Assembly: GCA_014729335.1 (NCBI GenBank)
Contig: WJKC01000018.1
Span: forward strand, 1 to 35,309
Reading direction: 5' to 3'
Source: an archaeon
GTDB lineage: Archaea > Nanobdellota > Nanobdellia > WJKC01
Length of the DNA: 35,309 nt
Shown: positions 1 through 35,309 of the stretch, in pieces
Layout: the number at the start of each line of letters is the position of its first letter
Position numbering within the stretch: the first letter of the stretch is position 1
Notes under the pieces: generated by a model
What the model was told of the DNA's origin: nothing
The model's input: the letters and a program-made list of their open reading frames with translations, nothing else
Databases searched by the model: none
Position numbers and translations under genes: made by a program

Positions 1-157
1 GGTCATTATCTGATAAAATAAGCGCCAGCAAGTTATGAACACAGGATTCCAAGCATCCTTGACCGCCGGCAGCTTCAATCTCGTAAACACTTTCTGAAAT
101 ATGCAAGTCGCAGTATAAGTCAAGCAGTTCATACTTAACATTTTTGAACAAGTTCAT
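1..157 (-). CDS. hypothetical protein, N-terminal fragment (gene runs off the window start)
   Basis: ATG at 157 on the minus strand, open to position 1: MNLFKNVKYELLDLYCDLHISESVYEIEAAGGQGCLESCVHNLLALILSDND. Absent from the ORF track because it is truncated. No motif recognised. Confidence 0.35.
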   Translation of the reverse strand, partial: MNLFKNVKYELLDLYCDLHISESVYEIEAAGGQGCLESCVHNLLALILSDND

Positions 158-236
158 CCTGACTATTATTTATTTTTCAAAACTTAAAAACGTTTGAAAA
201 AGCTTAAAAACCCTTAACTAATCGTGAAACAGTACA

Positions 237-1028
237 ATGCCAACCAAGAAGGAATTAGTTAAGAAAATTAAGAATAAGTACACCAAGCCTGAGTTAAAAA
301 AGAAGTGTAAAGGCTTATTAGATTTTAATAAGAGCGTAACTAAGAAGGACTTATTAAAGAAGCTTGAAGGACTTAAAAAAGCCGAGTTAGAAAAATTATT
401 AATAAAGAAAGAGGAGAAACCTCAGAAGAAAAAAGAGAAGAAGCGTGAGAAAAAAGAGAAAGGAATGCTTGTTCCTAATGATGATTACTTGAAATTCGGG
501 GTTCATATTGGGACTAAGAATAAGAGCCGGTTCATGAAGAACTTTATCTACAAGATAAGACCTGACGGCTTGGCAATATTTGATGTTAAGAAAATAAACA
601 AGCGTTTAAAAACAATATGTGAATACCTGGCTAAATTCGAGCCTGAGGAGATACTAATTGTTTGCAAACGGGAGAACGGTGAGAAGCCGTTAAAGATGCT
701 GTCAATGGCAACTGGTATTAAGACTATTACCGGGCGATACCTGCCTGGTATAATGACTAACCCTAATAATGACCAGTTCATTGAGCCTAAGGTGGTGGTA
801 GTGACTGATACTTGGTATGATAAGCAGGCATTAAGCGACGCGGTTAAGAGCGAAGCAGCCATAATAGCCCTGACTAACACTCATACAATAACAGCTAACG
901 TTGACATCGCCTTGCCGTGCAATAACAGGGGTCATAAGAGCCTGGCACTAGTTTACTGGATTATTGCCCGGGAGTATGCTAAAACCCGCGGCATGAAGTT
1001 TGAATTCGAGAAAGAAAAGTTCATATAA
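237..1028 (+). CDS. rps2: 30S ribosomal protein uS2 with a 76-aa lysine-rich N-terminal extension
   Basis: The core from M77 (MLVPNDDYLKFGVHIGTKNK ... ALTNTHT ... IALPCNNRGHKSLALVYWIIAREY) matches archaeal uS2. A TATA-like CTTAAAAAC lies about 26 nt upstream of ATG 237. An in-frame ATG at 465 would give a canonical-length protein. Confidence 0.9.
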   Translation: MPTKKELVKKIKNKYTKPELKKKCKGLLDFNKSVTKKDLLKKLEGLKKAELEKLLIKKEEKPQKKKEKKREKKEKGMLVPNDDYLKFGVHIGTKNKSRFMKNFIYKIRPDGLAIFDVKKINKRLKTICEYLAKFEPEEILIVCKRENGEKPLKMLSMATGIKTITGRYLPGIMTNPNNDQFIEPKVVVVTDTWYDKQALSDAVKSEAAIIALTNTHTITANVDIALPCNNRGHKSLALVYWIIAREYAKTRGMKFEFEKEKFI

Positions 1029-1119
1029 GTTGATTAAAGTTAATAAAGCACGCTTAACTTAGATGAAGTTAAATCTTTGTTAGAAAGGTTTATCTAATAA
1101 GATTTCATTTAATACTTTA

Positions 1120-1953
1120 ATGGCGTTGTTCTCACGCGAGATGGTGGCTGCTGGTTCATTCTACCCGGCTAATCCTGAGGAGTTAAGAGAGGTTATCGAT
1201 GACTTCTATACTGCGAAGAGGCCTTACAAGAAGAGGGAGGGCTTTCTTCAGGGGATGATAGTCCCGCACGCCGGTTACGTCTATTCAGGCAGGACTGCAG
1301 CAAAAGCTTTTTATGAGTTAAGCAAGCACGAGGCAAGGACTTTTGTAGTTCTCGGACCAAATCATACCGGCATGGGTGAGGACCTAAGCGTGATGTACAA
1401 CGCTGCTTATAAAACACCGCTGGGAAGGGTTAAGATTGACGCTGAATTAGGCAGGAGTGTCTGCAAAGAAATGAAGGTGCAGAATGACTTCCTAGCCCAC
1501 TCGCGCGAGCACAGCATTGAGGTGCAGCTGCCGTTCCTTCAATACTTATTTAGTGATGAAGTGAGGGTGCTGCCAATAATAATTGGTGACGTTGAAATAG
1601 ATGAGTTGAAAAAGCTGGGCAAGTTACTGGCTGATAAGGACGTGACAATCATCGCTAGCAGCGACTTCACTCATCACGGCAGCGCTTACGGCTACAGCCC
1701 GTTCCAGAACGTTAAGCTGGAATTAAGAGAGCATGATATGAAAGCTATAGAGTTAATACAGAAACTAAAGGTTAAGGAGTTCCACGAGCTAGGGAGGGGA
1801 AGCACTATCTGTGGTTACAAGCCAATCACCTGCTTGTTACAGGCTATGAAGTCAAGAGGGGCTGAAGCCAAGTTCCTGGAGTACTCAATAAGCGCTGACG
1901 TGACAAAGGACTACGAGAACGTGGTGGCTTATGCAAGCCTGGTGTTCAGATGA
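1120..1953 (+). CDS. MEMO1-family protein (AmmeMemoRadiSam system protein B-like)
   Basis: FYPANPEEL, IVPHAGYVYSG, LGPNHTG and HSIEVQLPFLQY motifs. AAAGGTTTATCTAA lies about 27 nt upstream of the ATG. Confidence 0.85.
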   Translation: MALFSREMVAAGSFYPANPEELREVIDDFYTAKRPYKKREGFLQGMIVPHAGYVYSGRTAAKAFYELSKHEARTFVVLGPNHTGMGEDLSVMYNAAYKTPLGRVKIDAELGRSVCKEMKVQNDFLAHSREHSIEVQLPFLQYLFSDEVRVLPIIIGDVEIDELKKLGKLLADKDVTIIASSDFTHHGSAYGYSPFQNVKLELREHDMKAIELIQKLKVKEFHELGRGSTICGYKPITCLLQAMKSRGAEAKFLEYSISADVTKDYENVVAYASLVFR

Positions 1954-2009
1954 TGATTATTAAACAGAGGAAGGGGTCTCCTTGACACTTATGAAAGCTT
2001 GATGTTCAA

Positions 2010-2375
2010 ATGATAATTAAAAATAAGACTAACGGCAAGGTATTGGCTCGTAATGCCTGGGTCTGTGAGTCTCTTAAGGCTAGGTGTAGGGGCTTAATGT
2101 TCAGACGCATCAGTGAAGAGGAGGGCTGCGTATTATTAAATCCTTATAATGATGTGTTGGGGGCTAGTATTCATATGTTCTTTGTGCCTCAGGACTTGGA
2201 AGTATTATGGGTTGACGAGGATTACAGGGTGGTTAGTGTCAGGAAGTGTCAGAAAGCAACCCTTAACCCGCTTACTTGGCGCACTTATACTCCTTCAAGA
2301 CCAGCCAAGTACGTAGTGGAATTACTAAACGCCAAGGGGACTTTAAAGAATGACAAGATACAATTCATAAAATAA
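2010..2375 (+). CDS. DUF192 domain protein
   Basis: GLMFRR, HMFFVPQDLEVLWVDED and YVVEL..G follow the DUF192 (COG1430) pattern; 121 aa. Confidence 0.7.
   Translation: MIIKNKTNGKVLARNAWVCESLKARCRGLMFRRISEEEGCVLLNPYNDVLGASIHMFFVPQDLEVLWVDEDYRVVSVRKCQKATLNPLTWRTYTPSRPAKYVVELLNAKGTLKNDKIQFIK
2331..2373 (+). repeat. direct repeat copy 1 (3' end of the DUF192 gene)
   Basis: gccaaggggactttaaagaatgacaagatacaattcataaaat recurs at 2422-2464 with one mismatch (42/43). The period is 91 bp. Confidence 0.95.
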
Positions 2376-2388
2376 AAAAAAGAGAGAA

Positions 2389-2414
2389 GGGGAGTTGAGA
2401 GGGGCAACAGCCCC
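2389..2414 (-). repeat. GC-rich hairpin element (family also at 18446-18516)
   Basis: The reverse complement GGGGCTGTTGCCCCTCTCAACTCCCC has the same layout as 18446-18473: G-run stem, short loop, C-run stem, then TCTC-W-AC-W-CCCC. The hairpin is GGGGC-AACA-GCCCC at 2401-2414. Confidence 0.7.
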
Positions 2415-2421
2415 TTCGGAC

Positions 2422-2464
2422 GCTAAGGGGACTTTAAAGAATGACAAGATACAATTCATAAAAT
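2422..2464 (+). repeat. direct repeat copy 2 (intergenic)
   Basis: Matches 2331-2373 at 42/43. It diverges exactly at the stop codon of copy 1 (aaatAA versus aaatGG). Confidence 0.95.
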
Positions 2465-2503
2465 GGAAATATTAATAACCTTTCTTAGTATTTGTTGAAG
2501 TTA

Positions 2504-3274
2504 ATGCTTGAAGCAGTACTAGTAGCGCTCGGGGTCTCAATCGGGGTTAATGTCTTAATGTTCATCCCTGCCTTTATTTATAAGACTGATAAACTAACTG
2601 ATTTATCTTACAGCTTGACTTTTATCATACTGGCAACCATTCTTTTCTTATTCAACACTTATAGTCTTTCTAAATTAATACTCTACTTCATGGTGGCTGC
2701 CTGGGGCGCGAGGCTCGGCACTTACTTATTCATCAGGATTCGTAAGATGAAGAAAGACCCTCGTTTTGATGACAAAAGAGGCGACTTCTTCAAGTTCCTG
2801 AAGTTCTGGCTGGTGCAGGGCTTAACTGTCTGGCTGGTGATGATGTCAAGCACTGTCTTCTTTAATTTAAGTAATACTAGTTTCAATTACTTGTCATTGA
2901 TTGGCTTAATAGTGTGGGGCGCGGGTTTAACAATCGAGTCAGTGGCTGATTACCAGAAATACCAGTTCAAGACTAACCCAAAGAATAAGGGTAAGTGGAT
3001 TGAGTCAGGGTTATGGCATTACTCAAGACACCCTAATTACTTTGGTGAGATAATGAACTGGGTTGGCATCTACTTATTCACGCTCTCATCATTTAACTTA
3101 TTAAACGCGCTGGTAGCACTGGCAAGCCCTGGTTACATAACAATCACTTTGTTATTTATCAGCGGCATCCCTCCTTTAGAAAAACACTCTGACAAGAAGT
3201 ACGGCAAGTATAAAGGGTACAGGGATTATAAGAAAAGGACCAGCGTCCTGATACCATGGTTTACTAAGAAGTAA
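2504..3274 (+). CDS. DUF1295 / steroid 5-alpha-reductase-like membrane protein
   Basis: Multi-TM protein with WHYSRHPNYFGEIMNW, the signature of the DUF1295/S5A-reductase/ICMT-like superfamily. The ORF track starts at TTG 2492. ATG 2504 is preferred because AAATATTAATAAC lies about 26-38 nt upstream. Confidence 0.75.
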   Translation: MLEAVLVALGVSIGVNVLMFIPAFIYKTDKLTDLSYSLTFIILATILFLFNTYSLSKLILYFMVAAWGARLGTYLFIRIRKMKKDPRFDDKRGDFFKFLKFWLVQGLTVWLVMMSSTVFFNLSNTSFNYLSLIGLIVWGAGLTIESVADYQKYQFKTNPKNKGKWIESGLWHYSRHPNYFGEIMNWVGIYLFTLSSFNLLNALVALASPGYITITLLFISGIPPLEKHSDKKYGKYKGYRDYKKRTSVLIPWFTKK

Positions 3275-3309
3275 TTAACTTTTTATTATCAAGAGTATTA
3301 CTAACTTTC

Positions 3310-3927
3310 ATGGCTTGCGAGGAAATGGTGTTCTGGGCTGGAGGAGTATTATTCAGCCTCACTAGTATAATGTTTTTATTGTTAAAAAAGAATAATGAGT
3401 CAATAGCCTCAATTAACTTGTTGGTTAATTGCATCACAATAGTCTCCTACGCAGTGATGATTTTCGGGCTAGGGACGATAACAGCGCCTAATGGCGAGCT
3501 AATCTACTGGACCAGGTGGTTATTCTACGCTGGCAGCTGCAGCTTATTAATGTATGAGACAGGGGTTCTTCTTAAGAAGTCAAAAACCACTATTAGTGAA
3601 ATGATGGTGTCAAACATTATTGTAATGGTCACAGGGTTCCTGGCAAGTTATACTATTGGTTTAAGCAGGATAGTTTTCTTCTCAATTAGCTCGGGAGCTT
3701 TCATCTACGTTTTATACTTAATTAATAAGAAGTCGGGCAGGAAGTCATTATTCAAGAAAACAATTAAGTGGTACATCACCCTGTTCTGGTCAATGTTCCC
3801 CTTAATCTGGCTGCTCAGCCCTGCTTACTCAATGGTGCTTAATGCTTACTGGACTGCCACGTTCTACCTGATTCTTGACTTCATTACTAAAGTATTGTAC
3901 GGCTTGTTCACGGTTAAAAAAAGCTAG
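3310..3927 (+). CDS. microbial rhodopsin, schizorhodopsin-like (F-S-E motif)
   Basis: Seven predicted TM helices. Helix C IYWTRWLFYAGSCSLLMYE, helix F LFWSMFPLIWLL and helix G LILDFITKVLYG (D190, Schiff-base K194) align to bacteriorhodopsin helices C, F and G. TATA CTTTTTATTATC lies about 25 nt upstream. Confidence 0.8.
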   Translation: MACEEMVFWAGGVLFSLTSIMFLLLKKNNESIASINLLVNCITIVSYAVMIFGLGTITAPNGELIYWTRWLFYAGSCSLLMYETGVLLKKSKTTISEMMVSNIIVMVTGFLASYTIGLSRIVFFSISSGAFIYVLYLINKKSGRKSLFKKTIKWYITLFWSMFPLIWLLSPAYSMVLNAYWTATFYLILDFITKVLYGLFTVKKS

Positions 3928-4403
3928 TTAAGCCAGGCAATAGAGAAGTTAAGAATAGTGGCTGCTGTGACCCACGCAAGGTAAGGCAGTAATAAGTAAC
4001 CAGCAGTCTTGTTAATACTTCTAAACTCAATCATGGTTGCCAGGATGAAGAACCATAAAAATATTATCTCAATTAACCCGCCAACCAGTGATTTAAAGCC
4101 AAAGAAGATGATTGACCATAAAGCGTTAAGACCTAGTTGAATAAGGTATAACGCGCATGCGAGTTTAGCATCCTTTGACTTGAAACCCTTAGTCCAGATG
4201 ATATAGAAAGAGATACCCATTAAGGTGTAAAGCGAGGTCCACATCGGGCCGAACAACCAGTTAGGGGGCGTTATTGACGGCTTGTTAAGCGACGCGTACC
4301 ACGTAGGGATTGATTGGAAAGTAAATATTGAGCCAATCATGCCAGCTGCCTGGGCAATGATTACTGAGATTATTAACTTTTTCCAGTCAATCTTTAACTT
4401 CAT
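3924..4403 (-). CDS. tspO: TspO/MBR family tryptophan-rich sensory protein
   Basis: WYASLNKPSITPPNWLFGPMWTSLYTLMG, LNALWSIIFFG and LLLPYLAWVTAATILN are classic TspO motifs; five TM helices. Confidence 0.9.
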   Translation of the reverse strand: MKLKIDWKKLIISVIIAQAAGMIGSIFTFQSIPTWYASLNKPSITPPNWLFGPMWTSLYTLMGISFYIIWTKGFKSKDAKLACALYLIQLGLNALWSIIFFGFKSLVGGLIEIIFLWFFILATMIEFRSINKTAGYLLLPYLAWVTAATILNFSIAWLN

Positions 4404-4422
4404 AATAAGCTATTAAAGATTA

Positions 4423-4992
4423 CTAATTAAAATACTTTTCAGCTTTAGGTAATAATTCATTAAGGAATCGCTTACCTGTCTCTGTCTTAAATAAAGGCGC
4501 TCTGAACTCTTTATAATGATTCAAGAATAAAGGGTAAACCTCTTCACTAAGAGTAGGAGTAACAGCTTCAACATCAATCTTAGATAAGTTATCAGCTTCA
4601 AAAACTAGTTGGTGATTACGTGATTTAATCTCAAGGTCATCATGATGCTTAACCAAGTAAATAATCTCCTTAATCTCAGGTTTAGAGTAATCGCCTAGTT
4701 TCTTAAGAATTACTTCAGCTTTCCTCGCGCCCTCAACAGCGTGGAACCTCTTTAATTCCTTAATCCGCTTAAGCCTGTCCTTGTTTAAGTCTTCAACAAC
4801 GGGGTAGCCAATGTCATGCAAGTACATAGCAGTCACAAGGACTTTCTCATCACCACCCTCCTTTTCAATTAATTTTCTCATCCAGTTAACAGCGTTAAGC
4901 GTGTGAGGCACATCCCAATCCTTCCTGCCTTTACTTAAGTGCTTTAATGCTTCTTTCTTTAATCGTTCTTCAAGCTCCTTAGTTAATTTCAT
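4423..4992 (-). CDS. HD-domain phosphohydrolase
   Basis: H..(N)..LHDIGY..HHD..D pattern (VPHTLNAV, MYLHDIGY, VKHHDD, EADNL). Its start overlaps the PfkB stop by 4 nt. Confidence 0.7.
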   Translation of the reverse strand: MKLTKELEERLKKEALKHLSKGRKDWDVPHTLNAVNWMRKLIEKEGGDEKVLVTAMYLHDIGYPVVEDLNKDRLKRIKELKRFHAVEGARKAEVILKKLGDYSKPEIKEIIYLVKHHDDLEIKSRNHQLVFEADNLSKIDVEAVTPTLSEEVYPLFLNHYKEFRAPLFKTETGKRFLNELLPKAEKYFN

Positions 4993-5834
4993 AATAACTC
5001 ATTAAGCTCCGAAATAGTTGCGCTGTTCCGAGCCCCCAGCTTGGTGACGCATATATTACTAGAGATGATGCCCCACCTGCAAGCCTCCTTTAATGACTTG
5101 CCTTTAAGATGAGCTGAGATAAAGGCGCTGGCAAAAGCGTCGCCGGCGCCAGTCGTGTCAGTCACAGGGTAGTCAAGCGACTTAGTTTTAAAAGACTCAT
5201 CCTTGGTGCGAAGGTAGCAGCCGTAGCGGCCCCGCTTAACAACCACTACCTCAACCCCAGCCTCAACTAGTGCCTGAGCAGCCCGCTTATAAGATAAGCC
5301 GGTGATGCTGCGAGCCTCCTCCACGTTAGGGAAGAACACCTTAACATTCTTCAGATAAGGCTTTAATTCATCAAGCTTATACTTAGAAATTGTTGAGCCA
5401 GGGTCAACACTGACGCTGCCCTTAACCTGCTTTAATAATGATAACGGGGGAGTGGCTAGGTGAAGGTGCTCTGCCTTGTTAAAATAAGATTTAAGTCTTA
5501 ATCCCTCTAAGTTAGTGTTAGCTCCAGGGTACTTGAAGAACTTCTTAAAGCGCTTCCGGGTGAATACGACGACGAACCCAGTATGCTCAGGCACCCGCTT
5601 AACTAACGGCTTAACACCCTCGCTCTCTAAGGAATCAACAACCCTCTCTGCAAAGGAATCCCTGCCAATAAAGCCTAGAAAGGCTGCTTCCAAGCCCAGG
5701 CGGGAGCAGCCAACAGCGAAGTTGCAGGCGCTGCCGCCTGCCCGGGTAATGAATTCCTCATTGGTTTTAAGGTTATTTGAATTAATAATCAAGTCAACAT
5801 TAGCATTACCAACACTTAAAACATCAAACACCAC
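4989..5834 (-). CDS. PfkB-family carbohydrate/nucleoside kinase
   Basis: N-terminal GNANVDL, GGSACNFAVG and C-terminal DTTGAGDAFASAFI are ribokinase-family signatures. GTG start, overlapping the ecfA2 stop. Confidence 0.85.
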   Translation of the reverse strand: MVFDVLSVGNANVDLIINSNNLKTNEEFITRAGGSACNFAVGCSRLGLEAAFLGFIGRDSFAERVVDSLESEGVKPLVKRVPEHTGFVVVFTRKRFKKFFKYPGANTNLEGLRLKSYFNKAEHLHLATPPLSLLKQVKGSVSVDPGSTISKYKLDELKPYLKNVKVFFPNVEEARSITGLSYKRAAQALVEAGVEVVVVKRGRYGCYLRTKDESFKTKSLDYPVTDTTGAGDAFASAFISAHLKGKSLKEACRWGIISSNICVTKLGARNSATISELNELL

Positions 5835-6612
5835 TAACCACTTCCTTAACAGTTAAGCAGTCATTCTTTAAACCCTTTACCCGCTGGCATACCCTGGTAA
5901 TCATTGGCGGTGACAAGCCCAGTTTCTTCAGTAATGACTTCTTAGAGAAAACCCTTCGCGTTGAGTCATCAAGCACTAACTTACCATCATCTAACACAAT
6001 AACCCTGTCACAAGTGCCGGCAATAAACTCAATATCATGACTAGCAACAATGAAAGTCTTATCCTCAGATAAGCTTTTAACAATCTTAGTCACCACTCGC
6101 TTGCCAACCGGGTCCTGGCCAGTGGTCGGCTCGTCAAGGATTACAGCGTCAGTATCCATTGCAAGTATTGAAGCAATAGTAATCAGCTTACGCTGGTTGT
6201 AACCAACATCGTAAGGATGTGACTTACGGCGCTTCCATAAACCAACCTTTTCCAATGAATCCTTAACACTTGACTTAAGCTCTTTCTTCTTAAAACCAAG
6301 GTTCCTGGGTCCAAAAGCCACCTCGTCAAAAATGGTTGAGGAGAAAATCTGGTCATCAGGGTTCTGGAAAACGTAGCCGACAATGCTTGATAAAGAAGCA
6401 ATGCTTTGAGGAACCGTGTCCTCGCCATTAATCAAAACCCTGCCTTTTGAAGGCTTCAGCAAGCCGTTGCACAACTTCATGAGCGTTGTCTTGCCGCTGC
6501 CGTTCTGCCCTATTAATCCAACGCGCTCGCCACTCTTAATACTAAAACCAATACCCCTCAAAGCAGTCACCCCCACGGGATACGTGAAGGATACCTTCTT
6601 AAAATCAATCAC
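5824..6612 (-). CDS. ecfA2: ECF transporter ATPase, EcfA2-like, with a degenerate ABC signature (cassette 1)
   Basis: Walker A GQNGSGKTT, Walker B AVILDEPTTGQD and H-loop ASHD are present. VGYNQ stands in place of LSGGQ. GTG start in a GTGA overlap with the ecfA1 stop. Confidence 0.85.
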   Translation of the reverse strand: MIDFKKVSFTYPVGVTALRGIGFSIKSGERVGLIGQNGSGKTTLMKLCNGLLKPSKGRVLINGEDTVPQSIASLSSIVGYVFQNPDDQIFSSTIFDEVAFGPRNLGFKKKELKSSVKDSLEKVGLWKRRKSHPYDVGYNQRKLITIASILAMDTDAVILDEPTTGQDPVGKRVVTKIVKSLSEDKTFIVASHDIEFIAGTCDRVIVLDDGKLVLDDSTRRVFSKKSLLKKLGLSPPMITRVCQRVKGLKNDCLTVKEVVSGV

Positions 6613-7460
6613 TTAACCACCTTCCTTAAACCCTCAACCGCCTCCTTAACGGTTATTGGGAGCTCCTGCTTCCATTTACGCTTTTTTTTCAAAGCCTCAC
6701 CTAATAAAGTAACAGGTAAGGGGTCAATCTTATTACGCTTCAACAACTTAGTATCACTAAGTATCTCCTGGGGAGAACCATCACGAACCACCCTGCCGTT
6801 ATTAAATAATATTATCCTGTCAGCGTAGCGGGCGAGGTACTCCAGCTTATGAGTAACAATAATGATGGTCTTGCCCTGATTATTCAACTTCTTAACTAAT
6901 GAGAACACTGCCTCAGTTCCGCCCGGGTCAAGGTAGCCGGTGGGCTCGTCAAGGATTAATATCTTAGGCTCCAACACTAAAACACTGGCAATACCAACCT
7001 TCTGCATCTGACCACCACTAACCTCAAAAGGGCTGCGCTTTCTCAATTCATATAAACCCACCCGCTTAAGCACTGACTTAATCCGCTTACCCATCTCAGA
7101 CCGCGGCACGCCGGTGTTCTCCAACCCAAAAGCCACTTCCTCCTCAATAGTCAAGCCCGCCCCAGTTAACTGTGACTTAGGCGACTGCATTATGATGCCG
7201 ACACGGGATGATAACTCGCCAATACTGCTATCCTGAGTGTCCAACCCGTCAATAATTACTTTACCGCCCTTAACCCTGCCCTGACTAAGATGAGGGACCA
7301 CGCCCATGATAGAGTAACAAAAAGCTGTCTTGCCGCTGCCGCTGGGGCCAAGTAAACCAACAAATTCACCCTTTTTTATTTTCAGATTAACTCCCTGCAA
7401 GTCATGCTCTTCCCGCTCAAAATAATGCCACTTGAAATCCTTAAACTCTATAACCGTCAT
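6609..7460 (-). CDS. ecfA1: ECF transporter ATPase, EcfA1-like (cassette 1)
   Basis: Walker A GPSGSGKTA, canonical signature SGGQMQKV, Walker B ILILDEPTGYLD. ATGA overlap with ecfT. Confidence 0.9.
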   Translation of the reverse strand: MTVIEFKDFKWHYFEREEHDLQGVNLKIKKGEFVGLLGPSGSGKTAFCYSIMGVVPHLSQGRVKGGKVIIDGLDTQDSSIGELSSRVGIIMQSPKSQLTGAGLTIEEEVAFGLENTGVPRSEMGKRIKSVLKRVGLYELRKRSPFEVSGGQMQKVGIASVLVLEPKILILDEPTGYLDPGGTEAVFSLVKKLNNQGKTIIIVTHKLEYLARYADRIILFNNGRVVRDGSPQEILSDTKLLKRNKIDPLPVTLLGEALKKKRKWKQELPITVKEAVEGLRKVVK

Positions 7461-8236
7461 CCAATCACCCTGAACACCACGTAAATAATTAGTAATACAA
7501 CAGATAAAGCAATTAATAACTTATCAGTTAAGGTTATGTTCTCAACATACAATGAAGTCTTATCTGCTGTTGAACTAAAACCCCTGACCTCTAAAGCAAT
7601 TGTCCGCTCATAAACCTTCATCACGCTGCCAAGAACTATAGGCCCTAGTAATGGCACGTAAGCACCCAGTCTCTTAGTAATACTGCCCTTAGTCTCAAGA
7701 CCCCTGGCCCGCTGGGCGTCAATAATAGTTTCAGCCTCCCGCAGCATTAAAGGCACAATCTGAAGAGTCGCGTTAACTAGGAAGCCTAGTTTATGAGGAA
7801 AGCCAATAGTCCTTAAAGAAGTAACCATCCTGCCAGGATAAGTGGTGAGGATGAACAAGTAAAAAACACTGATTAAAGCACTAATCTTAAAACCAAAGAA
7901 TAATCCATAATAAAAACCTTCAAGCGAGATATTAATAGTATAAAAGGAGAATAATACTTCCTCACTGATGCCAAAAGGATTGAACAAGCCGTGAATCATC
8001 AAAGAGAAAAGGAATATTGGACCAATCATGAAAACAAGGCCCTTAATAAAATCCCTCCCAACCTTCCCAAGGAAAGCCAATAAAAGAATTATAATATTAA
8101 CAACTATGAAAAGGGTCATTGACCCTGAAAACAGGAATAAAACAACCACTAAGGAGACCCATGAGAACTTAACTAACGGGTTTAAAGAGTGAATCACTGA
8201 ATCCTTCTTAATATAATTAGTCTTGAGAAAAGCCAT
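7457..8236 (-). CDS. ecfT: ECF transporter transmembrane (T) component (cassette 1)
   Basis: CbiQ/EcfT-like polytopic protein with the coupling motif AQRARGLETKG. Confidence 0.85.
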   Translation of the reverse strand: MAFLKTNYIKKDSVIHSLNPLVKFSWVSLVVVLFLFSGSMTLFIVVNIIILLLAFLGKVGRDFIKGLVFMIGPIFLFSLMIHGLFNPFGISEEVLFSFYTINISLEGFYYGLFFGFKISALISVFYLFILTTYPGRMVTSLRTIGFPHKLGFLVNATLQIVPLMLREAETIIDAQRARGLETKGSITKRLGAYVPLLGPIVLGSVMKVYERTIALEVRGFSSTADKTSLYVENITLTDKLLIALSVVLLIIYVVFRVIG

Positions 8237-8277
8237 TTAAGAAAAAAATAAGAAAAGAAAAATTATAAACCCTTTGA

Positions 8278-8883
8278 TTACTTATTCCTAAGCATTCTGG
8301 AAGGCAGTTTCTTCATAACCGCGAACACGATGAATACAGACAATACTTTATCAAGCAAGTCAGTCACTAACTCGCTGCCAAAAACAGCGGTTAACAACCC
8401 GGTTGATTCCTCGGTTCCAAGAATCATAGCAGTTATCAAGTCAGCGCCAGCACCAGTAACGCCGCCAAAGAAATAGACGGTTATGGGAGCTGAGATAACA
8501 GTTGCAGCAAAAGCCAGTATCAAACCAGTGCCTAATACTTCAACCCAGTTAGACTTCTCAGTGAACCTGCCGGTCTTATACATGTAACCGGCAATCAAAC
8601 CAATAACCGCGTTAACAATACCATAAGCAGCGCCTATCGGGTCAAAAGTAAAGTTCTTAACAAGGTTTGTCAAGCCTCCTGCGGCAAAACCAACCCATGG
8701 ACCAGCCAGCACAGCGGCAATAATGGTTCCAATCGTATCGCCCCAGATAGGAAGCTTAAGTGTCTGAACCAGGAAACCGCCAGCCCAGTTAATACCAATA
8801 GCAATTGGTATTAACGCTAATCCGTAAGTGCTGAACTCCTTCTTTAATTCTTCCAGAAAACCTTTCTTAGTTTTTTTAGCCAT
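8278..8883 (-). CDS. putative ECF substrate-capture (S) component, substrate unknown (cassette 1)
   Basis: About six TM helices and a lysine-rich N-terminal tail. It sits directly upstream of ecfT-ecfA1-ecfA2 and has a paralog at 14030-14668. The start abuts the stop of the phosphorylase gene. Confidence 0.6.
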   Translation of the reverse strand: MAKKTKKGFLEELKKEFSTYGLALIPIAIGINWAGGFLVQTLKLPIWGDTIGTIIAAVLAGPWVGFAAGGLTNLVKNFTFDPIGAAYGIVNAVIGLIAGYMYKTGRFTEKSNWVEVLGTGLILAFAATVISAPITVYFFGGVTGAGADLITAMILGTEESTGLLTAVFGSELVTDLLDKVLSVFIVFAVMKKLPSRMLRNK

Positions 8884-9633
8884 TTATTTATCCCTCAATT
8901 TTTTTATCGCAGATAAAGCGACCATGATTGAATTACGCTCACCTTCATAAGCAGGTCCTTTACGACTACTAATCTGCTCAACGTAATCAGTGATACCGCC
9001 CTCAGGCTCCTCAACATGAAACTCTGAAACAATATTCAAGATACTGCCGGTCTTAACCTTTAATAACCTGCTAATAATAAATAATGGTGATGTTTCAAAG
9101 TCACTTCCTAATAAGCCAACCCTTGACCAGAACTGCTCAACCTTGTCATTATCAGGCTGGTAAAAACCGTCATGACTGCGGGTAACACCCTCATGATACT
9201 TAACACCTAATCCCTCAGCACTCTTAACAAGGGCTTTCAGCACTTTCTTATTAGGGTAAGCGGGAGTTGATTTATCAGCGTACAATCTTGACACCCCGTC
9301 CTCTCGCACGCAAGAACTAGGTATTATTAACTCACCCTCCTTCATACCCTTCTGAAGAGCCCCGCTGCTGCCAACCCTTATTAAAACCTGAGCACCACAT
9401 TTAACTAATTCATGAATAGCAATCGCAATGCTTGGACCACCCATGCCGGTTGAGCAGACAGTTACTGGAACCCCCTTATAATCACCGTTATAAACCAAGT
9501 AACCTCTATAATCACTAATCTTCTTAGCATTCTTTAAGTGCTTTGCAATCCTTAAAACCCTCCCGGGGTCGCCGGGCAATAAGCAGTACTTATTAACATC
9601 CTTTTTACCAACCCTCAAGTGCGGCTGCTTCAT
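8884..9633 (-). CDS. nucleoside phosphorylase, NP-I family (Udp/DeoD-like), paralog 1
   Basis: LLPGDPGRV, CSTGMGGPSIAIAIHEL, IRVGSSGAL, DGFYQPD and SDFETS resemble E. coli Udp (CSTGIGGPSTSIAVEEL) and DeoD. Confidence 0.85.
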   Translation of the reverse strand: MKQPHLRVGKKDVNKYCLLPGDPGRVLRIAKHLKNAKKISDYRGYLVYNGDYKGVPVTVCSTGMGGPSIAIAIHELVKCGAQVLIRVGSSGALQKGMKEGELIIPSSCVREDGVSRLYADKSTPAYPNKKVLKALVKSAEGLGVKYHEGVTRSHDGFYQPDNDKVEQFWSRVGLLGSDFETSPLFIISRLLKVKTGSILNIVSEFHVEEPEGGITDYVEQISSRKGPAYEGERNSIMVALSAIKKLRDK

Positions 9634-9676
9634 TTATAACTAAGTATTACAGCATCCTCTAATAAAAACCTTACTT
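9634..9676 (-). promoter_or_regulatory. promoter/5' element of cassette 1, conserved with 15401-15443
   Basis: The minus strand reads AAGTAAGGTTTTTATTAGAGGATGCTGTAATACTTAGTTATAA then ATG. The TATA TTTTTATTA has 26 nt between its end and the ATG. 40/43 positions are identical to the cassette-2 upstream region. Confidence 0.7.
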
Positions 9677-9678
9677 AC

Positions 9679-10089
9679 TTAAATAGTTAGGAAAATAATG
9701 CTGATAATTGAAAAGATTAGTCCAATAACCACTCGCTTATCAACTTTTTCTTTCAAGAAAACAAATCCAAGCAGTGATGGTATCAAAGTAATGCCGACGT
9801 TGTGCAGTGGTACAACCCTTGAAGCACTGGTTAAACTAATAGCCAGGTAATAAAATGATAAACCAGTTGACACAAGGAAGCCTGATAACAAGGCAACACC
9901 CAGCTCCCTCTTACTAAGCCTTGGAGTCAAACCCTTATAAAGAAGGTAAGAACTAACTCCCACAAAGCTCCCGAAGTACTGGAATAAAAGAATAACTAAT
10001 GGGTGAACACTAAGGGAAAAAAACTTAACAAGAAACAATACTGTGCCCTGGATAACCATTGCAAAAAGAGAGAATAACAGCCAGTTCAA
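9679..10089 (-). CDS. EamA-domain half-transporter (DMT superfamily), second of a pair
   Basis: 136 aa, 4-5 TM helices, EamA-like. 4-nt overlap with the upstream paralog. Confidence 0.6.
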   Translation of the reverse strand: MNWLLFSLFAMVIQGTVLFLVKFFSLSVHPLVILLFQYFGSFVGVSSYLLYKGLTPRLSKRELGVALLSGFLVSTGLSFYYLAISLTSASRVVPLHNVGITLIPSLLGFVFLKEKVDKRVVIGLIFSIISIIFLTI

Positions 10090-10493
10090 GGCTGCTCACC
10101 TCCAAGCAAGTAGACAGCTGTTACACCAAAGAACAAACCTAATACTAAGTTAAACGTTAATGGCTCGCTTAAAAAAACCAGTCCAAGAACAGCTGTTACC
10201 AGCATCTTAAGATTAAACACGGGCGAGACCCTTGACAACGAACCCTTCTTAAGAGCAAGGTAGAAGAAAGCAATACCCAGAACATAAAAAAAACCTAACA
10301 AGAATATTAAATAACCTCCCTGCTCAAGCCTTGCCTGAAGTAAAAAGGAATAAAACCAGACCAAGGGGATGGCAATCAAGTACTGGTAAAAAAGAACAAC
10401 CAAAGGGTTAACATCCTTAAACAACTTCTTAACCAGGAAAGTGCTGAGGCTCATCAAGACAAAAGCAATAACAACATATAACAACCATAACAT
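10086..10493 (-). CDS. EamA-domain half-transporter (DMT superfamily), first of a pair
   Basis: 135 aa, 4-5 TM helices, same architecture as 9679-10089. Confidence 0.6.
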   Translation of the reverse strand: MLWLLYVVIAFVLMSLSTFLVKKLFKDVNPLVVLFYQYLIAIPLVWFYSFLLQARLEQGGYLIFLLGFFYVLGIAFFYLALKKGSLSRVSPVFNLKMLVTAVLGLVFLSEPLTFNLVLGLFFGVTAVYLLGGEQP

Positions 10494-10539
10494 TAACTTA
10501 AAGCAAGGTTTTTATTAAATAAAAGAGTTTAGTAAAAAA

Positions 10540-11067
10540 ATGATGGAAGCATTAAAAGCAATCAACACCAGAAGAAGCGTCAGGAAGTATAAAAAGAAAA
10601 AGGTTCCTAAAAAAATAATCAAAGAACTAATCAATGCAGCGCGCAACGCGCCGTCAAGTTATAATGAGCAGCCATGGGTGTTCATTACAATCACTGACAA
10701 GGAAAAACTAAGAAAAATCGCTGAGCCGGAAGAGCAGAAAAGCAACTTCTTAAAAGACGCTCCATTAGTAATCGCGTGCTGTTATGATGAAAAAAAGAGC
10801 AGCACTAAGATACATAACCTTGAGAACGTCGCAGTCGCGGCTGAGAACATCCTAATAGCAGCTAATGCCTTGGGTTTAGGCGCCTGCTACGTGACAGCCT
10901 TCACATCAAAGTACCCGGTGATTGAGAAAAGAATAAGAAAAGTATTGAAGCTCCCGGGAAACGTTCACCCTGTATGCTTAATAACTATTGGCTACCCTGA
11001 CGAGGAACCAGTTGATAAAGAAATGAGGCCGTTGAAAGAAGTGTGGAAAAAGGAGGAGTACGTATAA
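10540..11067 (+). CDS. nitroreductase family protein
   Basis: RRSVRKYKKK..V....I..L..AARNAPSSYNEQPW and GLGACYV are nitroreductase-fold motifs. Confidence 0.85.
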   Translation: MMEALKAINTRRSVRKYKKKKVPKKIIKELINAARNAPSSYNEQPWVFITITDKEKLRKIAEPEEQKSNFLKDAPLVIACCYDEKKSSTKIHNLENVAVAAENILIAANALGLGACYVTAFTSKYPVIEKRIRKVLKLPGNVHPVCLITIGYPDEEPVDKEMRPLKEVWKKEEYV

Positions 11068-11577
11068 ATGGACGCTGTTAAAGCAGTGATGACTCGCAGG
11101 AGTATCAGGAAATACAAAAAAAAGGATGTTCCTAAAAAGCTAATAATGAAATTAATTGACGCTGCAAGGCAGGCGCCCAGCGCCTACAATGACCAGCCGT
11201 GGGAGTTCATAGTAGTTAAGAACAAGGAGACGATGAAGAAAATAACCAAGTACAAAAGCAAGTTCATGCTTGACGCGCCGGTATGGATTTTCTGCGGTTA
11301 TAATAAAAATAAAAGCAGCACTGAACACGACCTTGAGAACACTGCCCTGGCAATCGAGAACTTATTAATAACAGCCCATGCCATGGGCTTAGGAGCAGTT
11401 TACACAGGCGGTTACGACCCGGGAGATAAAAGTTTAGAAAAAGCAATCAGCAAAGCACTTAACCTGCCTAAGAATGTTCACATTGTATCAATAGTCTGCG
11501 TTGGCTGGCCTGACGAGGAGCCAGGGGAGAAAGAGATGAGACCATTAAGCAACATGACTCACTTCGAGACCTTCTGA
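11068..11577 (+). CDS. nitroreductase family protein (tandem paralog)
   Basis: RRSIRKYKKK, AARQAPSAYNDQPWEF and GLGAVYTG. GGAGGAG lies 11 nt upstream of the ATG. Confidence 0.85.
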   Translation: MDAVKAVMTRRSIRKYKKKDVPKKLIMKLIDAARQAPSAYNDQPWEFIVVKNKETMKKITKYKSKFMLDAPVWIFCGYNKNKSSTEHDLENTALAIENLLITAHAMGLGAVYTGGYDPGDKSLEKAISKALNLPKNVHIVSIVCVGWPDEEPGEKEMRPLSNMTHFETF

Positions 11578-12371
11578 AGCTCCTTAACTAACTCATTAAT
11601 TGTTAACACATCACTTGGCATGCCCTTAACACCCTGACCCAACTGGGTTATTAACGGCGGCTTCAAATAAGTCTTGTTAAGCAGTTTTTTCTTAGTAAAA
11701 GCCTTCTTAGGCGAGCCTTCAAATATTACTCGTGAATCATACATCATTACCACGCGGTCAGCAACTTTTGAAACAAGCTCCATGTTATGCGAGATGATGA
11801 TAACTGTATGCTCTTTCCTTAACTTATTAATAAGTGATTCAACCTTAACTATCCCCTGATGGTCCTGGCCGTTAGTGGGCTCGTCAAGTATTATCACATC
11901 AGGCTTCATCGCAATGATTGAAGCCATGGTTACGAGCTTCTTATCATTAAGATTCATGTCAAGCGGGTGTTTTTTACGGGACTCCCATAAACCAACCATT
12001 TTAAGAGCGTTCTTAACACTTGACTTCAACTCTTTTCCTTTAAAGCCAAGGTTCTTAGGTCCAAAAGCCACCTCTTCATAAACCTTGCTCATGAATAACT
12101 GGTCATCAGGGTCCTGGAAAACGTAGCCGACAATCTTTGATAACTGGGCAGTTGTTAAATCCCTAGTATCCTTACCCTCAACAAGCACCTCGCCCTTAGT
12201 CGGCTTAAGCAGCCCGTTGAAATGCTTGACAAGCGTTGTCTTGCCGCTGCCATTCTGCCCAATAATAGCGGTTACCTCGTCCTCATTAAGCTCTAAATTA
12301 ATATCACGAAGAGCAGTCACCTTAGCCGGGTAAGTAAAAGTCACCTTGCTGGCTTTAATAATCGGCGTCAC
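11559..12371 (-). CDS. ecfA2: ECF transporter ATPase, EcfA2-like, with a degenerate ABC signature (cassette 2)
   Basis: Walker A GQNGSGKTT and Walker B VIILDEPTNGQD are present. MNLND stands in place of LSGGQ. GTG start in a GTGA overlap, as in cassette 1. Confidence 0.85.
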   Translation of the reverse strand: MTPIIKASKVTFTYPAKVTALRDINLELNEDEVTAIIGQNGSGKTTLVKHFNGLLKPTKGEVLVEGKDTRDLTTAQLSKIVGYVFQDPDDQLFMSKVYEEVAFGPKNLGFKGKELKSSVKNALKMVGLWESRKKHPLDMNLNDKKLVTMASIIAMKPDVIILDEPTNGQDHQGIVKVESLINKLRKEHTVIIISHNMELVSKVADRVVMMYDSRVIFEGSPKKAFTKKKLLNKTYLKPPLITQLGQGVKGMPSDVLTINELVKELQKVSK

Positions 12372-13219
12372 TTCTTAACCACCTTCTTAATCATCTTCTT
12401 AGCATCACCCAGGGTCAAGCATAAAGAACCCTTATACAAGCCCTCCTTAATTAACTGCTCAGATAACTGTGTATAAACAGAGGGGATAATTCCATTACGT
12501 CTTAATAATTTAACATCAGTTAGTATTTTCCTAGCTTTATCAACCTTAACCAGCTTGTTTTTATTAAGAATTGCAACCCTGTCAGCGAACTCAGCCAAGT
12601 AGTTAATCTTCTGAGTGTTAAGGATAATGGTTATACCCTTCTTAGCCAGCTTCTTAATAAGGTCAAAAACCTGAGAAGTGCCCAGCGGGTCAAGCTGGGC
12701 AGTCGGCTCATCCAGCACAAGTATCCGCGGCTGCATTATTAACACGCTGGCAATAGCAACTTTTTGCTGCTGGCCCCCTGATAACTCAAAAGGACTGCGA
12801 TTCCTAAAAGACTCTAAACCAATTAGTTTAACCATCTTCTTAACACGCTTATTCATCTCTTTTTGGGGGACGCCCAGGTTCTCCAGTCCAAAAGCCAGTT
12901 CCTCCTCAACAGTTGTCCCAGCACCGGTTAACTGGGTGTCAGGCGACTGGAAAATCAAACCTACACGGGTTGATAACTCGGCAATGCTTGACTCCTCAAC
13001 ACTTAAACCATCAACCACTAATTCGCCTTTAATCCTGCCAGGGAAGAAGTGAGGGATTAATCCGAGCATTGTCATACAGAAAGTGCTCCTGCCTGAGCCA
13101 ACGCGGCCAATAACACCAAGGAACTCCCCCTCCTTAACTGACAGGTTAATATTCCTAAGAGTAGGTTTTTTATAACCTTGATAAGTCCATGAGAAATCCT
13201 TAAACTTTACAATAGCCAT
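12368..13219 (-). CDS. ecfA1: ECF transporter ATPase, EcfA1-like (cassette 2)
   Basis: Walker A GRVGSGRST, signature SGGQQQKV, Walker B ILVLDEPTAQLD. Confidence 0.9.
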   Translation of the reverse strand: MAIVKFKDFSWTYQGYKKPTLRNINLSVKEGEFLGVIGRVGSGRSTFCMTMLGLIPHFFPGRIKGELVVDGLSVEESSIAELSTRVGLIFQSPDTQLTGAGTTVEEELAFGLENLGVPQKEMNKRVKKMVKLIGLESFRNRSPFELSGGQQQKVAIASVLIMQPRILVLDEPTAQLDPLGTSQVFDLIKKLAKKGITIILNTQKINYLAEFADRVAILNKNKLVKVDKARKILTDVKLLRRNGIIPSVYTQLSEQLIKEGLYKGSLCLTLGDAKKMIKKVVKK

Positions 13220-13983
13220 GAAACCACCCCGTAAATAATTGAAAGAATAATTGAGCTGGCAGTTATTAATTTATCCTGCTTAGTGAACTTAACATCGCGG
13301 TACCTGGTCTTATCACACTCAGCCCTAAAAGCCCTAGCCTCCAACGCCATTGCCCGCTCAACAGCGTTCTGAACCGAGCCCATGAATAAAGGACCAAGCA
13401 ATGGAGTATAAGCTTTCAAACGCTTAATAACACTACCCTGAGTCTCCAAGCCCCTGCTCCGCTGGGCTTCAATAATAACCTCTGTCTGGGAAGTGACCCG
13501 CGGGATTAACTGCAGTGTAGTTATTAAAACATAGCCAAGCCAGTGAGGCATGCCCCGCTCCTTTAACTCTGACACCAAGTCCCCGGGGTGAGTGGTTAAG
13601 ACAAATAAGTAACCATAAACCATGATGACTAACAAGCGGGCTGAGATATCCACTGCGTATAATAATCCTTCAAGCCAGATAGCAAACCCGAAAGGGAGCT
13701 GGACCAGCACTGTCTCCCTGAAAGGATAAAAGAAACTCTGAATACCAAACAAGAACACGAAGATAATGAACAAATAACGGAGCGGTTTAAAAACCTGTCT
13801 TAACAGTTTTGCCTCATAAGCAAATGGTATGATGAAAAAGAAAAGTATTAAGTTATACATAAAATTCTTCAACAAGAAGCTGAGGGTTATAGCACAAACA
13901 GCTAACACTAATTTTGTTAAAGGGTTCAACTTATGGAAAAAGGACTTCTTTTTAACATAAGAGATTAACACTGCCTCGGGCAT
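13207..13983 (-). CDS. ecfT: ECF transporter T component (cassette 2)
   Basis: Paralog of 7457-8236; AQRSRGLETQG coupling motif. Confidence 0.85.
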   Translation of the reverse strand: MPEAVLISYVKKKSFFHKLNPLTKLVLAVCAITLSFLLKNFMYNLILFFFIIPFAYEAKLLRQVFKPLRYLFIIFVFLFGIQSFFYPFRETVLVQLPFGFAIWLEGLLYAVDISARLLVIMVYGYLFVLTTHPGDLVSELKERGMPHWLGYVLITTLQLIPRVTSQTEVIIEAQRSRGLETQGSVIKRLKAYTPLLGPLFMGSVQNAVERAMALEARAFRAECDKTRYRDVKFTKQDKLITASSIILSIIYGVVSWLL

Positions 13984-14029
13984 TGTATTAAAGAATAATT
14001 AAATAAAAGAATAAAAAGTTATTGTCCTG

Positions 14030-14668
14030 TTATCTTATCTTGCTCGCGTACTTAAACATTCTCGCGTAGCGGTCTGGCAACCGCTTAATAGACAACCACG
14101 GCACGAATACGGCTATCACCGCCTTATCCAGTATCTCAACCAGGAACCTTGATGCAAATATTGAGGTCCAGAAGTTCTGACCCATTGCCAGGAAGAAACC
14201 AAACACCAAGTCAATTCCAGCGCCTGAGACGCCGCCCCTGACAAATACCACGATTACTGAACTAATAGCTGCTGCTGTCACGGCTATTCCCACGCCGCCA
14301 AGAAATACCTGCCACCACTTCTTAAACCAGCCCTTGTAAGTGAAATAACCTGCTAGCATTCCTATACCTAACTGCACTGTTCCGAAGAACACTGAAGTCG
14401 CGCGTCCATAAATAAGCGCTGTGACAACGTTAGTCAAAAAACCGCCCACGCCCGCGACCCAAGGCCCGCATAGCATTGCAGTAAAGATTGTTCCAATAGT
14501 ATCCAGCCATATTGGCAGTCCAAGCGCCTGGTGTATCAACCTGCCTGCCTGGTTAATACCAATAGCGATTGGTATCATAACTATCGCAACTGTCGTGAAC
14601 TCGGATTTTATTCGTTCAATAATCCCCTTCTTTGCCTTTGTTTTTTTCTTTGTTTTTTTCTTAACCAA
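14030..14668 (-). CDS. putative ECF S component (cassette 2)
   Basis: Paralog of 8278-8883 (IPIAIGINQAG..LP IWLDTIGTI..LCGPW). TTG start with GGAGGTGGG 5-13 nt upstream, inside the end of the phosphorylase gene. Confidence 0.6.
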   Translation of the reverse strand: MVKKKTKKKTKAKKGIIERIKSEFTTVAIVMIPIAIGINQAGRLIHQALGLPIWLDTIGTIFTAMLCGPWVAGVGGFLTNVVTALIYGRATSVFFGTVQLGIGMLAGYFTYKGWFKKWWQVFLGGVGIAVTAAAISSVIVVFVRGGVSGAGIDLVFGFFLAMGQNFWTSIFASRFLVEILDKAVIAVFVPWLSIKRLPDRYARMFKYASKIR

Positions 14669-15400
14669 TCAACCCACCTCCTCTAATTTTTTAATAGCAT
14701 TAAGAGCCACCATTATAGCGTTCTTCTCTCCCCGACGCCTCTCTTTTTCCTGTTTAATAATATCCTTATGAGTTTGCTTCTCAGCAATGTTCAACCCGCC
14801 GTAAGCAATGAATCCGGCCCGAACACCCCTCAGCCTCGCCAGTATGAAAAGCATTGATGACTCCATATCACTCGCGAGAACCCCTCTCTTTGACCACTCC
14901 ATCATCTGCTCCCGATGACTCTTTGAGTAAAAAGCGTCAGTGCACATTGTCAAGCCGTAATGAAACTTCTTGCCTGACTCACGGGCGCTGTTAATCAAAG
15001 CATTAAGAACATCATAATTAGGCACTGCTGCGAACTCGTAGCGCTCGTACGCAAGAGTACTGTCCTCCTCCTTACACACACCAGTGCTGATAACCAAGTC
15101 CCCGGTCTTCATACCTTTCTGAAGCATGCCGCAGCTGCCTGCCCGGATAATAGTCTTAGCACCAACATTGATTAACTCCTCAATAGCTACTGCAGCGCTC
15201 GGACCACCAATACCAGTATTACAGATGGTTACCGGCACTCCCTTGTACTCGCCGTTGGCAATAATGTAACCACGATTAACACTAACCTTCTCAGCTTTAT
15301 CAAGCAGCTTCATGATAACGTCAACCCTTTCAGGCCTGCCAACTATTAAGCAGTAATCATTAACCTCTCCCTTGTCCACCCTCAAGTGCGGCTGCTTCAT
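14669..15400 (-). CDS. nucleoside phosphorylase, NP-I family (Udp/DeoD-like), paralog 2
   Basis: CNTGIGGPSAAVAIEEL, IRAGSCGML, DAFYS, SDMESS and GVRAGFIA. The first 8 codons are identical in DNA to paralog 1. Confidence 0.85.
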   Translation of the reverse strand: MKQPHLRVDKGEVNDYCLIVGRPERVDVIMKLLDKAEKVSVNRGYIIANGEYKGVPVTICNTGIGGPSAAVAIEELINVGAKTIIRAGSCGMLQKGMKTGDLVISTGVCKEEDSTLAYERYEFAAVPNYDVLNALINSARESGKKFHYGLTMCTDAFYSKSHREQMMEWSKRGVLASDMESSMLFILARLRGVRAGFIAYGGLNIAEKQTHKDIIKQEKERRRGEKNAIMVALNAIKKLEEVG

Positions 15401-15443
15401 CTATAGCTAAGTATTACAGCCTCCTCTAATAAAAACCTTACTT
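15401..15443 (-). promoter_or_regulatory. promoter/5' element of cassette 2, conserved with 9634-9676
   Basis: The minus strand reads AAGTAAGGTTTTTATTAGAGGAGGCTGTAATACTTAGCTATAG then ATG. It is squeezed between the trmJ stop codon and the ATG. Confidence 0.7.
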
Positions 15444-16082
15444 TAATTGTTTTTCAAGCTCAGTGAGCAAACCCATCAACGCTTTAGCCTCTGATTCATA
15501 AATAATTGAGCGGTTAAACACGTTCTTAAGGTATTCCTTCAATGACTCGTCACGTCCGCATAAATCGCTCAGGTTATAAAACCGCTTAAGAATCTCACCC
15601 CTATAACCAGCTGAGATTGACTTCTTATTTAAACCACTAACCTTAAGCTCATAAAGAATTATTGCTACTGCATGGCTAAGGTTAAGTGATGAGTAACTAG
15701 TGCTAGTTGGTATTGTAATGACAGTATCACACTTCTTAAGAACTCTGTTTGGCAAACCATTATCCTCTCTTCCAAATAGCATCACTGCCTCACTTGGCAG
15801 AAAACCTAGTTTATCAGGGGTTGCTGCCTGCCGGTGAGTCTTGCGAGTGAAAGCCTTGCTAGTAGTGCCAGCAACATAGTGCTTGAATAATTCACGCTCA
15901 CCAACCAATTTAGCCTCACTTAATATGTCAACCCCGTGGCAAGCCCTTTGCAAAGACTCATTATCAAGGTGGCTGCACTGAGGGTTAACTAATAATAATT
16001 CTTTAAAACCAAAATTCTTCATTGCCCTGGCAACAGCGCCGATATTACCCGGTGTTATTGTTTCAAACAAGGCTATCCTCAT
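15438..16082 (-). CDS. trmJ: SpoU/TrmH-family tRNA 2'-O-methyltransferase (TrmJ-like)
   Basis: MRIALFETITPGNIGAVARAMKNFGFKELLLVNP is a typical TrmJ N-terminus; the C-terminal LNLSHAVAIILYEL marks the knot region. ATG 16082 is preferred over the ORF-track start at 16112. Confidence 0.8.
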   Translation of the reverse strand: MRIALFETITPGNIGAVARAMKNFGFKELLLVNPQCSHLDNESLQRACHGVDILSEAKLVGERELFKHYVAGTTSKAFTRKTHRQAATPDKLGFLPSEAVMLFGREDNGLPNRVLKKCDTVITIPTSTSYSSLNLSHAVAIILYELKVSGLNKKSISAGYRGEILKRFYNLSDLCGRDESLKEYLKNVFNRSIIYESEAKALMGLLTELEKQLK

Positions 16083-16446
16083 AACGCTTCTTATAAACCT
16101 CGTAACTCTCACTAAGCCCTTTCTTAATATTTAAACCAAGATAAACAAGACTAGTAATATAAAAAACGTTAAAAACAGATGTTATCAAAGGTATTTGAAA
16201 ATAAGCCATGCCAGCATTACCAGCCAAGCCACAAGCAGCTGCTAGGATAGTGCCCCAAATCAAGTCACCATTAGCTTCCAATGACTTTTTCCTAGCCGCC
16301 TTATCCAACAACTCATGGTCAAGCGTTTCATAAGCACTTAATAAGAAATTATTTAATACAGGATCAAAATAATCACTTGAGGAACTAGTTTCCAAATCAT
16401 CAATAATTAAACCATAAGCTATCACGCCTTCCTCCTCAATTATCAT
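16063..16446 (-). CDS. hypothetical membrane protein (acidic N-terminus, two C-terminal TM helices)
   Basis: A 127-aa ORF whose 3' end overlaps the trmJ start by 20 nt. No motif recognised. Confidence 0.45.
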   Translation of the reverse strand: MIIEEEGVIAYGLIIDDLETSSSSDYFDPVLNNFLLSAYETLDHELLDKAARKKSLEANGDLIWGTILAAACGLAGNAGMAYFQIPLITSVFNVFYITSLVYLGLNIKKGLSESYEVYKKRYEDSLV

Positions 16447-16513
16447 ACAATTAAATAAGTTCTAGGGCTCTCTTTAAAAAGTTTTTTAATAAATTAGTTA
16501 ATTACTAACAAAT

Positions 16514-17026
16514 ATGTTCACAATCTTTGAAGTAATTGACATAATCATCACAATAATAGCTGCGGGGTACATCCTCCAGCCATTAACCAGGAATAACAAG
16601 CTTAAACACGCATTCGCTTTCGCAGGCATCAGCATCGTACTGCACGAGTTAGGCCATAAGTTCACCGCCCTAGCCAGTGGTTTCAGCGCAGCTTATCATG
16701 CCAACTTCATGGGATTAGGCTTCGGCTTGTTATTAAGGTTCTTCGGGCTACCAGTTTTCTTTGTACCAGCTTACGTCAGCATCAGCGGCAGCGGGTCAGT
16801 GATTGGCTACTTACTAACAGCGCTGGCAGGACCACTAACCAACCTAACAATCTACGGCTTATCAATGCTATTGCTAACAAGGTTCGCGCACATCAAATGG
16901 GTGTCAGACAACGCTGAGTTCATCAACGCCCTGAGAGTAATTAACTTATGGCTGGGAGTGATTAACCTTATACCAATACCAGGCACTGACGGGTTCAACG
17001 CCCTTAACAGCCTAAAGTCATTATGA
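16514..17026 (+). CDS. minimal M50/site-2-protease-like membrane metalloprotease
   Basis: HELGH (HExxH) lies in a TM segment, and NLIPIPGTDG corresponds to the M50 NxxPxxxLDG motif; 170 aa. Confidence 0.7.
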   Translation: MFTIFEVIDIIITIIAAGYILQPLTRNNKLKHAFAFAGISIVLHELGHKFTALASGFSAAYHANFMGLGFGLLLRFFGLPVFFVPAYVSISGSGSVIGYLLTALAGPLTNLTIYGLSMLLLTRFAHIKWVSDNAEFINALRVINLWLGVINLIPIPGTDGFNALNSLKSL

Positions 17027-17787
17027 ACACCATCACTCACGCGTTAATAGGATTAGGACTCAGCGAGGCATTAATGCTCAACCCCCTCATAGTAATCATC
17101 GGCGCAGTCATACCTGATATTGACTACTTAATAAACCTCCCTCACCGGACAATAACCCACTCCTTACTATTCATTATACCAGCCTGCCTAATCACCTGGC
17201 GGTTAAAAGGCAAAAGAGCAGGCCTGGCGTTACTGGTCGGGCTCACATCACACTTAATGCTTGACGCAGCAACCACCCAGGGAGTGCCACTATTATACCC
17301 GTTAAGCAATTACTACGGTTTCAGCCTCTTTAACTCAAATAACCAACTAGCCAACCTAACAGTCATCATAATAGCCTTCCTACTAATAGTTAATAAAGAC
17401 AGCGTGAACGAGTACTTATTCTCACTAAAAAGAGGCTGGGCATTAAAAGGAGTGCTGGGCTCCATCACAGCTTTATTCCTAATACTATTATTAACGCCGA
17501 TTAACTACCAGTTAATGAGCATTAAACAAGTTAAACAGTCAAGCAGCGAGTCAAGAGTGGAAGTAACCGGCTTCATCTGCAGCAACGTCAGCCCTGAAAA
17601 GTCAAACAGCGGCAACGAGTACCAAGTATTCACACTATGTGACGAGACAAGCAACATCACGGTATGGAAAGGAGCATGGGTATTGGAAAACAATTTAAGC
17701 AAAGGGGACGTTATCCAATTAAGCGGGAGGTTCACAACCAAGTTCTCGCAGCCAGAAATATATTATGTTAAAAGTGTAAGTAAATGA
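17023..17787 (+). CDS. DUF457 (YdjM-like membrane-bound metal-dependent hydrolase) fused to a C-terminal OB-fold-like domain
   Basis: ITHALIG, PDIDY, HRTITHS and SHLMLDAATTQGVPLLYP are DUF457 motifs. The C-terminal ~85 aa (VEVTGFICS..YQVFTLCDETSNITVW..GDVIQLSGRF) look like a beta-rich OB barrel. ATGA overlaps on both sides. Confidence 0.6.
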   Translation: MNTITHALIGLGLSEALMLNPLIVIIGAVIPDIDYLINLPHRTITHSLLFIIPACLITWRLKGKRAGLALLVGLTSHLMLDAATTQGVPLLYPLSNYYGFSLFNSNNQLANLTVIIIAFLLIVNKDSVNEYLFSLKRGWALKGVLGSITALFLILLLTPINYQLMSIKQVKQSSSESRVEVTGFICSNVSPEKSNSGNEYQVFTLCDETSNITVWKGAWVLENNLSKGDVIQLSGRFTTKFSQPEIYYVKSVSK

Positions 17788-18440
17788 AGCCAAAAATAAC
17801 CCTTAAAGAAGTCAGCAACTTATTAATCTCAGTCCTAATCCTAGGCTTATTATTCTCCTTCCGCGACTTAACCAACATCGTGCCCAACACCCTAATCATC
17901 GGCTTAGCATTCATTGTCCACGAGTTAAGCCATAAATTCGTTGCCGAGCACTACGACTGCAAAACAATGTACGTCTTATGGCCCCAGGGAATAATGATAT
18001 CAATCATCATCGGGTTGCTGACCCGCGGGGGAGTCATCTTCGCAGCCATCGGCTTCGTGAGCATTAAATCATTCTACTCAACCAGGGTTGGGTACAGATT
18101 CACCCACTTATCACTAGAGGAGATGGGTAAGATTAGCGCCTCAGGGCCAGCCAGCAACATAATACTAGGCATCATCTCAGCAATGCTGACACCAGTCCTG
18201 CCAATAATGGGTTTCAGCACAGCACTTAACTTCGTGCTAGCAATCTTCAACTTACTGCCAATCCCGCCCTTAGATGGAAGCAAAGTATTTGTCTGGTCAA
18301 GGATTGGCTGGGTGTCACTAATGGCTACCACCGTAACCGTTTACGCCCTAACCTTATTCATTAACCCATTAATCGCGGGCGCCATAGGGTTAATGGTGAT
18401 GACCAGCCTAATCTTCTACACCTTCTACAAAGGATTATAA
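17784..18440 (+). CDS. M50/site-2-protease-like membrane metalloprotease
   Basis: VHELSHKF (HExxH) and FNLLPIPPLDGSKV (M50 LDG motif); 218 aa. Confidence 0.75.
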   Translation: MKPKITLKEVSNLLISVLILGLLFSFRDLTNIVPNTLIIGLAFIVHELSHKFVAEHYDCKTMYVLWPQGIMISIIIGLLTRGGVIFAAIGFVSIKSFYSTRVGYRFTHLSLEEMGKISASGPASNIILGIISAMLTPVLPIMGFSTALNFVLAIFNLLPIPPLDGSKVFVWSRIGWVSLMATTVTVYALTLFINPLIAGAIGLMVMTSLIFYTFYKGL

Positions 18441-18445
18441 AAGAA

Positions 18446-18473
18446 GGGGGCTTCGCCCCCTCTCTACACCCCC
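18446..18473 (+). repeat. GC-rich hairpin element, copy A
   Basis: GGGGGCTTCGCCCCCTCTCTACACCCCC. A 6-7 bp stem (GGGGGC / GCCCCC) with a TTC loop, followed by TCTCTACACCCCC. Confidence 0.75.
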
Positions 18474-18493
18474 TTGATGCTGGGAGCTCTAAA

Positions 18494-18516
18494 GGCTTCG
18501 CCCCTTCTCAACACCC
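18494..18516 (+). repeat. GC-rich hairpin element, copy B (degenerate)
   Basis: GGCTTCGCCCCTTCTCAACACCC matches 18449-18471 at 21/23 positions. Confidence 0.7.
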
Positions 18517-18562
18517 AAGGATAAAAAGGTTTAAATAAAAATGGGTTATAGTAATTACTATC

Positions 18563-18823
18563 ATGAGTAATGATAGACTAGTGTCTAAGAAGATTATTGG
18601 CAAGACCATTGTCAGCAAGACAGGCAAAACATTTGGCAAAGTCGGCGACATAATCTTTGAAACCAGGACTGGCGAGTTAATATACATCCTAATTGACAAC
18701 CCGACCTCTTTTGCCACAACCTTTGAATTAGAAGCTAACAAGGAAGGACGATTACAAGTTCCTTTCAGCAGCGTGTTAGCAATCGGCGACTTCGTTGTAA
18801 TCCAGGAAGAAGACATAGGGTAA
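18563..18823 (+). CDS. PRC-barrel domain protein
   Basis: IGKTIVSKTGKTFGKVGDIIFETRTGELIYILID follows the PRC-barrel pattern. AAAGGTTTAAATAA lies about 27 nt upstream of the ATG. Confidence 0.7.
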   Translation: MSNDRLVSKKIIGKTIVSKTGKTFGKVGDIIFETRTGELIYILIDNPTSFATTFELEANKEGRLQVPFSSVLAIGDFVVIQEEDIG

Positions 18824-18906
18824 TGGAGTTAATAATAATCAGCGGGTTAATCACTATTGGAATAATACTACTAATCCTTGACCAAAGAGTCACAAAGTCC
18901 TCTTAA
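18823..18906 (+). CDS. possible 27-aa single-TM micro-protein
   Basis: MELIIISGLITIGIILLILDQRVTKSS. Its ATG overlaps the PRC-barrel stop (TAATG). Below the ORF-track size cutoff, and it overlaps the convergent hydrolase 3' end. Confidence 0.3.
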   Translation: MELIIISGLITIGIILLILDQRVTKSS

Positions 18907-19549
18907 ACCAGTCCCTGACAGCTACGCGGACTCTTCTTAAGTGAGACGAGCGCCAGATTGAGTGACCAGCGTTAGGAATGCTAACAAAGGACTTCTCGCC
19001 CATTAAGTCATTGTATAAACGCTTCATCATTGGCTGAGGTGTTACCTGGTCATCCTCACCTGACACTACTATTACTGGTTTCTCAAGATTACTCACTATT
19101 CTTTTAAGATTATACGAGAAGAACTCCTTCTTAAACCGGTTAGGGATTGCTTTAGCAATCGTCCTCCTAACCCTAGCATAATTATCATAAACTAACCCCT
19201 GCTCGTAGACAGTGTTAACCAATGCCAGTGACTTAACTCGCGGGTTAGTTGCTAATAGTATTGAAACCATCCCCCCAAGGCTGTGGCCTAATAAGCCTAT
19301 TGAGTCAGATTTAACGTGATTAATAACCGCTCTTAAAACCTGCACCCGCTTATTAACCCGCTCAACCCCGTAATTAAACAAGACCGGCTTAAAACCAGCC
19401 CTTGCCAGTGACCGGGCAGTGCTCTGAAACAACAGATTATTCTTTGAACTCCTGAAGCCATGGCTGAAAATAACTGCTTTACTAGAACTCTTATTCTTAA
19501 CACTTAGAATTATTCTACGACCACTAAACTTTACTAAACCCTTAATCAT
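18890..19549 (-). CDS. alpha/beta-fold serine hydrolase
   Basis: Nucleophile elbow GHSLGG, followed by later D and H (NAGHS); 219 aa. Confidence 0.75.
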   Translation of the reverse strand: MIKGLVKFSGRRIILSVKNKSSSKAVIFSHGFRSSKNNLLFQSTARSLARAGFKPVLFNYGVERVNKRVQVLRAVINHVKSDSIGLLGHSLGGMVSILLATNPRVKSLALVNTVYEQGLVYDNYARVRRTIAKAIPNRFKKEFFSYNLKRIVSNLEKPVIVVSGEDDQVTPQPMMKRLYNDLMGEKSFVSIPNAGHSIWRSSHLRRVRVAVRDWFKRTL

Positions 19550-19715
19550 TAATATCGTCTAGTTCACCGTCAGACGCTGCTTCAAACTCGATGCAGTCAT
19601 TGCAAAGCATTAAATCAAACTTGCCGCAGTCACTGCAGAACCTGGTCTCACAGACCTTACAGACCTCAATCTGTTCATGATCATTCTGGTCCGGAGGGCA
19701 TAACTCGCACTTCAT
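19542..19715 (-). CDS. 57-aa cysteine-rich zinc-finger protein (four CxxC pairs) with an acidic tail
   Basis: MKCELCPPDQNDHEQIEVCKVCETRFCSDCGKFDLMLCNDCIEFEAASDGELDDIND. TTTTATATA lies about 27 nt upstream. Its stop overlaps the hydrolase start (ATGATTAA). Not in the ORF track because it is under 60 aa. Confidence 0.6.
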   Translation of the reverse strand: MKCELCPPDQNDHEQIEVCKVCETRFCSDCGKFDLMLCNDCIEFEAASDGELDDIND

Positions 19716-19799
19716 ATCTCACAAGAGTAAAAAAAGCAGGTATATAAAACTTTCGGGAAAGGAAAAAATATTTAAGAAAAGAAAAACGTAAAGATTACC

Positions 19800-20768
19800 A
19801 TGGCAGGAGTTAAAGGATATGATAAAGAAGGAAGAGGAATTATCAGGTACCAATTAGATCCTGTAATAATAACTTTTGCAACTGCCTCAGACGTTAAGAA
19901 TGCTGTAATGTCTTCAGGAGAAGGCCGTGGAAAAATAAAAGGCGGTGTTGAAGATATTGCTTTATGGTTGGATAACGGGGAAAAACCTACAATAGGTGTT
20001 GCCTTAATCCAAATGGAAAAAAATAATAGAATCACCCTAGCAATACTAGTTGACAGAACTGACTTAAGTAATGATGACTTGTTTAAAAATACTCATGATA
20101 AATTTATCCCAGTCCCAATTGATATTGTAGGGGCGCGTGCCACTGCCAGCGATATTCTTAACGGCAATGACCAATGGTTAAAAACCCAGGAAACAATCAG
20201 AGAAGTTCTTGGTAAAGGAGAAGAATCAGGCACCGAGACCGGAGAAAACGACTTGGGCATCAGGTTCGTAACCTACAAAACAGCCGGGGATGTGGCTGAT
20301 ATAGTTGATAGTCTTGCCAAAGCAAAAGGACCAAAAGCCTTTTTCAGCAGCATACTTAAAGGCAGTGAATTAGTAACTTATCTGCATATTAAAGGAATAC
20401 CTGTATGGGTGGTTATTTCTTATGCCAAGGCAAAGAACTTATACTTGGCAACAGTATTGTTTGATAAAACAAACCTAAGAGGGAGTAAAAGCAAGAGATT
20501 CTCTGAACAAAAAAAACTAGAATTAAAAGTTAATGGCACAAAGATAAGAGGATTAACAGCTATTCCTGTAAGAGAAACCCCAAGCCTTAGGGTTAACTGG
20601 AAAGTCATAACAGGGAACGTTAATGAAATATATGATAGGGGCTTTGATAAACAACAGGCAGAACTAGCTAGGACTATTAAAGAAAGAATCAAAAAAATAG
20701 AAGATGACGAGGAAAAGTTCAAGTTTGCAATAGAGACATTAATAGAAGGCAGAATAGAAGAATTATAA
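19800..20768 (+). CDS. hypothetical soluble protein with an internal domain duplication and a C-terminal helical tail
   Basis: Two ~140-aa halves share IR(Y/F)..., A.DV..(A/I)V and L(A)(I/T)(L/V)(V/L)(D/F)(R/D)(T/K)(D/T)(L/N)L (LAILVDRTDL versus LATVLFDKTNL). The end is charged and coiled-coil-like. AAATATTTAAG lies about 24 nt upstream. Confidence 0.5.
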   Translation: MAGVKGYDKEGRGIIRYQLDPVIITFATASDVKNAVMSSGEGRGKIKGGVEDIALWLDNGEKPTIGVALIQMEKNNRITLAILVDRTDLSNDDLFKNTHDKFIPVPIDIVGARATASDILNGNDQWLKTQETIREVLGKGEESGTETGENDLGIRFVTYKTAGDVADIVDSLAKAKGPKAFFSSILKGSELVTYLHIKGIPVWVVISYAKAKNLYLATVLFDKTNLRGSKSKRFSEQKKLELKVNGTKIRGLTAIPVRETPSLRVNWKVITGNVNEIYDRGFDKQQAELARTIKERIKKIEDDEEKFKFAIETLIEGRIEEL

Positions 20769-20789
20769 CTTCTTTTAAAAAATTTTAAT

Positions 20790-21041
20790 TTAACCAAAAA
20801 AGGGCCAGGTATCCCTGATAGCGCTCTGAAGACAGAAAACCCCTATTAAAAAGAAGATAACGCTGATAACTGATATGGGCCCGAGCGTGTAAGAAGTATA
20901 AAACAAGGTGACTGCGTTGCCAAGCTCCGCCGGCATCATGTTAATAAAGAATGGAACAATACCTAAGAACACGAATAACAATCCTAAAGCAAAACCAAGT
21001 ATTCTTGAAACCATACTACAAATAATATAAAGACTAACCAC
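20790..21041 (-). CDS. small membrane protein (2 TM)
   Basis: Last gene of a co-directional string. The start is uncertain: GTG 21041 or ATG 21014. Confidence 0.45.
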   Translation of the reverse strand: MVSLYIICSMVSRILGFALGLLFVFLGIVPFFINMMPAELGNAVTLFYTSYTLGPISVISVIFFLIGVFCLQSAIRDTWPFFG

Positions 21042-21062
21042 TTAAATAAGTTATTCTAATAC

Positions 21063-21350
21063 TCAGAAACCAAAATGAACAATAATCCAAATGCATAGAA
21101 TAGTTAAGATTACTTCAAAGATGATTGCCAGGAAAAAAGCCTCAACCCCAATTAAAGGAGTAAGGAAACCGCCGAGAAACATGAAGCCGGCGTGAATACT
21201 GCCTGACAAGAAGTTAAGCACTGGCACGTCGCCAATCACCGGGATATACGTTGTCAAGGCGCCGATAATACCAAGAACTGATACCACAGCAATAATACCT
21301 GGAATAATGTCCTCAGGCTCATCTAAACCCATAAAAAGAGAAAAAAGCAC
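21063..21350 (-). CDS. small membrane protein (about 3 TM), paralog of 21366-21602
   Basis: VLGIIGAL...VPVLNFL compares with LLGVVGAL...DPLFNLTL in the neighbour. The start is GTG 21350 or ATG 21332. Confidence 0.5.
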   Translation of the reverse strand: MLFSLFMGLDEPEDIIPGIIAVVSVLGIIGALTTYIPVIGDVPVLNFLSGSIHAGFMFLGGFLTPLIGVEAFFLAIIFEVILTILCIWIIVHFGF

Positions 21351-21365
21351 TAAAGGTTAATAAAT

Positions 21366-21602
21366 CTACCGTCTGCGAATAATAGTCTTAATATAACCGC
21401 CCCGGGGAGTGGCAACTGATAAACCAAGAATCATGACAATAATCCAGAAAATAAGCGAGGCAAGCTCAGTAAGGAATAACAAAGTAAGATTAAACAACGG
21501 GTCGCTGATGAAACTAATAGGGTTAGCCTCGCCCAGGAAGCCAAGAGCCCCAACAACCCCTAACAGAACTAATAGGACTCCAATAACATTCAAAGCATTC
21601 AT
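21366..21602 (-). CDS. small membrane protein (2 TM)
   Basis: MNALNVIGVLLVLLGVVGALGFLG... ATG 21602 has AAAGGAATACTTTTTTATTTC about 30 nt upstream. The ORF-track start at 21671 would overlap the upstream gene by 28 nt. Confidence 0.5.
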   Translation of the reverse strand: MNALNVIGVLLVLLGVVGALGFLGEANPISFISDPLFNLTLLFLTELASLIFWIIVMILGLSVATPRGGYIKTIIRRR

Positions 21603-21643
21603 CAAAAAAAAAGTAATAGTTATAGAAATAAAAAAGTATTCCT

Positions 21644-22726
21644 TTAAGCCATTATAACAGGGTCGTCCCATAAACGAGTGCGCGCAGCTATTCTAGCACC
21701 AGGGTTAATAAACTCTACATCATCCTTAACAAAGCCAAGACCACCATGGAAATGTCCTGAAATAACCCTCTTAGGATTAAAGTGCCCCACTAACTCATTA
21801 ATAGTTGGAATAAAAGCCTCATTAAAAACACCATACTGCCCAAGCCTCCCCCAAAAGACCTCGTCAGACACAACATCGTTATGAGCCTTATGAACCACCA
21901 AGGCGTCAAGCCTGCCAGAATACTCTTCCATGAATTTATTCTTAGCTTTCTTAAGCTCGCCGTCGCCGTGAGGAAAAGTGCTTGACGCAAAGTGAGCCAA
22001 GCCCTTATCACCTAATGAATCAATTAACGGACCTGATATCTCAGGCGAGCCGCCGAACCCGCCAAGCTTGTACCTGCCCACCTTCTCAACCTTGCGATCA
22101 ATAAAGTGAAGATTCTTGAATTCAAGCTTGTCATAACGAGACTTAAATAAGTGATAATCAAGGTCATTATTACCCAAGACAAAAGCTACCTTAACCTTAT
22201 TATCCACAGCAAACTCCTCTAACTTATTCAAAATCTTATTGTAAGCACCAGCCACGCTGTCATCAGAGAACCCCAGCTCTTCATTAAAAAGTATGTCAGC
22301 GTATACTCTAACAATATTAGCGACAGCGTGCTCATCACTCATATCCTCAAAACTCTCATGATAAGATTTAAGCCCTGCCTTTAATTTACTGTCAAGAGAG
22401 TTAAAGTAATCCTCACCACTCTTTAAACGAGCCTGCTCTGAAGCACTAAGAGAGTCATAATCCTTAACCGCGTCATAAACCATTAAGTTCTGATAAAGCC
22501 CGTACGCCTCCTTAACAGCTTTTACCTGAACTTCCTTGCCAATCAAGTCGCCGGGCAGCGTCACAACGTTTGGTCCAGCAATCTTGCGGTAAAACCAGCC
22601 AATAACCGGCATCTTATAATAAGGATTATCAGCCTCAAGCTTTTCCTCTAAGCCATTAAGCACTGAGTCTAAGTCATCTAACTCGCCAGATTTAACTTCA
22701 ATATCACCATAAGAGATTAACGCCAT
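21644..22726 (-). CDS. divergent calcineurin-like metallophosphoesterase with a ~110-aa helical insert
   Basis: Ordered motifs: SYGDIE (in place of DxH), LPGDLIGK (GDxxDR-like), VLGNND (GNHD-like), VVHKAHND and ISGHFHGG (GHxH). ATG 22726 has CTTTATAAATAG about 27 nt upstream; the ORF track starts at TTG 22744. Confidence 0.6.
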   Translation of the reverse strand: MALISYGDIEVKSGELDDLDSVLNGLEEKLEADNPYYKMPVIGWFYRKIAGPNVVTLPGDLIGKEVQVKAVKEAYGLYQNLMVYDAVKDYDSLSASEQARLKSGEDYFNSLDSKLKAGLKSYHESFEDMSDEHAVANIVRVYADILFNEELGFSDDSVAGAYNKILNKLEEFAVDNKVKVAFVLGNNDLDYHLFKSRYDKLEFKNLHFIDRKVEKVGRYKLGGFGGSPEISGPLIDSLGDKGLAHFASSTFPHGDGELKKAKNKFMEEYSGRLDALVVHKAHNDVVSDEVFWGRLGQYGVFNEAFIPTINELVGHFNPKRVISGHFHGGLGFVKDDVEFINPGARIAARTRLWDDPVIMA

Positions 22727-22795
22727 ACAGGCAAGAATTATCAATTCTATTTATAAAGATTACCAAACGAAAAGTTTATAAATGAAATCATAGAA

Positions 22796-22917
22796 ACAAG
22801 GAATTAATAACAACGCTCCTTGTCCAAAATTTGTGTTGTTATTATTTAGCAAATCTTTATTTGCTATATCCCTCAAACGCTGTTTCAGGGGGAATTTTTC
22901 CCCTGAAACTTTTTTTA
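22796..22917 (+). ncRNA. candidate structured small RNA ending in a hairpin plus U-tract
   Basis: AAAGTTTATAAATG (22770-22783) is a candidate TATA. Stems: 22796-22802/22817-22823, 22806-22814/22835-22843 (9 bp, pseudoknot-compatible), 22848-22854/22859-22865, and a perfect 10-bp stem 22882-22891/22900-22909 followed by TTTTTTTATTT. There is no upstream + strand gene to terminate. Confidence 0.35.
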
Positions 22918-22969
22918 TTTCTACAATATAAAACCTTAAATAATAATTAACGTTTTATAAAAAAAATCA

Positions 22970-23503
22970 ATGGTTTATCAATTCAAAGTAGTTCTTGCAG
23001 GACAAGCAGCAGTTGGTAAAACAGCACTCGCTGACAGGTTTGTTTATCAAAAATTCCAAGAAAAGTACAAGTTGACTATTGGGGTTGAAATGTATACTAA
23101 GAAGGTTGATATTAAAGATGAAACAGCTATACTAACAATATGGGATATTGGCGGTCAAAGCAGGTTTGAATCAATAAGGGAACTATTCTTTAATGGAGCG
23201 GACGGGGCAATATTCATCTACGACGCAACAAGCTCAGACTCTTTATTCGCATTACACACGTGGTTTAAAGAGTATAAAAGAAGCAATAAAATGAAGTATG
23301 ATATTAGTCATAACATTCTTGTAAAAAATAAGATAGACTTAATAAAAAATGTTGGGGAAGTTATCAGTGAAAAAATGATTAACACAATTGCCAGAGACCC
23401 TAATGGCAGGATTAAAGAACTATATGACGTATCAGCCAAAAAAGGCACTGGTGTTAAGAAAATGTTTGAAGGACTTACAAAACTAATACTAGATAATAGA
23501 TAA
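22970..23503 (+). CDS. Ras-superfamily small GTPase, Rab-like
   Basis: G1 GQAAVGKT, G2 YKLTIGVE, G3 WDIGGQSRF, G4 NKID, G5 SAK. 177 aa, with no C-terminal Cys prenylation motif. Confidence 0.85.
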   Translation: MVYQFKVVLAGQAAVGKTALADRFVYQKFQEKYKLTIGVEMYTKKVDIKDETAILTIWDIGGQSRFESIRELFFNGADGAIFIYDATSSDSLFALHTWFKEYKRSNKMKYDISHNILVKNKIDLIKNVGEVISEKMINTIARDPNGRIKELYDVSAKKGTGVKKMFEGLTKLILDNR

Positions 23504-23504
23504 G

Positions 23505-23621
23505 TATCAGCAACTTATAGGTTTCCCACATATTATGCAGTACAGCCTATAACGCTATAGGTCTTAACTTCCGTGTTCGGAATGAGAACGGGTGTTGCCC
23601 CCATAACTATGGTCGCTGACA
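23505..23621 (-). rRNA. rrf: 5S ribosomal RNA
   Basis: The reverse complement reads UGUCAGCGACCAUAGUUAUGGGGGCAACACCCGUUCUCAUUCCGAACACGGAAGUUAAGACC...GGGAAACCUAUAAGUUGCUGAUA. It contains the conserved CCGAACACGGAAGUUAAG core and a 10-bp terminal helix I (23612-23621 with 23505-23514). Not linked to 16S/23S in this window. Confidence 0.9.
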
Positions 23622-23633
23622 ATTACTATGAAA

Positions 23634-23653
23634 GTAATAAAACCTTTTTAAGG
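23634..23653 (-). promoter_or_regulatory. 5S rRNA promoter (BRE/TATA)
   Basis: The minus strand reads CCTTAAAAAGGTTTTATTAC, about 15-30 nt upstream of the 5S 5' end. It has the same AAAGGTTTTATTA consensus as other promoters in the window. Confidence 0.55.
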
Positions 23654-23784
23654 CTTTCGGCAAGAAAATTGGGTCGGGAAAGGGTTTTACCCCCTTCCCT
23701 CACTGTATTATTTGGGGTGACACAGTGGTAGAAAATAGAACACAAAGCAATCTTTATATACTTTACTCAGTTACAAAGAATTTA

Positions 23785-25269
23785 ATGAAGAACTATGATA
23801 AAATAACCTCTCTATTTAAAAGAAAGGGCTATGTATGGGGTCCAAGCCCCGAGATATACGAGGGCGGAGTAGCAGGGTTCTATGACCTGGGGCCGCTAGG
23901 AGCAATGTTATTCAACAATATTGAGAACACAGTCAGAGCGGTTTATTTTGAGAATAATTACTACGAGATAAAGGCGCCGTTAATAATGCCTAGCAAGGTA
24001 TGGGAGGCGTCAGGCCATCTCGGAGGCTTTACTGACCCACTAACTAAATGCACTAAGTGCGGGGCGGTCTTCAGGGTTGACAAGTTAATAAAAGAATTAC
24101 ACCCGAAAGAAATAGTGGACGGTTTAACCTACAAGGAGTATGACAAGAAGATAGAAGACCTAAGTATTAAATGCGCTTCTTGCAAGGGACCGCTCAGCAA
24201 GACAGTCCCCCAGGACATGATGCTGAAAACAACCATTGGCTTGGATGAAGAAGCATACCTTAGACCAGAGACAGCCACCACCACTTACCTGCAATTCAAG
24301 AGGTACTACGAGTTCTTCAGGAACAAACTGCCATTCGGTGTTTACCAAATAGGAACAGCTTTTAGGAATGAAATCAGCCCCCGCAACGGTTTAATCAGGA
24401 AGCGTGAGTTCACCCAGGCTGAGGCGCAGTTATTCATCTTCAAAAGTGACAAGAATAAATACAGTGAATTCAAGGATTTTGAAAAAATTAAACTGCCGCT
24501 GCTAACCTGGAAAGAGCAGGATAAGAAAGGGAAGCCTAAAAAGACATCATTAAAAGAAGCGATTAAAGGAAAAATCATTCAAAACAAGGCTTACGCAGTG
24601 AGCCTGGCAGTTGGGTACCAGATAGCAATGGAGCTCGGCTTGGATGAGAAGCGGTTAAGGTACCGGCAGCACTACCCTAATGAGCGGGCGTTCTACGCTC
24701 TTGACGCGTGGGACCTTGAGTACAAGACTGACTCTTTTGGATGGGTTGAGATATGCGGGGTGCATGACAGGTCAGATTATGACTTAAAACAACACGCTAA
24801 GTATTCAGGCAAGGACTTAAGGGTTAAACACGGAAGGAAAAAAGAAGTGCCTCATATACTTGAGATAGCAGCGGGTATTGAACGATTAGTCTTCACAGTG
24901 TTAGAGCAGGCTTATGATGAGGAGAAGAGGAGGACGGTGCTGAGACTGCTGCCGTCAATCGCTCCAATACAACTAAAAATATTCCCGCTGGTGAGCAAGG
25001 ACGGCTTGCCAGAGAAGGCTAAGAATGTCTATGAGTTAATGCTGAACGAGGACTTCTTCGCTGAGTATGACGAATCAGGCAGTATTGGCAGGCGTTACAG
25101 GCGCGCTGACGAGGAAGGAGTCCCTTTCTGCATCACCATTGACCATGACACCCTAGAGGATGAATCAGTCACTGTCAGGGACCGGGACACTATGAAACAA
25201 GTCAGGGTTAAAATAAACGAGCTGGAAGACTTCCTTGAGGAAGCAATAGAAGGCGACATTGACTTCTAA
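23785..25269 (+). CDS. glyS: glycine--tRNA ligase (archaeal/eukaryotic alpha2 type)
   Basis: KRKGYVWGPSPEIYEGGVAGFYDLGPLG, LRPETATTTY, FRNEISPRNGLIRKREFTQAEAQ, AAGIERL and the C-terminal anticodon-binding GRRYRRADEEGVPFCITID. ATG 23785 has AATCTTTATATAC about 25-30 nt upstream; the ORF track starts at GTG 23725. Confidence 0.92.
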   Translation: MKNYDKITSLFKRKGYVWGPSPEIYEGGVAGFYDLGPLGAMLFNNIENTVRAVYFENNYYEIKAPLIMPSKVWEASGHLGGFTDPLTKCTKCGAVFRVDKLIKELHPKEIVDGLTYKEYDKKIEDLSIKCASCKGPLSKTVPQDMMLKTTIGLDEEAYLRPETATTTYLQFKRYYEFFRNKLPFGVYQIGTAFRNEISPRNGLIRKREFTQAEAQLFIFKSDKNKYSEFKDFEKIKLPLLTWKEQDKKGKPKKTSLKEAIKGKIIQNKAYAVSLAVGYQIAMELGLDEKRLRYRQHYPNERAFYALDAWDLEYKTDSFGWVEICGVHDRSDYDLKQHAKYSGKDLRVKHGRKKEVPHILEIAAGIERLVFTVLEQAYDEEKRRTVLRLLPSIAPIQLKIFPLVSKDGLPEKAKNVYELMLNEDFFAEYDESGSIGRRYRRADEEGVPFCITIDHDTLEDESVTVRDRDTMKQVRVKINELEDFLEEAIEGDIDF

Positions 25270-25303
25270 AGTTTTATAACAACTAATTAATTAATCAACT
25301 ATC

Positions 25304-26086
25304 GTGGTTAAAAAAATACTAGGCATCAGGGCTGATGACTTCCTTGGCGGGGTAATCGTGGCTGGTTTAATAATACTAATACTAGTGCTGGGTTTCAGCG
25401 GCATTGACTTAACAGAGTTAATGATTAATGCCAACGAGTACTTCTATGAAAAACTTGGAGAAGCAGGGATATACTTGGGCACTTTCCTAATAAGCATCTT
25501 TGGCAACTTCTCAATAATCCTGCCAACACCCTACCTGTTATCAATAATGGCGGTCTTGATAATACTACCGGTCAACCCGTTAATACTAGCACTGGCAGCC
25601 GGGCTTGGAGCAGGAGTGGGTGAATTAAGCGCGTGGCTGCTGGGCAGGGGCACAGGCGAGTTATTAGACGATGATGAAAAGAGTGACAGGACTCGCCGAA
25701 TAAAAGGTTTAAGAAAACTAATAAAGAAGGGCTACGGCTCATGGCTCGTCTTCATCTTTGCAGTGACGCCGCTGCCAGACGACATATTACTAATAGCGCT
25801 CGGCATCGAGAACTTCTCACTAAAGAAGTCACTAATCGCCTCAGTAATAGGCAAGTTCGTAATGATACTAGAATTAGTATTCATCGTGTTCCTGGCAAAG
25901 AACACGATGATAGGGCAGTTAATACTATACTTATATGGTTTCAACCTTCAGAACGGGGATGTAACCAGCACTAACAACCCGTTAATGAGCACTATCAGCC
26001 TGGTAGTGACAATGAGTTTCACCCTTTTACTAATACTGGTTGACTGGGAGAGCGTCTGGAAACGATTAAAAAAGAGGAAAACATAA
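25304..26086 (+). CDS. polytopic membrane protein, possibly DedA/VTT-domain-like
   Basis: GAGVGELSAWLLGRGTG resembles the DedA G..G....Y.(L)GR motif. GTG start about 25 nt downstream of GTTTTATAACAAC. Confidence 0.4.
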   Translation: MVKKILGIRADDFLGGVIVAGLIILILVLGFSGIDLTELMINANEYFYEKLGEAGIYLGTFLISIFGNFSIILPTPYLLSIMAVLIILPVNPLILALAAGLGAGVGELSAWLLGRGTGELLDDDEKSDRTRRIKGLRKLIKKGYGSWLVFIFAVTPLPDDILLIALGIENFSLKKSLIASVIGKFVMILELVFIVFLAKNTMIGQLILYLYGFNLQNGDVTSTNNPLMSTISLVVTMSFTLLLILVDWESVWKRLKKRKT

Positions 26087-26095
26087 TTAAATAAC

Positions 26096-26500
26096 ATGGA
26101 AGAAATAAGCACCAGCGTTTTCAGGGGCTTAGCCATAATGCTCTTAACAATAATCGCTTACATGCTCATTGACAGCTTCTTTGACATACCATTAATAACA
26201 ATAGTGTTATGCGCCGTGTCAGGAGTGCTAGTCATCTTCTGCTGCAAGGACATGAACCGTGATGAGTTAAACATGTTCAGGGCTTCAATGGTGATGGGAA
26301 TAATATTCTTCATCATTGGCAACTACATAATATTCACTGAACGAGAGAACTACTTCAAATACGTGGACCCGTTATTTGTTTATTACATAACCATGGGCTT
26401 CTTCTTATCAGCAATCGGCATGATAGTCATGTTCTCATCAATCCCAATAATAATATACAAGGACTTAGAAGAGCACCTTAAAAGAAAGGAGCTCACATAG
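26096..26500 (+). CDS. hypothetical membrane protein (4 TM)
   Basis: A 134-aa hydrophobic ORF with no recognisable motif. Confidence 0.45.
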   Translation: MEEISTSVFRGLAIMLLTIIAYMLIDSFFDIPLITIVLCAVSGVLVIFCCKDMNRDELNMFRASMVMGIIFFIIGNYIIFTERENYFKYVDPLFVYYITMGFFLSAIGMIVMFSSIPIIIYKDLEEHLKRKELT

Positions 26501-27106
26501 GTCTTTAAATGACTTGAACCCCTGCTCGTCAAAATCCTTCTTAGAGTAACTGCCGGTCCGGACGCCGATAAAACTCACACCAGCGCTACGGGCGCTTAGA
26601 GCGTCATAGATGCTGTCACCAATGAACACACAATCATCCTTCTTAAGCCCCAGCTCTTTAATAACCATTAATAATAAGTCAGGCGCCGGCTTAGGCCTAG
26701 ACACGTCATAACCGCTCATTAATACCTTAAAGTAGTCACTCCATCCAAAGCGGTCTACTAACGCGTTCATCTCAAGGTTTGATGAACTAGTTGCCACCGC
26801 AAGCGAGTAATCATTAAAAGCTCTTCTTAAGAACTTATCAACACAGGGAACCTTAACAACCTTATCTATTGCTTTCAAAAAAGCTTCCCTCTTACCTAAG
26901 ACTAACTCATCAACCTCTTTCTCTGACAGGCTAGGGAATAACTCGCTGATGATATCCTCAGCAACTTTTCCGAACAAACTCTTTAACTTCTTAACATCAA
27001 ATTCATTCAAAGCCTTCTTATTAAAAACCTCTTTATAGGATTTAATATGGGCTTTATGAGAGTCAACTAGGGTTCCGTCCAAGTCAAGAATTAAGGCTTT
27101 AACCAT
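26465..27106 (-). CDS. HAD-superfamily hydrolase (subfamily IA, phosphatase/beta-PGM-like)
   Basis: Motif I LILDLDGTLVDS, motif II ATSS, motif IV GDSIYDALSARSAG. ATG 27106 overlaps the PAC2 stop by 8 nt; the ORF-track TTG 27136 is rejected. Confidence 0.8.
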   Translation of the reverse strand: MVKALILDLDGTLVDSHKAHIKSYKEVFNKKALNEFDVKKLKSLFGKVAEDIISELFPSLSEKEVDELVLGKREAFLKAIDKVVKVPCVDKFLRRAFNDYSLAVATSSSNLEMNALVDRFGWSDYFKVLMSGYDVSRPKPAPDLLLMVIKELGLKKDDCVFIGDSIYDALSARSAGVSFIGVRTGSYSKKDFDEQGFKSFKDLCELLSFKVLF

Positions 27107-27863
27107 AAATAGAAGTCTTCTCAGAATCGCCTTCAATCTTCTTCAACTTCTTAACATGTGATAATACTTTATCAATCTTTTTTTCAAAAGCATTAGCCTG
27201 CTTCTTCAAGTCAGCAACGTCAATCTTAAAATCATATATTGAACCCATAACCTTTAATAACTCTGCAGCAGCGTGTCCGTCAGGGAAGTTACGTCTGCTT
27301 TCAATTAATAAACAAGTAGCCGGCACCTTCTTCTCCATTGATTTAAGCAACAAGGCAGCACTCATACCAATGATGATGCCGTTATCCAAGCGCTTAACAC
27401 CCTTGTTAATCAACTTCTTCATCTTCTTCTCATCAGTGCTCATGCCGAAAATCTCATAGTCGCGCTCCTCTTCAGGCACGTTAATGCCTTCAAGGCATAT
27501 TATCTCCTGAGCCTTAATCTTCTTAGCCCAGTCAGCAATCATCTCGCTTAACTCATAAATTATCTTGCGGGGAATTGATAACTCTGACTCAATAATAACT
27601 ATGTCTCGGGCCTTATTAGCGTAAATCTTAATCGGGTTCATCACCTTGCCATCAACCAGTAACGCCATTGGCGGGACGCCCTCACTGTCAATAAATCCAA
27701 TCTGTTCAAAATCAAGTTGTTGTGACAAGTACTGAGCAGATAAAGTGCCAACCAAGCCAACGCCCTGGAACCCCTCAATAATCACTGGTTTCTTGAACTT
27801 AATACCCCTCTTAATAACAAAGTCAATCTTATCAACCAAGTTAACATCCTGTATCTTAGCCAT
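27099..27863 (-). CDS. PAC2-family proteasome assembly chaperone
   Basis: PVIIEGFQGVGLVGTLSAQYL is the typical PAC2 (COG1938) N-terminal motif; 254 aa. Confidence 0.7.
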   Translation of the reverse strand: MAKIQDVNLVDKIDFVIKRGIKFKKPVIIEGFQGVGLVGTLSAQYLSQQLDFEQIGFIDSEGVPPMALLVDGKVMNPIKIYANKARDIVIIESELSIPRKIIYELSEMIADWAKKIKAQEIICLEGINVPEEERDYEIFGMSTDEKKMKKLINKGVKRLDNGIIIGMSAALLLKSMEKKVPATCLLIESRRNFPDGHAAAELLKVMGSIYDFKIDVADLKKQANAFEKKIDKVLSHVKKLKKIEGDSEKTSIYG

Positions 27864-27910
27864 TAACTAATCCCAATAATTGGGGGTTATTAAAGGTTTC
27901 TAAGAGCTAA

Positions 27911-27932
27911 TTATTTTCAATATTGAAAATAA
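27911..27932. promoter_or_regulatory. perfect 22-bp palindrome just upstream of the PAC2 promoter
   Basis: TTATTTTCAATATTGAAAATAA is its own reverse complement. It lies 48-69 nt upstream of the PAC2 ATG and downstream of the tRNA-Gly T-tract. Confidence 0.5.
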
Positions 27933-28013
27933 ATAAAGATGTTATTTAAAAATATCTGCAGTCATTCCATGTTTTTCTAGTTTAATGGTTTCTTTTTGAA
28001 AGAAAAAAGGGTC

Positions 28014-28085
28014 TGCGGCTGCCGGGATTTGAACCCAGGTCGCGAGCTTGGAAGGCTCGAATCCTAACCACTAGACTACAGCCGC
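28014..28085 (-). tRNA. tRNA-Gly (anticodon UCC)
   Basis: The reverse complement GCGGCTGTAGTCTAGTGGTTAGGATTCGAGCCTTCCAAGCTCGCGACCTGGGTTCAAATCCCGGCAGCCGCA folds as a cloverleaf. It has a 7-bp acceptor stem, anticodon loop CUUCCAA and T-loop GGGTTCAAATCCC. There is no intron and no encoded CCA, and TTTTTTCTTTC follows. Confidence 0.93.
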
Positions 28086-28238
28086 ATAACAGTTAATTAA
28101 AGCCCAACAAACACTTATATTCTTTTGGTCAAGCTTTTCTTTATAAGAAAAGATTGGACTACGACCGCTTATTATTGAAACAAAGCAGTGAATTTTTTAA
28201 AAAACTTTTTAATCACTCAAAAAAAAAACATTATCTTT

Positions 28239-28595
28239 ATGAAGAAAGTCTTATGTGTGTGCGCCAAAGGTCAGAACAGGAATTATTACTTAGCTAATTA
28301 TCTTAGAGATAAAGGTTACTGGACTAGGCGCGGAGGGGTTGAGGAAGGAGCTAATCCGCCAATAACTAAAAGCGATGTTGGCTGGGCTGACGTGATAGTG
28401 ATTGTCAGGGAGCGCTTAGTTCCCCTGGTGAAGGATAAATTTGATATCAGGGATAAGAAGTTAGTTGTTATTAACGTCACTGACTCCAAGCGGTTAGTGC
28501 CAAAGAAATATCAAGAACTAAGTTTCCGGGAGTTAAATGAGAAATGGACTTACCCCTGGTTAAGAAAGGCTATTAATAAACACCTGCCTCTCTAG
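28239..28595 (+). CDS. minimal CX5R phosphatase, Ssu72-like / LMW-PTP fold
   Basis: KKVLCVCAKGQNRNYYLANYLRDKGYWTRRGG compares with human Ssu72 LRVAVVCSSNQNRSMEAHNILSKRGFSVRSFG (recalled). DVIVIVRERLVPLV compares with DLILTCEERVYDQV, and VVINVTDS with VVNVDIQD. ATG 28239 is preferred to the ORF-track start. Confidence 0.6.
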   Translation: MKKVLCVCAKGQNRNYYLANYLRDKGYWTRRGGVEEGANPPITKSDVGWADVIVIVRERLVPLVKDKFDIRDKKLVVINVTDSKRLVPKKYQELSFRELNEKWTYPWLRKAINKHLPL

Positions 28596-28599
28596 CCTC

Positions 28600-29220
28600 A
28601 TGTTCCGCGACAGAGAGGATGCTGGTAAACAGTTAGCAGATTTATTGAAGCCTTACAAGGACGAGGACGTTATTGTCTTATCCATCCCTCGGGGCGGGGC
28701 AGAGATTGGCTACTGGGTTGCCAAGGAATTAAGAGCGCCTCACAAAGCAATTGTTGTGAGGAAGCTGCCATTACCTCATAAACCTGAAGCTGGTTTCGGC
28801 GCTATTGCCGAGGACGGCAGCACTTACATGCAGGAAGGACATGAGGACTGGTTAAGCAGTGAAGAGATTAAACGGGTTAAAAAAGAACAGCAGGAAGAAA
28901 TAAAGAGGAGGGTTCAGAAATTAAGAGAGGGGGAGCCACTGCCGAGTCTTAAAGGCAGGACAGTAATACTAGTTGACGACGGCATAGCCATGGGTTCCAC
29001 AATGATTGCTGCTATCAAGGCTTGCAGCAACCTCGGAGCCAAGAGGATAATAGCTGCCTCGCCAGTCTCAAGCCGGGAGGTAGGGTTAGTTATTGCTAAA
29101 CTAGTTGACGAGTTAATAATTATTGAAACGCCTCATAACTTCTACGCCGTTGCCCAGGTCTATGAAAGATGGCATGATGTTACTTATGAGGAAGCTAAGA
29201 AATGGCTTCGCGAATCTTAA
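28600..29220 (+). CDS. phosphoribosyltransferase-domain protein (COG1926-like)
   Basis: FRDREDAGKQLA, LSIPRGGAEIG and the PRPP-binding loop VILVDDGIAMGSTM. Confidence 0.8.
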   Translation: MFRDREDAGKQLADLLKPYKDEDVIVLSIPRGGAEIGYWVAKELRAPHKAIVVRKLPLPHKPEAGFGAIAEDGSTYMQEGHEDWLSSEEIKRVKKEQQEEIKRRVQKLREGEPLPSLKGRTVILVDDGIAMGSTMIAAIKACSNLGAKRIIAASPVSSREVGLVIAKLVDELIIIETPHNFYAVAQVYERWHDVTYEEAKKWLRES

Positions 29221-30844
29221 CAGCCGTGCCCCAGTTAAAACCCATCATTTCCTGGGATGATAATAGCGCCTCGCCAACCGCTACTAGTTTCTTATCAACA
29301 AACACTCCTGCTTCCATTCGGGGCTTAATACCATCATCGCACTTAACCACGTGCTTGGCAAAAACATCCCTGCCTTTCAGATAGAACTTCTTAAACTCTT
29401 CAGGCGCTTCCACCTTCTTAAGGTATTTCTTAATCCTCTCTGCTCCTGCTGAGTGAAGAGAGCAGTAACCATCGCGCGCGCGGACAACAAATAATAACTC
29501 GTCATCTAAGTACACTTGGTGCAGGCGCTGATTTCGTGTCTTGATTATCCTGACGCTCTTAGGGATTAACTTCTTACCAGCCCCTTTGCCGAACTGGTAG
29601 TCAGCTATTAACCTGAGCTTTCCCAGGTCATCGTACTTCTTCTTTGAGTAATTAACACTCCAGCCAAGGCTCTGACCAAAAGGATAAACTAACTTTAAGG
29701 GGCGCGGGACTTTCCTAAAACCCAGGCTCTTCACTTGCTTCATTGCGTAATATATCTCGGGCCGCTCATCACTTAAACCCCCTGTCCAGAACAGGGCGCT
29801 CCGCTTCCTAACCGGGTCGTGCCTTGCAATTAATTCCTTATTCTTTAACAACCATCTAAGAGCGTAGTAAATATTAGGGTGGCTCATTGCTCTGGAGTAA
29901 ACAAGCTCGAATAACTTATCTTCTTGTATTGCCTGCCTAATCACTCTAACCTCCCTCATGAGCGCGTGTAGGTTATGCCTCACTAAGTACTTAAACTTCC
30001 TTAACTCCCTGGGCTTATGACTAGTGCAGACCGGGCAGGTGCAGGGAAGGGAGGTTAAGTGCTCCGCCTTCTTAGTCCCGGTCTCAGTAACGTACTTGCC
30101 ATTCCTCGCGTATAAAGCGTAACTAGCACTGTCAAACAAGTCAATTCCAGCGTAAGTGAGCAGTGAAAAAACCATTGGGTGGCCCGCGCCGAACGCGTGG
30201 ACCGGCGTGTTTAATGGCAGGTGATTCTTGCACTCAATTATCACTTTAACTAACTGCTTAAAATTGTAGTTAATCATATAAGGAACGATGCCGCCGATAG
30301 GGTAAACAGTGGCTGGCAGCTTGCTGACCTTCTTGCAGGCTTCTTTTCTTAATTCAAGGTAGGAGCCTCCCTGTATTGGCGCTGAGTAATTCTTTGTCTT
30401 AACTTCCTTAATTCTCTTTACAGTCTCCTCTAATTTGAACCGGGCAATCTTCTTATTATCACTCGGAGTGGTGAATAAATCTAACGGCGTGTGAATATCA
30501 CTCCCCAGTTTCTCCTGGTAATCGAGCGTCTCCTTATTAGTTATTAAAGCGTTCCCCTGGCTGTACATCTGGTAGGTGCCGCTGTCAGTGTAAATCAGAC
30601 CTGGGAAGTTAAAGAAGTCATGCAGTCCTTTTCTCTCTATCTTCTCTGCTTTTTTTGAATTCTTTATTATGTAAGCGTTAGTGATTATTAAGTCAACCCC
30701 GAAGTCCTTCATCATCTCCTTAGGCGGAATGCTGAGCTCGTTAGGGTTAACAACCACTGCCAGGTTGGGGGTCTTAATGCTCTTCTCATTAACAGTTAAT
30801 ACTCCCAGCCTGCCTAAGCCGTCATGGTCTTTTAACTCAAACAT
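29195..30844 (-). CDS. tgtA: archaeosine tRNA-guanine transglycosylase (arcTGT) with a C-terminal PUA domain
   Basis: FELKDHDGLGRLG, YTDSGTYQ (catalytic Asp), GIVPY and the zinc site CTCPVCTSH...H. The C-terminal ~75 aa are PUA-like (GRDVFAKHVV..GEALLSSQEM). Confidence 0.9.
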   Translation of the reverse strand: MFELKDHDGLGRLGVLTVNEKSIKTPNLAVVVNPNELSIPPKEMMKDFGVDLIITNAYIIKNSKKAEKIERKGLHDFFNFPGLIYTDSGTYQMYSQGNALITNKETLDYQEKLGSDIHTPLDLFTTPSDNKKIARFKLEETVKRIKEVKTKNYSAPIQGGSYLELRKEACKKVSKLPATVYPIGGIVPYMINYNFKQLVKVIIECKNHLPLNTPVHAFGAGHPMVFSLLTYAGIDLFDSASYALYARNGKYVTETGTKKAEHLTSLPCTCPVCTSHKPRELRKFKYLVRHNLHALMREVRVIRQAIQEDKLFELVYSRAMSHPNIYYALRWLLKNKELIARHDPVRKRSALFWTGGLSDERPEIYYAMKQVKSLGFRKVPRPLKLVYPFGQSLGWSVNYSKKKYDDLGKLRLIADYQFGKGAGKKLIPKSVRIIKTRNQRLHQVYLDDELLFVVRARDGYCSLHSAGAERIKKYLKKVEAPEEFKKFYLKGRDVFAKHVVKCDDGIKPRMEAGVFVDKKLVAVGEALLSSQEMMGFNWGTAVKIREAIS

Positions 30845-31054
30845 TAAAGAAAACTAATACAGTACTTGCTTAAAAAACATTATCTAAGGCACAACTATTA
30901 CGTCATCTTCTAAATTTCTTAATTCCTTTTCAATATCAAATTTTACTTCAACCTCTACGTCCATGTTATACTCTAAGGGTGGTTAATTATTTAAAAGTCT
31001 TGACTATCACTTAGTGAGCAATTCTTTTTATAAACCTGATTATTAAGGATTAAT

Positions 31055-32308
31055 ATGAGGACTATAATCTTGCATGCCGGCAGGTGCGGGTGGGCTAACT
31101 GCGTGTTCTGCGGCTGGGGTAAAGAAGAAGTAAAGATTAGTGCTGACGAGTTAATCAGGGAGTTCATGAAGCAAAGAGGTGATGACGGGGTCAAGCTTTA
31201 CTGCAGCGGTTCACTATTAGACTTGGAGCAGTTTCCATTAAAATTCATCAAGCACCTTGCTAAGGAGATGCGGGGTAAAAGATTAATCATTGAGTCAAGG
31301 CCAGAGTACGTGACAAAGAAGAGCCTAAAATTATTCAAGGGCGTGCTTTTAACGGTCGCGATGGGCTTGGAAGCAGCTGATAACGAGGTGCTGAAGAAAT
31401 TAAAAAAAGGCATCACTATAGAGCAATTCGCTGATAAGGCTGCATTAATCCACGAGGTGGGTTTCAAGGTTAAGGGCTACGTGTTAGTGAACCCCCCTCA
31501 TGACTATCCTGGACTGCTTGATAAAACAGTTAGTTTTGGCAGGAAGCACTGTGACGAATTAGTATTAATTAACACTTACCCTCACAGCAGGTCAGAACTT
31601 TTTGATTACTGGCTCAGAGGCGAGTGGCAGCCGCTAAGTGAGGAGGAGTTTTACAAACTAACTGAGAAGTACAAGGACGTGCAGTTAGAGCCTAATAATT
31701 ACGCGTTCACACCTAAGTTCCCGCCTGACAAGAGGGTTGACCTTAAAGGCGTGGGTGTCGAGTTCATAAACCACCCTCACTTTAACGTGTGGCAGTACTA
31801 CCTAGCCAACCTATACAAGAAGCCTGAGCATAAAACTATTGCTTTATTCCTGCCGTGCAGTAAAAGAAAACCCTATTATAAGAGCCGGACTCACAGGTCG
31901 ATTAGGCGGATGATAACTGGTTATGAATGGTATAAGAACCTTCACCTCATTGTTATCAGCAACCCAGGCGTCATCCCAGTAGAGTTCAGTGACAAGTACC
32001 CTTTTAATGCTTATGACTGGGACGAGCGGAAAGAAACACCAGCAGTGATGAGGGAGTACATGGGGGTTAATAAGCAAAGAATAAAAAATTACTTAGAGAA
32101 TCATGAGTACGAGAAAATACTATCCTACTTCAAGCCTGAGAGCGAGAGCGGGTTAGCACTTAAGGAAGCGTGTGAAGAACTAGGGCTGGATTTAGTGAAA
32201 CTAGTTAACAAAGACTTATACTTTAAACACAAGGATAAACGCAACCCTTTAATTCACCCGTTAATGCTGAGGGCTTTCAAAAAAAGGATTAGTGAAGTGT
32301 TGTCATGA
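31055..32308 (+). CDS. arcS: fusion of a RaSEA-like radical-SAM domain and the archaeosine synthase (ArcS) catalytic domain
   Basis: N-terminal Cys cluster GRCGWANCVFCGWG (C11, C16, C19) with a TIM-barrel-like region. The C-terminal half carries an exact ArcS signature PC-x3-KPY-x2-S-x2-H (LPCSKRKPYYKSRTH, residues 267-280, nt 31853-31894). No PUA domain. Confidence 0.75.
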   Translation: MRTIILHAGRCGWANCVFCGWGKEEVKISADELIREFMKQRGDDGVKLYCSGSLLDLEQFPLKFIKHLAKEMRGKRLIIESRPEYVTKKSLKLFKGVLLTVAMGLEAADNEVLKKLKKGITIEQFADKAALIHEVGFKVKGYVLVNPPHDYPGLLDKTVSFGRKHCDELVLINTYPHSRSELFDYWLRGEWQPLSEEEFYKLTEKYKDVQLEPNNYAFTPKFPPDKRVDLKGVGVEFINHPHFNVWQYYLANLYKKPEHKTIALFLPCSKRKPYYKSRTHRSIRRMITGYEWYKNLHLIVISNPGVIPVEFSDKYPFNAYDWDERKETPAVMREYMGVNKQRIKNYLENHEYEKILSYFKPESESGLALKEACEELGLDLVKLVNKDLYFKHKDKRNPLIHPLMLRAFKKRISEVLS

Positions 32309-32802
32309 AAAAGCTATTAGTGTTAATAATAATTCTTTTAATTACTGGGTGTGTTAGTGAAAGTAATATGAAACTAAGTAGCCCGGGTTTCAAGCCTAAT
32401 AAACCAATCCCTGCCAAGTACGCCTGTCAGGGAGAGGATATTAACCCTGAATTAAATATTAGTGAGGTGCCAGAGGGTGCTGAGAGCCTGGCTTTAATAA
32501 TGGATGACCCTGACGCTCCTGGCGGGACATGGGTTCACTGGGTTGTTTGGAGCATACCAGCAGATACCAAGGTAATTAATGAAGATAGTGTTCCTGGAAC
32601 ACAGGGTGTTAATAGCTGGGGTAATAATGAGTATGGTGGTCCTTGTCCGCCTAGCGGGGAGCACAGGTACGTTTTCAAGGTGTATGCGTTAGACATTAAC
32701 CTAGACCTTGATGAAACATCAAATAAAAACGTTTTAGAGCAGGCAATGAAGGGCCACGTCCTTGCCAGCGCTGAATTAACAGGTTTATACTCTAAAGAGT
32801 AA
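32305..32802 (+). CDS. PEBP (YbhB/YbcL) family protein, predicted lipoprotein
   Basis: DDPDAPGGTWVHWVVW and GPCPPSGEHRYVFKVYALD. N-terminal signal with a lipobox-like LITGC. ATGA overlap with the preceding gene. Confidence 0.85.
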   Translation: MKKLLVLIIILLITGCVSESNMKLSSPGFKPNKPIPAKYACQGEDINPELNISEVPEGAESLALIMDDPDAPGGTWVHWVVWSIPADTKVINEDSVPGTQGVNSWGNNEYGGPCPPSGEHRYVFKVYALDINLDLDETSNKNVLEQAMKGHVLASAELTGLYSKE

Positions 32803-32901
32803 GATTTATAAACAGCAGTGGTTATTTCTTTTGTCAAGAAATGTTTAGAAAGAAATTTTCTAAACCTTATTAAATAAAAAAGACATATGGAGGTGATATA
32901 A

Positions 32902-34230
32902 ATGAAAGTACACGCGATAGGCGGTTATTCAGAGTTCGGTAGGAACATGACTGCAATAACCGTTGGTAAAGAGACAGTAATATTTGACGTTGGTATAAGC
33001 GTTGATAACATAATTAAGCTTCAGGAAAAAGGTCATGACGCTGATAAGATGTCAGCCAAAGCCTTATATGATGCAGAGGTTATACCTGATGACCGTGAAT
33101 TCTTCAAGAAGTATGGTAAGCAGGTTAAGGCGATAGTTATTAACCACGCCCACCTTGACCACGTTGCAGGCGTTGATAAGATAGCCGGCAAGTACAAGGT
33201 GCCTATTATTGGCACGGCTTTCACCCTTGAAGTGTTAAGACAGAAGCTTGGTAAGAAGAGCAGACTTCATAAAAGACTTGTCCAGTTAAACGCTAAGAGT
33301 ACGTATAAGATAACTGACAACCTTAGTGTTGAGTTCATCTACGCTACTCACAGCATACCGCAGACAGTGATGTCCTGTCTTCACTCGCCTGAGGGCAGAG
33401 TTATATACGCGGCTGATTTCAAGTTTGATGAGCACCCAGTGATTGGTCAGAAGACTGATTACAAGAGGCTCAGGGAGCTTGGCAGGAAGGGTTTAAAGTT
33501 ATTAATAACTGATGCTACGCGGGTGGACCGTGAGGGTCGCACTTATAGTGAGAGCCTTGTTAAGAACATGGTTAAGGACACTTTTGCTTTTATTAACACC
33601 AAGAATAAGGCAATAATTGTCACGACTTTTGCCAGTCACATTGGCAGGTTAAAAACGCTTGTCAGGGTTGCTAAGCAGATGAAGCGCAAACCGGTTTTTC
33701 TTGGCAGGAGCATGTTTAATTACATCAACGCTGCTGAGAGGATTGGCATCTGCAACTTCACTAATAAGGCAATGGTTGTCCATCCTAGGAAGACTAGGAG
33801 CGTCTTGAAAAGGATTGAACGCGAGGGCCGGGAGAAGTATTTTATGATAATGACGGGTCACCAGGGAGAGCCTAACAGCATGCTGGTCAGGATTAGCCAG
33901 GACTTAGTTGGTTTTAAACTGCTGCCTGAGGACCTTGTTATCTTCTGCAGCGAGACTATTCCAAGCCCAGTTAACGAGGCTAACCGTAACTTGTTGATGA
34001 AGAACTTGAAGAACAAGGGCGCGAGGATTTTTGACGAGGTCCACGTGAGCGGTCACGCAGCCAGGGAGGATATGAGGGAATTCCTTAACATGACTAAGCC
34101 GGAGCACTACGTTCCGTGCCACGGCGGTTTAATCAAGCTGAGCAGCGCGGTTAAACTAGCCACAGAACTGGGTTACACCCTTGGAGAGAACACTCACTTA
34201 CTGCAGGACAGACAAGAACTAGAAATCTAA
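32902..34230 (+). CDS. rnj: archaeal RNase J (metallo-beta-lactamase / beta-CASP ribonuclease)
   Basis: INHAHLDHVAG (HxHxDH), later ATHS and the C-terminal VSGHA...PCHG; 442 aa, typical of archaeal RNase J. Confidence 0.85.
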   Translation: MKVHAIGGYSEFGRNMTAITVGKETVIFDVGISVDNIIKLQEKGHDADKMSAKALYDAEVIPDDREFFKKYGKQVKAIVINHAHLDHVAGVDKIAGKYKVPIIGTAFTLEVLRQKLGKKSRLHKRLVQLNAKSTYKITDNLSVEFIYATHSIPQTVMSCLHSPEGRVIYAADFKFDEHPVIGQKTDYKRLRELGRKGLKLLITDATRVDREGRTYSESLVKNMVKDTFAFINTKNKAIIVTTFASHIGRLKTLVRVAKQMKRKPVFLGRSMFNYINAAERIGICNFTNKAMVVHPRKTRSVLKRIEREGREKYFMIMTGHQGEPNSMLVRISQDLVGFKLLPEDLVIFCSETIPSPVNEANRNLLMKNLKNKGARIFDEVHVSGHAAREDMREFLNMTKPEHYVPCHGGLIKLSSAVKLATELGYTLGENTHLLQDRQELEI

Positions 34231-34683
34231 GTAGTAAGTGACCCTGTTAAACTTCTCTGCTATTATTGGCTTAATCTCGGTTTCAAAGAATTCTTTGTGA
34301 CCAGAGCCAATAATATAAGAGTAAAGCCCTTCAAACTTGTTCTCTTTAATTATTCTCTCAGTATTATTTTTAATATTATCCTCACCAATGCCAATTGCCC
34401 AGAACTCTAAGTTATTCTTAATAACAAAGTCAAGAACTGTATTCACACAGGAGAAAACAATAACCCCTGTCTTACTAACATAATCTTTAATAAATTGTTC
34501 AACTGACTCGCTGCTCATCAATTCAGCCTCCAGCCCCTCATAACAGTGCATTTCAAAAAGAACCCCGCTGAGTTTATCATAAATTTTTAAAAGATAAGGC
34601 CTTAAACTAAGCTCTGGATTAGAGTGATCATTATCTGTGAAAACGCTCATTACACTCATGAATAACCCGCTGGTAAGATACAA
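34219..34683 (-). CDS. hypothetical protein
   Basis: A 154-aa ORF convergent with rnj (12-nt overlap). The start is either TTG 34683 or ATG 34659. No motif recognised. Confidence 0.4.
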   Translation of the reverse strand: MYLTSGLFMSVMSVFTDNDHSNPELSLRPYLLKIYDKLSGVLFEMHCYEGLEAELMSSESVEQFIKDYVSKTGVIVFSCVNTVLDFVIKNNLEFWAIGIGEDNIKNNTERIIKENKFEGLYSYIIGSGHKEFFETEIKPIIAEKFNRVTYYLDF

Positions 34684-34734
34684 ATATAAGCTTTTTCCTT
34701 AAGTTTATAAACTAGTTTTAAGCTTATTACCTAC

Positions 34735-35309
34735 ATGGAAGCATCAATTGAGTCTGCAGTTAAGGTAATAGGTCAGACTTATTACACCCACCTCAGGTAT
34801 TTTTTAAATAAGTTTAAAGAAAAAGTTGGGCTGGAAGGGCCATTATTCCTTGTCCACTGGGATTCTTCCTATGGCCCTGTTGTAGCTACAACTGAAAAAA
34901 ATAAGGTATTTTCAAGCAATATTAAAAGTATTAAAAAGCCAGAAAATAATGAGTATGTTTTAATTAAAAAAATAATTGGCGATCCTGAGAAATTTGACAG
35001 AGCTGTGAGCACAGTGCTTGATATGGAGTCCATGATGCCTGAAGAGTATAATCTCTCATTAATAAAGGATAATAAAACCATCTTATTTCATAAGTTTGAG
35101 TCAGAAAACCATGGTTCAAGAGGGGGTAAAGAATTATTCCTGCTTATTTATATAACTGAAAAGCCCTCTCCTAAGAGGATAAGTAAAATCAAAAAAGCAG
35201 CTAAACTGTTGAATGAAGAGTTTCTAGAAAAATATTTCAAGATTTTCAAAAAAGAAGGCAATAATACTTATGTTATTAATGAAGAATTTATTGAAGAGTT
35301 TTTGAATAA
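34735..35309 (+). CDS. hypothetical protein, 3'-truncated by the window end (possible longin/roadblock-like fold)
   Basis: ATG 34735 is open through 35309: MEASIESAVKVIGQTYY...LFLVHWDSSYGPVVATTE...LFLLIYITEK... It is missing from the ORF track because no stop is reached. The antisense ORF 34869-35081 is its shadow. Confidence 0.55.
   Translation, partial: MEASIESAVKVIGQTYYTHLRYFLNKFKEKVGLEGPLFLVHWDSSYGPVVATTEKNKVFSSNIKSIKKPENNEYVLIKKIIGDPEKFDRAVSTVLDMESMMPEEYNLSLIKDNKTILFHKFESENHGSRGGKELFLLIYITEKPSPKRISKIKKAAKLLNEEFLEKYFKIFKKEGNNTYVINEEFIEEFLN

Follow-up and report, generated by a model that had tools for sequence, protein, structure and literature searches.

Background

Among the rhodopsins of solved structure, the closest to the protein analysed here is SzR4 (PDB entry 7e4g), a light-driven inward H+ pump from Asgard archaea. 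Its inward pumping requires R67, F70, C75, E81, D184, and K188, and transport is abolished by S74A, C75A/S/T, L78A, E81Q, and D184N (PMC8040798). According to the same study, E81 is held charged by N34 and T195, and the colour of SzR4 is set by N100 and V103. In the Antarctic rhodopsin AntR, however, E81 is dispensable and the E81Q variant still pumps, so that details of the mechanism vary within the schizorhodopsin (SzR) family (PMC8040798). Regarding orientation, an outer N-terminus and an inner C-terminus were demonstrated for SzR1 by Inoue et al. (PMC7148096).

Putative schizorhodopsins were reported by Wong et al. in 2020 (Microbiome 8:135, PMC7495880) in Asgard, Bathyarchaeota, Parcubacteria, and DPANN MAGs from the hypersaline mats of Shark Bay. 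Table S2 of that work (Additional file 19) contains an entry named 'Bin_444_Uncultured_archaea' with the taxonomy Nanoarchaeota, which clusters with schizorhodopsins and has its best BLAST match (51.24%) to the Lokiarchaeota schizorhodopsin QBQ84358.1. By string comparison, the Bin_444 sequence equals the protein analysed here over all 205 residues. The schizorhodopsin call is therefore correct but not new: the protein has been known as a putative schizorhodopsin since its publication in 2020, although its residues, structure, and function were not analysed there. As a discovery it carries little weight, the SzR family having been well characterised since 2019–2021 and this exact protein being in print. 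DPANN are unmentioned in the main text of the 2025 SzR taxonomy survey, and a search of the literature on SRR10018917, JAUWZX, and GCA_030615175 returned nothing.

The gene and its predicted product

The gene lies near the left end of a 35,309-nt stretch of archaeal DNA, hereafter the window, at positions 3310..3927 of the forward strand; it begins with ATG, encodes 205 amino acids, and ends with TAG. The original prediction of a 205-aa ORF with seven transmembrane segments was verified at exactly these coordinates, and seven helices are predicted with high confidence. Pfam family Bac_rhodopsin (PF01036) matches residues 5–202 with an E-value of 6.4e-29. An AlphaFold2 model computed from 14 homologues (mean pLDDT 93.6, pTM 0.88) places the helices at residues 2–27, 30–51, 69–87, 92–114, 117–139, 147–169 (kinked), and 179–204, with a B–C hairpin at residues 56–66. 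When the model is compared with the PDB by Foldseek, three chains of 7e4g rank first (TM 0.94–0.98, rmsd 0.7–1.2 Å), followed by bacteriorhodopsin (BR) and AntR with TM values of ~0.88. With 205 residues and a BR-like predicted structure, the protein thus has the length (~200 aa) and the predicted fold of an SzR.

As for topology, 14 of the 16 Lys/Arg residues fall in the predicted cytoplasmic loops and C-terminus (K26, K27, K89, K90, K92, seven residues within K140–K153, K203, and K204), and R69 and R120 are the only ones predicted on the outer half. According to the positive-inside rule, the protein would therefore have an N-out, C-in orientation as in type-1 rhodopsins, opposite to that of heliorhodopsins.

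The gene is preceded by an A+T-rich spacer of 35 bp read from the sequence (3275..3309, + strand), in which a TTTTTATTAT tract lies ~20–29 bp upstream of the ATG. This tract could be an archaeal TATA-like promoter that serves a leaderless or short-leader mRNA. Immediately upstream of the spacer is a gene for a DUF1295/steroid-reductase-like membrane protein of 260 aa (2492..3274, + strand; PF06966, 8.7e-61), and downstream is a convergent gene for a TspO/MBR tetrapyrrole-binding membrane protein of 159 aa (3924..4403, − strand; PF03073, 3.3e-51), the palindrome CTAG at 3924–3927 being common to the stop codons of TspO and SzR. The DUF1295–SzR–TspO trio is kept only in two close relatives, contigs L052 and L053 of run SRR10018917, and a tblastn search found neither DUF1295 nor TspO beside SzR at 50 other SzR loci. 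A family-wide functional link between the three genes is accordingly rejected.

Placement within the schizorhodopsin family

According to phmmer against all PDB sequences, the best match is SzR4 (E 6.3e-54, residues 4–202, ~51% identity), and the second relative is AntR with 5.6e-27. Ordinary type-1 rhodopsins, including MrHR, SRII, and BR, score from 1e-10 to 1e-13, so that the SzR4 match beats BR-type rhodopsins by 40 orders of magnitude. Identity to any characterised or Asgard SzR amounts to 50–56%.

A neighbour-joining tree of SzRs, with type-1 rhodopsins as the only other group, was computed from 198 columns using Kimura distances and 200 bootstraps counted as unrooted splits. It separates the SzR family, including the window protein, from the type-1 rhodopsins with 100% support. 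The same value is obtained for the grouping of the window protein with its two closest relatives, P0001 and P0002 (95% and 80% identical, respectively). This trio joins the SzR4-type Promethearchaeia clade and the Shark Bay Bathyarchaeota Bin_245 of Wong et al. 2020 (P0007 and L012 in our set; PMC7495880) with 98% support, and a position of the trio as sister of the Lokiarchaeial clade alone receives only 53%. The window protein falls outside a bacterial/AntR clade of 13 sequences supported by 94%, which excludes membership in that subclade. The schizorhodopsin identity originally proposed from residue motifs is thus borne out by SzR4 as the best solved relative, by the close match of the predicted fold, and by a phylogeny that places the protein inside the SzR clade with respect to the type-1 set.

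In terms of abundance, this is a rare lineage: out of 1.84 billion cluster representatives, no more than 6 reach an E-value of 1e-30 against the window protein, the best of them being 53% identical. Among GTDB species representatives there is no SzR more than 53% identical to it, and none of those carrying an SzR has a DPANN-named locus title, two being labelled only 'archaeon'. Nor did either of two JGI metagenome scans turn up additional members of the subclade, and looking for the exact protein in the assembly index gave no record.

Residue correspondences

The window protein was aligned by MAFFT with BR, MrHR, SzR4, AntR, and 57 family members; family-wide counts refer to a 59-sequence SzR alignment drawn from loci L001–L050 and proteins P0001–P0030. 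The published SzR4 numbering is recovered without deviation, and R67, F70, S74, C75, L78, E81, V103, W154, P158, W161, D184, T187, and K188 correspond to R69, F72, S76, C77, L80, E83, V105, W160, P164, W167, D190, T193, and K194, respectively. The pairings with BR that had been proposed by eye also hold, both in helix C (R82=R69, D85=F72, T89=S76, T90=C77, and D96=E83) and in helices F (W182=W160, P186=P164, and W189=W167) and G (D212=D190 and K216=K194), and the SzR4 residues listed at that stage, R67/F70/S74/C75/E81, are paired with R69/F72/S76/C77/E83 under the published numbering. Where BR has D85, the alignment with BR, MrHR, SzR4, and AntR shows the neutral F72 and no carboxylate, which excludes outward pumps and a counterion of the xenorhodopsin D76 type.

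All SzR4 residues named essential in PMC8040798 are conserved in the window protein. The Schiff-base lysine K194 and the aspartate counterion D190 four residues earlier are conserved in 58 of the 59 family members, and 56 of 59 have phenylalanine at the position of F72. The helix-C trio S76, C77, and L80 is present, with its Cys and Leu found in 59/59 sequences. The cytoplasmic carboxylate E83 is accompanied by its hydrogen-bond partners N36 (SzR4 N34) and T201 (SzR4 T195), which only roughly one in three family members possess (N in 20/59, T in 22/59), namely, those of the SzR4 type. The arginine R69 and the helix-F residues W160, P164, and W167, common to type-1 rhodopsins, are also present; F163 stands beside P164 in the same helix. 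The colour-determining N100 and V103 of SzR4 are kept as N102 and V105.

Across the 59 sequences, the invariant positions are Cys (BR T90), Leu (BR L93), Arg (BR R82), and Tyr (BR W86). The last position of the F-S-E motif varies in the same set, with Glu in 31, Asp in 17, Ser in 9, and Lys and Gln in 1 each; a Ser, Lys, or Gln at this position leaves the protein without the cytoplasmic carboxylate on which SzR1 and SzR4 depend.

Compared with SzR4, the window protein carries the substitutions F39->C41, W119->I121, Y129->F131, G156->M162, G167->Y173, and F191->Y197, and its Lys-rich cytoplasmic E–F loop, like that of P0001 and P0002, is 4 residues longer. Five of these positions set the three-member DPANN branch apart from nearly all other SzRs, 56 in number, which have Phe at C41 (53/56), Trp at I121 (53/56), Tyr at F131 (48/56), Gly at Y173 (50/56), and Phe at Y197 (48/56). 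F131 occupies the position of BR M145 near the ionone ring, and M162 of the DPANN branch contrasts with Gly in the SzR4-type clade. Judged from the alignment, these substitutions touch no known essential residue but may affect colour or kinetics.

Host and genomic context

The window is a fragment of an archaeal chromosome with genes for ribosomal protein S2, Memo, GlyRS, archaeosine TgtA, PAC2, and RNase J. The closest named matches of TgtA are both 'Candidatus Nanoarchaeia archaeon' (70% and 63% identity), and the remaining ones are Aenigmarchaeota, Nanoarchaeota, Nanohaloarchaea, 'DPANN group', or unclassified archaeon, with no Asgard name among the listed matches. The 70% match is located on the 233-kb JGI contig Ga0378408_0000062, labelled 'Nanoarchaeia archaeon' by NCBI, which is collinear with the window at 23.7–34.2 kb over eight genes (RNase J, radical-SAM/DUF5591, TgtA, PAC2, HAD, a CD20-like protein, VTT, and GlyRS) having 54–73% amino-acid identity. 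According to this gene content and synteny, the host belongs to DPANN (Nanoarchaeota/Nanoarchaeia; MAG Bin_444 of the Shark Bay mats) and is not an Asgard archaeon.

As for base composition, the SzR gene (GC 0.40, GC3 0.55) equals the housekeeping genes of the contig and lies within 1 sd of the contig genes; SzR, DUF1295, and TspO have GC3 values of 0.53–0.55, compared with 0.53–0.56 for GlyRS and TgtA. In addition, the gene order S2–Memo–DUF192–DUF1295–SzR–TspO at the left end recurs on the independent contig L053. Native-like composition and this shared order indicate that the gene is resident in the DPANN lineage and is neither part of a chimera nor a recent insertion. Recent horizontal transfer is thus rejected, and any transfer of the SzR gene must be old. 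The presence of an SzR in a DPANN chromosome is thereby confirmed at the level of the contig, independently of binning.

Several database labels, those of L018, L027, L046, and protein TFG11624.1 (P0033), resemble binning errors. They concern archaeal-type SzR genes on short contigs labelled Flavobacteriaceae and Aminicenantaceae and on a 22.8-kb contig labelled Gammaproteobacteria, as well as a 'Lokiarchaeota' GlyRS from a 4.7-kb contig with 76% identity to the GlyRS of the window.

Other features of the window

A Rab-like small GTPase of 177 aa is encoded at 22970..23503 (+ strand; Pfam Ras, 7e-36). Its best PDB matches are Rab7, Rab21, and Ypt7, and a Thorarchaeota Rab is also matched with 2e-23. 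The gene is a compositional outlier (GC 0.339, GC3 0.298, z ~ −2.7 versus the contig genes), and the gene calls for the corresponding syntenic region on L054, a related Nanoarchaeia contig, include no member of the Ras family. The gene may have been acquired recently from Asgard archaea. An isolated 5S rRNA gene (23505..23620, − strand; Rfam, 68 bits) starts 2 bp past the stop of the GTPase, with no 16S or 23S rRNA nearby, and a tRNA-Gly(TCC) gene is found at 28013..28086 (− strand). The mechanically called GlyRS ORF (23725..25269, + strand) has 514 aa and a GTG start, which makes it 20 residues longer than the 494-aa database call (P0031); all GlyRS homologues have 491–496 aa, and the true start is probably ~20 codons downstream of 23725.

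Two paralogous five-gene modules, 2 kb apart, occupy 5824..9633 and 11559..15400 on the − strand, each consisting of a nucleoside phosphorylase, an ECF S-component, CbiQ (T-component), and two ABC ATPases. They look like a duplicated salvage/uptake system, in keeping with a reduced DPANN metabolism. Between them lie two nitroreductases and a pair of adjacent half-size EamA ORFs of 136 and 135 aa with a 4-bp overlap (9679..10493, − strand), which could form a split or heterodimeric DMT-family transporter instead of the usual fused two-domain protein.

Proposed function and retinal supply

By homology to SzR1 and SzR4, the protein would act as a light-driven inward H+ pump once given retinal, a reading to which we assign a probability of roughly 0.8; retinal binding, pumping direction, and colour are all extrapolated from relatives at 50–56% identity. 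In the proposed mechanism, K194 would bind all-trans retinal as a protonated Schiff base, with D190 as its sole counterion, since the place of a second one (BR D85) is taken by the neutral F72. Light would isomerise the retinal, helix C would rearrange around S76, C77, and L80, and the L80 barrier would open so that a transient water chain could form. Through this chain the Schiff-base proton would exit to the cytoplasm under the pull of the charged E83, which would not retain it. Reprotonation of the Schiff base from the extracellular side would then complete net light-driven inward H+ transport.

Regarding the chromophore, the original prediction stated that the window holds no retinal-synthesis genes, and a Pfam scan agrees: in the 35-kb window, with its ~45 ORFs, no ORF of at least 100 aa matched carotenoid dioxygenase, phytoene synthase/desaturase, or lycopene cyclase. 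Retinal is therefore probably exogenous, supplied by the mat community or by a host.

Alternative explanations

Because the protein has the fold and Pfam family of rhodopsins in general, it might in principle be a heliorhodopsin, a xenorhodopsin, or an outward pump of the ordinary type-1 kind that was misread as an SzR. The chance of such an error is negligible. Type-1 rhodopsins score far below SzR4, F72 leaves neither the counterion of outward pumps nor that of the xenorhodopsin D76 type, D190 is kept where NsXeR has Pro, and the predicted topology is type-1-like and not inverted as in heliorhodopsins. The readings as a type-1 outward pump (BR/PR type, DTD/DTE), heliorhodopsin, or xenorhodopsin are refuted by phmmer, the alignment, and the neighbour-joining tree, and by every sequence and structure test open to computation the product of 3310..3927 is a genuine schizorhodopsin. 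It is also quite improbable that this is an ordinary Asgard SzR on a contig that is really Lokiarchaeial, or chimeric, with the DPANN assignment an artefact. The grouping with the Lokiarchaeial SzR4-type clade and the Asgard-typical Rab-like GTPase agree with such an origin, and the closest named GlyRS (76% identity), labelled Lokiarchaeota/Promethearchaeota, weakens the host assignment slightly. That GlyRS, however, is on a 4.7-kb contig and is for this reason probably mis-binned, and no Asgard species representative in GTDB has an SzR more than 53% identical to this one. The named TgtA matches all belong to Nanoarchaeia, Aenigmarchaeota, Nanohaloarchaea, or DPANN, the others being unclassified archaeon; together with the eight-gene collinearity with a Nanoarchaeia contig and the classification of Bin_444 as Nanoarchaeota by Wong et al. 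(PMC7495880), they lead us to reject an Asgard origin. Against a chimera stand the GC3 of SzR, DUF1295, and TspO, equal to that of GlyRS and TgtA, and the gene order repeated on L053.

Given a genuine SzR in a DPANN host, the remaining alternatives concern function, and both are unlikely. DPANN genomes are commonly biosynthetically poor, carotenoid and retinal genes are absent from these 35 kb, and genes for salvage and uptake abound in the window (two ECF transporter and nucleoside phosphorylase modules), all of which would suit an SzR that a reduced genome carries as a non-functional apo-protein or decaying acquisition. The ORF, however, is intact, and all of its functional residues persist across three copies that have diverged to 80–95% identity, which points to purifying selection, while the native-like base composition argues against a fresh insertion. 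Furthermore, similarly reduced Patescibacteria carry functional SzRs, a phototrophic mat plausibly offers retinal, and the search for retinal genes spans 35 kb of the genome. As for a family member that is not an inward proton pump but a photosensor or a passive light-gated leak, or else a pump resembling AntR in which E83 is dispensable, such readings would draw on the diversity of mechanism seen in AntR E81Q (PMC8040798), on clade-specific changes at five conserved positions together with the longer E–F loop, and on the merely 50–56% identity to characterised or Asgard SzRs. In contrast, every SzR tested to date, archaeal and bacterial, pumps H+ inward (PMC7148096; bioRxiv 2025.10.15.682728), the residues whose mutation abolishes SzR4 transport are all conserved, the partners that keep SzR4 E81 charged (N34 and T195) have counterparts here, unlike in AntR, and no transducer-like gene adjoins the SzR gene. 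Inward proton pumping with exogenous retinal hence remains the preferred reading.

Significance

The DPANN SzR lineage formed by the window protein, P0001, and P0002 is a distinct deep branch beside the Lokiarchaeial SzR4 clade. The joint presence, on one Nanoarchaeota contig, of an SzR of Lokiarchaeial type and a Rab-like GTPase of Asgard/eukaryote type with foreign base composition could record gene flow from Asgard archaea to a Nanoarchaeota episymbiont, and hence a physical DPANN–Asgard association in hypersaline mats; we regard this as a tentative and rather doubtful suggestion. If true, it would suggest, together with the SzRs of Patescibacteria, that ultra-small symbiotic cells recurrently recruit inward proton pumps, which would be a clue to the physiological role of the latter. 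More generally, reduced symbiotic hosts such as DPANN and Patescibacteria may inform on the purpose of inward proton pumps. From a practical point of view, an SzR that has diverged moderately from SzR4 (~50% identity) and carries a few substitutions around the retinal ring could serve comparative biophysics and the mining of optogenetic tools.

Comparison with known systems

Of the rhodopsins with solved structures, SzR4 resembles the window protein most. Both belong to the same length class and have the same short cytoplasmic ends of helices 2, 6, and 7, and all essential residues, the partners of E81, and N100/V103 of this Asgard inward H+ pump are kept. The window protein differs from SzR4 in its separate branch on the tree and in its host, which is assigned to DPANN instead of Asgard archaea, besides the substitutions and the longer loop given above.

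AntR and the bacterial SzRs (Minisyncoccota, cyanobacteria, and Anaerolineae) have the F-S-E/Cys signature of helix C in common with the window protein and are inward pumps, as the window protein is presumed to be by analogy. Among their hosts are ultra-small symbiotic cells, a trait shared with DPANN. Identity to this clade, however, is merely 36–41%, and AntR lacks the N34/T195-type network around E81 (PMC8040798) that the window protein possesses.

Xenorhodopsins (NsXeR and PoXeR) are similar in presumed function only, i.e., inward H+ pumping with a single counterion, and their likeness to SzRs is convergent, with no family-level homology. They have Asp at the position of BR D85, Pro at that of D212, and a proton acceptor in helix G (PMC8040798), whereas the window protein has F72 and D190 at the first two positions, in line with SzR4.

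Follow-up and report, generated by a model that had tools for sequence, protein, structure and literature searches.

The window (the 35,309-nt stretch of archaeal DNA analyzed here) carries two paralogous gene cassettes that probably encode dedicated (group-I) ECF importers for nucleosides, each coupled to an NP-I nucleoside phosphorylase (NP). A sequence-only reading had seen the order NP-S-EcfT-EcfA1-EcfA2 twice on the minus strand, at 5824-9633 and 11559-15400, and this matches the list of open reading frames exactly (Table 1); both copies consist of the families PNP_UDP_1, ECF_trnsprt, CbiQ and, twice, ABC_tran (Pfam and NCBIfam). Because the same transporter family lies beside unrelated nucleoside-cleaving enzymes in bacteria, nucleoside import is the most likely function. 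If true, nucleosides would be a nutrient class so far without assignment to ECF-type transporters, here in a small-genome DPANN archaeon with two old importer copies, each tied to a nucleoside-cleaving enzyme.

Organization and age of the cassettes

In both cassettes NP and S abut with a gap of 0, S and EcfT are separated by a T-rich spacer (41 nt in cassette 1, 46 nt in cassette 2) that also occurs at this junction in the related loci L001, L081 and L082, and the T-A1 and A1-A2 junctions overlap by 4–13 nt. A stretch of about 65 nt covering the promoter and 5′ end is near-identical between the cassettes; its 33-nt core occurs exactly twice, with 0 mismatches to the degenerate pattern and a chance expectation of 0.

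Table 1. Features of the window discussed in the text.
Feature	Position	Strand	Evidence or remark
NP1, type-1 NP-I nucleoside phosphorylase, opens cassette 1	8884-9633	-	PF01048 1.7e-36
S1, ECF S component, type 1	8278-8883	-	PF12822 8.3e-14
T1, EcfT scaffold, cassette 1	7457-8236	-	PF02361 (CbiQ) 2.4e-29
A1 of cassette 1, ABC ATPase with canonical motifs	6609-7460	-	TIGR04520/TIGR04521, E 1e-66 to 1e-71
A2 of cassette 1, ABC ATPase, degenerate signature VGYNQ	5824-6612	-	NCBIfam and motif inspection
NP2, type-2 NP-I nucleoside phosphorylase, opens cassette 2	14669-15400	-	PF01048 1.1e-39
S2, ECF S component, type 2	14030-14668	-	NF045596 104.9 bits (cut-off 180); PF12822 25.8 bits
T2, EcfT scaffold, cassette 2	13207-13983	-	PF02361 (CbiQ) 9.4e-27
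A1 of cassette 2, ABC ATPase	12368-13219	-	51% identity to cassette-1 A1 and PF00005 of orthologues
A2 of cassette 2, ABC ATPase, degenerate signature MNLND	11559-12371	-	Motif inspection
Promoter and 5′ end, cassette 1	9611-9675	-	TATA-like AAGGTTTTTATT box and first 23 nt of NP1
Promoter and 5′ end, cassette 2	15378-15442	-	Second copy of the ~65-nt repeat
T-rich S1-T1 spacer	8237-8277	-	Candidate oligo-T attenuator and/or TATA box, internal
T-rich S2-T2 spacer	13984-14029	-	Equivalent in cassette 2, same junction
PfkB/ribokinase-family kinase	4989-5834	-	PF00294 3.7e-46
HD-domain phosphohydrolase	4423-4992	-	PF01966 4.4e-12; overlaps PfkB stop
Half-size EamA/DMT permease pair	10086-10493, 9679-10089	-	PF00892
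Tandem nitroreductase-family genes (two)	10540-11067, 11068-11577	+	PF00881

Between cassettes the proteins are 50% (NP), 42% (S), 39% (T), 51% (A1) and 52% (A2) identical, and the DNA is 64–72% identical, in patches. An identity of about 60% over the first 60 phosphorylase residues had been estimated by eye (we counted 37/60, 62%) and taken as a sign of an old duplication rather than an assembly artefact, a view upheld by the 39–52% identity of the paralogues and by each type having its own orthologues in relatives. One orthologue of each type is present in Ca. Tiddalikarchaeum (L001) and likewise in a closer relative (L082), and type 2 is widespread across Nanoarchaeia, where S2 orthologues are 60–79% identical; NP2 is 61% identical to the type-2 NP of L001. 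Since other DPANN archaea carry orthologues of each type separately, the duplication is old, and it is attributable neither to chance nor to assembly; the NP-S-T-A-A unit was duplicated whole and kept whole.

Transporter components and phosphorylases

The best and sole strong NCBIfam match of the S components (about 200 aa) is NF045596 ("CD3073 family putative ECF transporter S component", uncharacterised), which aligns over their full length (E 1.6e-36 for S1, 3.5e-30 for S2) with scores of 125.6 and 104.9 bits, both below the cut-off of 180, a value passed only by a TudS-linked Desulfosporosinus protein (210 bits). By profile score, S1 and S2 are sub-threshold relatives of the CD3073 family. 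They had been assigned to no named vitamin S family, and searches against known ECF S families agree, in that the FolT-family (18.4 bits, cut-off 60), ThiW and other models fall far below their cut-offs, but the proteins are recognizable as CD3073 relatives; QueT/QrtT gave no match to them in Pfam or NCBIfam. In the AF2 model of S1 (pLDDT 88.5, pTM 0.86) the fold is that of an ECF S component, as are the best 15 Foldseek matches in the PDB (15/15). Several S residues are conserved by type (type 1/type 2: W33/Q, K76/T, F80-D81/Y-G, E171/R).

T1 contains the coupling motifs QRARG and EVRG. The A1 ATPase of cassette 1 has the motifs GPSGSGKT, VSGGQ and VTHK. That of cassette 2, classed by its 51% identity to the scanned cassette-1 protein and by orthologue records (PF00005 for type-2 A1 at L082 and L089-L091) rather than by a family scan of its own, keeps a canonical LSGGQ (LSGGQQQK), but its Walker-A Lys is replaced by Arg (GRVGSGRS) and its H-loop His by Gln (NTQK), changes that recur in type-2 orthologues. 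The ATPase pair holds one degenerate ATP site, which is conserved; solved ECF ATPase pairs, in contrast to the window's degenerate A2, have to our knowledge canonical signatures in both subunits.

Both phosphorylases keep the phosphate- and ribose-binding residues H5, R25, R43, R86, S89, F157, Y158 and E180. TIGR01718 (uridine phosphorylase, cut-off 280 bits) scores 179.7 bits for NP1 and 190.8 for NP2, of which it is the top NCBIfam match, and the best PDB match of NP1 is 4LNH, "uridine phosphorylase" (4.7e-56). No NCBIfam equivalog cut-off is reached by NP1 or NP2, and the specificity motif of E. coli uridine phosphorylase (the Q166/R168 insertion) is absent from both. In type 1, Phe stands in place of the active-site Met in the ribose/base motif; the types further differ by a 4-residue insertion. 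Differing nucleoside specificities of the two cassettes are plausible on this evidence: because the types are old and separately kept, with type-specific S and NP residues, different nucleoside classes are probable.

Neighboring genes

Cassette 1 runs on into the PfkB and HD genes through overlaps of 11 nt (A2/PfkB) and 4 nt (PfkB/HD), as had been noted in proposing a seven-gene operon; however, these seven genes are not a conserved unit. PfkB is kept at the same position in L081, L082 and L089-L091, and the HD gene is absent after it at all five loci. The order EamA-EamA-PfkB is found at L089-L091, and L085 reads NP-S-T-A-A-EamA-EamA. PfkB is the ancestral last gene of an EamA-EamA-PfkB operon within which cassette 1 was inserted; its ancestral linkage is with the EamA pair, not the ECF genes, and the position of the HD gene is peculiar to the window's lineage. 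The EamA pair weakly matches the sugar permeases GlcU/RhaT (E about 6e-4 to 9e-4), and no PDB relative of the HD protein was found. The kinase scores 113.5 bits against the ribokinase model (cut-off 299.65) and 99.8 and 94.8 bits against R1P-kinase models (cut-offs 500 and 330), the latter NCBIfam models matching over the full length (1.8e-28 and 6.6e-27); its PDB matches are generic, and ribose, ribose-1-phosphate or a nucleoside are candidate substrates. The window also contains a phosphoribosyltransferase gene (28600-29220).

Genomic context and alternative cargoes

Phosphorylase and ECF genes were expected to co-occur in related genomes, and do so in every archaeal cassette examined: in 14/14 (two each in the window, L001 and L082, and one each in L002-L004, L081, L085 and L089-L091), NP immediately precedes S, frequently with an overlap. 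The two genes overlap by up to 29 nt or lie up to 78 nt apart; at L002 the unsettled S start leaves the spacing uncertain. At the bacterial loci L006, L010, L013, L042 and L079, the same S family is flanked by an IU-nucleoside hydrolase (IUNH; PF01156, 7e-97) and PfkB. L086 has the order S-T-A-A-PRAI-PfkB-IUNH, and L087 has LacI and a 387-aa protein of the PF01676 Metalloenzyme family, which we read as phosphopentomutase-like, followed by IUNH-S-S-IUNH-S-T-A-A-PfkB, three S genes thus being interleaved with two hydrolases. Genomic contexts map to clades in a rough, distance-based NJ tree that carries no support values; of its bacterial branches, the hydrolase-linked one (IUNH+PfkB) lies closest to the archaeal NP-linked clade. 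The invariant NP-S pairing, the bacterial hydrolases with PfkB and the additional nucleoside genes adjoining the cassette at L003 (SurE, an Amidohydro_1 enzyme and a second PNP_UDP_1) favor the proposal of a dedicated nucleoside importer feeding phosphorolysis, stripped of its seven-gene unit. The commonest bacterial context, however, a PCC-domain protein alone or together with a YedF-like one (about 46/80 loci), carries no information on nucleosides and counts against this reading, and substrates may differ between clades of the family.

Other members of the S family adjoin a TudS-related desulfidase (NF045597, 144.7 bits, cut-off 130), those above the NF045596 cut-off all adjoining one of the CD3072 type. 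TudS enzymes act on thiouracil and thiouridine derivatives (4-thiouridine, 4-thio-UMP) (PMC10611767), which is pyrimidine nucleoside chemistry once more. One could therefore envision import of modified pyrimidines (thiolated or selenated uracil or uridine from tRNA turnover), with NP cleaving the modified uridine; the YedF-like sulfur/selenium protein added at many Chloroflexota loci and the uridine-phosphorylase models, the closest to the NPs, are in keeping with this. We nonetheless consider it unlikely, because neither desulfidase nor YedF-like genes occur in the window or any archaeal locus examined, the archaeal and TudS-linked clades are distinct, and a pair of complete importers with a sugar kinase suits nutrient scavenging better than a trace-metabolite route.

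Quite unlikely is the import of another riboside or heteroaromatic cofactor precursor (nicotinamide riboside, alpha-ribazole, or a flavin- or pterin-like compound) with the nitroreductases in its pathway. Vitamins and their precursors are the classical ECF cargo, the nearest solved S component by profile is the folate protein FolT (5D0Y, E 1e-11), and nitroreductases, which weakly resemble BluB (68–75 bits, cut-off 150), also lie beside cassettes in L001, L082, L089, L090 and L091; yet they sit on the opposite strand, the vitamin S models score as poorly as described above, and two to three S genes interleaved with IU-nucleoside hydrolases, PfkB and the PF01676 protein suit bulk nucleoside catabolism better. 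We attach very little probability to salvage of 5′-deoxy or 5′-methylthio nucleosides (MTA, 5′-deoxyadenosine), in which NP would be an MTA phosphorylase beside a transporter comparable to ECF MtaT. The hexameric archaeal MTA phosphorylase is an NP-I member (1JDS, matched at 1e-29 to 1e-33), and an ECF S component for MTA was reportedly predicted by Rodionov et al. in 2009, but MTAP is far outscored by uridine-phosphorylase and PNP models and structures, L003 and L004 have a separate MTAP-like PNP_UDP_1 gene adjoining the cassette (at L003 with SurE and an Amidohydro_1 enzyme), and the sister clade, with its hydrolases and PfkB, suggests ordinary ribonucleosides. That NP and ECF are mere neighbors, the latter importing an unrelated micronutrient and the former serving internal nucleotide turnover, is just as improbable: their link is one of co-localization, and compact DPANN genomes often pack unrelated genes with overlapping ends (e.g., HD on PfkB), but the NP-S junction survives S divergence to 31–55% identity and complete turnover of flanking genes, the whole unit was duplicated and retained, and in bacteria an analogous enzyme replaces NP.

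Proposed mechanism

Returning to nucleoside import, we infer the substrate, the direction of transport and the fate of the products as follows. Each cassette would be transcribed from its own, near-identical promoter, with the importer translationally coupled to the cytoplasmic phosphorylase. The S component would capture a ribonucleoside at the outer face and topple against the EcfT scaffold, powered by an asymmetric EcfA1/A2 dimer with one consensus and one degenerate ATP site. In the cytoplasm, the phosphorylase, encoded just before S, would cleave the nucleoside to base and ribose-1-phosphate; the base could be salvaged by phosphoribosyltransferases, e.g., the product of 28600-29220, and the sugar phosphate or sugar could pass to the conserved PfkB kinase, whose gene closes the array.

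Comparison with known systems

The only characterized ECF nucleoside uptake that we found in the literature is QrtT/QueT with the queuosine hydrolase QueK, which serves queuosine/preQ1 salvage (PMC11130926, PMC11477304). There too the neighbor of an ECF S gene encodes an enzyme that splits the nucleoside taken up. However, QrtT/QueT belongs to a different S family from S1/S2, uses a shared ECF core in C. difficile (PMC11477304) rather than a dedicated T-A-A, and has as its cargo a trace precursor for tRNA modification, not, as proposed here, general nucleosides; QueK is a hydrolase, not a phosphorylase. The CD3073 system (NF045596 with NF045597, "CD3072 family TudS-related putative desulfidase") shares with the window a dedicated S-T-A-A and a degenerate A2 signature, but has a desulfidase by S where the window has a phosphorylase. 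The folate ECF transporters (FolT1/FolT2-EcfAA′T; 5D0Y, 5D3M, 5JSZ, 7NNT) are closest among solved structures both by profile (E 1e-11, 4e-10) and by fold (TM 0.61–0.72), with presumably the same toppling mechanism, although FolT is 16–17% identical to the window's S proteins and is a group-II modular, not a group-I dedicated, component.

The archaeal pentose bisphosphate pathway (Thermococcus, haloarchaea) likewise combines an NP-I phosphorylase with a PfkB protein, which in the window stand in one array; the window's kinase scores far under the cut-offs for the R1P kinase of that pathway, no better than it does for ribokinase. The pathway of Aono et al. (2015), which continues through R15P isomerase and RuBisCO, reportedly has no associated transporter. 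Bacterial nucleoside importers comprise binding-protein ABC transporters (BmpA-NupABC/RnsBACD) and NupC/NupG/CNT permeases. Their architecture is unrelated to that of the window system, which has an integral-membrane S component in place of an extracytoplasmic binding protein, CNT or NHS permease, but they fill the role proposed here, scavenging nucleosides into phosphorylases or hydrolases and ribokinase.

Results

Read from the sequence alone, the minus strand carried twice the order NP-I nucleoside phosphorylase (NP), substrate-capture component (S), EcfT (T) and two EcfA ATPases (A1 and A2), and the ORF table and the family scans agree with that reading (see the table). The cassette-1 ATPases matched PF00005 as well as the ECF ATPase models TIGR04520 and TIGR04521 (E 1e-66 to 1e-71), under the equivalog cut-offs. 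Identity between the paralogues of cassettes 1 and 2 is 50% for NP, 42% for S, 39% for T, 51% for A1 and 52% for A2, and it was by the last two values that the cassette-2 ATPases, which have Walker A and B motifs, were assigned; the figure of about 60% estimated by eye for the N terminus of NP is matched by 37 identical residues among the first 60. In both cassettes no gap separates the NP stop from the S start, overlaps of 4–13 nt occur at the T, A1 and A2 junctions, and in cassette 1 a PfkB kinase gene overlaps A2 by 11 nt and an HD hydrolase gene overlaps PfkB by 4 nt. Translations of T1 and T2 carry the Arg coupling motifs (QRARG/QRSRG and EVRG/EARA). The order S-T-A-A recurs in nearly all of 80 related loci, the exceptions being cuts at contig ends or ORFs that the simple caller missed. 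By all sequence and structure criteria, the system classes as a putative group-I (dedicated-module) ECF-type importer, with one deviation, the degenerate signature motif of A2.

Features of the window, with strand and family assignment
Feature	Position	Strand	Family match or description
DUF1295 membrane protein	2492-3274	+	
Rhodopsin	3310-3927	+	Bacteriorhodopsin-like, short (205 aa)
TspO/MBR protein	3924-4403	-	
HD hydrolase	4423-4992	-	
PfkB kinase	4989-5834		PF00294, 3.7e-46
A2, cassette 1	5824-6612	-	ABC_tran and NCBIfam ECF ATPase models
A1, cassette 1	6609-7460	-	ABC_tran and NCBIfam ECF ATPase models
T1	7457-8236	-	CbiQ (PF02361), 2.4e-29
S1	8278-8883	-	ECF_trnsprt (PF12822)
NP1	8884-9633	-	PNP_UDP_1 (PF01048)
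Promoter repeat, cassette 1	9611-9675	-	
EamA pair	9679-10493	-	Half-size
Nitroreductases	10540-11577	+	Tandem
A2, cassette 2	11559-12371	-	52% identity to cassette-1 A2
A1, cassette 2	12368-13219	-	51% identity to cassette-1 A1
T2	13207-13983	-	CbiQ (PF02361), 9.4e-27
S2	14030-14668	-	ECF_trnsprt (PF12822)
NP2	14669-15400	-	PNP_UDP_1 (PF01048)
Promoter repeat, cassette 2	15378-15442	-	
Small GTPase	22970-23503	+	Ras/Roc/Arf-type (PF00071, 7e-36)
Phosphoribosyltransferase-domain protein	28600-29220	+	
Archaeosine-type TGT and radical-SAM/DUF5591 protein	29195-30844	-	

The S components had not been recognized as any named vitamin S family, and this stands only in part. A named NCBIfam model exists: NF045596, for the putative ECF S-component family CD3073, was the only strong NCBIfam match of S1 and S2 (125.6 and 104.9 bits against a cut-off of 180). 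Only the clade that has a TudS-related desulfidase beside S passed that cut-off, including the S protein of locus L029 that served as a control (210.2 bits), and the members linked to a phosphorylase, a hydrolase or a PCC-domain protein scored 105–151 bits; because their scores lie under 180 bits, we regard the window S proteins as relatives of the CD3073 family and not as members. What does hold is that they fall into no known vitamin or metal family, as HMM comparison with known S families (ThiW, FolT, QueT, BioY, RibU, CbiM/NikM and others) gave no match above threshold. ThiW models reached 26.5–26.9 bits on S1 and S2 (cut-offs 30.3 and 84) and a FolT-family model reached 18.4 bits on the window S (cut-off 60), and the Pfam and NCBIfam scans list no S family besides the NF045596, ThiW and FolT models. 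The nearest solved S component in a profile-versus-PDB search was a distant folate FolT (5D0Y, E 1e-11). The AlphaFold2 model of S1 is confident (47-sequence alignment; pLDDT 88.5, pTM 0.86) and had only ECF S components, among them RibU, FolT, ThiT and PanT, as its top 15 Foldseek matches in the PDB (TM 0.47–0.72, identity 11–19%). Together with the PF12822 match, this identifies the window S as a small integral-membrane protein with the six-helix S fold.

The family is large, with 362 clusters (50% identity) at E≤1e-30 and 2261 at E≤1e-10 in a profile search of 1.84 billion representatives. Its long members were considered as a clue to substrate and set aside as uninformative, some being fusions of S with T and others sensor kinases that carry an S-like domain. 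Three proteins (P0348, P0353 and P0354) join a CD3073-like S domain to DUF4118-PAS-HisKA-HATPase-receiver sensor kinases or to a STAND NTPase, which echoes published work linking S-component folds to receptors (PMC11109136).

To place the cassettes in context, 185,579 species genomes were searched with a 10-sequence S alignment, giving 280 confirmed loci, and in the best 80 of these, ORFs were called and compared with the window proteins, and the neighboring genes were clustered. The neighbors of S in these best 80 loci sort into four classes. An NP-I phosphorylase beside S was confined to four archaeal loci (L001–L004). In Bacillota and Actinomycetota (L006, L010, L013, L042 and L079), one or two copies of an inosine-uridine nucleoside hydrolase (IUNH; PF01156, 7e-97) occur together with PfkB. 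The third class, seen in Desulfosporosinus loci only, has the TudS-related putative desulfidase known as CD3072 (NF045597, 144.7 bits against a cut-off of 130); assignment of this 192-aa neighbor to DUF523 was rejected, as it has no Pfam match and NCBIfam places it in the CD3072 family. The fourth, with about 46 of the best 80 loci, from Chloroflexota, Enterobacteriaceae and Desulfobulbia, has a PCC-domain protein (PF03479), often with a YedF-C-terminal-like protein (TIGR03527, 99 bits). The PCC/DUF296-domain protein precedes the ECF module in Citrobacter, Klebsiella, Kluyvera, Chloroflexota and Desulfobulbia (L007–L078), an uncharacterized and very consistent pairing.

A CD3072-type desulfidase beside S was absent from the window and from all archaeal loci examined, where an NP-I phosphorylase lies upstream of S instead. 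The archaeal metagenome loci (L081, L082, L085 and L089–L091) likewise have NP directly upstream of S, and in all, 14 of 14 archaeal cassettes show this arrangement, so the phosphorylase and ECF genes do co-occur in related genomes. In a distance tree of S proteins context tracks clade, and the bacterial branch closest to the archaeal phosphorylase-linked clade is the hydrolase-linked one. Two further loci carry the hydrolase: in L086, GntR is followed by S-T-A-A-PRAI-PfkB-IUNH, and in L087, a bacterial metagenome locus (2760-10002), LacI and a PF01676 protein are followed by IUNH-S-S-IUNH-S-T-A-A-PfkB, so that three paralogous S genes are interleaved with two IUNH genes and share a single T-A-A module and PfkB. 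We read the PF01676 Metalloenzyme-family protein (387 aa) as phosphopentomutase-like. DPANN cassettes have further nucleoside genes as neighbors: in L003 these encode SurE, an enzyme of the Amidohydro_1 family and another PNP_UDP_1 protein, which is MTAP-like.

For both phosphorylases the closest model was uridine phosphorylase TIGR01718 (NP1, 179.7 bits; NP2, 190.8 bits; equivalog cut-off 280), followed by DeoD-type PNP models (106–127 bits against cut-offs of 230–338), and the best PDB matches were Thermus PNP (1ODI) and 4LNH, a structural-genomics entry deposited as "uridine phosphorylase". Aligned with E. coli UP and PNP (sequences identical to 1K3F and 1PR0), both have invariant H5, R25, R43, R86, S89, F157, Y158 and E180, a set that includes the phosphate-binding Arg triad and the ribose-binding Glu and places them in the NP-I family. 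The UP-specific insertion with the uracil-binding Gln166 and Arg168 is missing in this alignment from both paralogues and from every clade member. With their phosphate and ribose sites thus conserved, NP1 and NP2 are probably active ribonucleoside phosphorylases; since the family cut-offs were missed, the sequences do not class as bona fide Udp or DeoD.

The duplication had been judged old, and relatives bear this out. In Ca. Tiddalikarchaeum (L001) both cassette types stand in direct tandem, cassette 1 sharing 55% (S) and 51% (NP) identity with window cassette 1, and cassette 2 sharing 64% (S), 61% (NP) and 57% (T) with window cassette 2; a closer relative (L082) has both in the window layout. 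As each type has its orthologue in L001 and in L082, the types predate these lineages and are maintained separately. Positions that are at least 85% conserved within each type (14 type-1 and 32 type-2 sequences) distinguish the S proteins, among them W33/Q (beside the invariant N32), K76/T, F80-D81/Y-G, Y87/F and the charge reversal E171/R. In NP, type 1 has Phe in place of Met in the E-M-E motif, and type 2 has a four-residue insertion ahead of the conserved LNI motif. Together these differences suggest co-evolved S-NP pairs with a different substrate for each type.

The ATPases are asymmetric throughout. LSGGQ is intact in A1 and the A2 signature is degenerate (VGYNQ, MNLND, LGYSG, LHTAQ and similar) in the window and about 70 related loci, and in type-2 archaeal cassettes A1, including that of the window, also has Walker-A Lys replaced by Arg and H-loop His replaced by Gln or Asn. 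The degenerate A2 signature, taken with the type-2 A1 changes, predicts one non-catalytic ATP site in the EcfA dimer.

Cassette 1 had been read as part of a seven-gene operon running through PfkB into HD. The genes do overlap in this order in the window, but HD is not conserved and the older partner of PfkB appears to be the EamA pair. In three single-cassette relatives (L089–L091) NP2-S2-T-A-A is followed by one or two opposite-strand nitroreductases and then by EamA-EamA-PfkB, with gaps of 15–18 nt, a layout that is likely ancestral. Cassette 1 separates the EamA pair from PfkB in both the window and L082; L081 has cassette 1 alone, followed by PfkB; in L085 the EamA pair comes directly after A2; and in L001 a nitroreductase and the EamA pair adjoin the cassettes. 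Given EamA-EamA-PfkB in the single-cassette relatives, PfkB is a conserved array member whose older partner is this paired half-size DMT permease. The tandem nitroreductases and the EamA pair are conserved neighbors in L001, L082 and L089–L091.

The HD, TspO, rhodopsin and DUF1295 block was absent at the syntenic place (between PfkB and DUF192) in L081, L082, L089 and L091, which argues for an insertion specific to the window lineage, and comparison with the PDB gave no class for the HD protein. PfkB, which has TGAGD and NVEE motifs, scored weakly and at similar levels, far under the equivalog cut-offs, with the models for ribokinase (113.5), ribose-1-phosphate kinases (99.8 and 94.8) and nucleoside kinase (59.3), and neither PDB nor NCBIfam comparisons gave it a class; with these cut-offs missed, its sequence does not file it as a bona fide ribokinase or ribose-1-phosphate kinase. 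As one EamA protein is weakly similar to the GlcU/RhaT sugar permeases, the pair and PfkB could possibly form a ribose permease and ribokinase unit. Of the pentose bisphosphate pathway, neither ribose-1,5-bisphosphate isomerase nor form III RuBisCO is encoded within the 35-kb window.

About 65 nt around each NP start (about -42 to +23) are near-identical between the cassettes and hold a TATA-like AAGGTTTTTATT box, reaching 23 nt into the NP gene. The 33-nt core occurs exactly twice, with 0 occurrences expected by chance; further upstream the cassettes are unrelated, and downstream the coding identity falls to about 65%. L082 shows the same paired-repeat pattern (upstream of 4085 and 9285) with a different sequence 3' of the TATA box, and in single-cassette relatives the upstream regions are unrelated to the repeat. 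Likeness within a genome, differing in L082 and missing from single-cassette relatives, points to concerted evolution by gene conversion and to joint regulation of two cassettes that each have a promoter of their own. A universal operator was considered and rejected, given the unrelated upstream sequences of the single-cassette relatives; gene conversion or recent copying is the better fit. An RNA hairpin at the start codon was dismissed, since the TATA-like box, about 31–38 nt ahead of the ATG, leaves hardly any room for a 5' UTR and the pairing is not kept between the window and L082. The layout of L081 is the product that deletion between the repeats would be expected to give. Every archaeal cassette inspected has a T-rich S-T spacer (41–46 nt), which could act as a transcription attenuator or internal promoter, giving NP and S in excess of T-A-A.

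The archaeal housekeeping genes of the window include ribosomal protein S2, an archaeosine-type TGT with PUA domain, PAC2 and a class II aminoacyl-tRNA synthetase. The phosphoribosyltransferase-domain protein, a possible base-salvage enzyme, is encoded next to the TGT and the radical-SAM/DUF5591 protein. S and NP have their closest homologues in DPANN genomes, including Ca. Tiddalikarchaeum anstoanum LFW-252_1 (L001) and records labelled as Parvarchaeota, Anstonellales and Micrarchaeales MAGs, and cassette 2 has many homologues of 60–79% identity from "Candidatus Nanoarchaeia archaeon". The flanking genes of the window (M50 peptidases, YdjM, DUF192, Memo, S2, exosome genes and a Ras-family GTPase) recur on long syntenic contigs, among them one of 727 kb (L089, GCA_030615175.1), so the earlier guess of a small-genome archaeon is reasonable. 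The small GTPase is conserved in L089 at 3086-3619. An Asgard origin, suggested at first by this GTPase and by the short rhodopsin, was rejected because synteny and best matches lead to DPANN Nanoarchaeia and Micrarchaeota-type genomes.

Discussion

Comparative evidence, in the form of gene context and two enzyme families, best supports the earlier proposal of nucleoside uptake, and on that basis we consider a nucleoside the probable transported substrate. The strongest argument is that two non-homologous enzymes that break N-glycosidic bonds, NP-I and IUNH, are each tied to the same transporter family; a ribokinase-family kinase accompanies both. TudS enzymes desulfurize thiouracil, 4-thiouridine and 4-thio-UMP (PMC10611767), which makes the desulfidase link compatible with a nucleoside substrate.

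A wider reading, which we offer tentatively and hold at somewhat less than even confidence, joins three parts. The CD3073-related S components would be a widespread and previously unassigned ECF branch, ancestrally for nucleoside import, whose phosphorylase-coupled versions would serve DPANN (lineages of Nanoarchaeia and of Micrarchaeota type) as the main entry route for nucleic-acid building blocks supplied by hosts or by the environment; the two cassette types, anciently separated, would split the nucleoside pool, for example into pyrimidines and purines; and transport would be driven by an ATPase dimer with a single catalytic site.

In DPANN archaea the de novo synthesis of nucleotides is generally missing, and the transporters that bring in precursors are poorly defined. 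The locus provides a clonable candidate, a four-protein importer operonically joined to what would be the first catabolic enzyme and conserved across several DPANN lineages. If the nucleoside reading is true, ECF transporters reach beyond vitamins and trace metals, and a nucleoside hypothesis becomes available for an uncharacterized S family of Enterobacteriaceae (Citrobacter, Klebsiella, Kluyvera), Chloroflexota, Desulfobacterota and Bacillota. The predicted single-site asymmetry of the ATPases is conserved and offers a separate mechanistic handle on ATP use by ECF modules.

In the literature we found no account of the CD3073 family and no ECF transporter tied to a nucleoside phosphorylase or hydrolase, nor one such in DPANN, although an earlier prediction of either by Rodionov et al. 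2009 is possible. The sole related published case that we found is QrtT/QueT, an ECF system for queuosine precursors (PMC11130926, PMC11477304).
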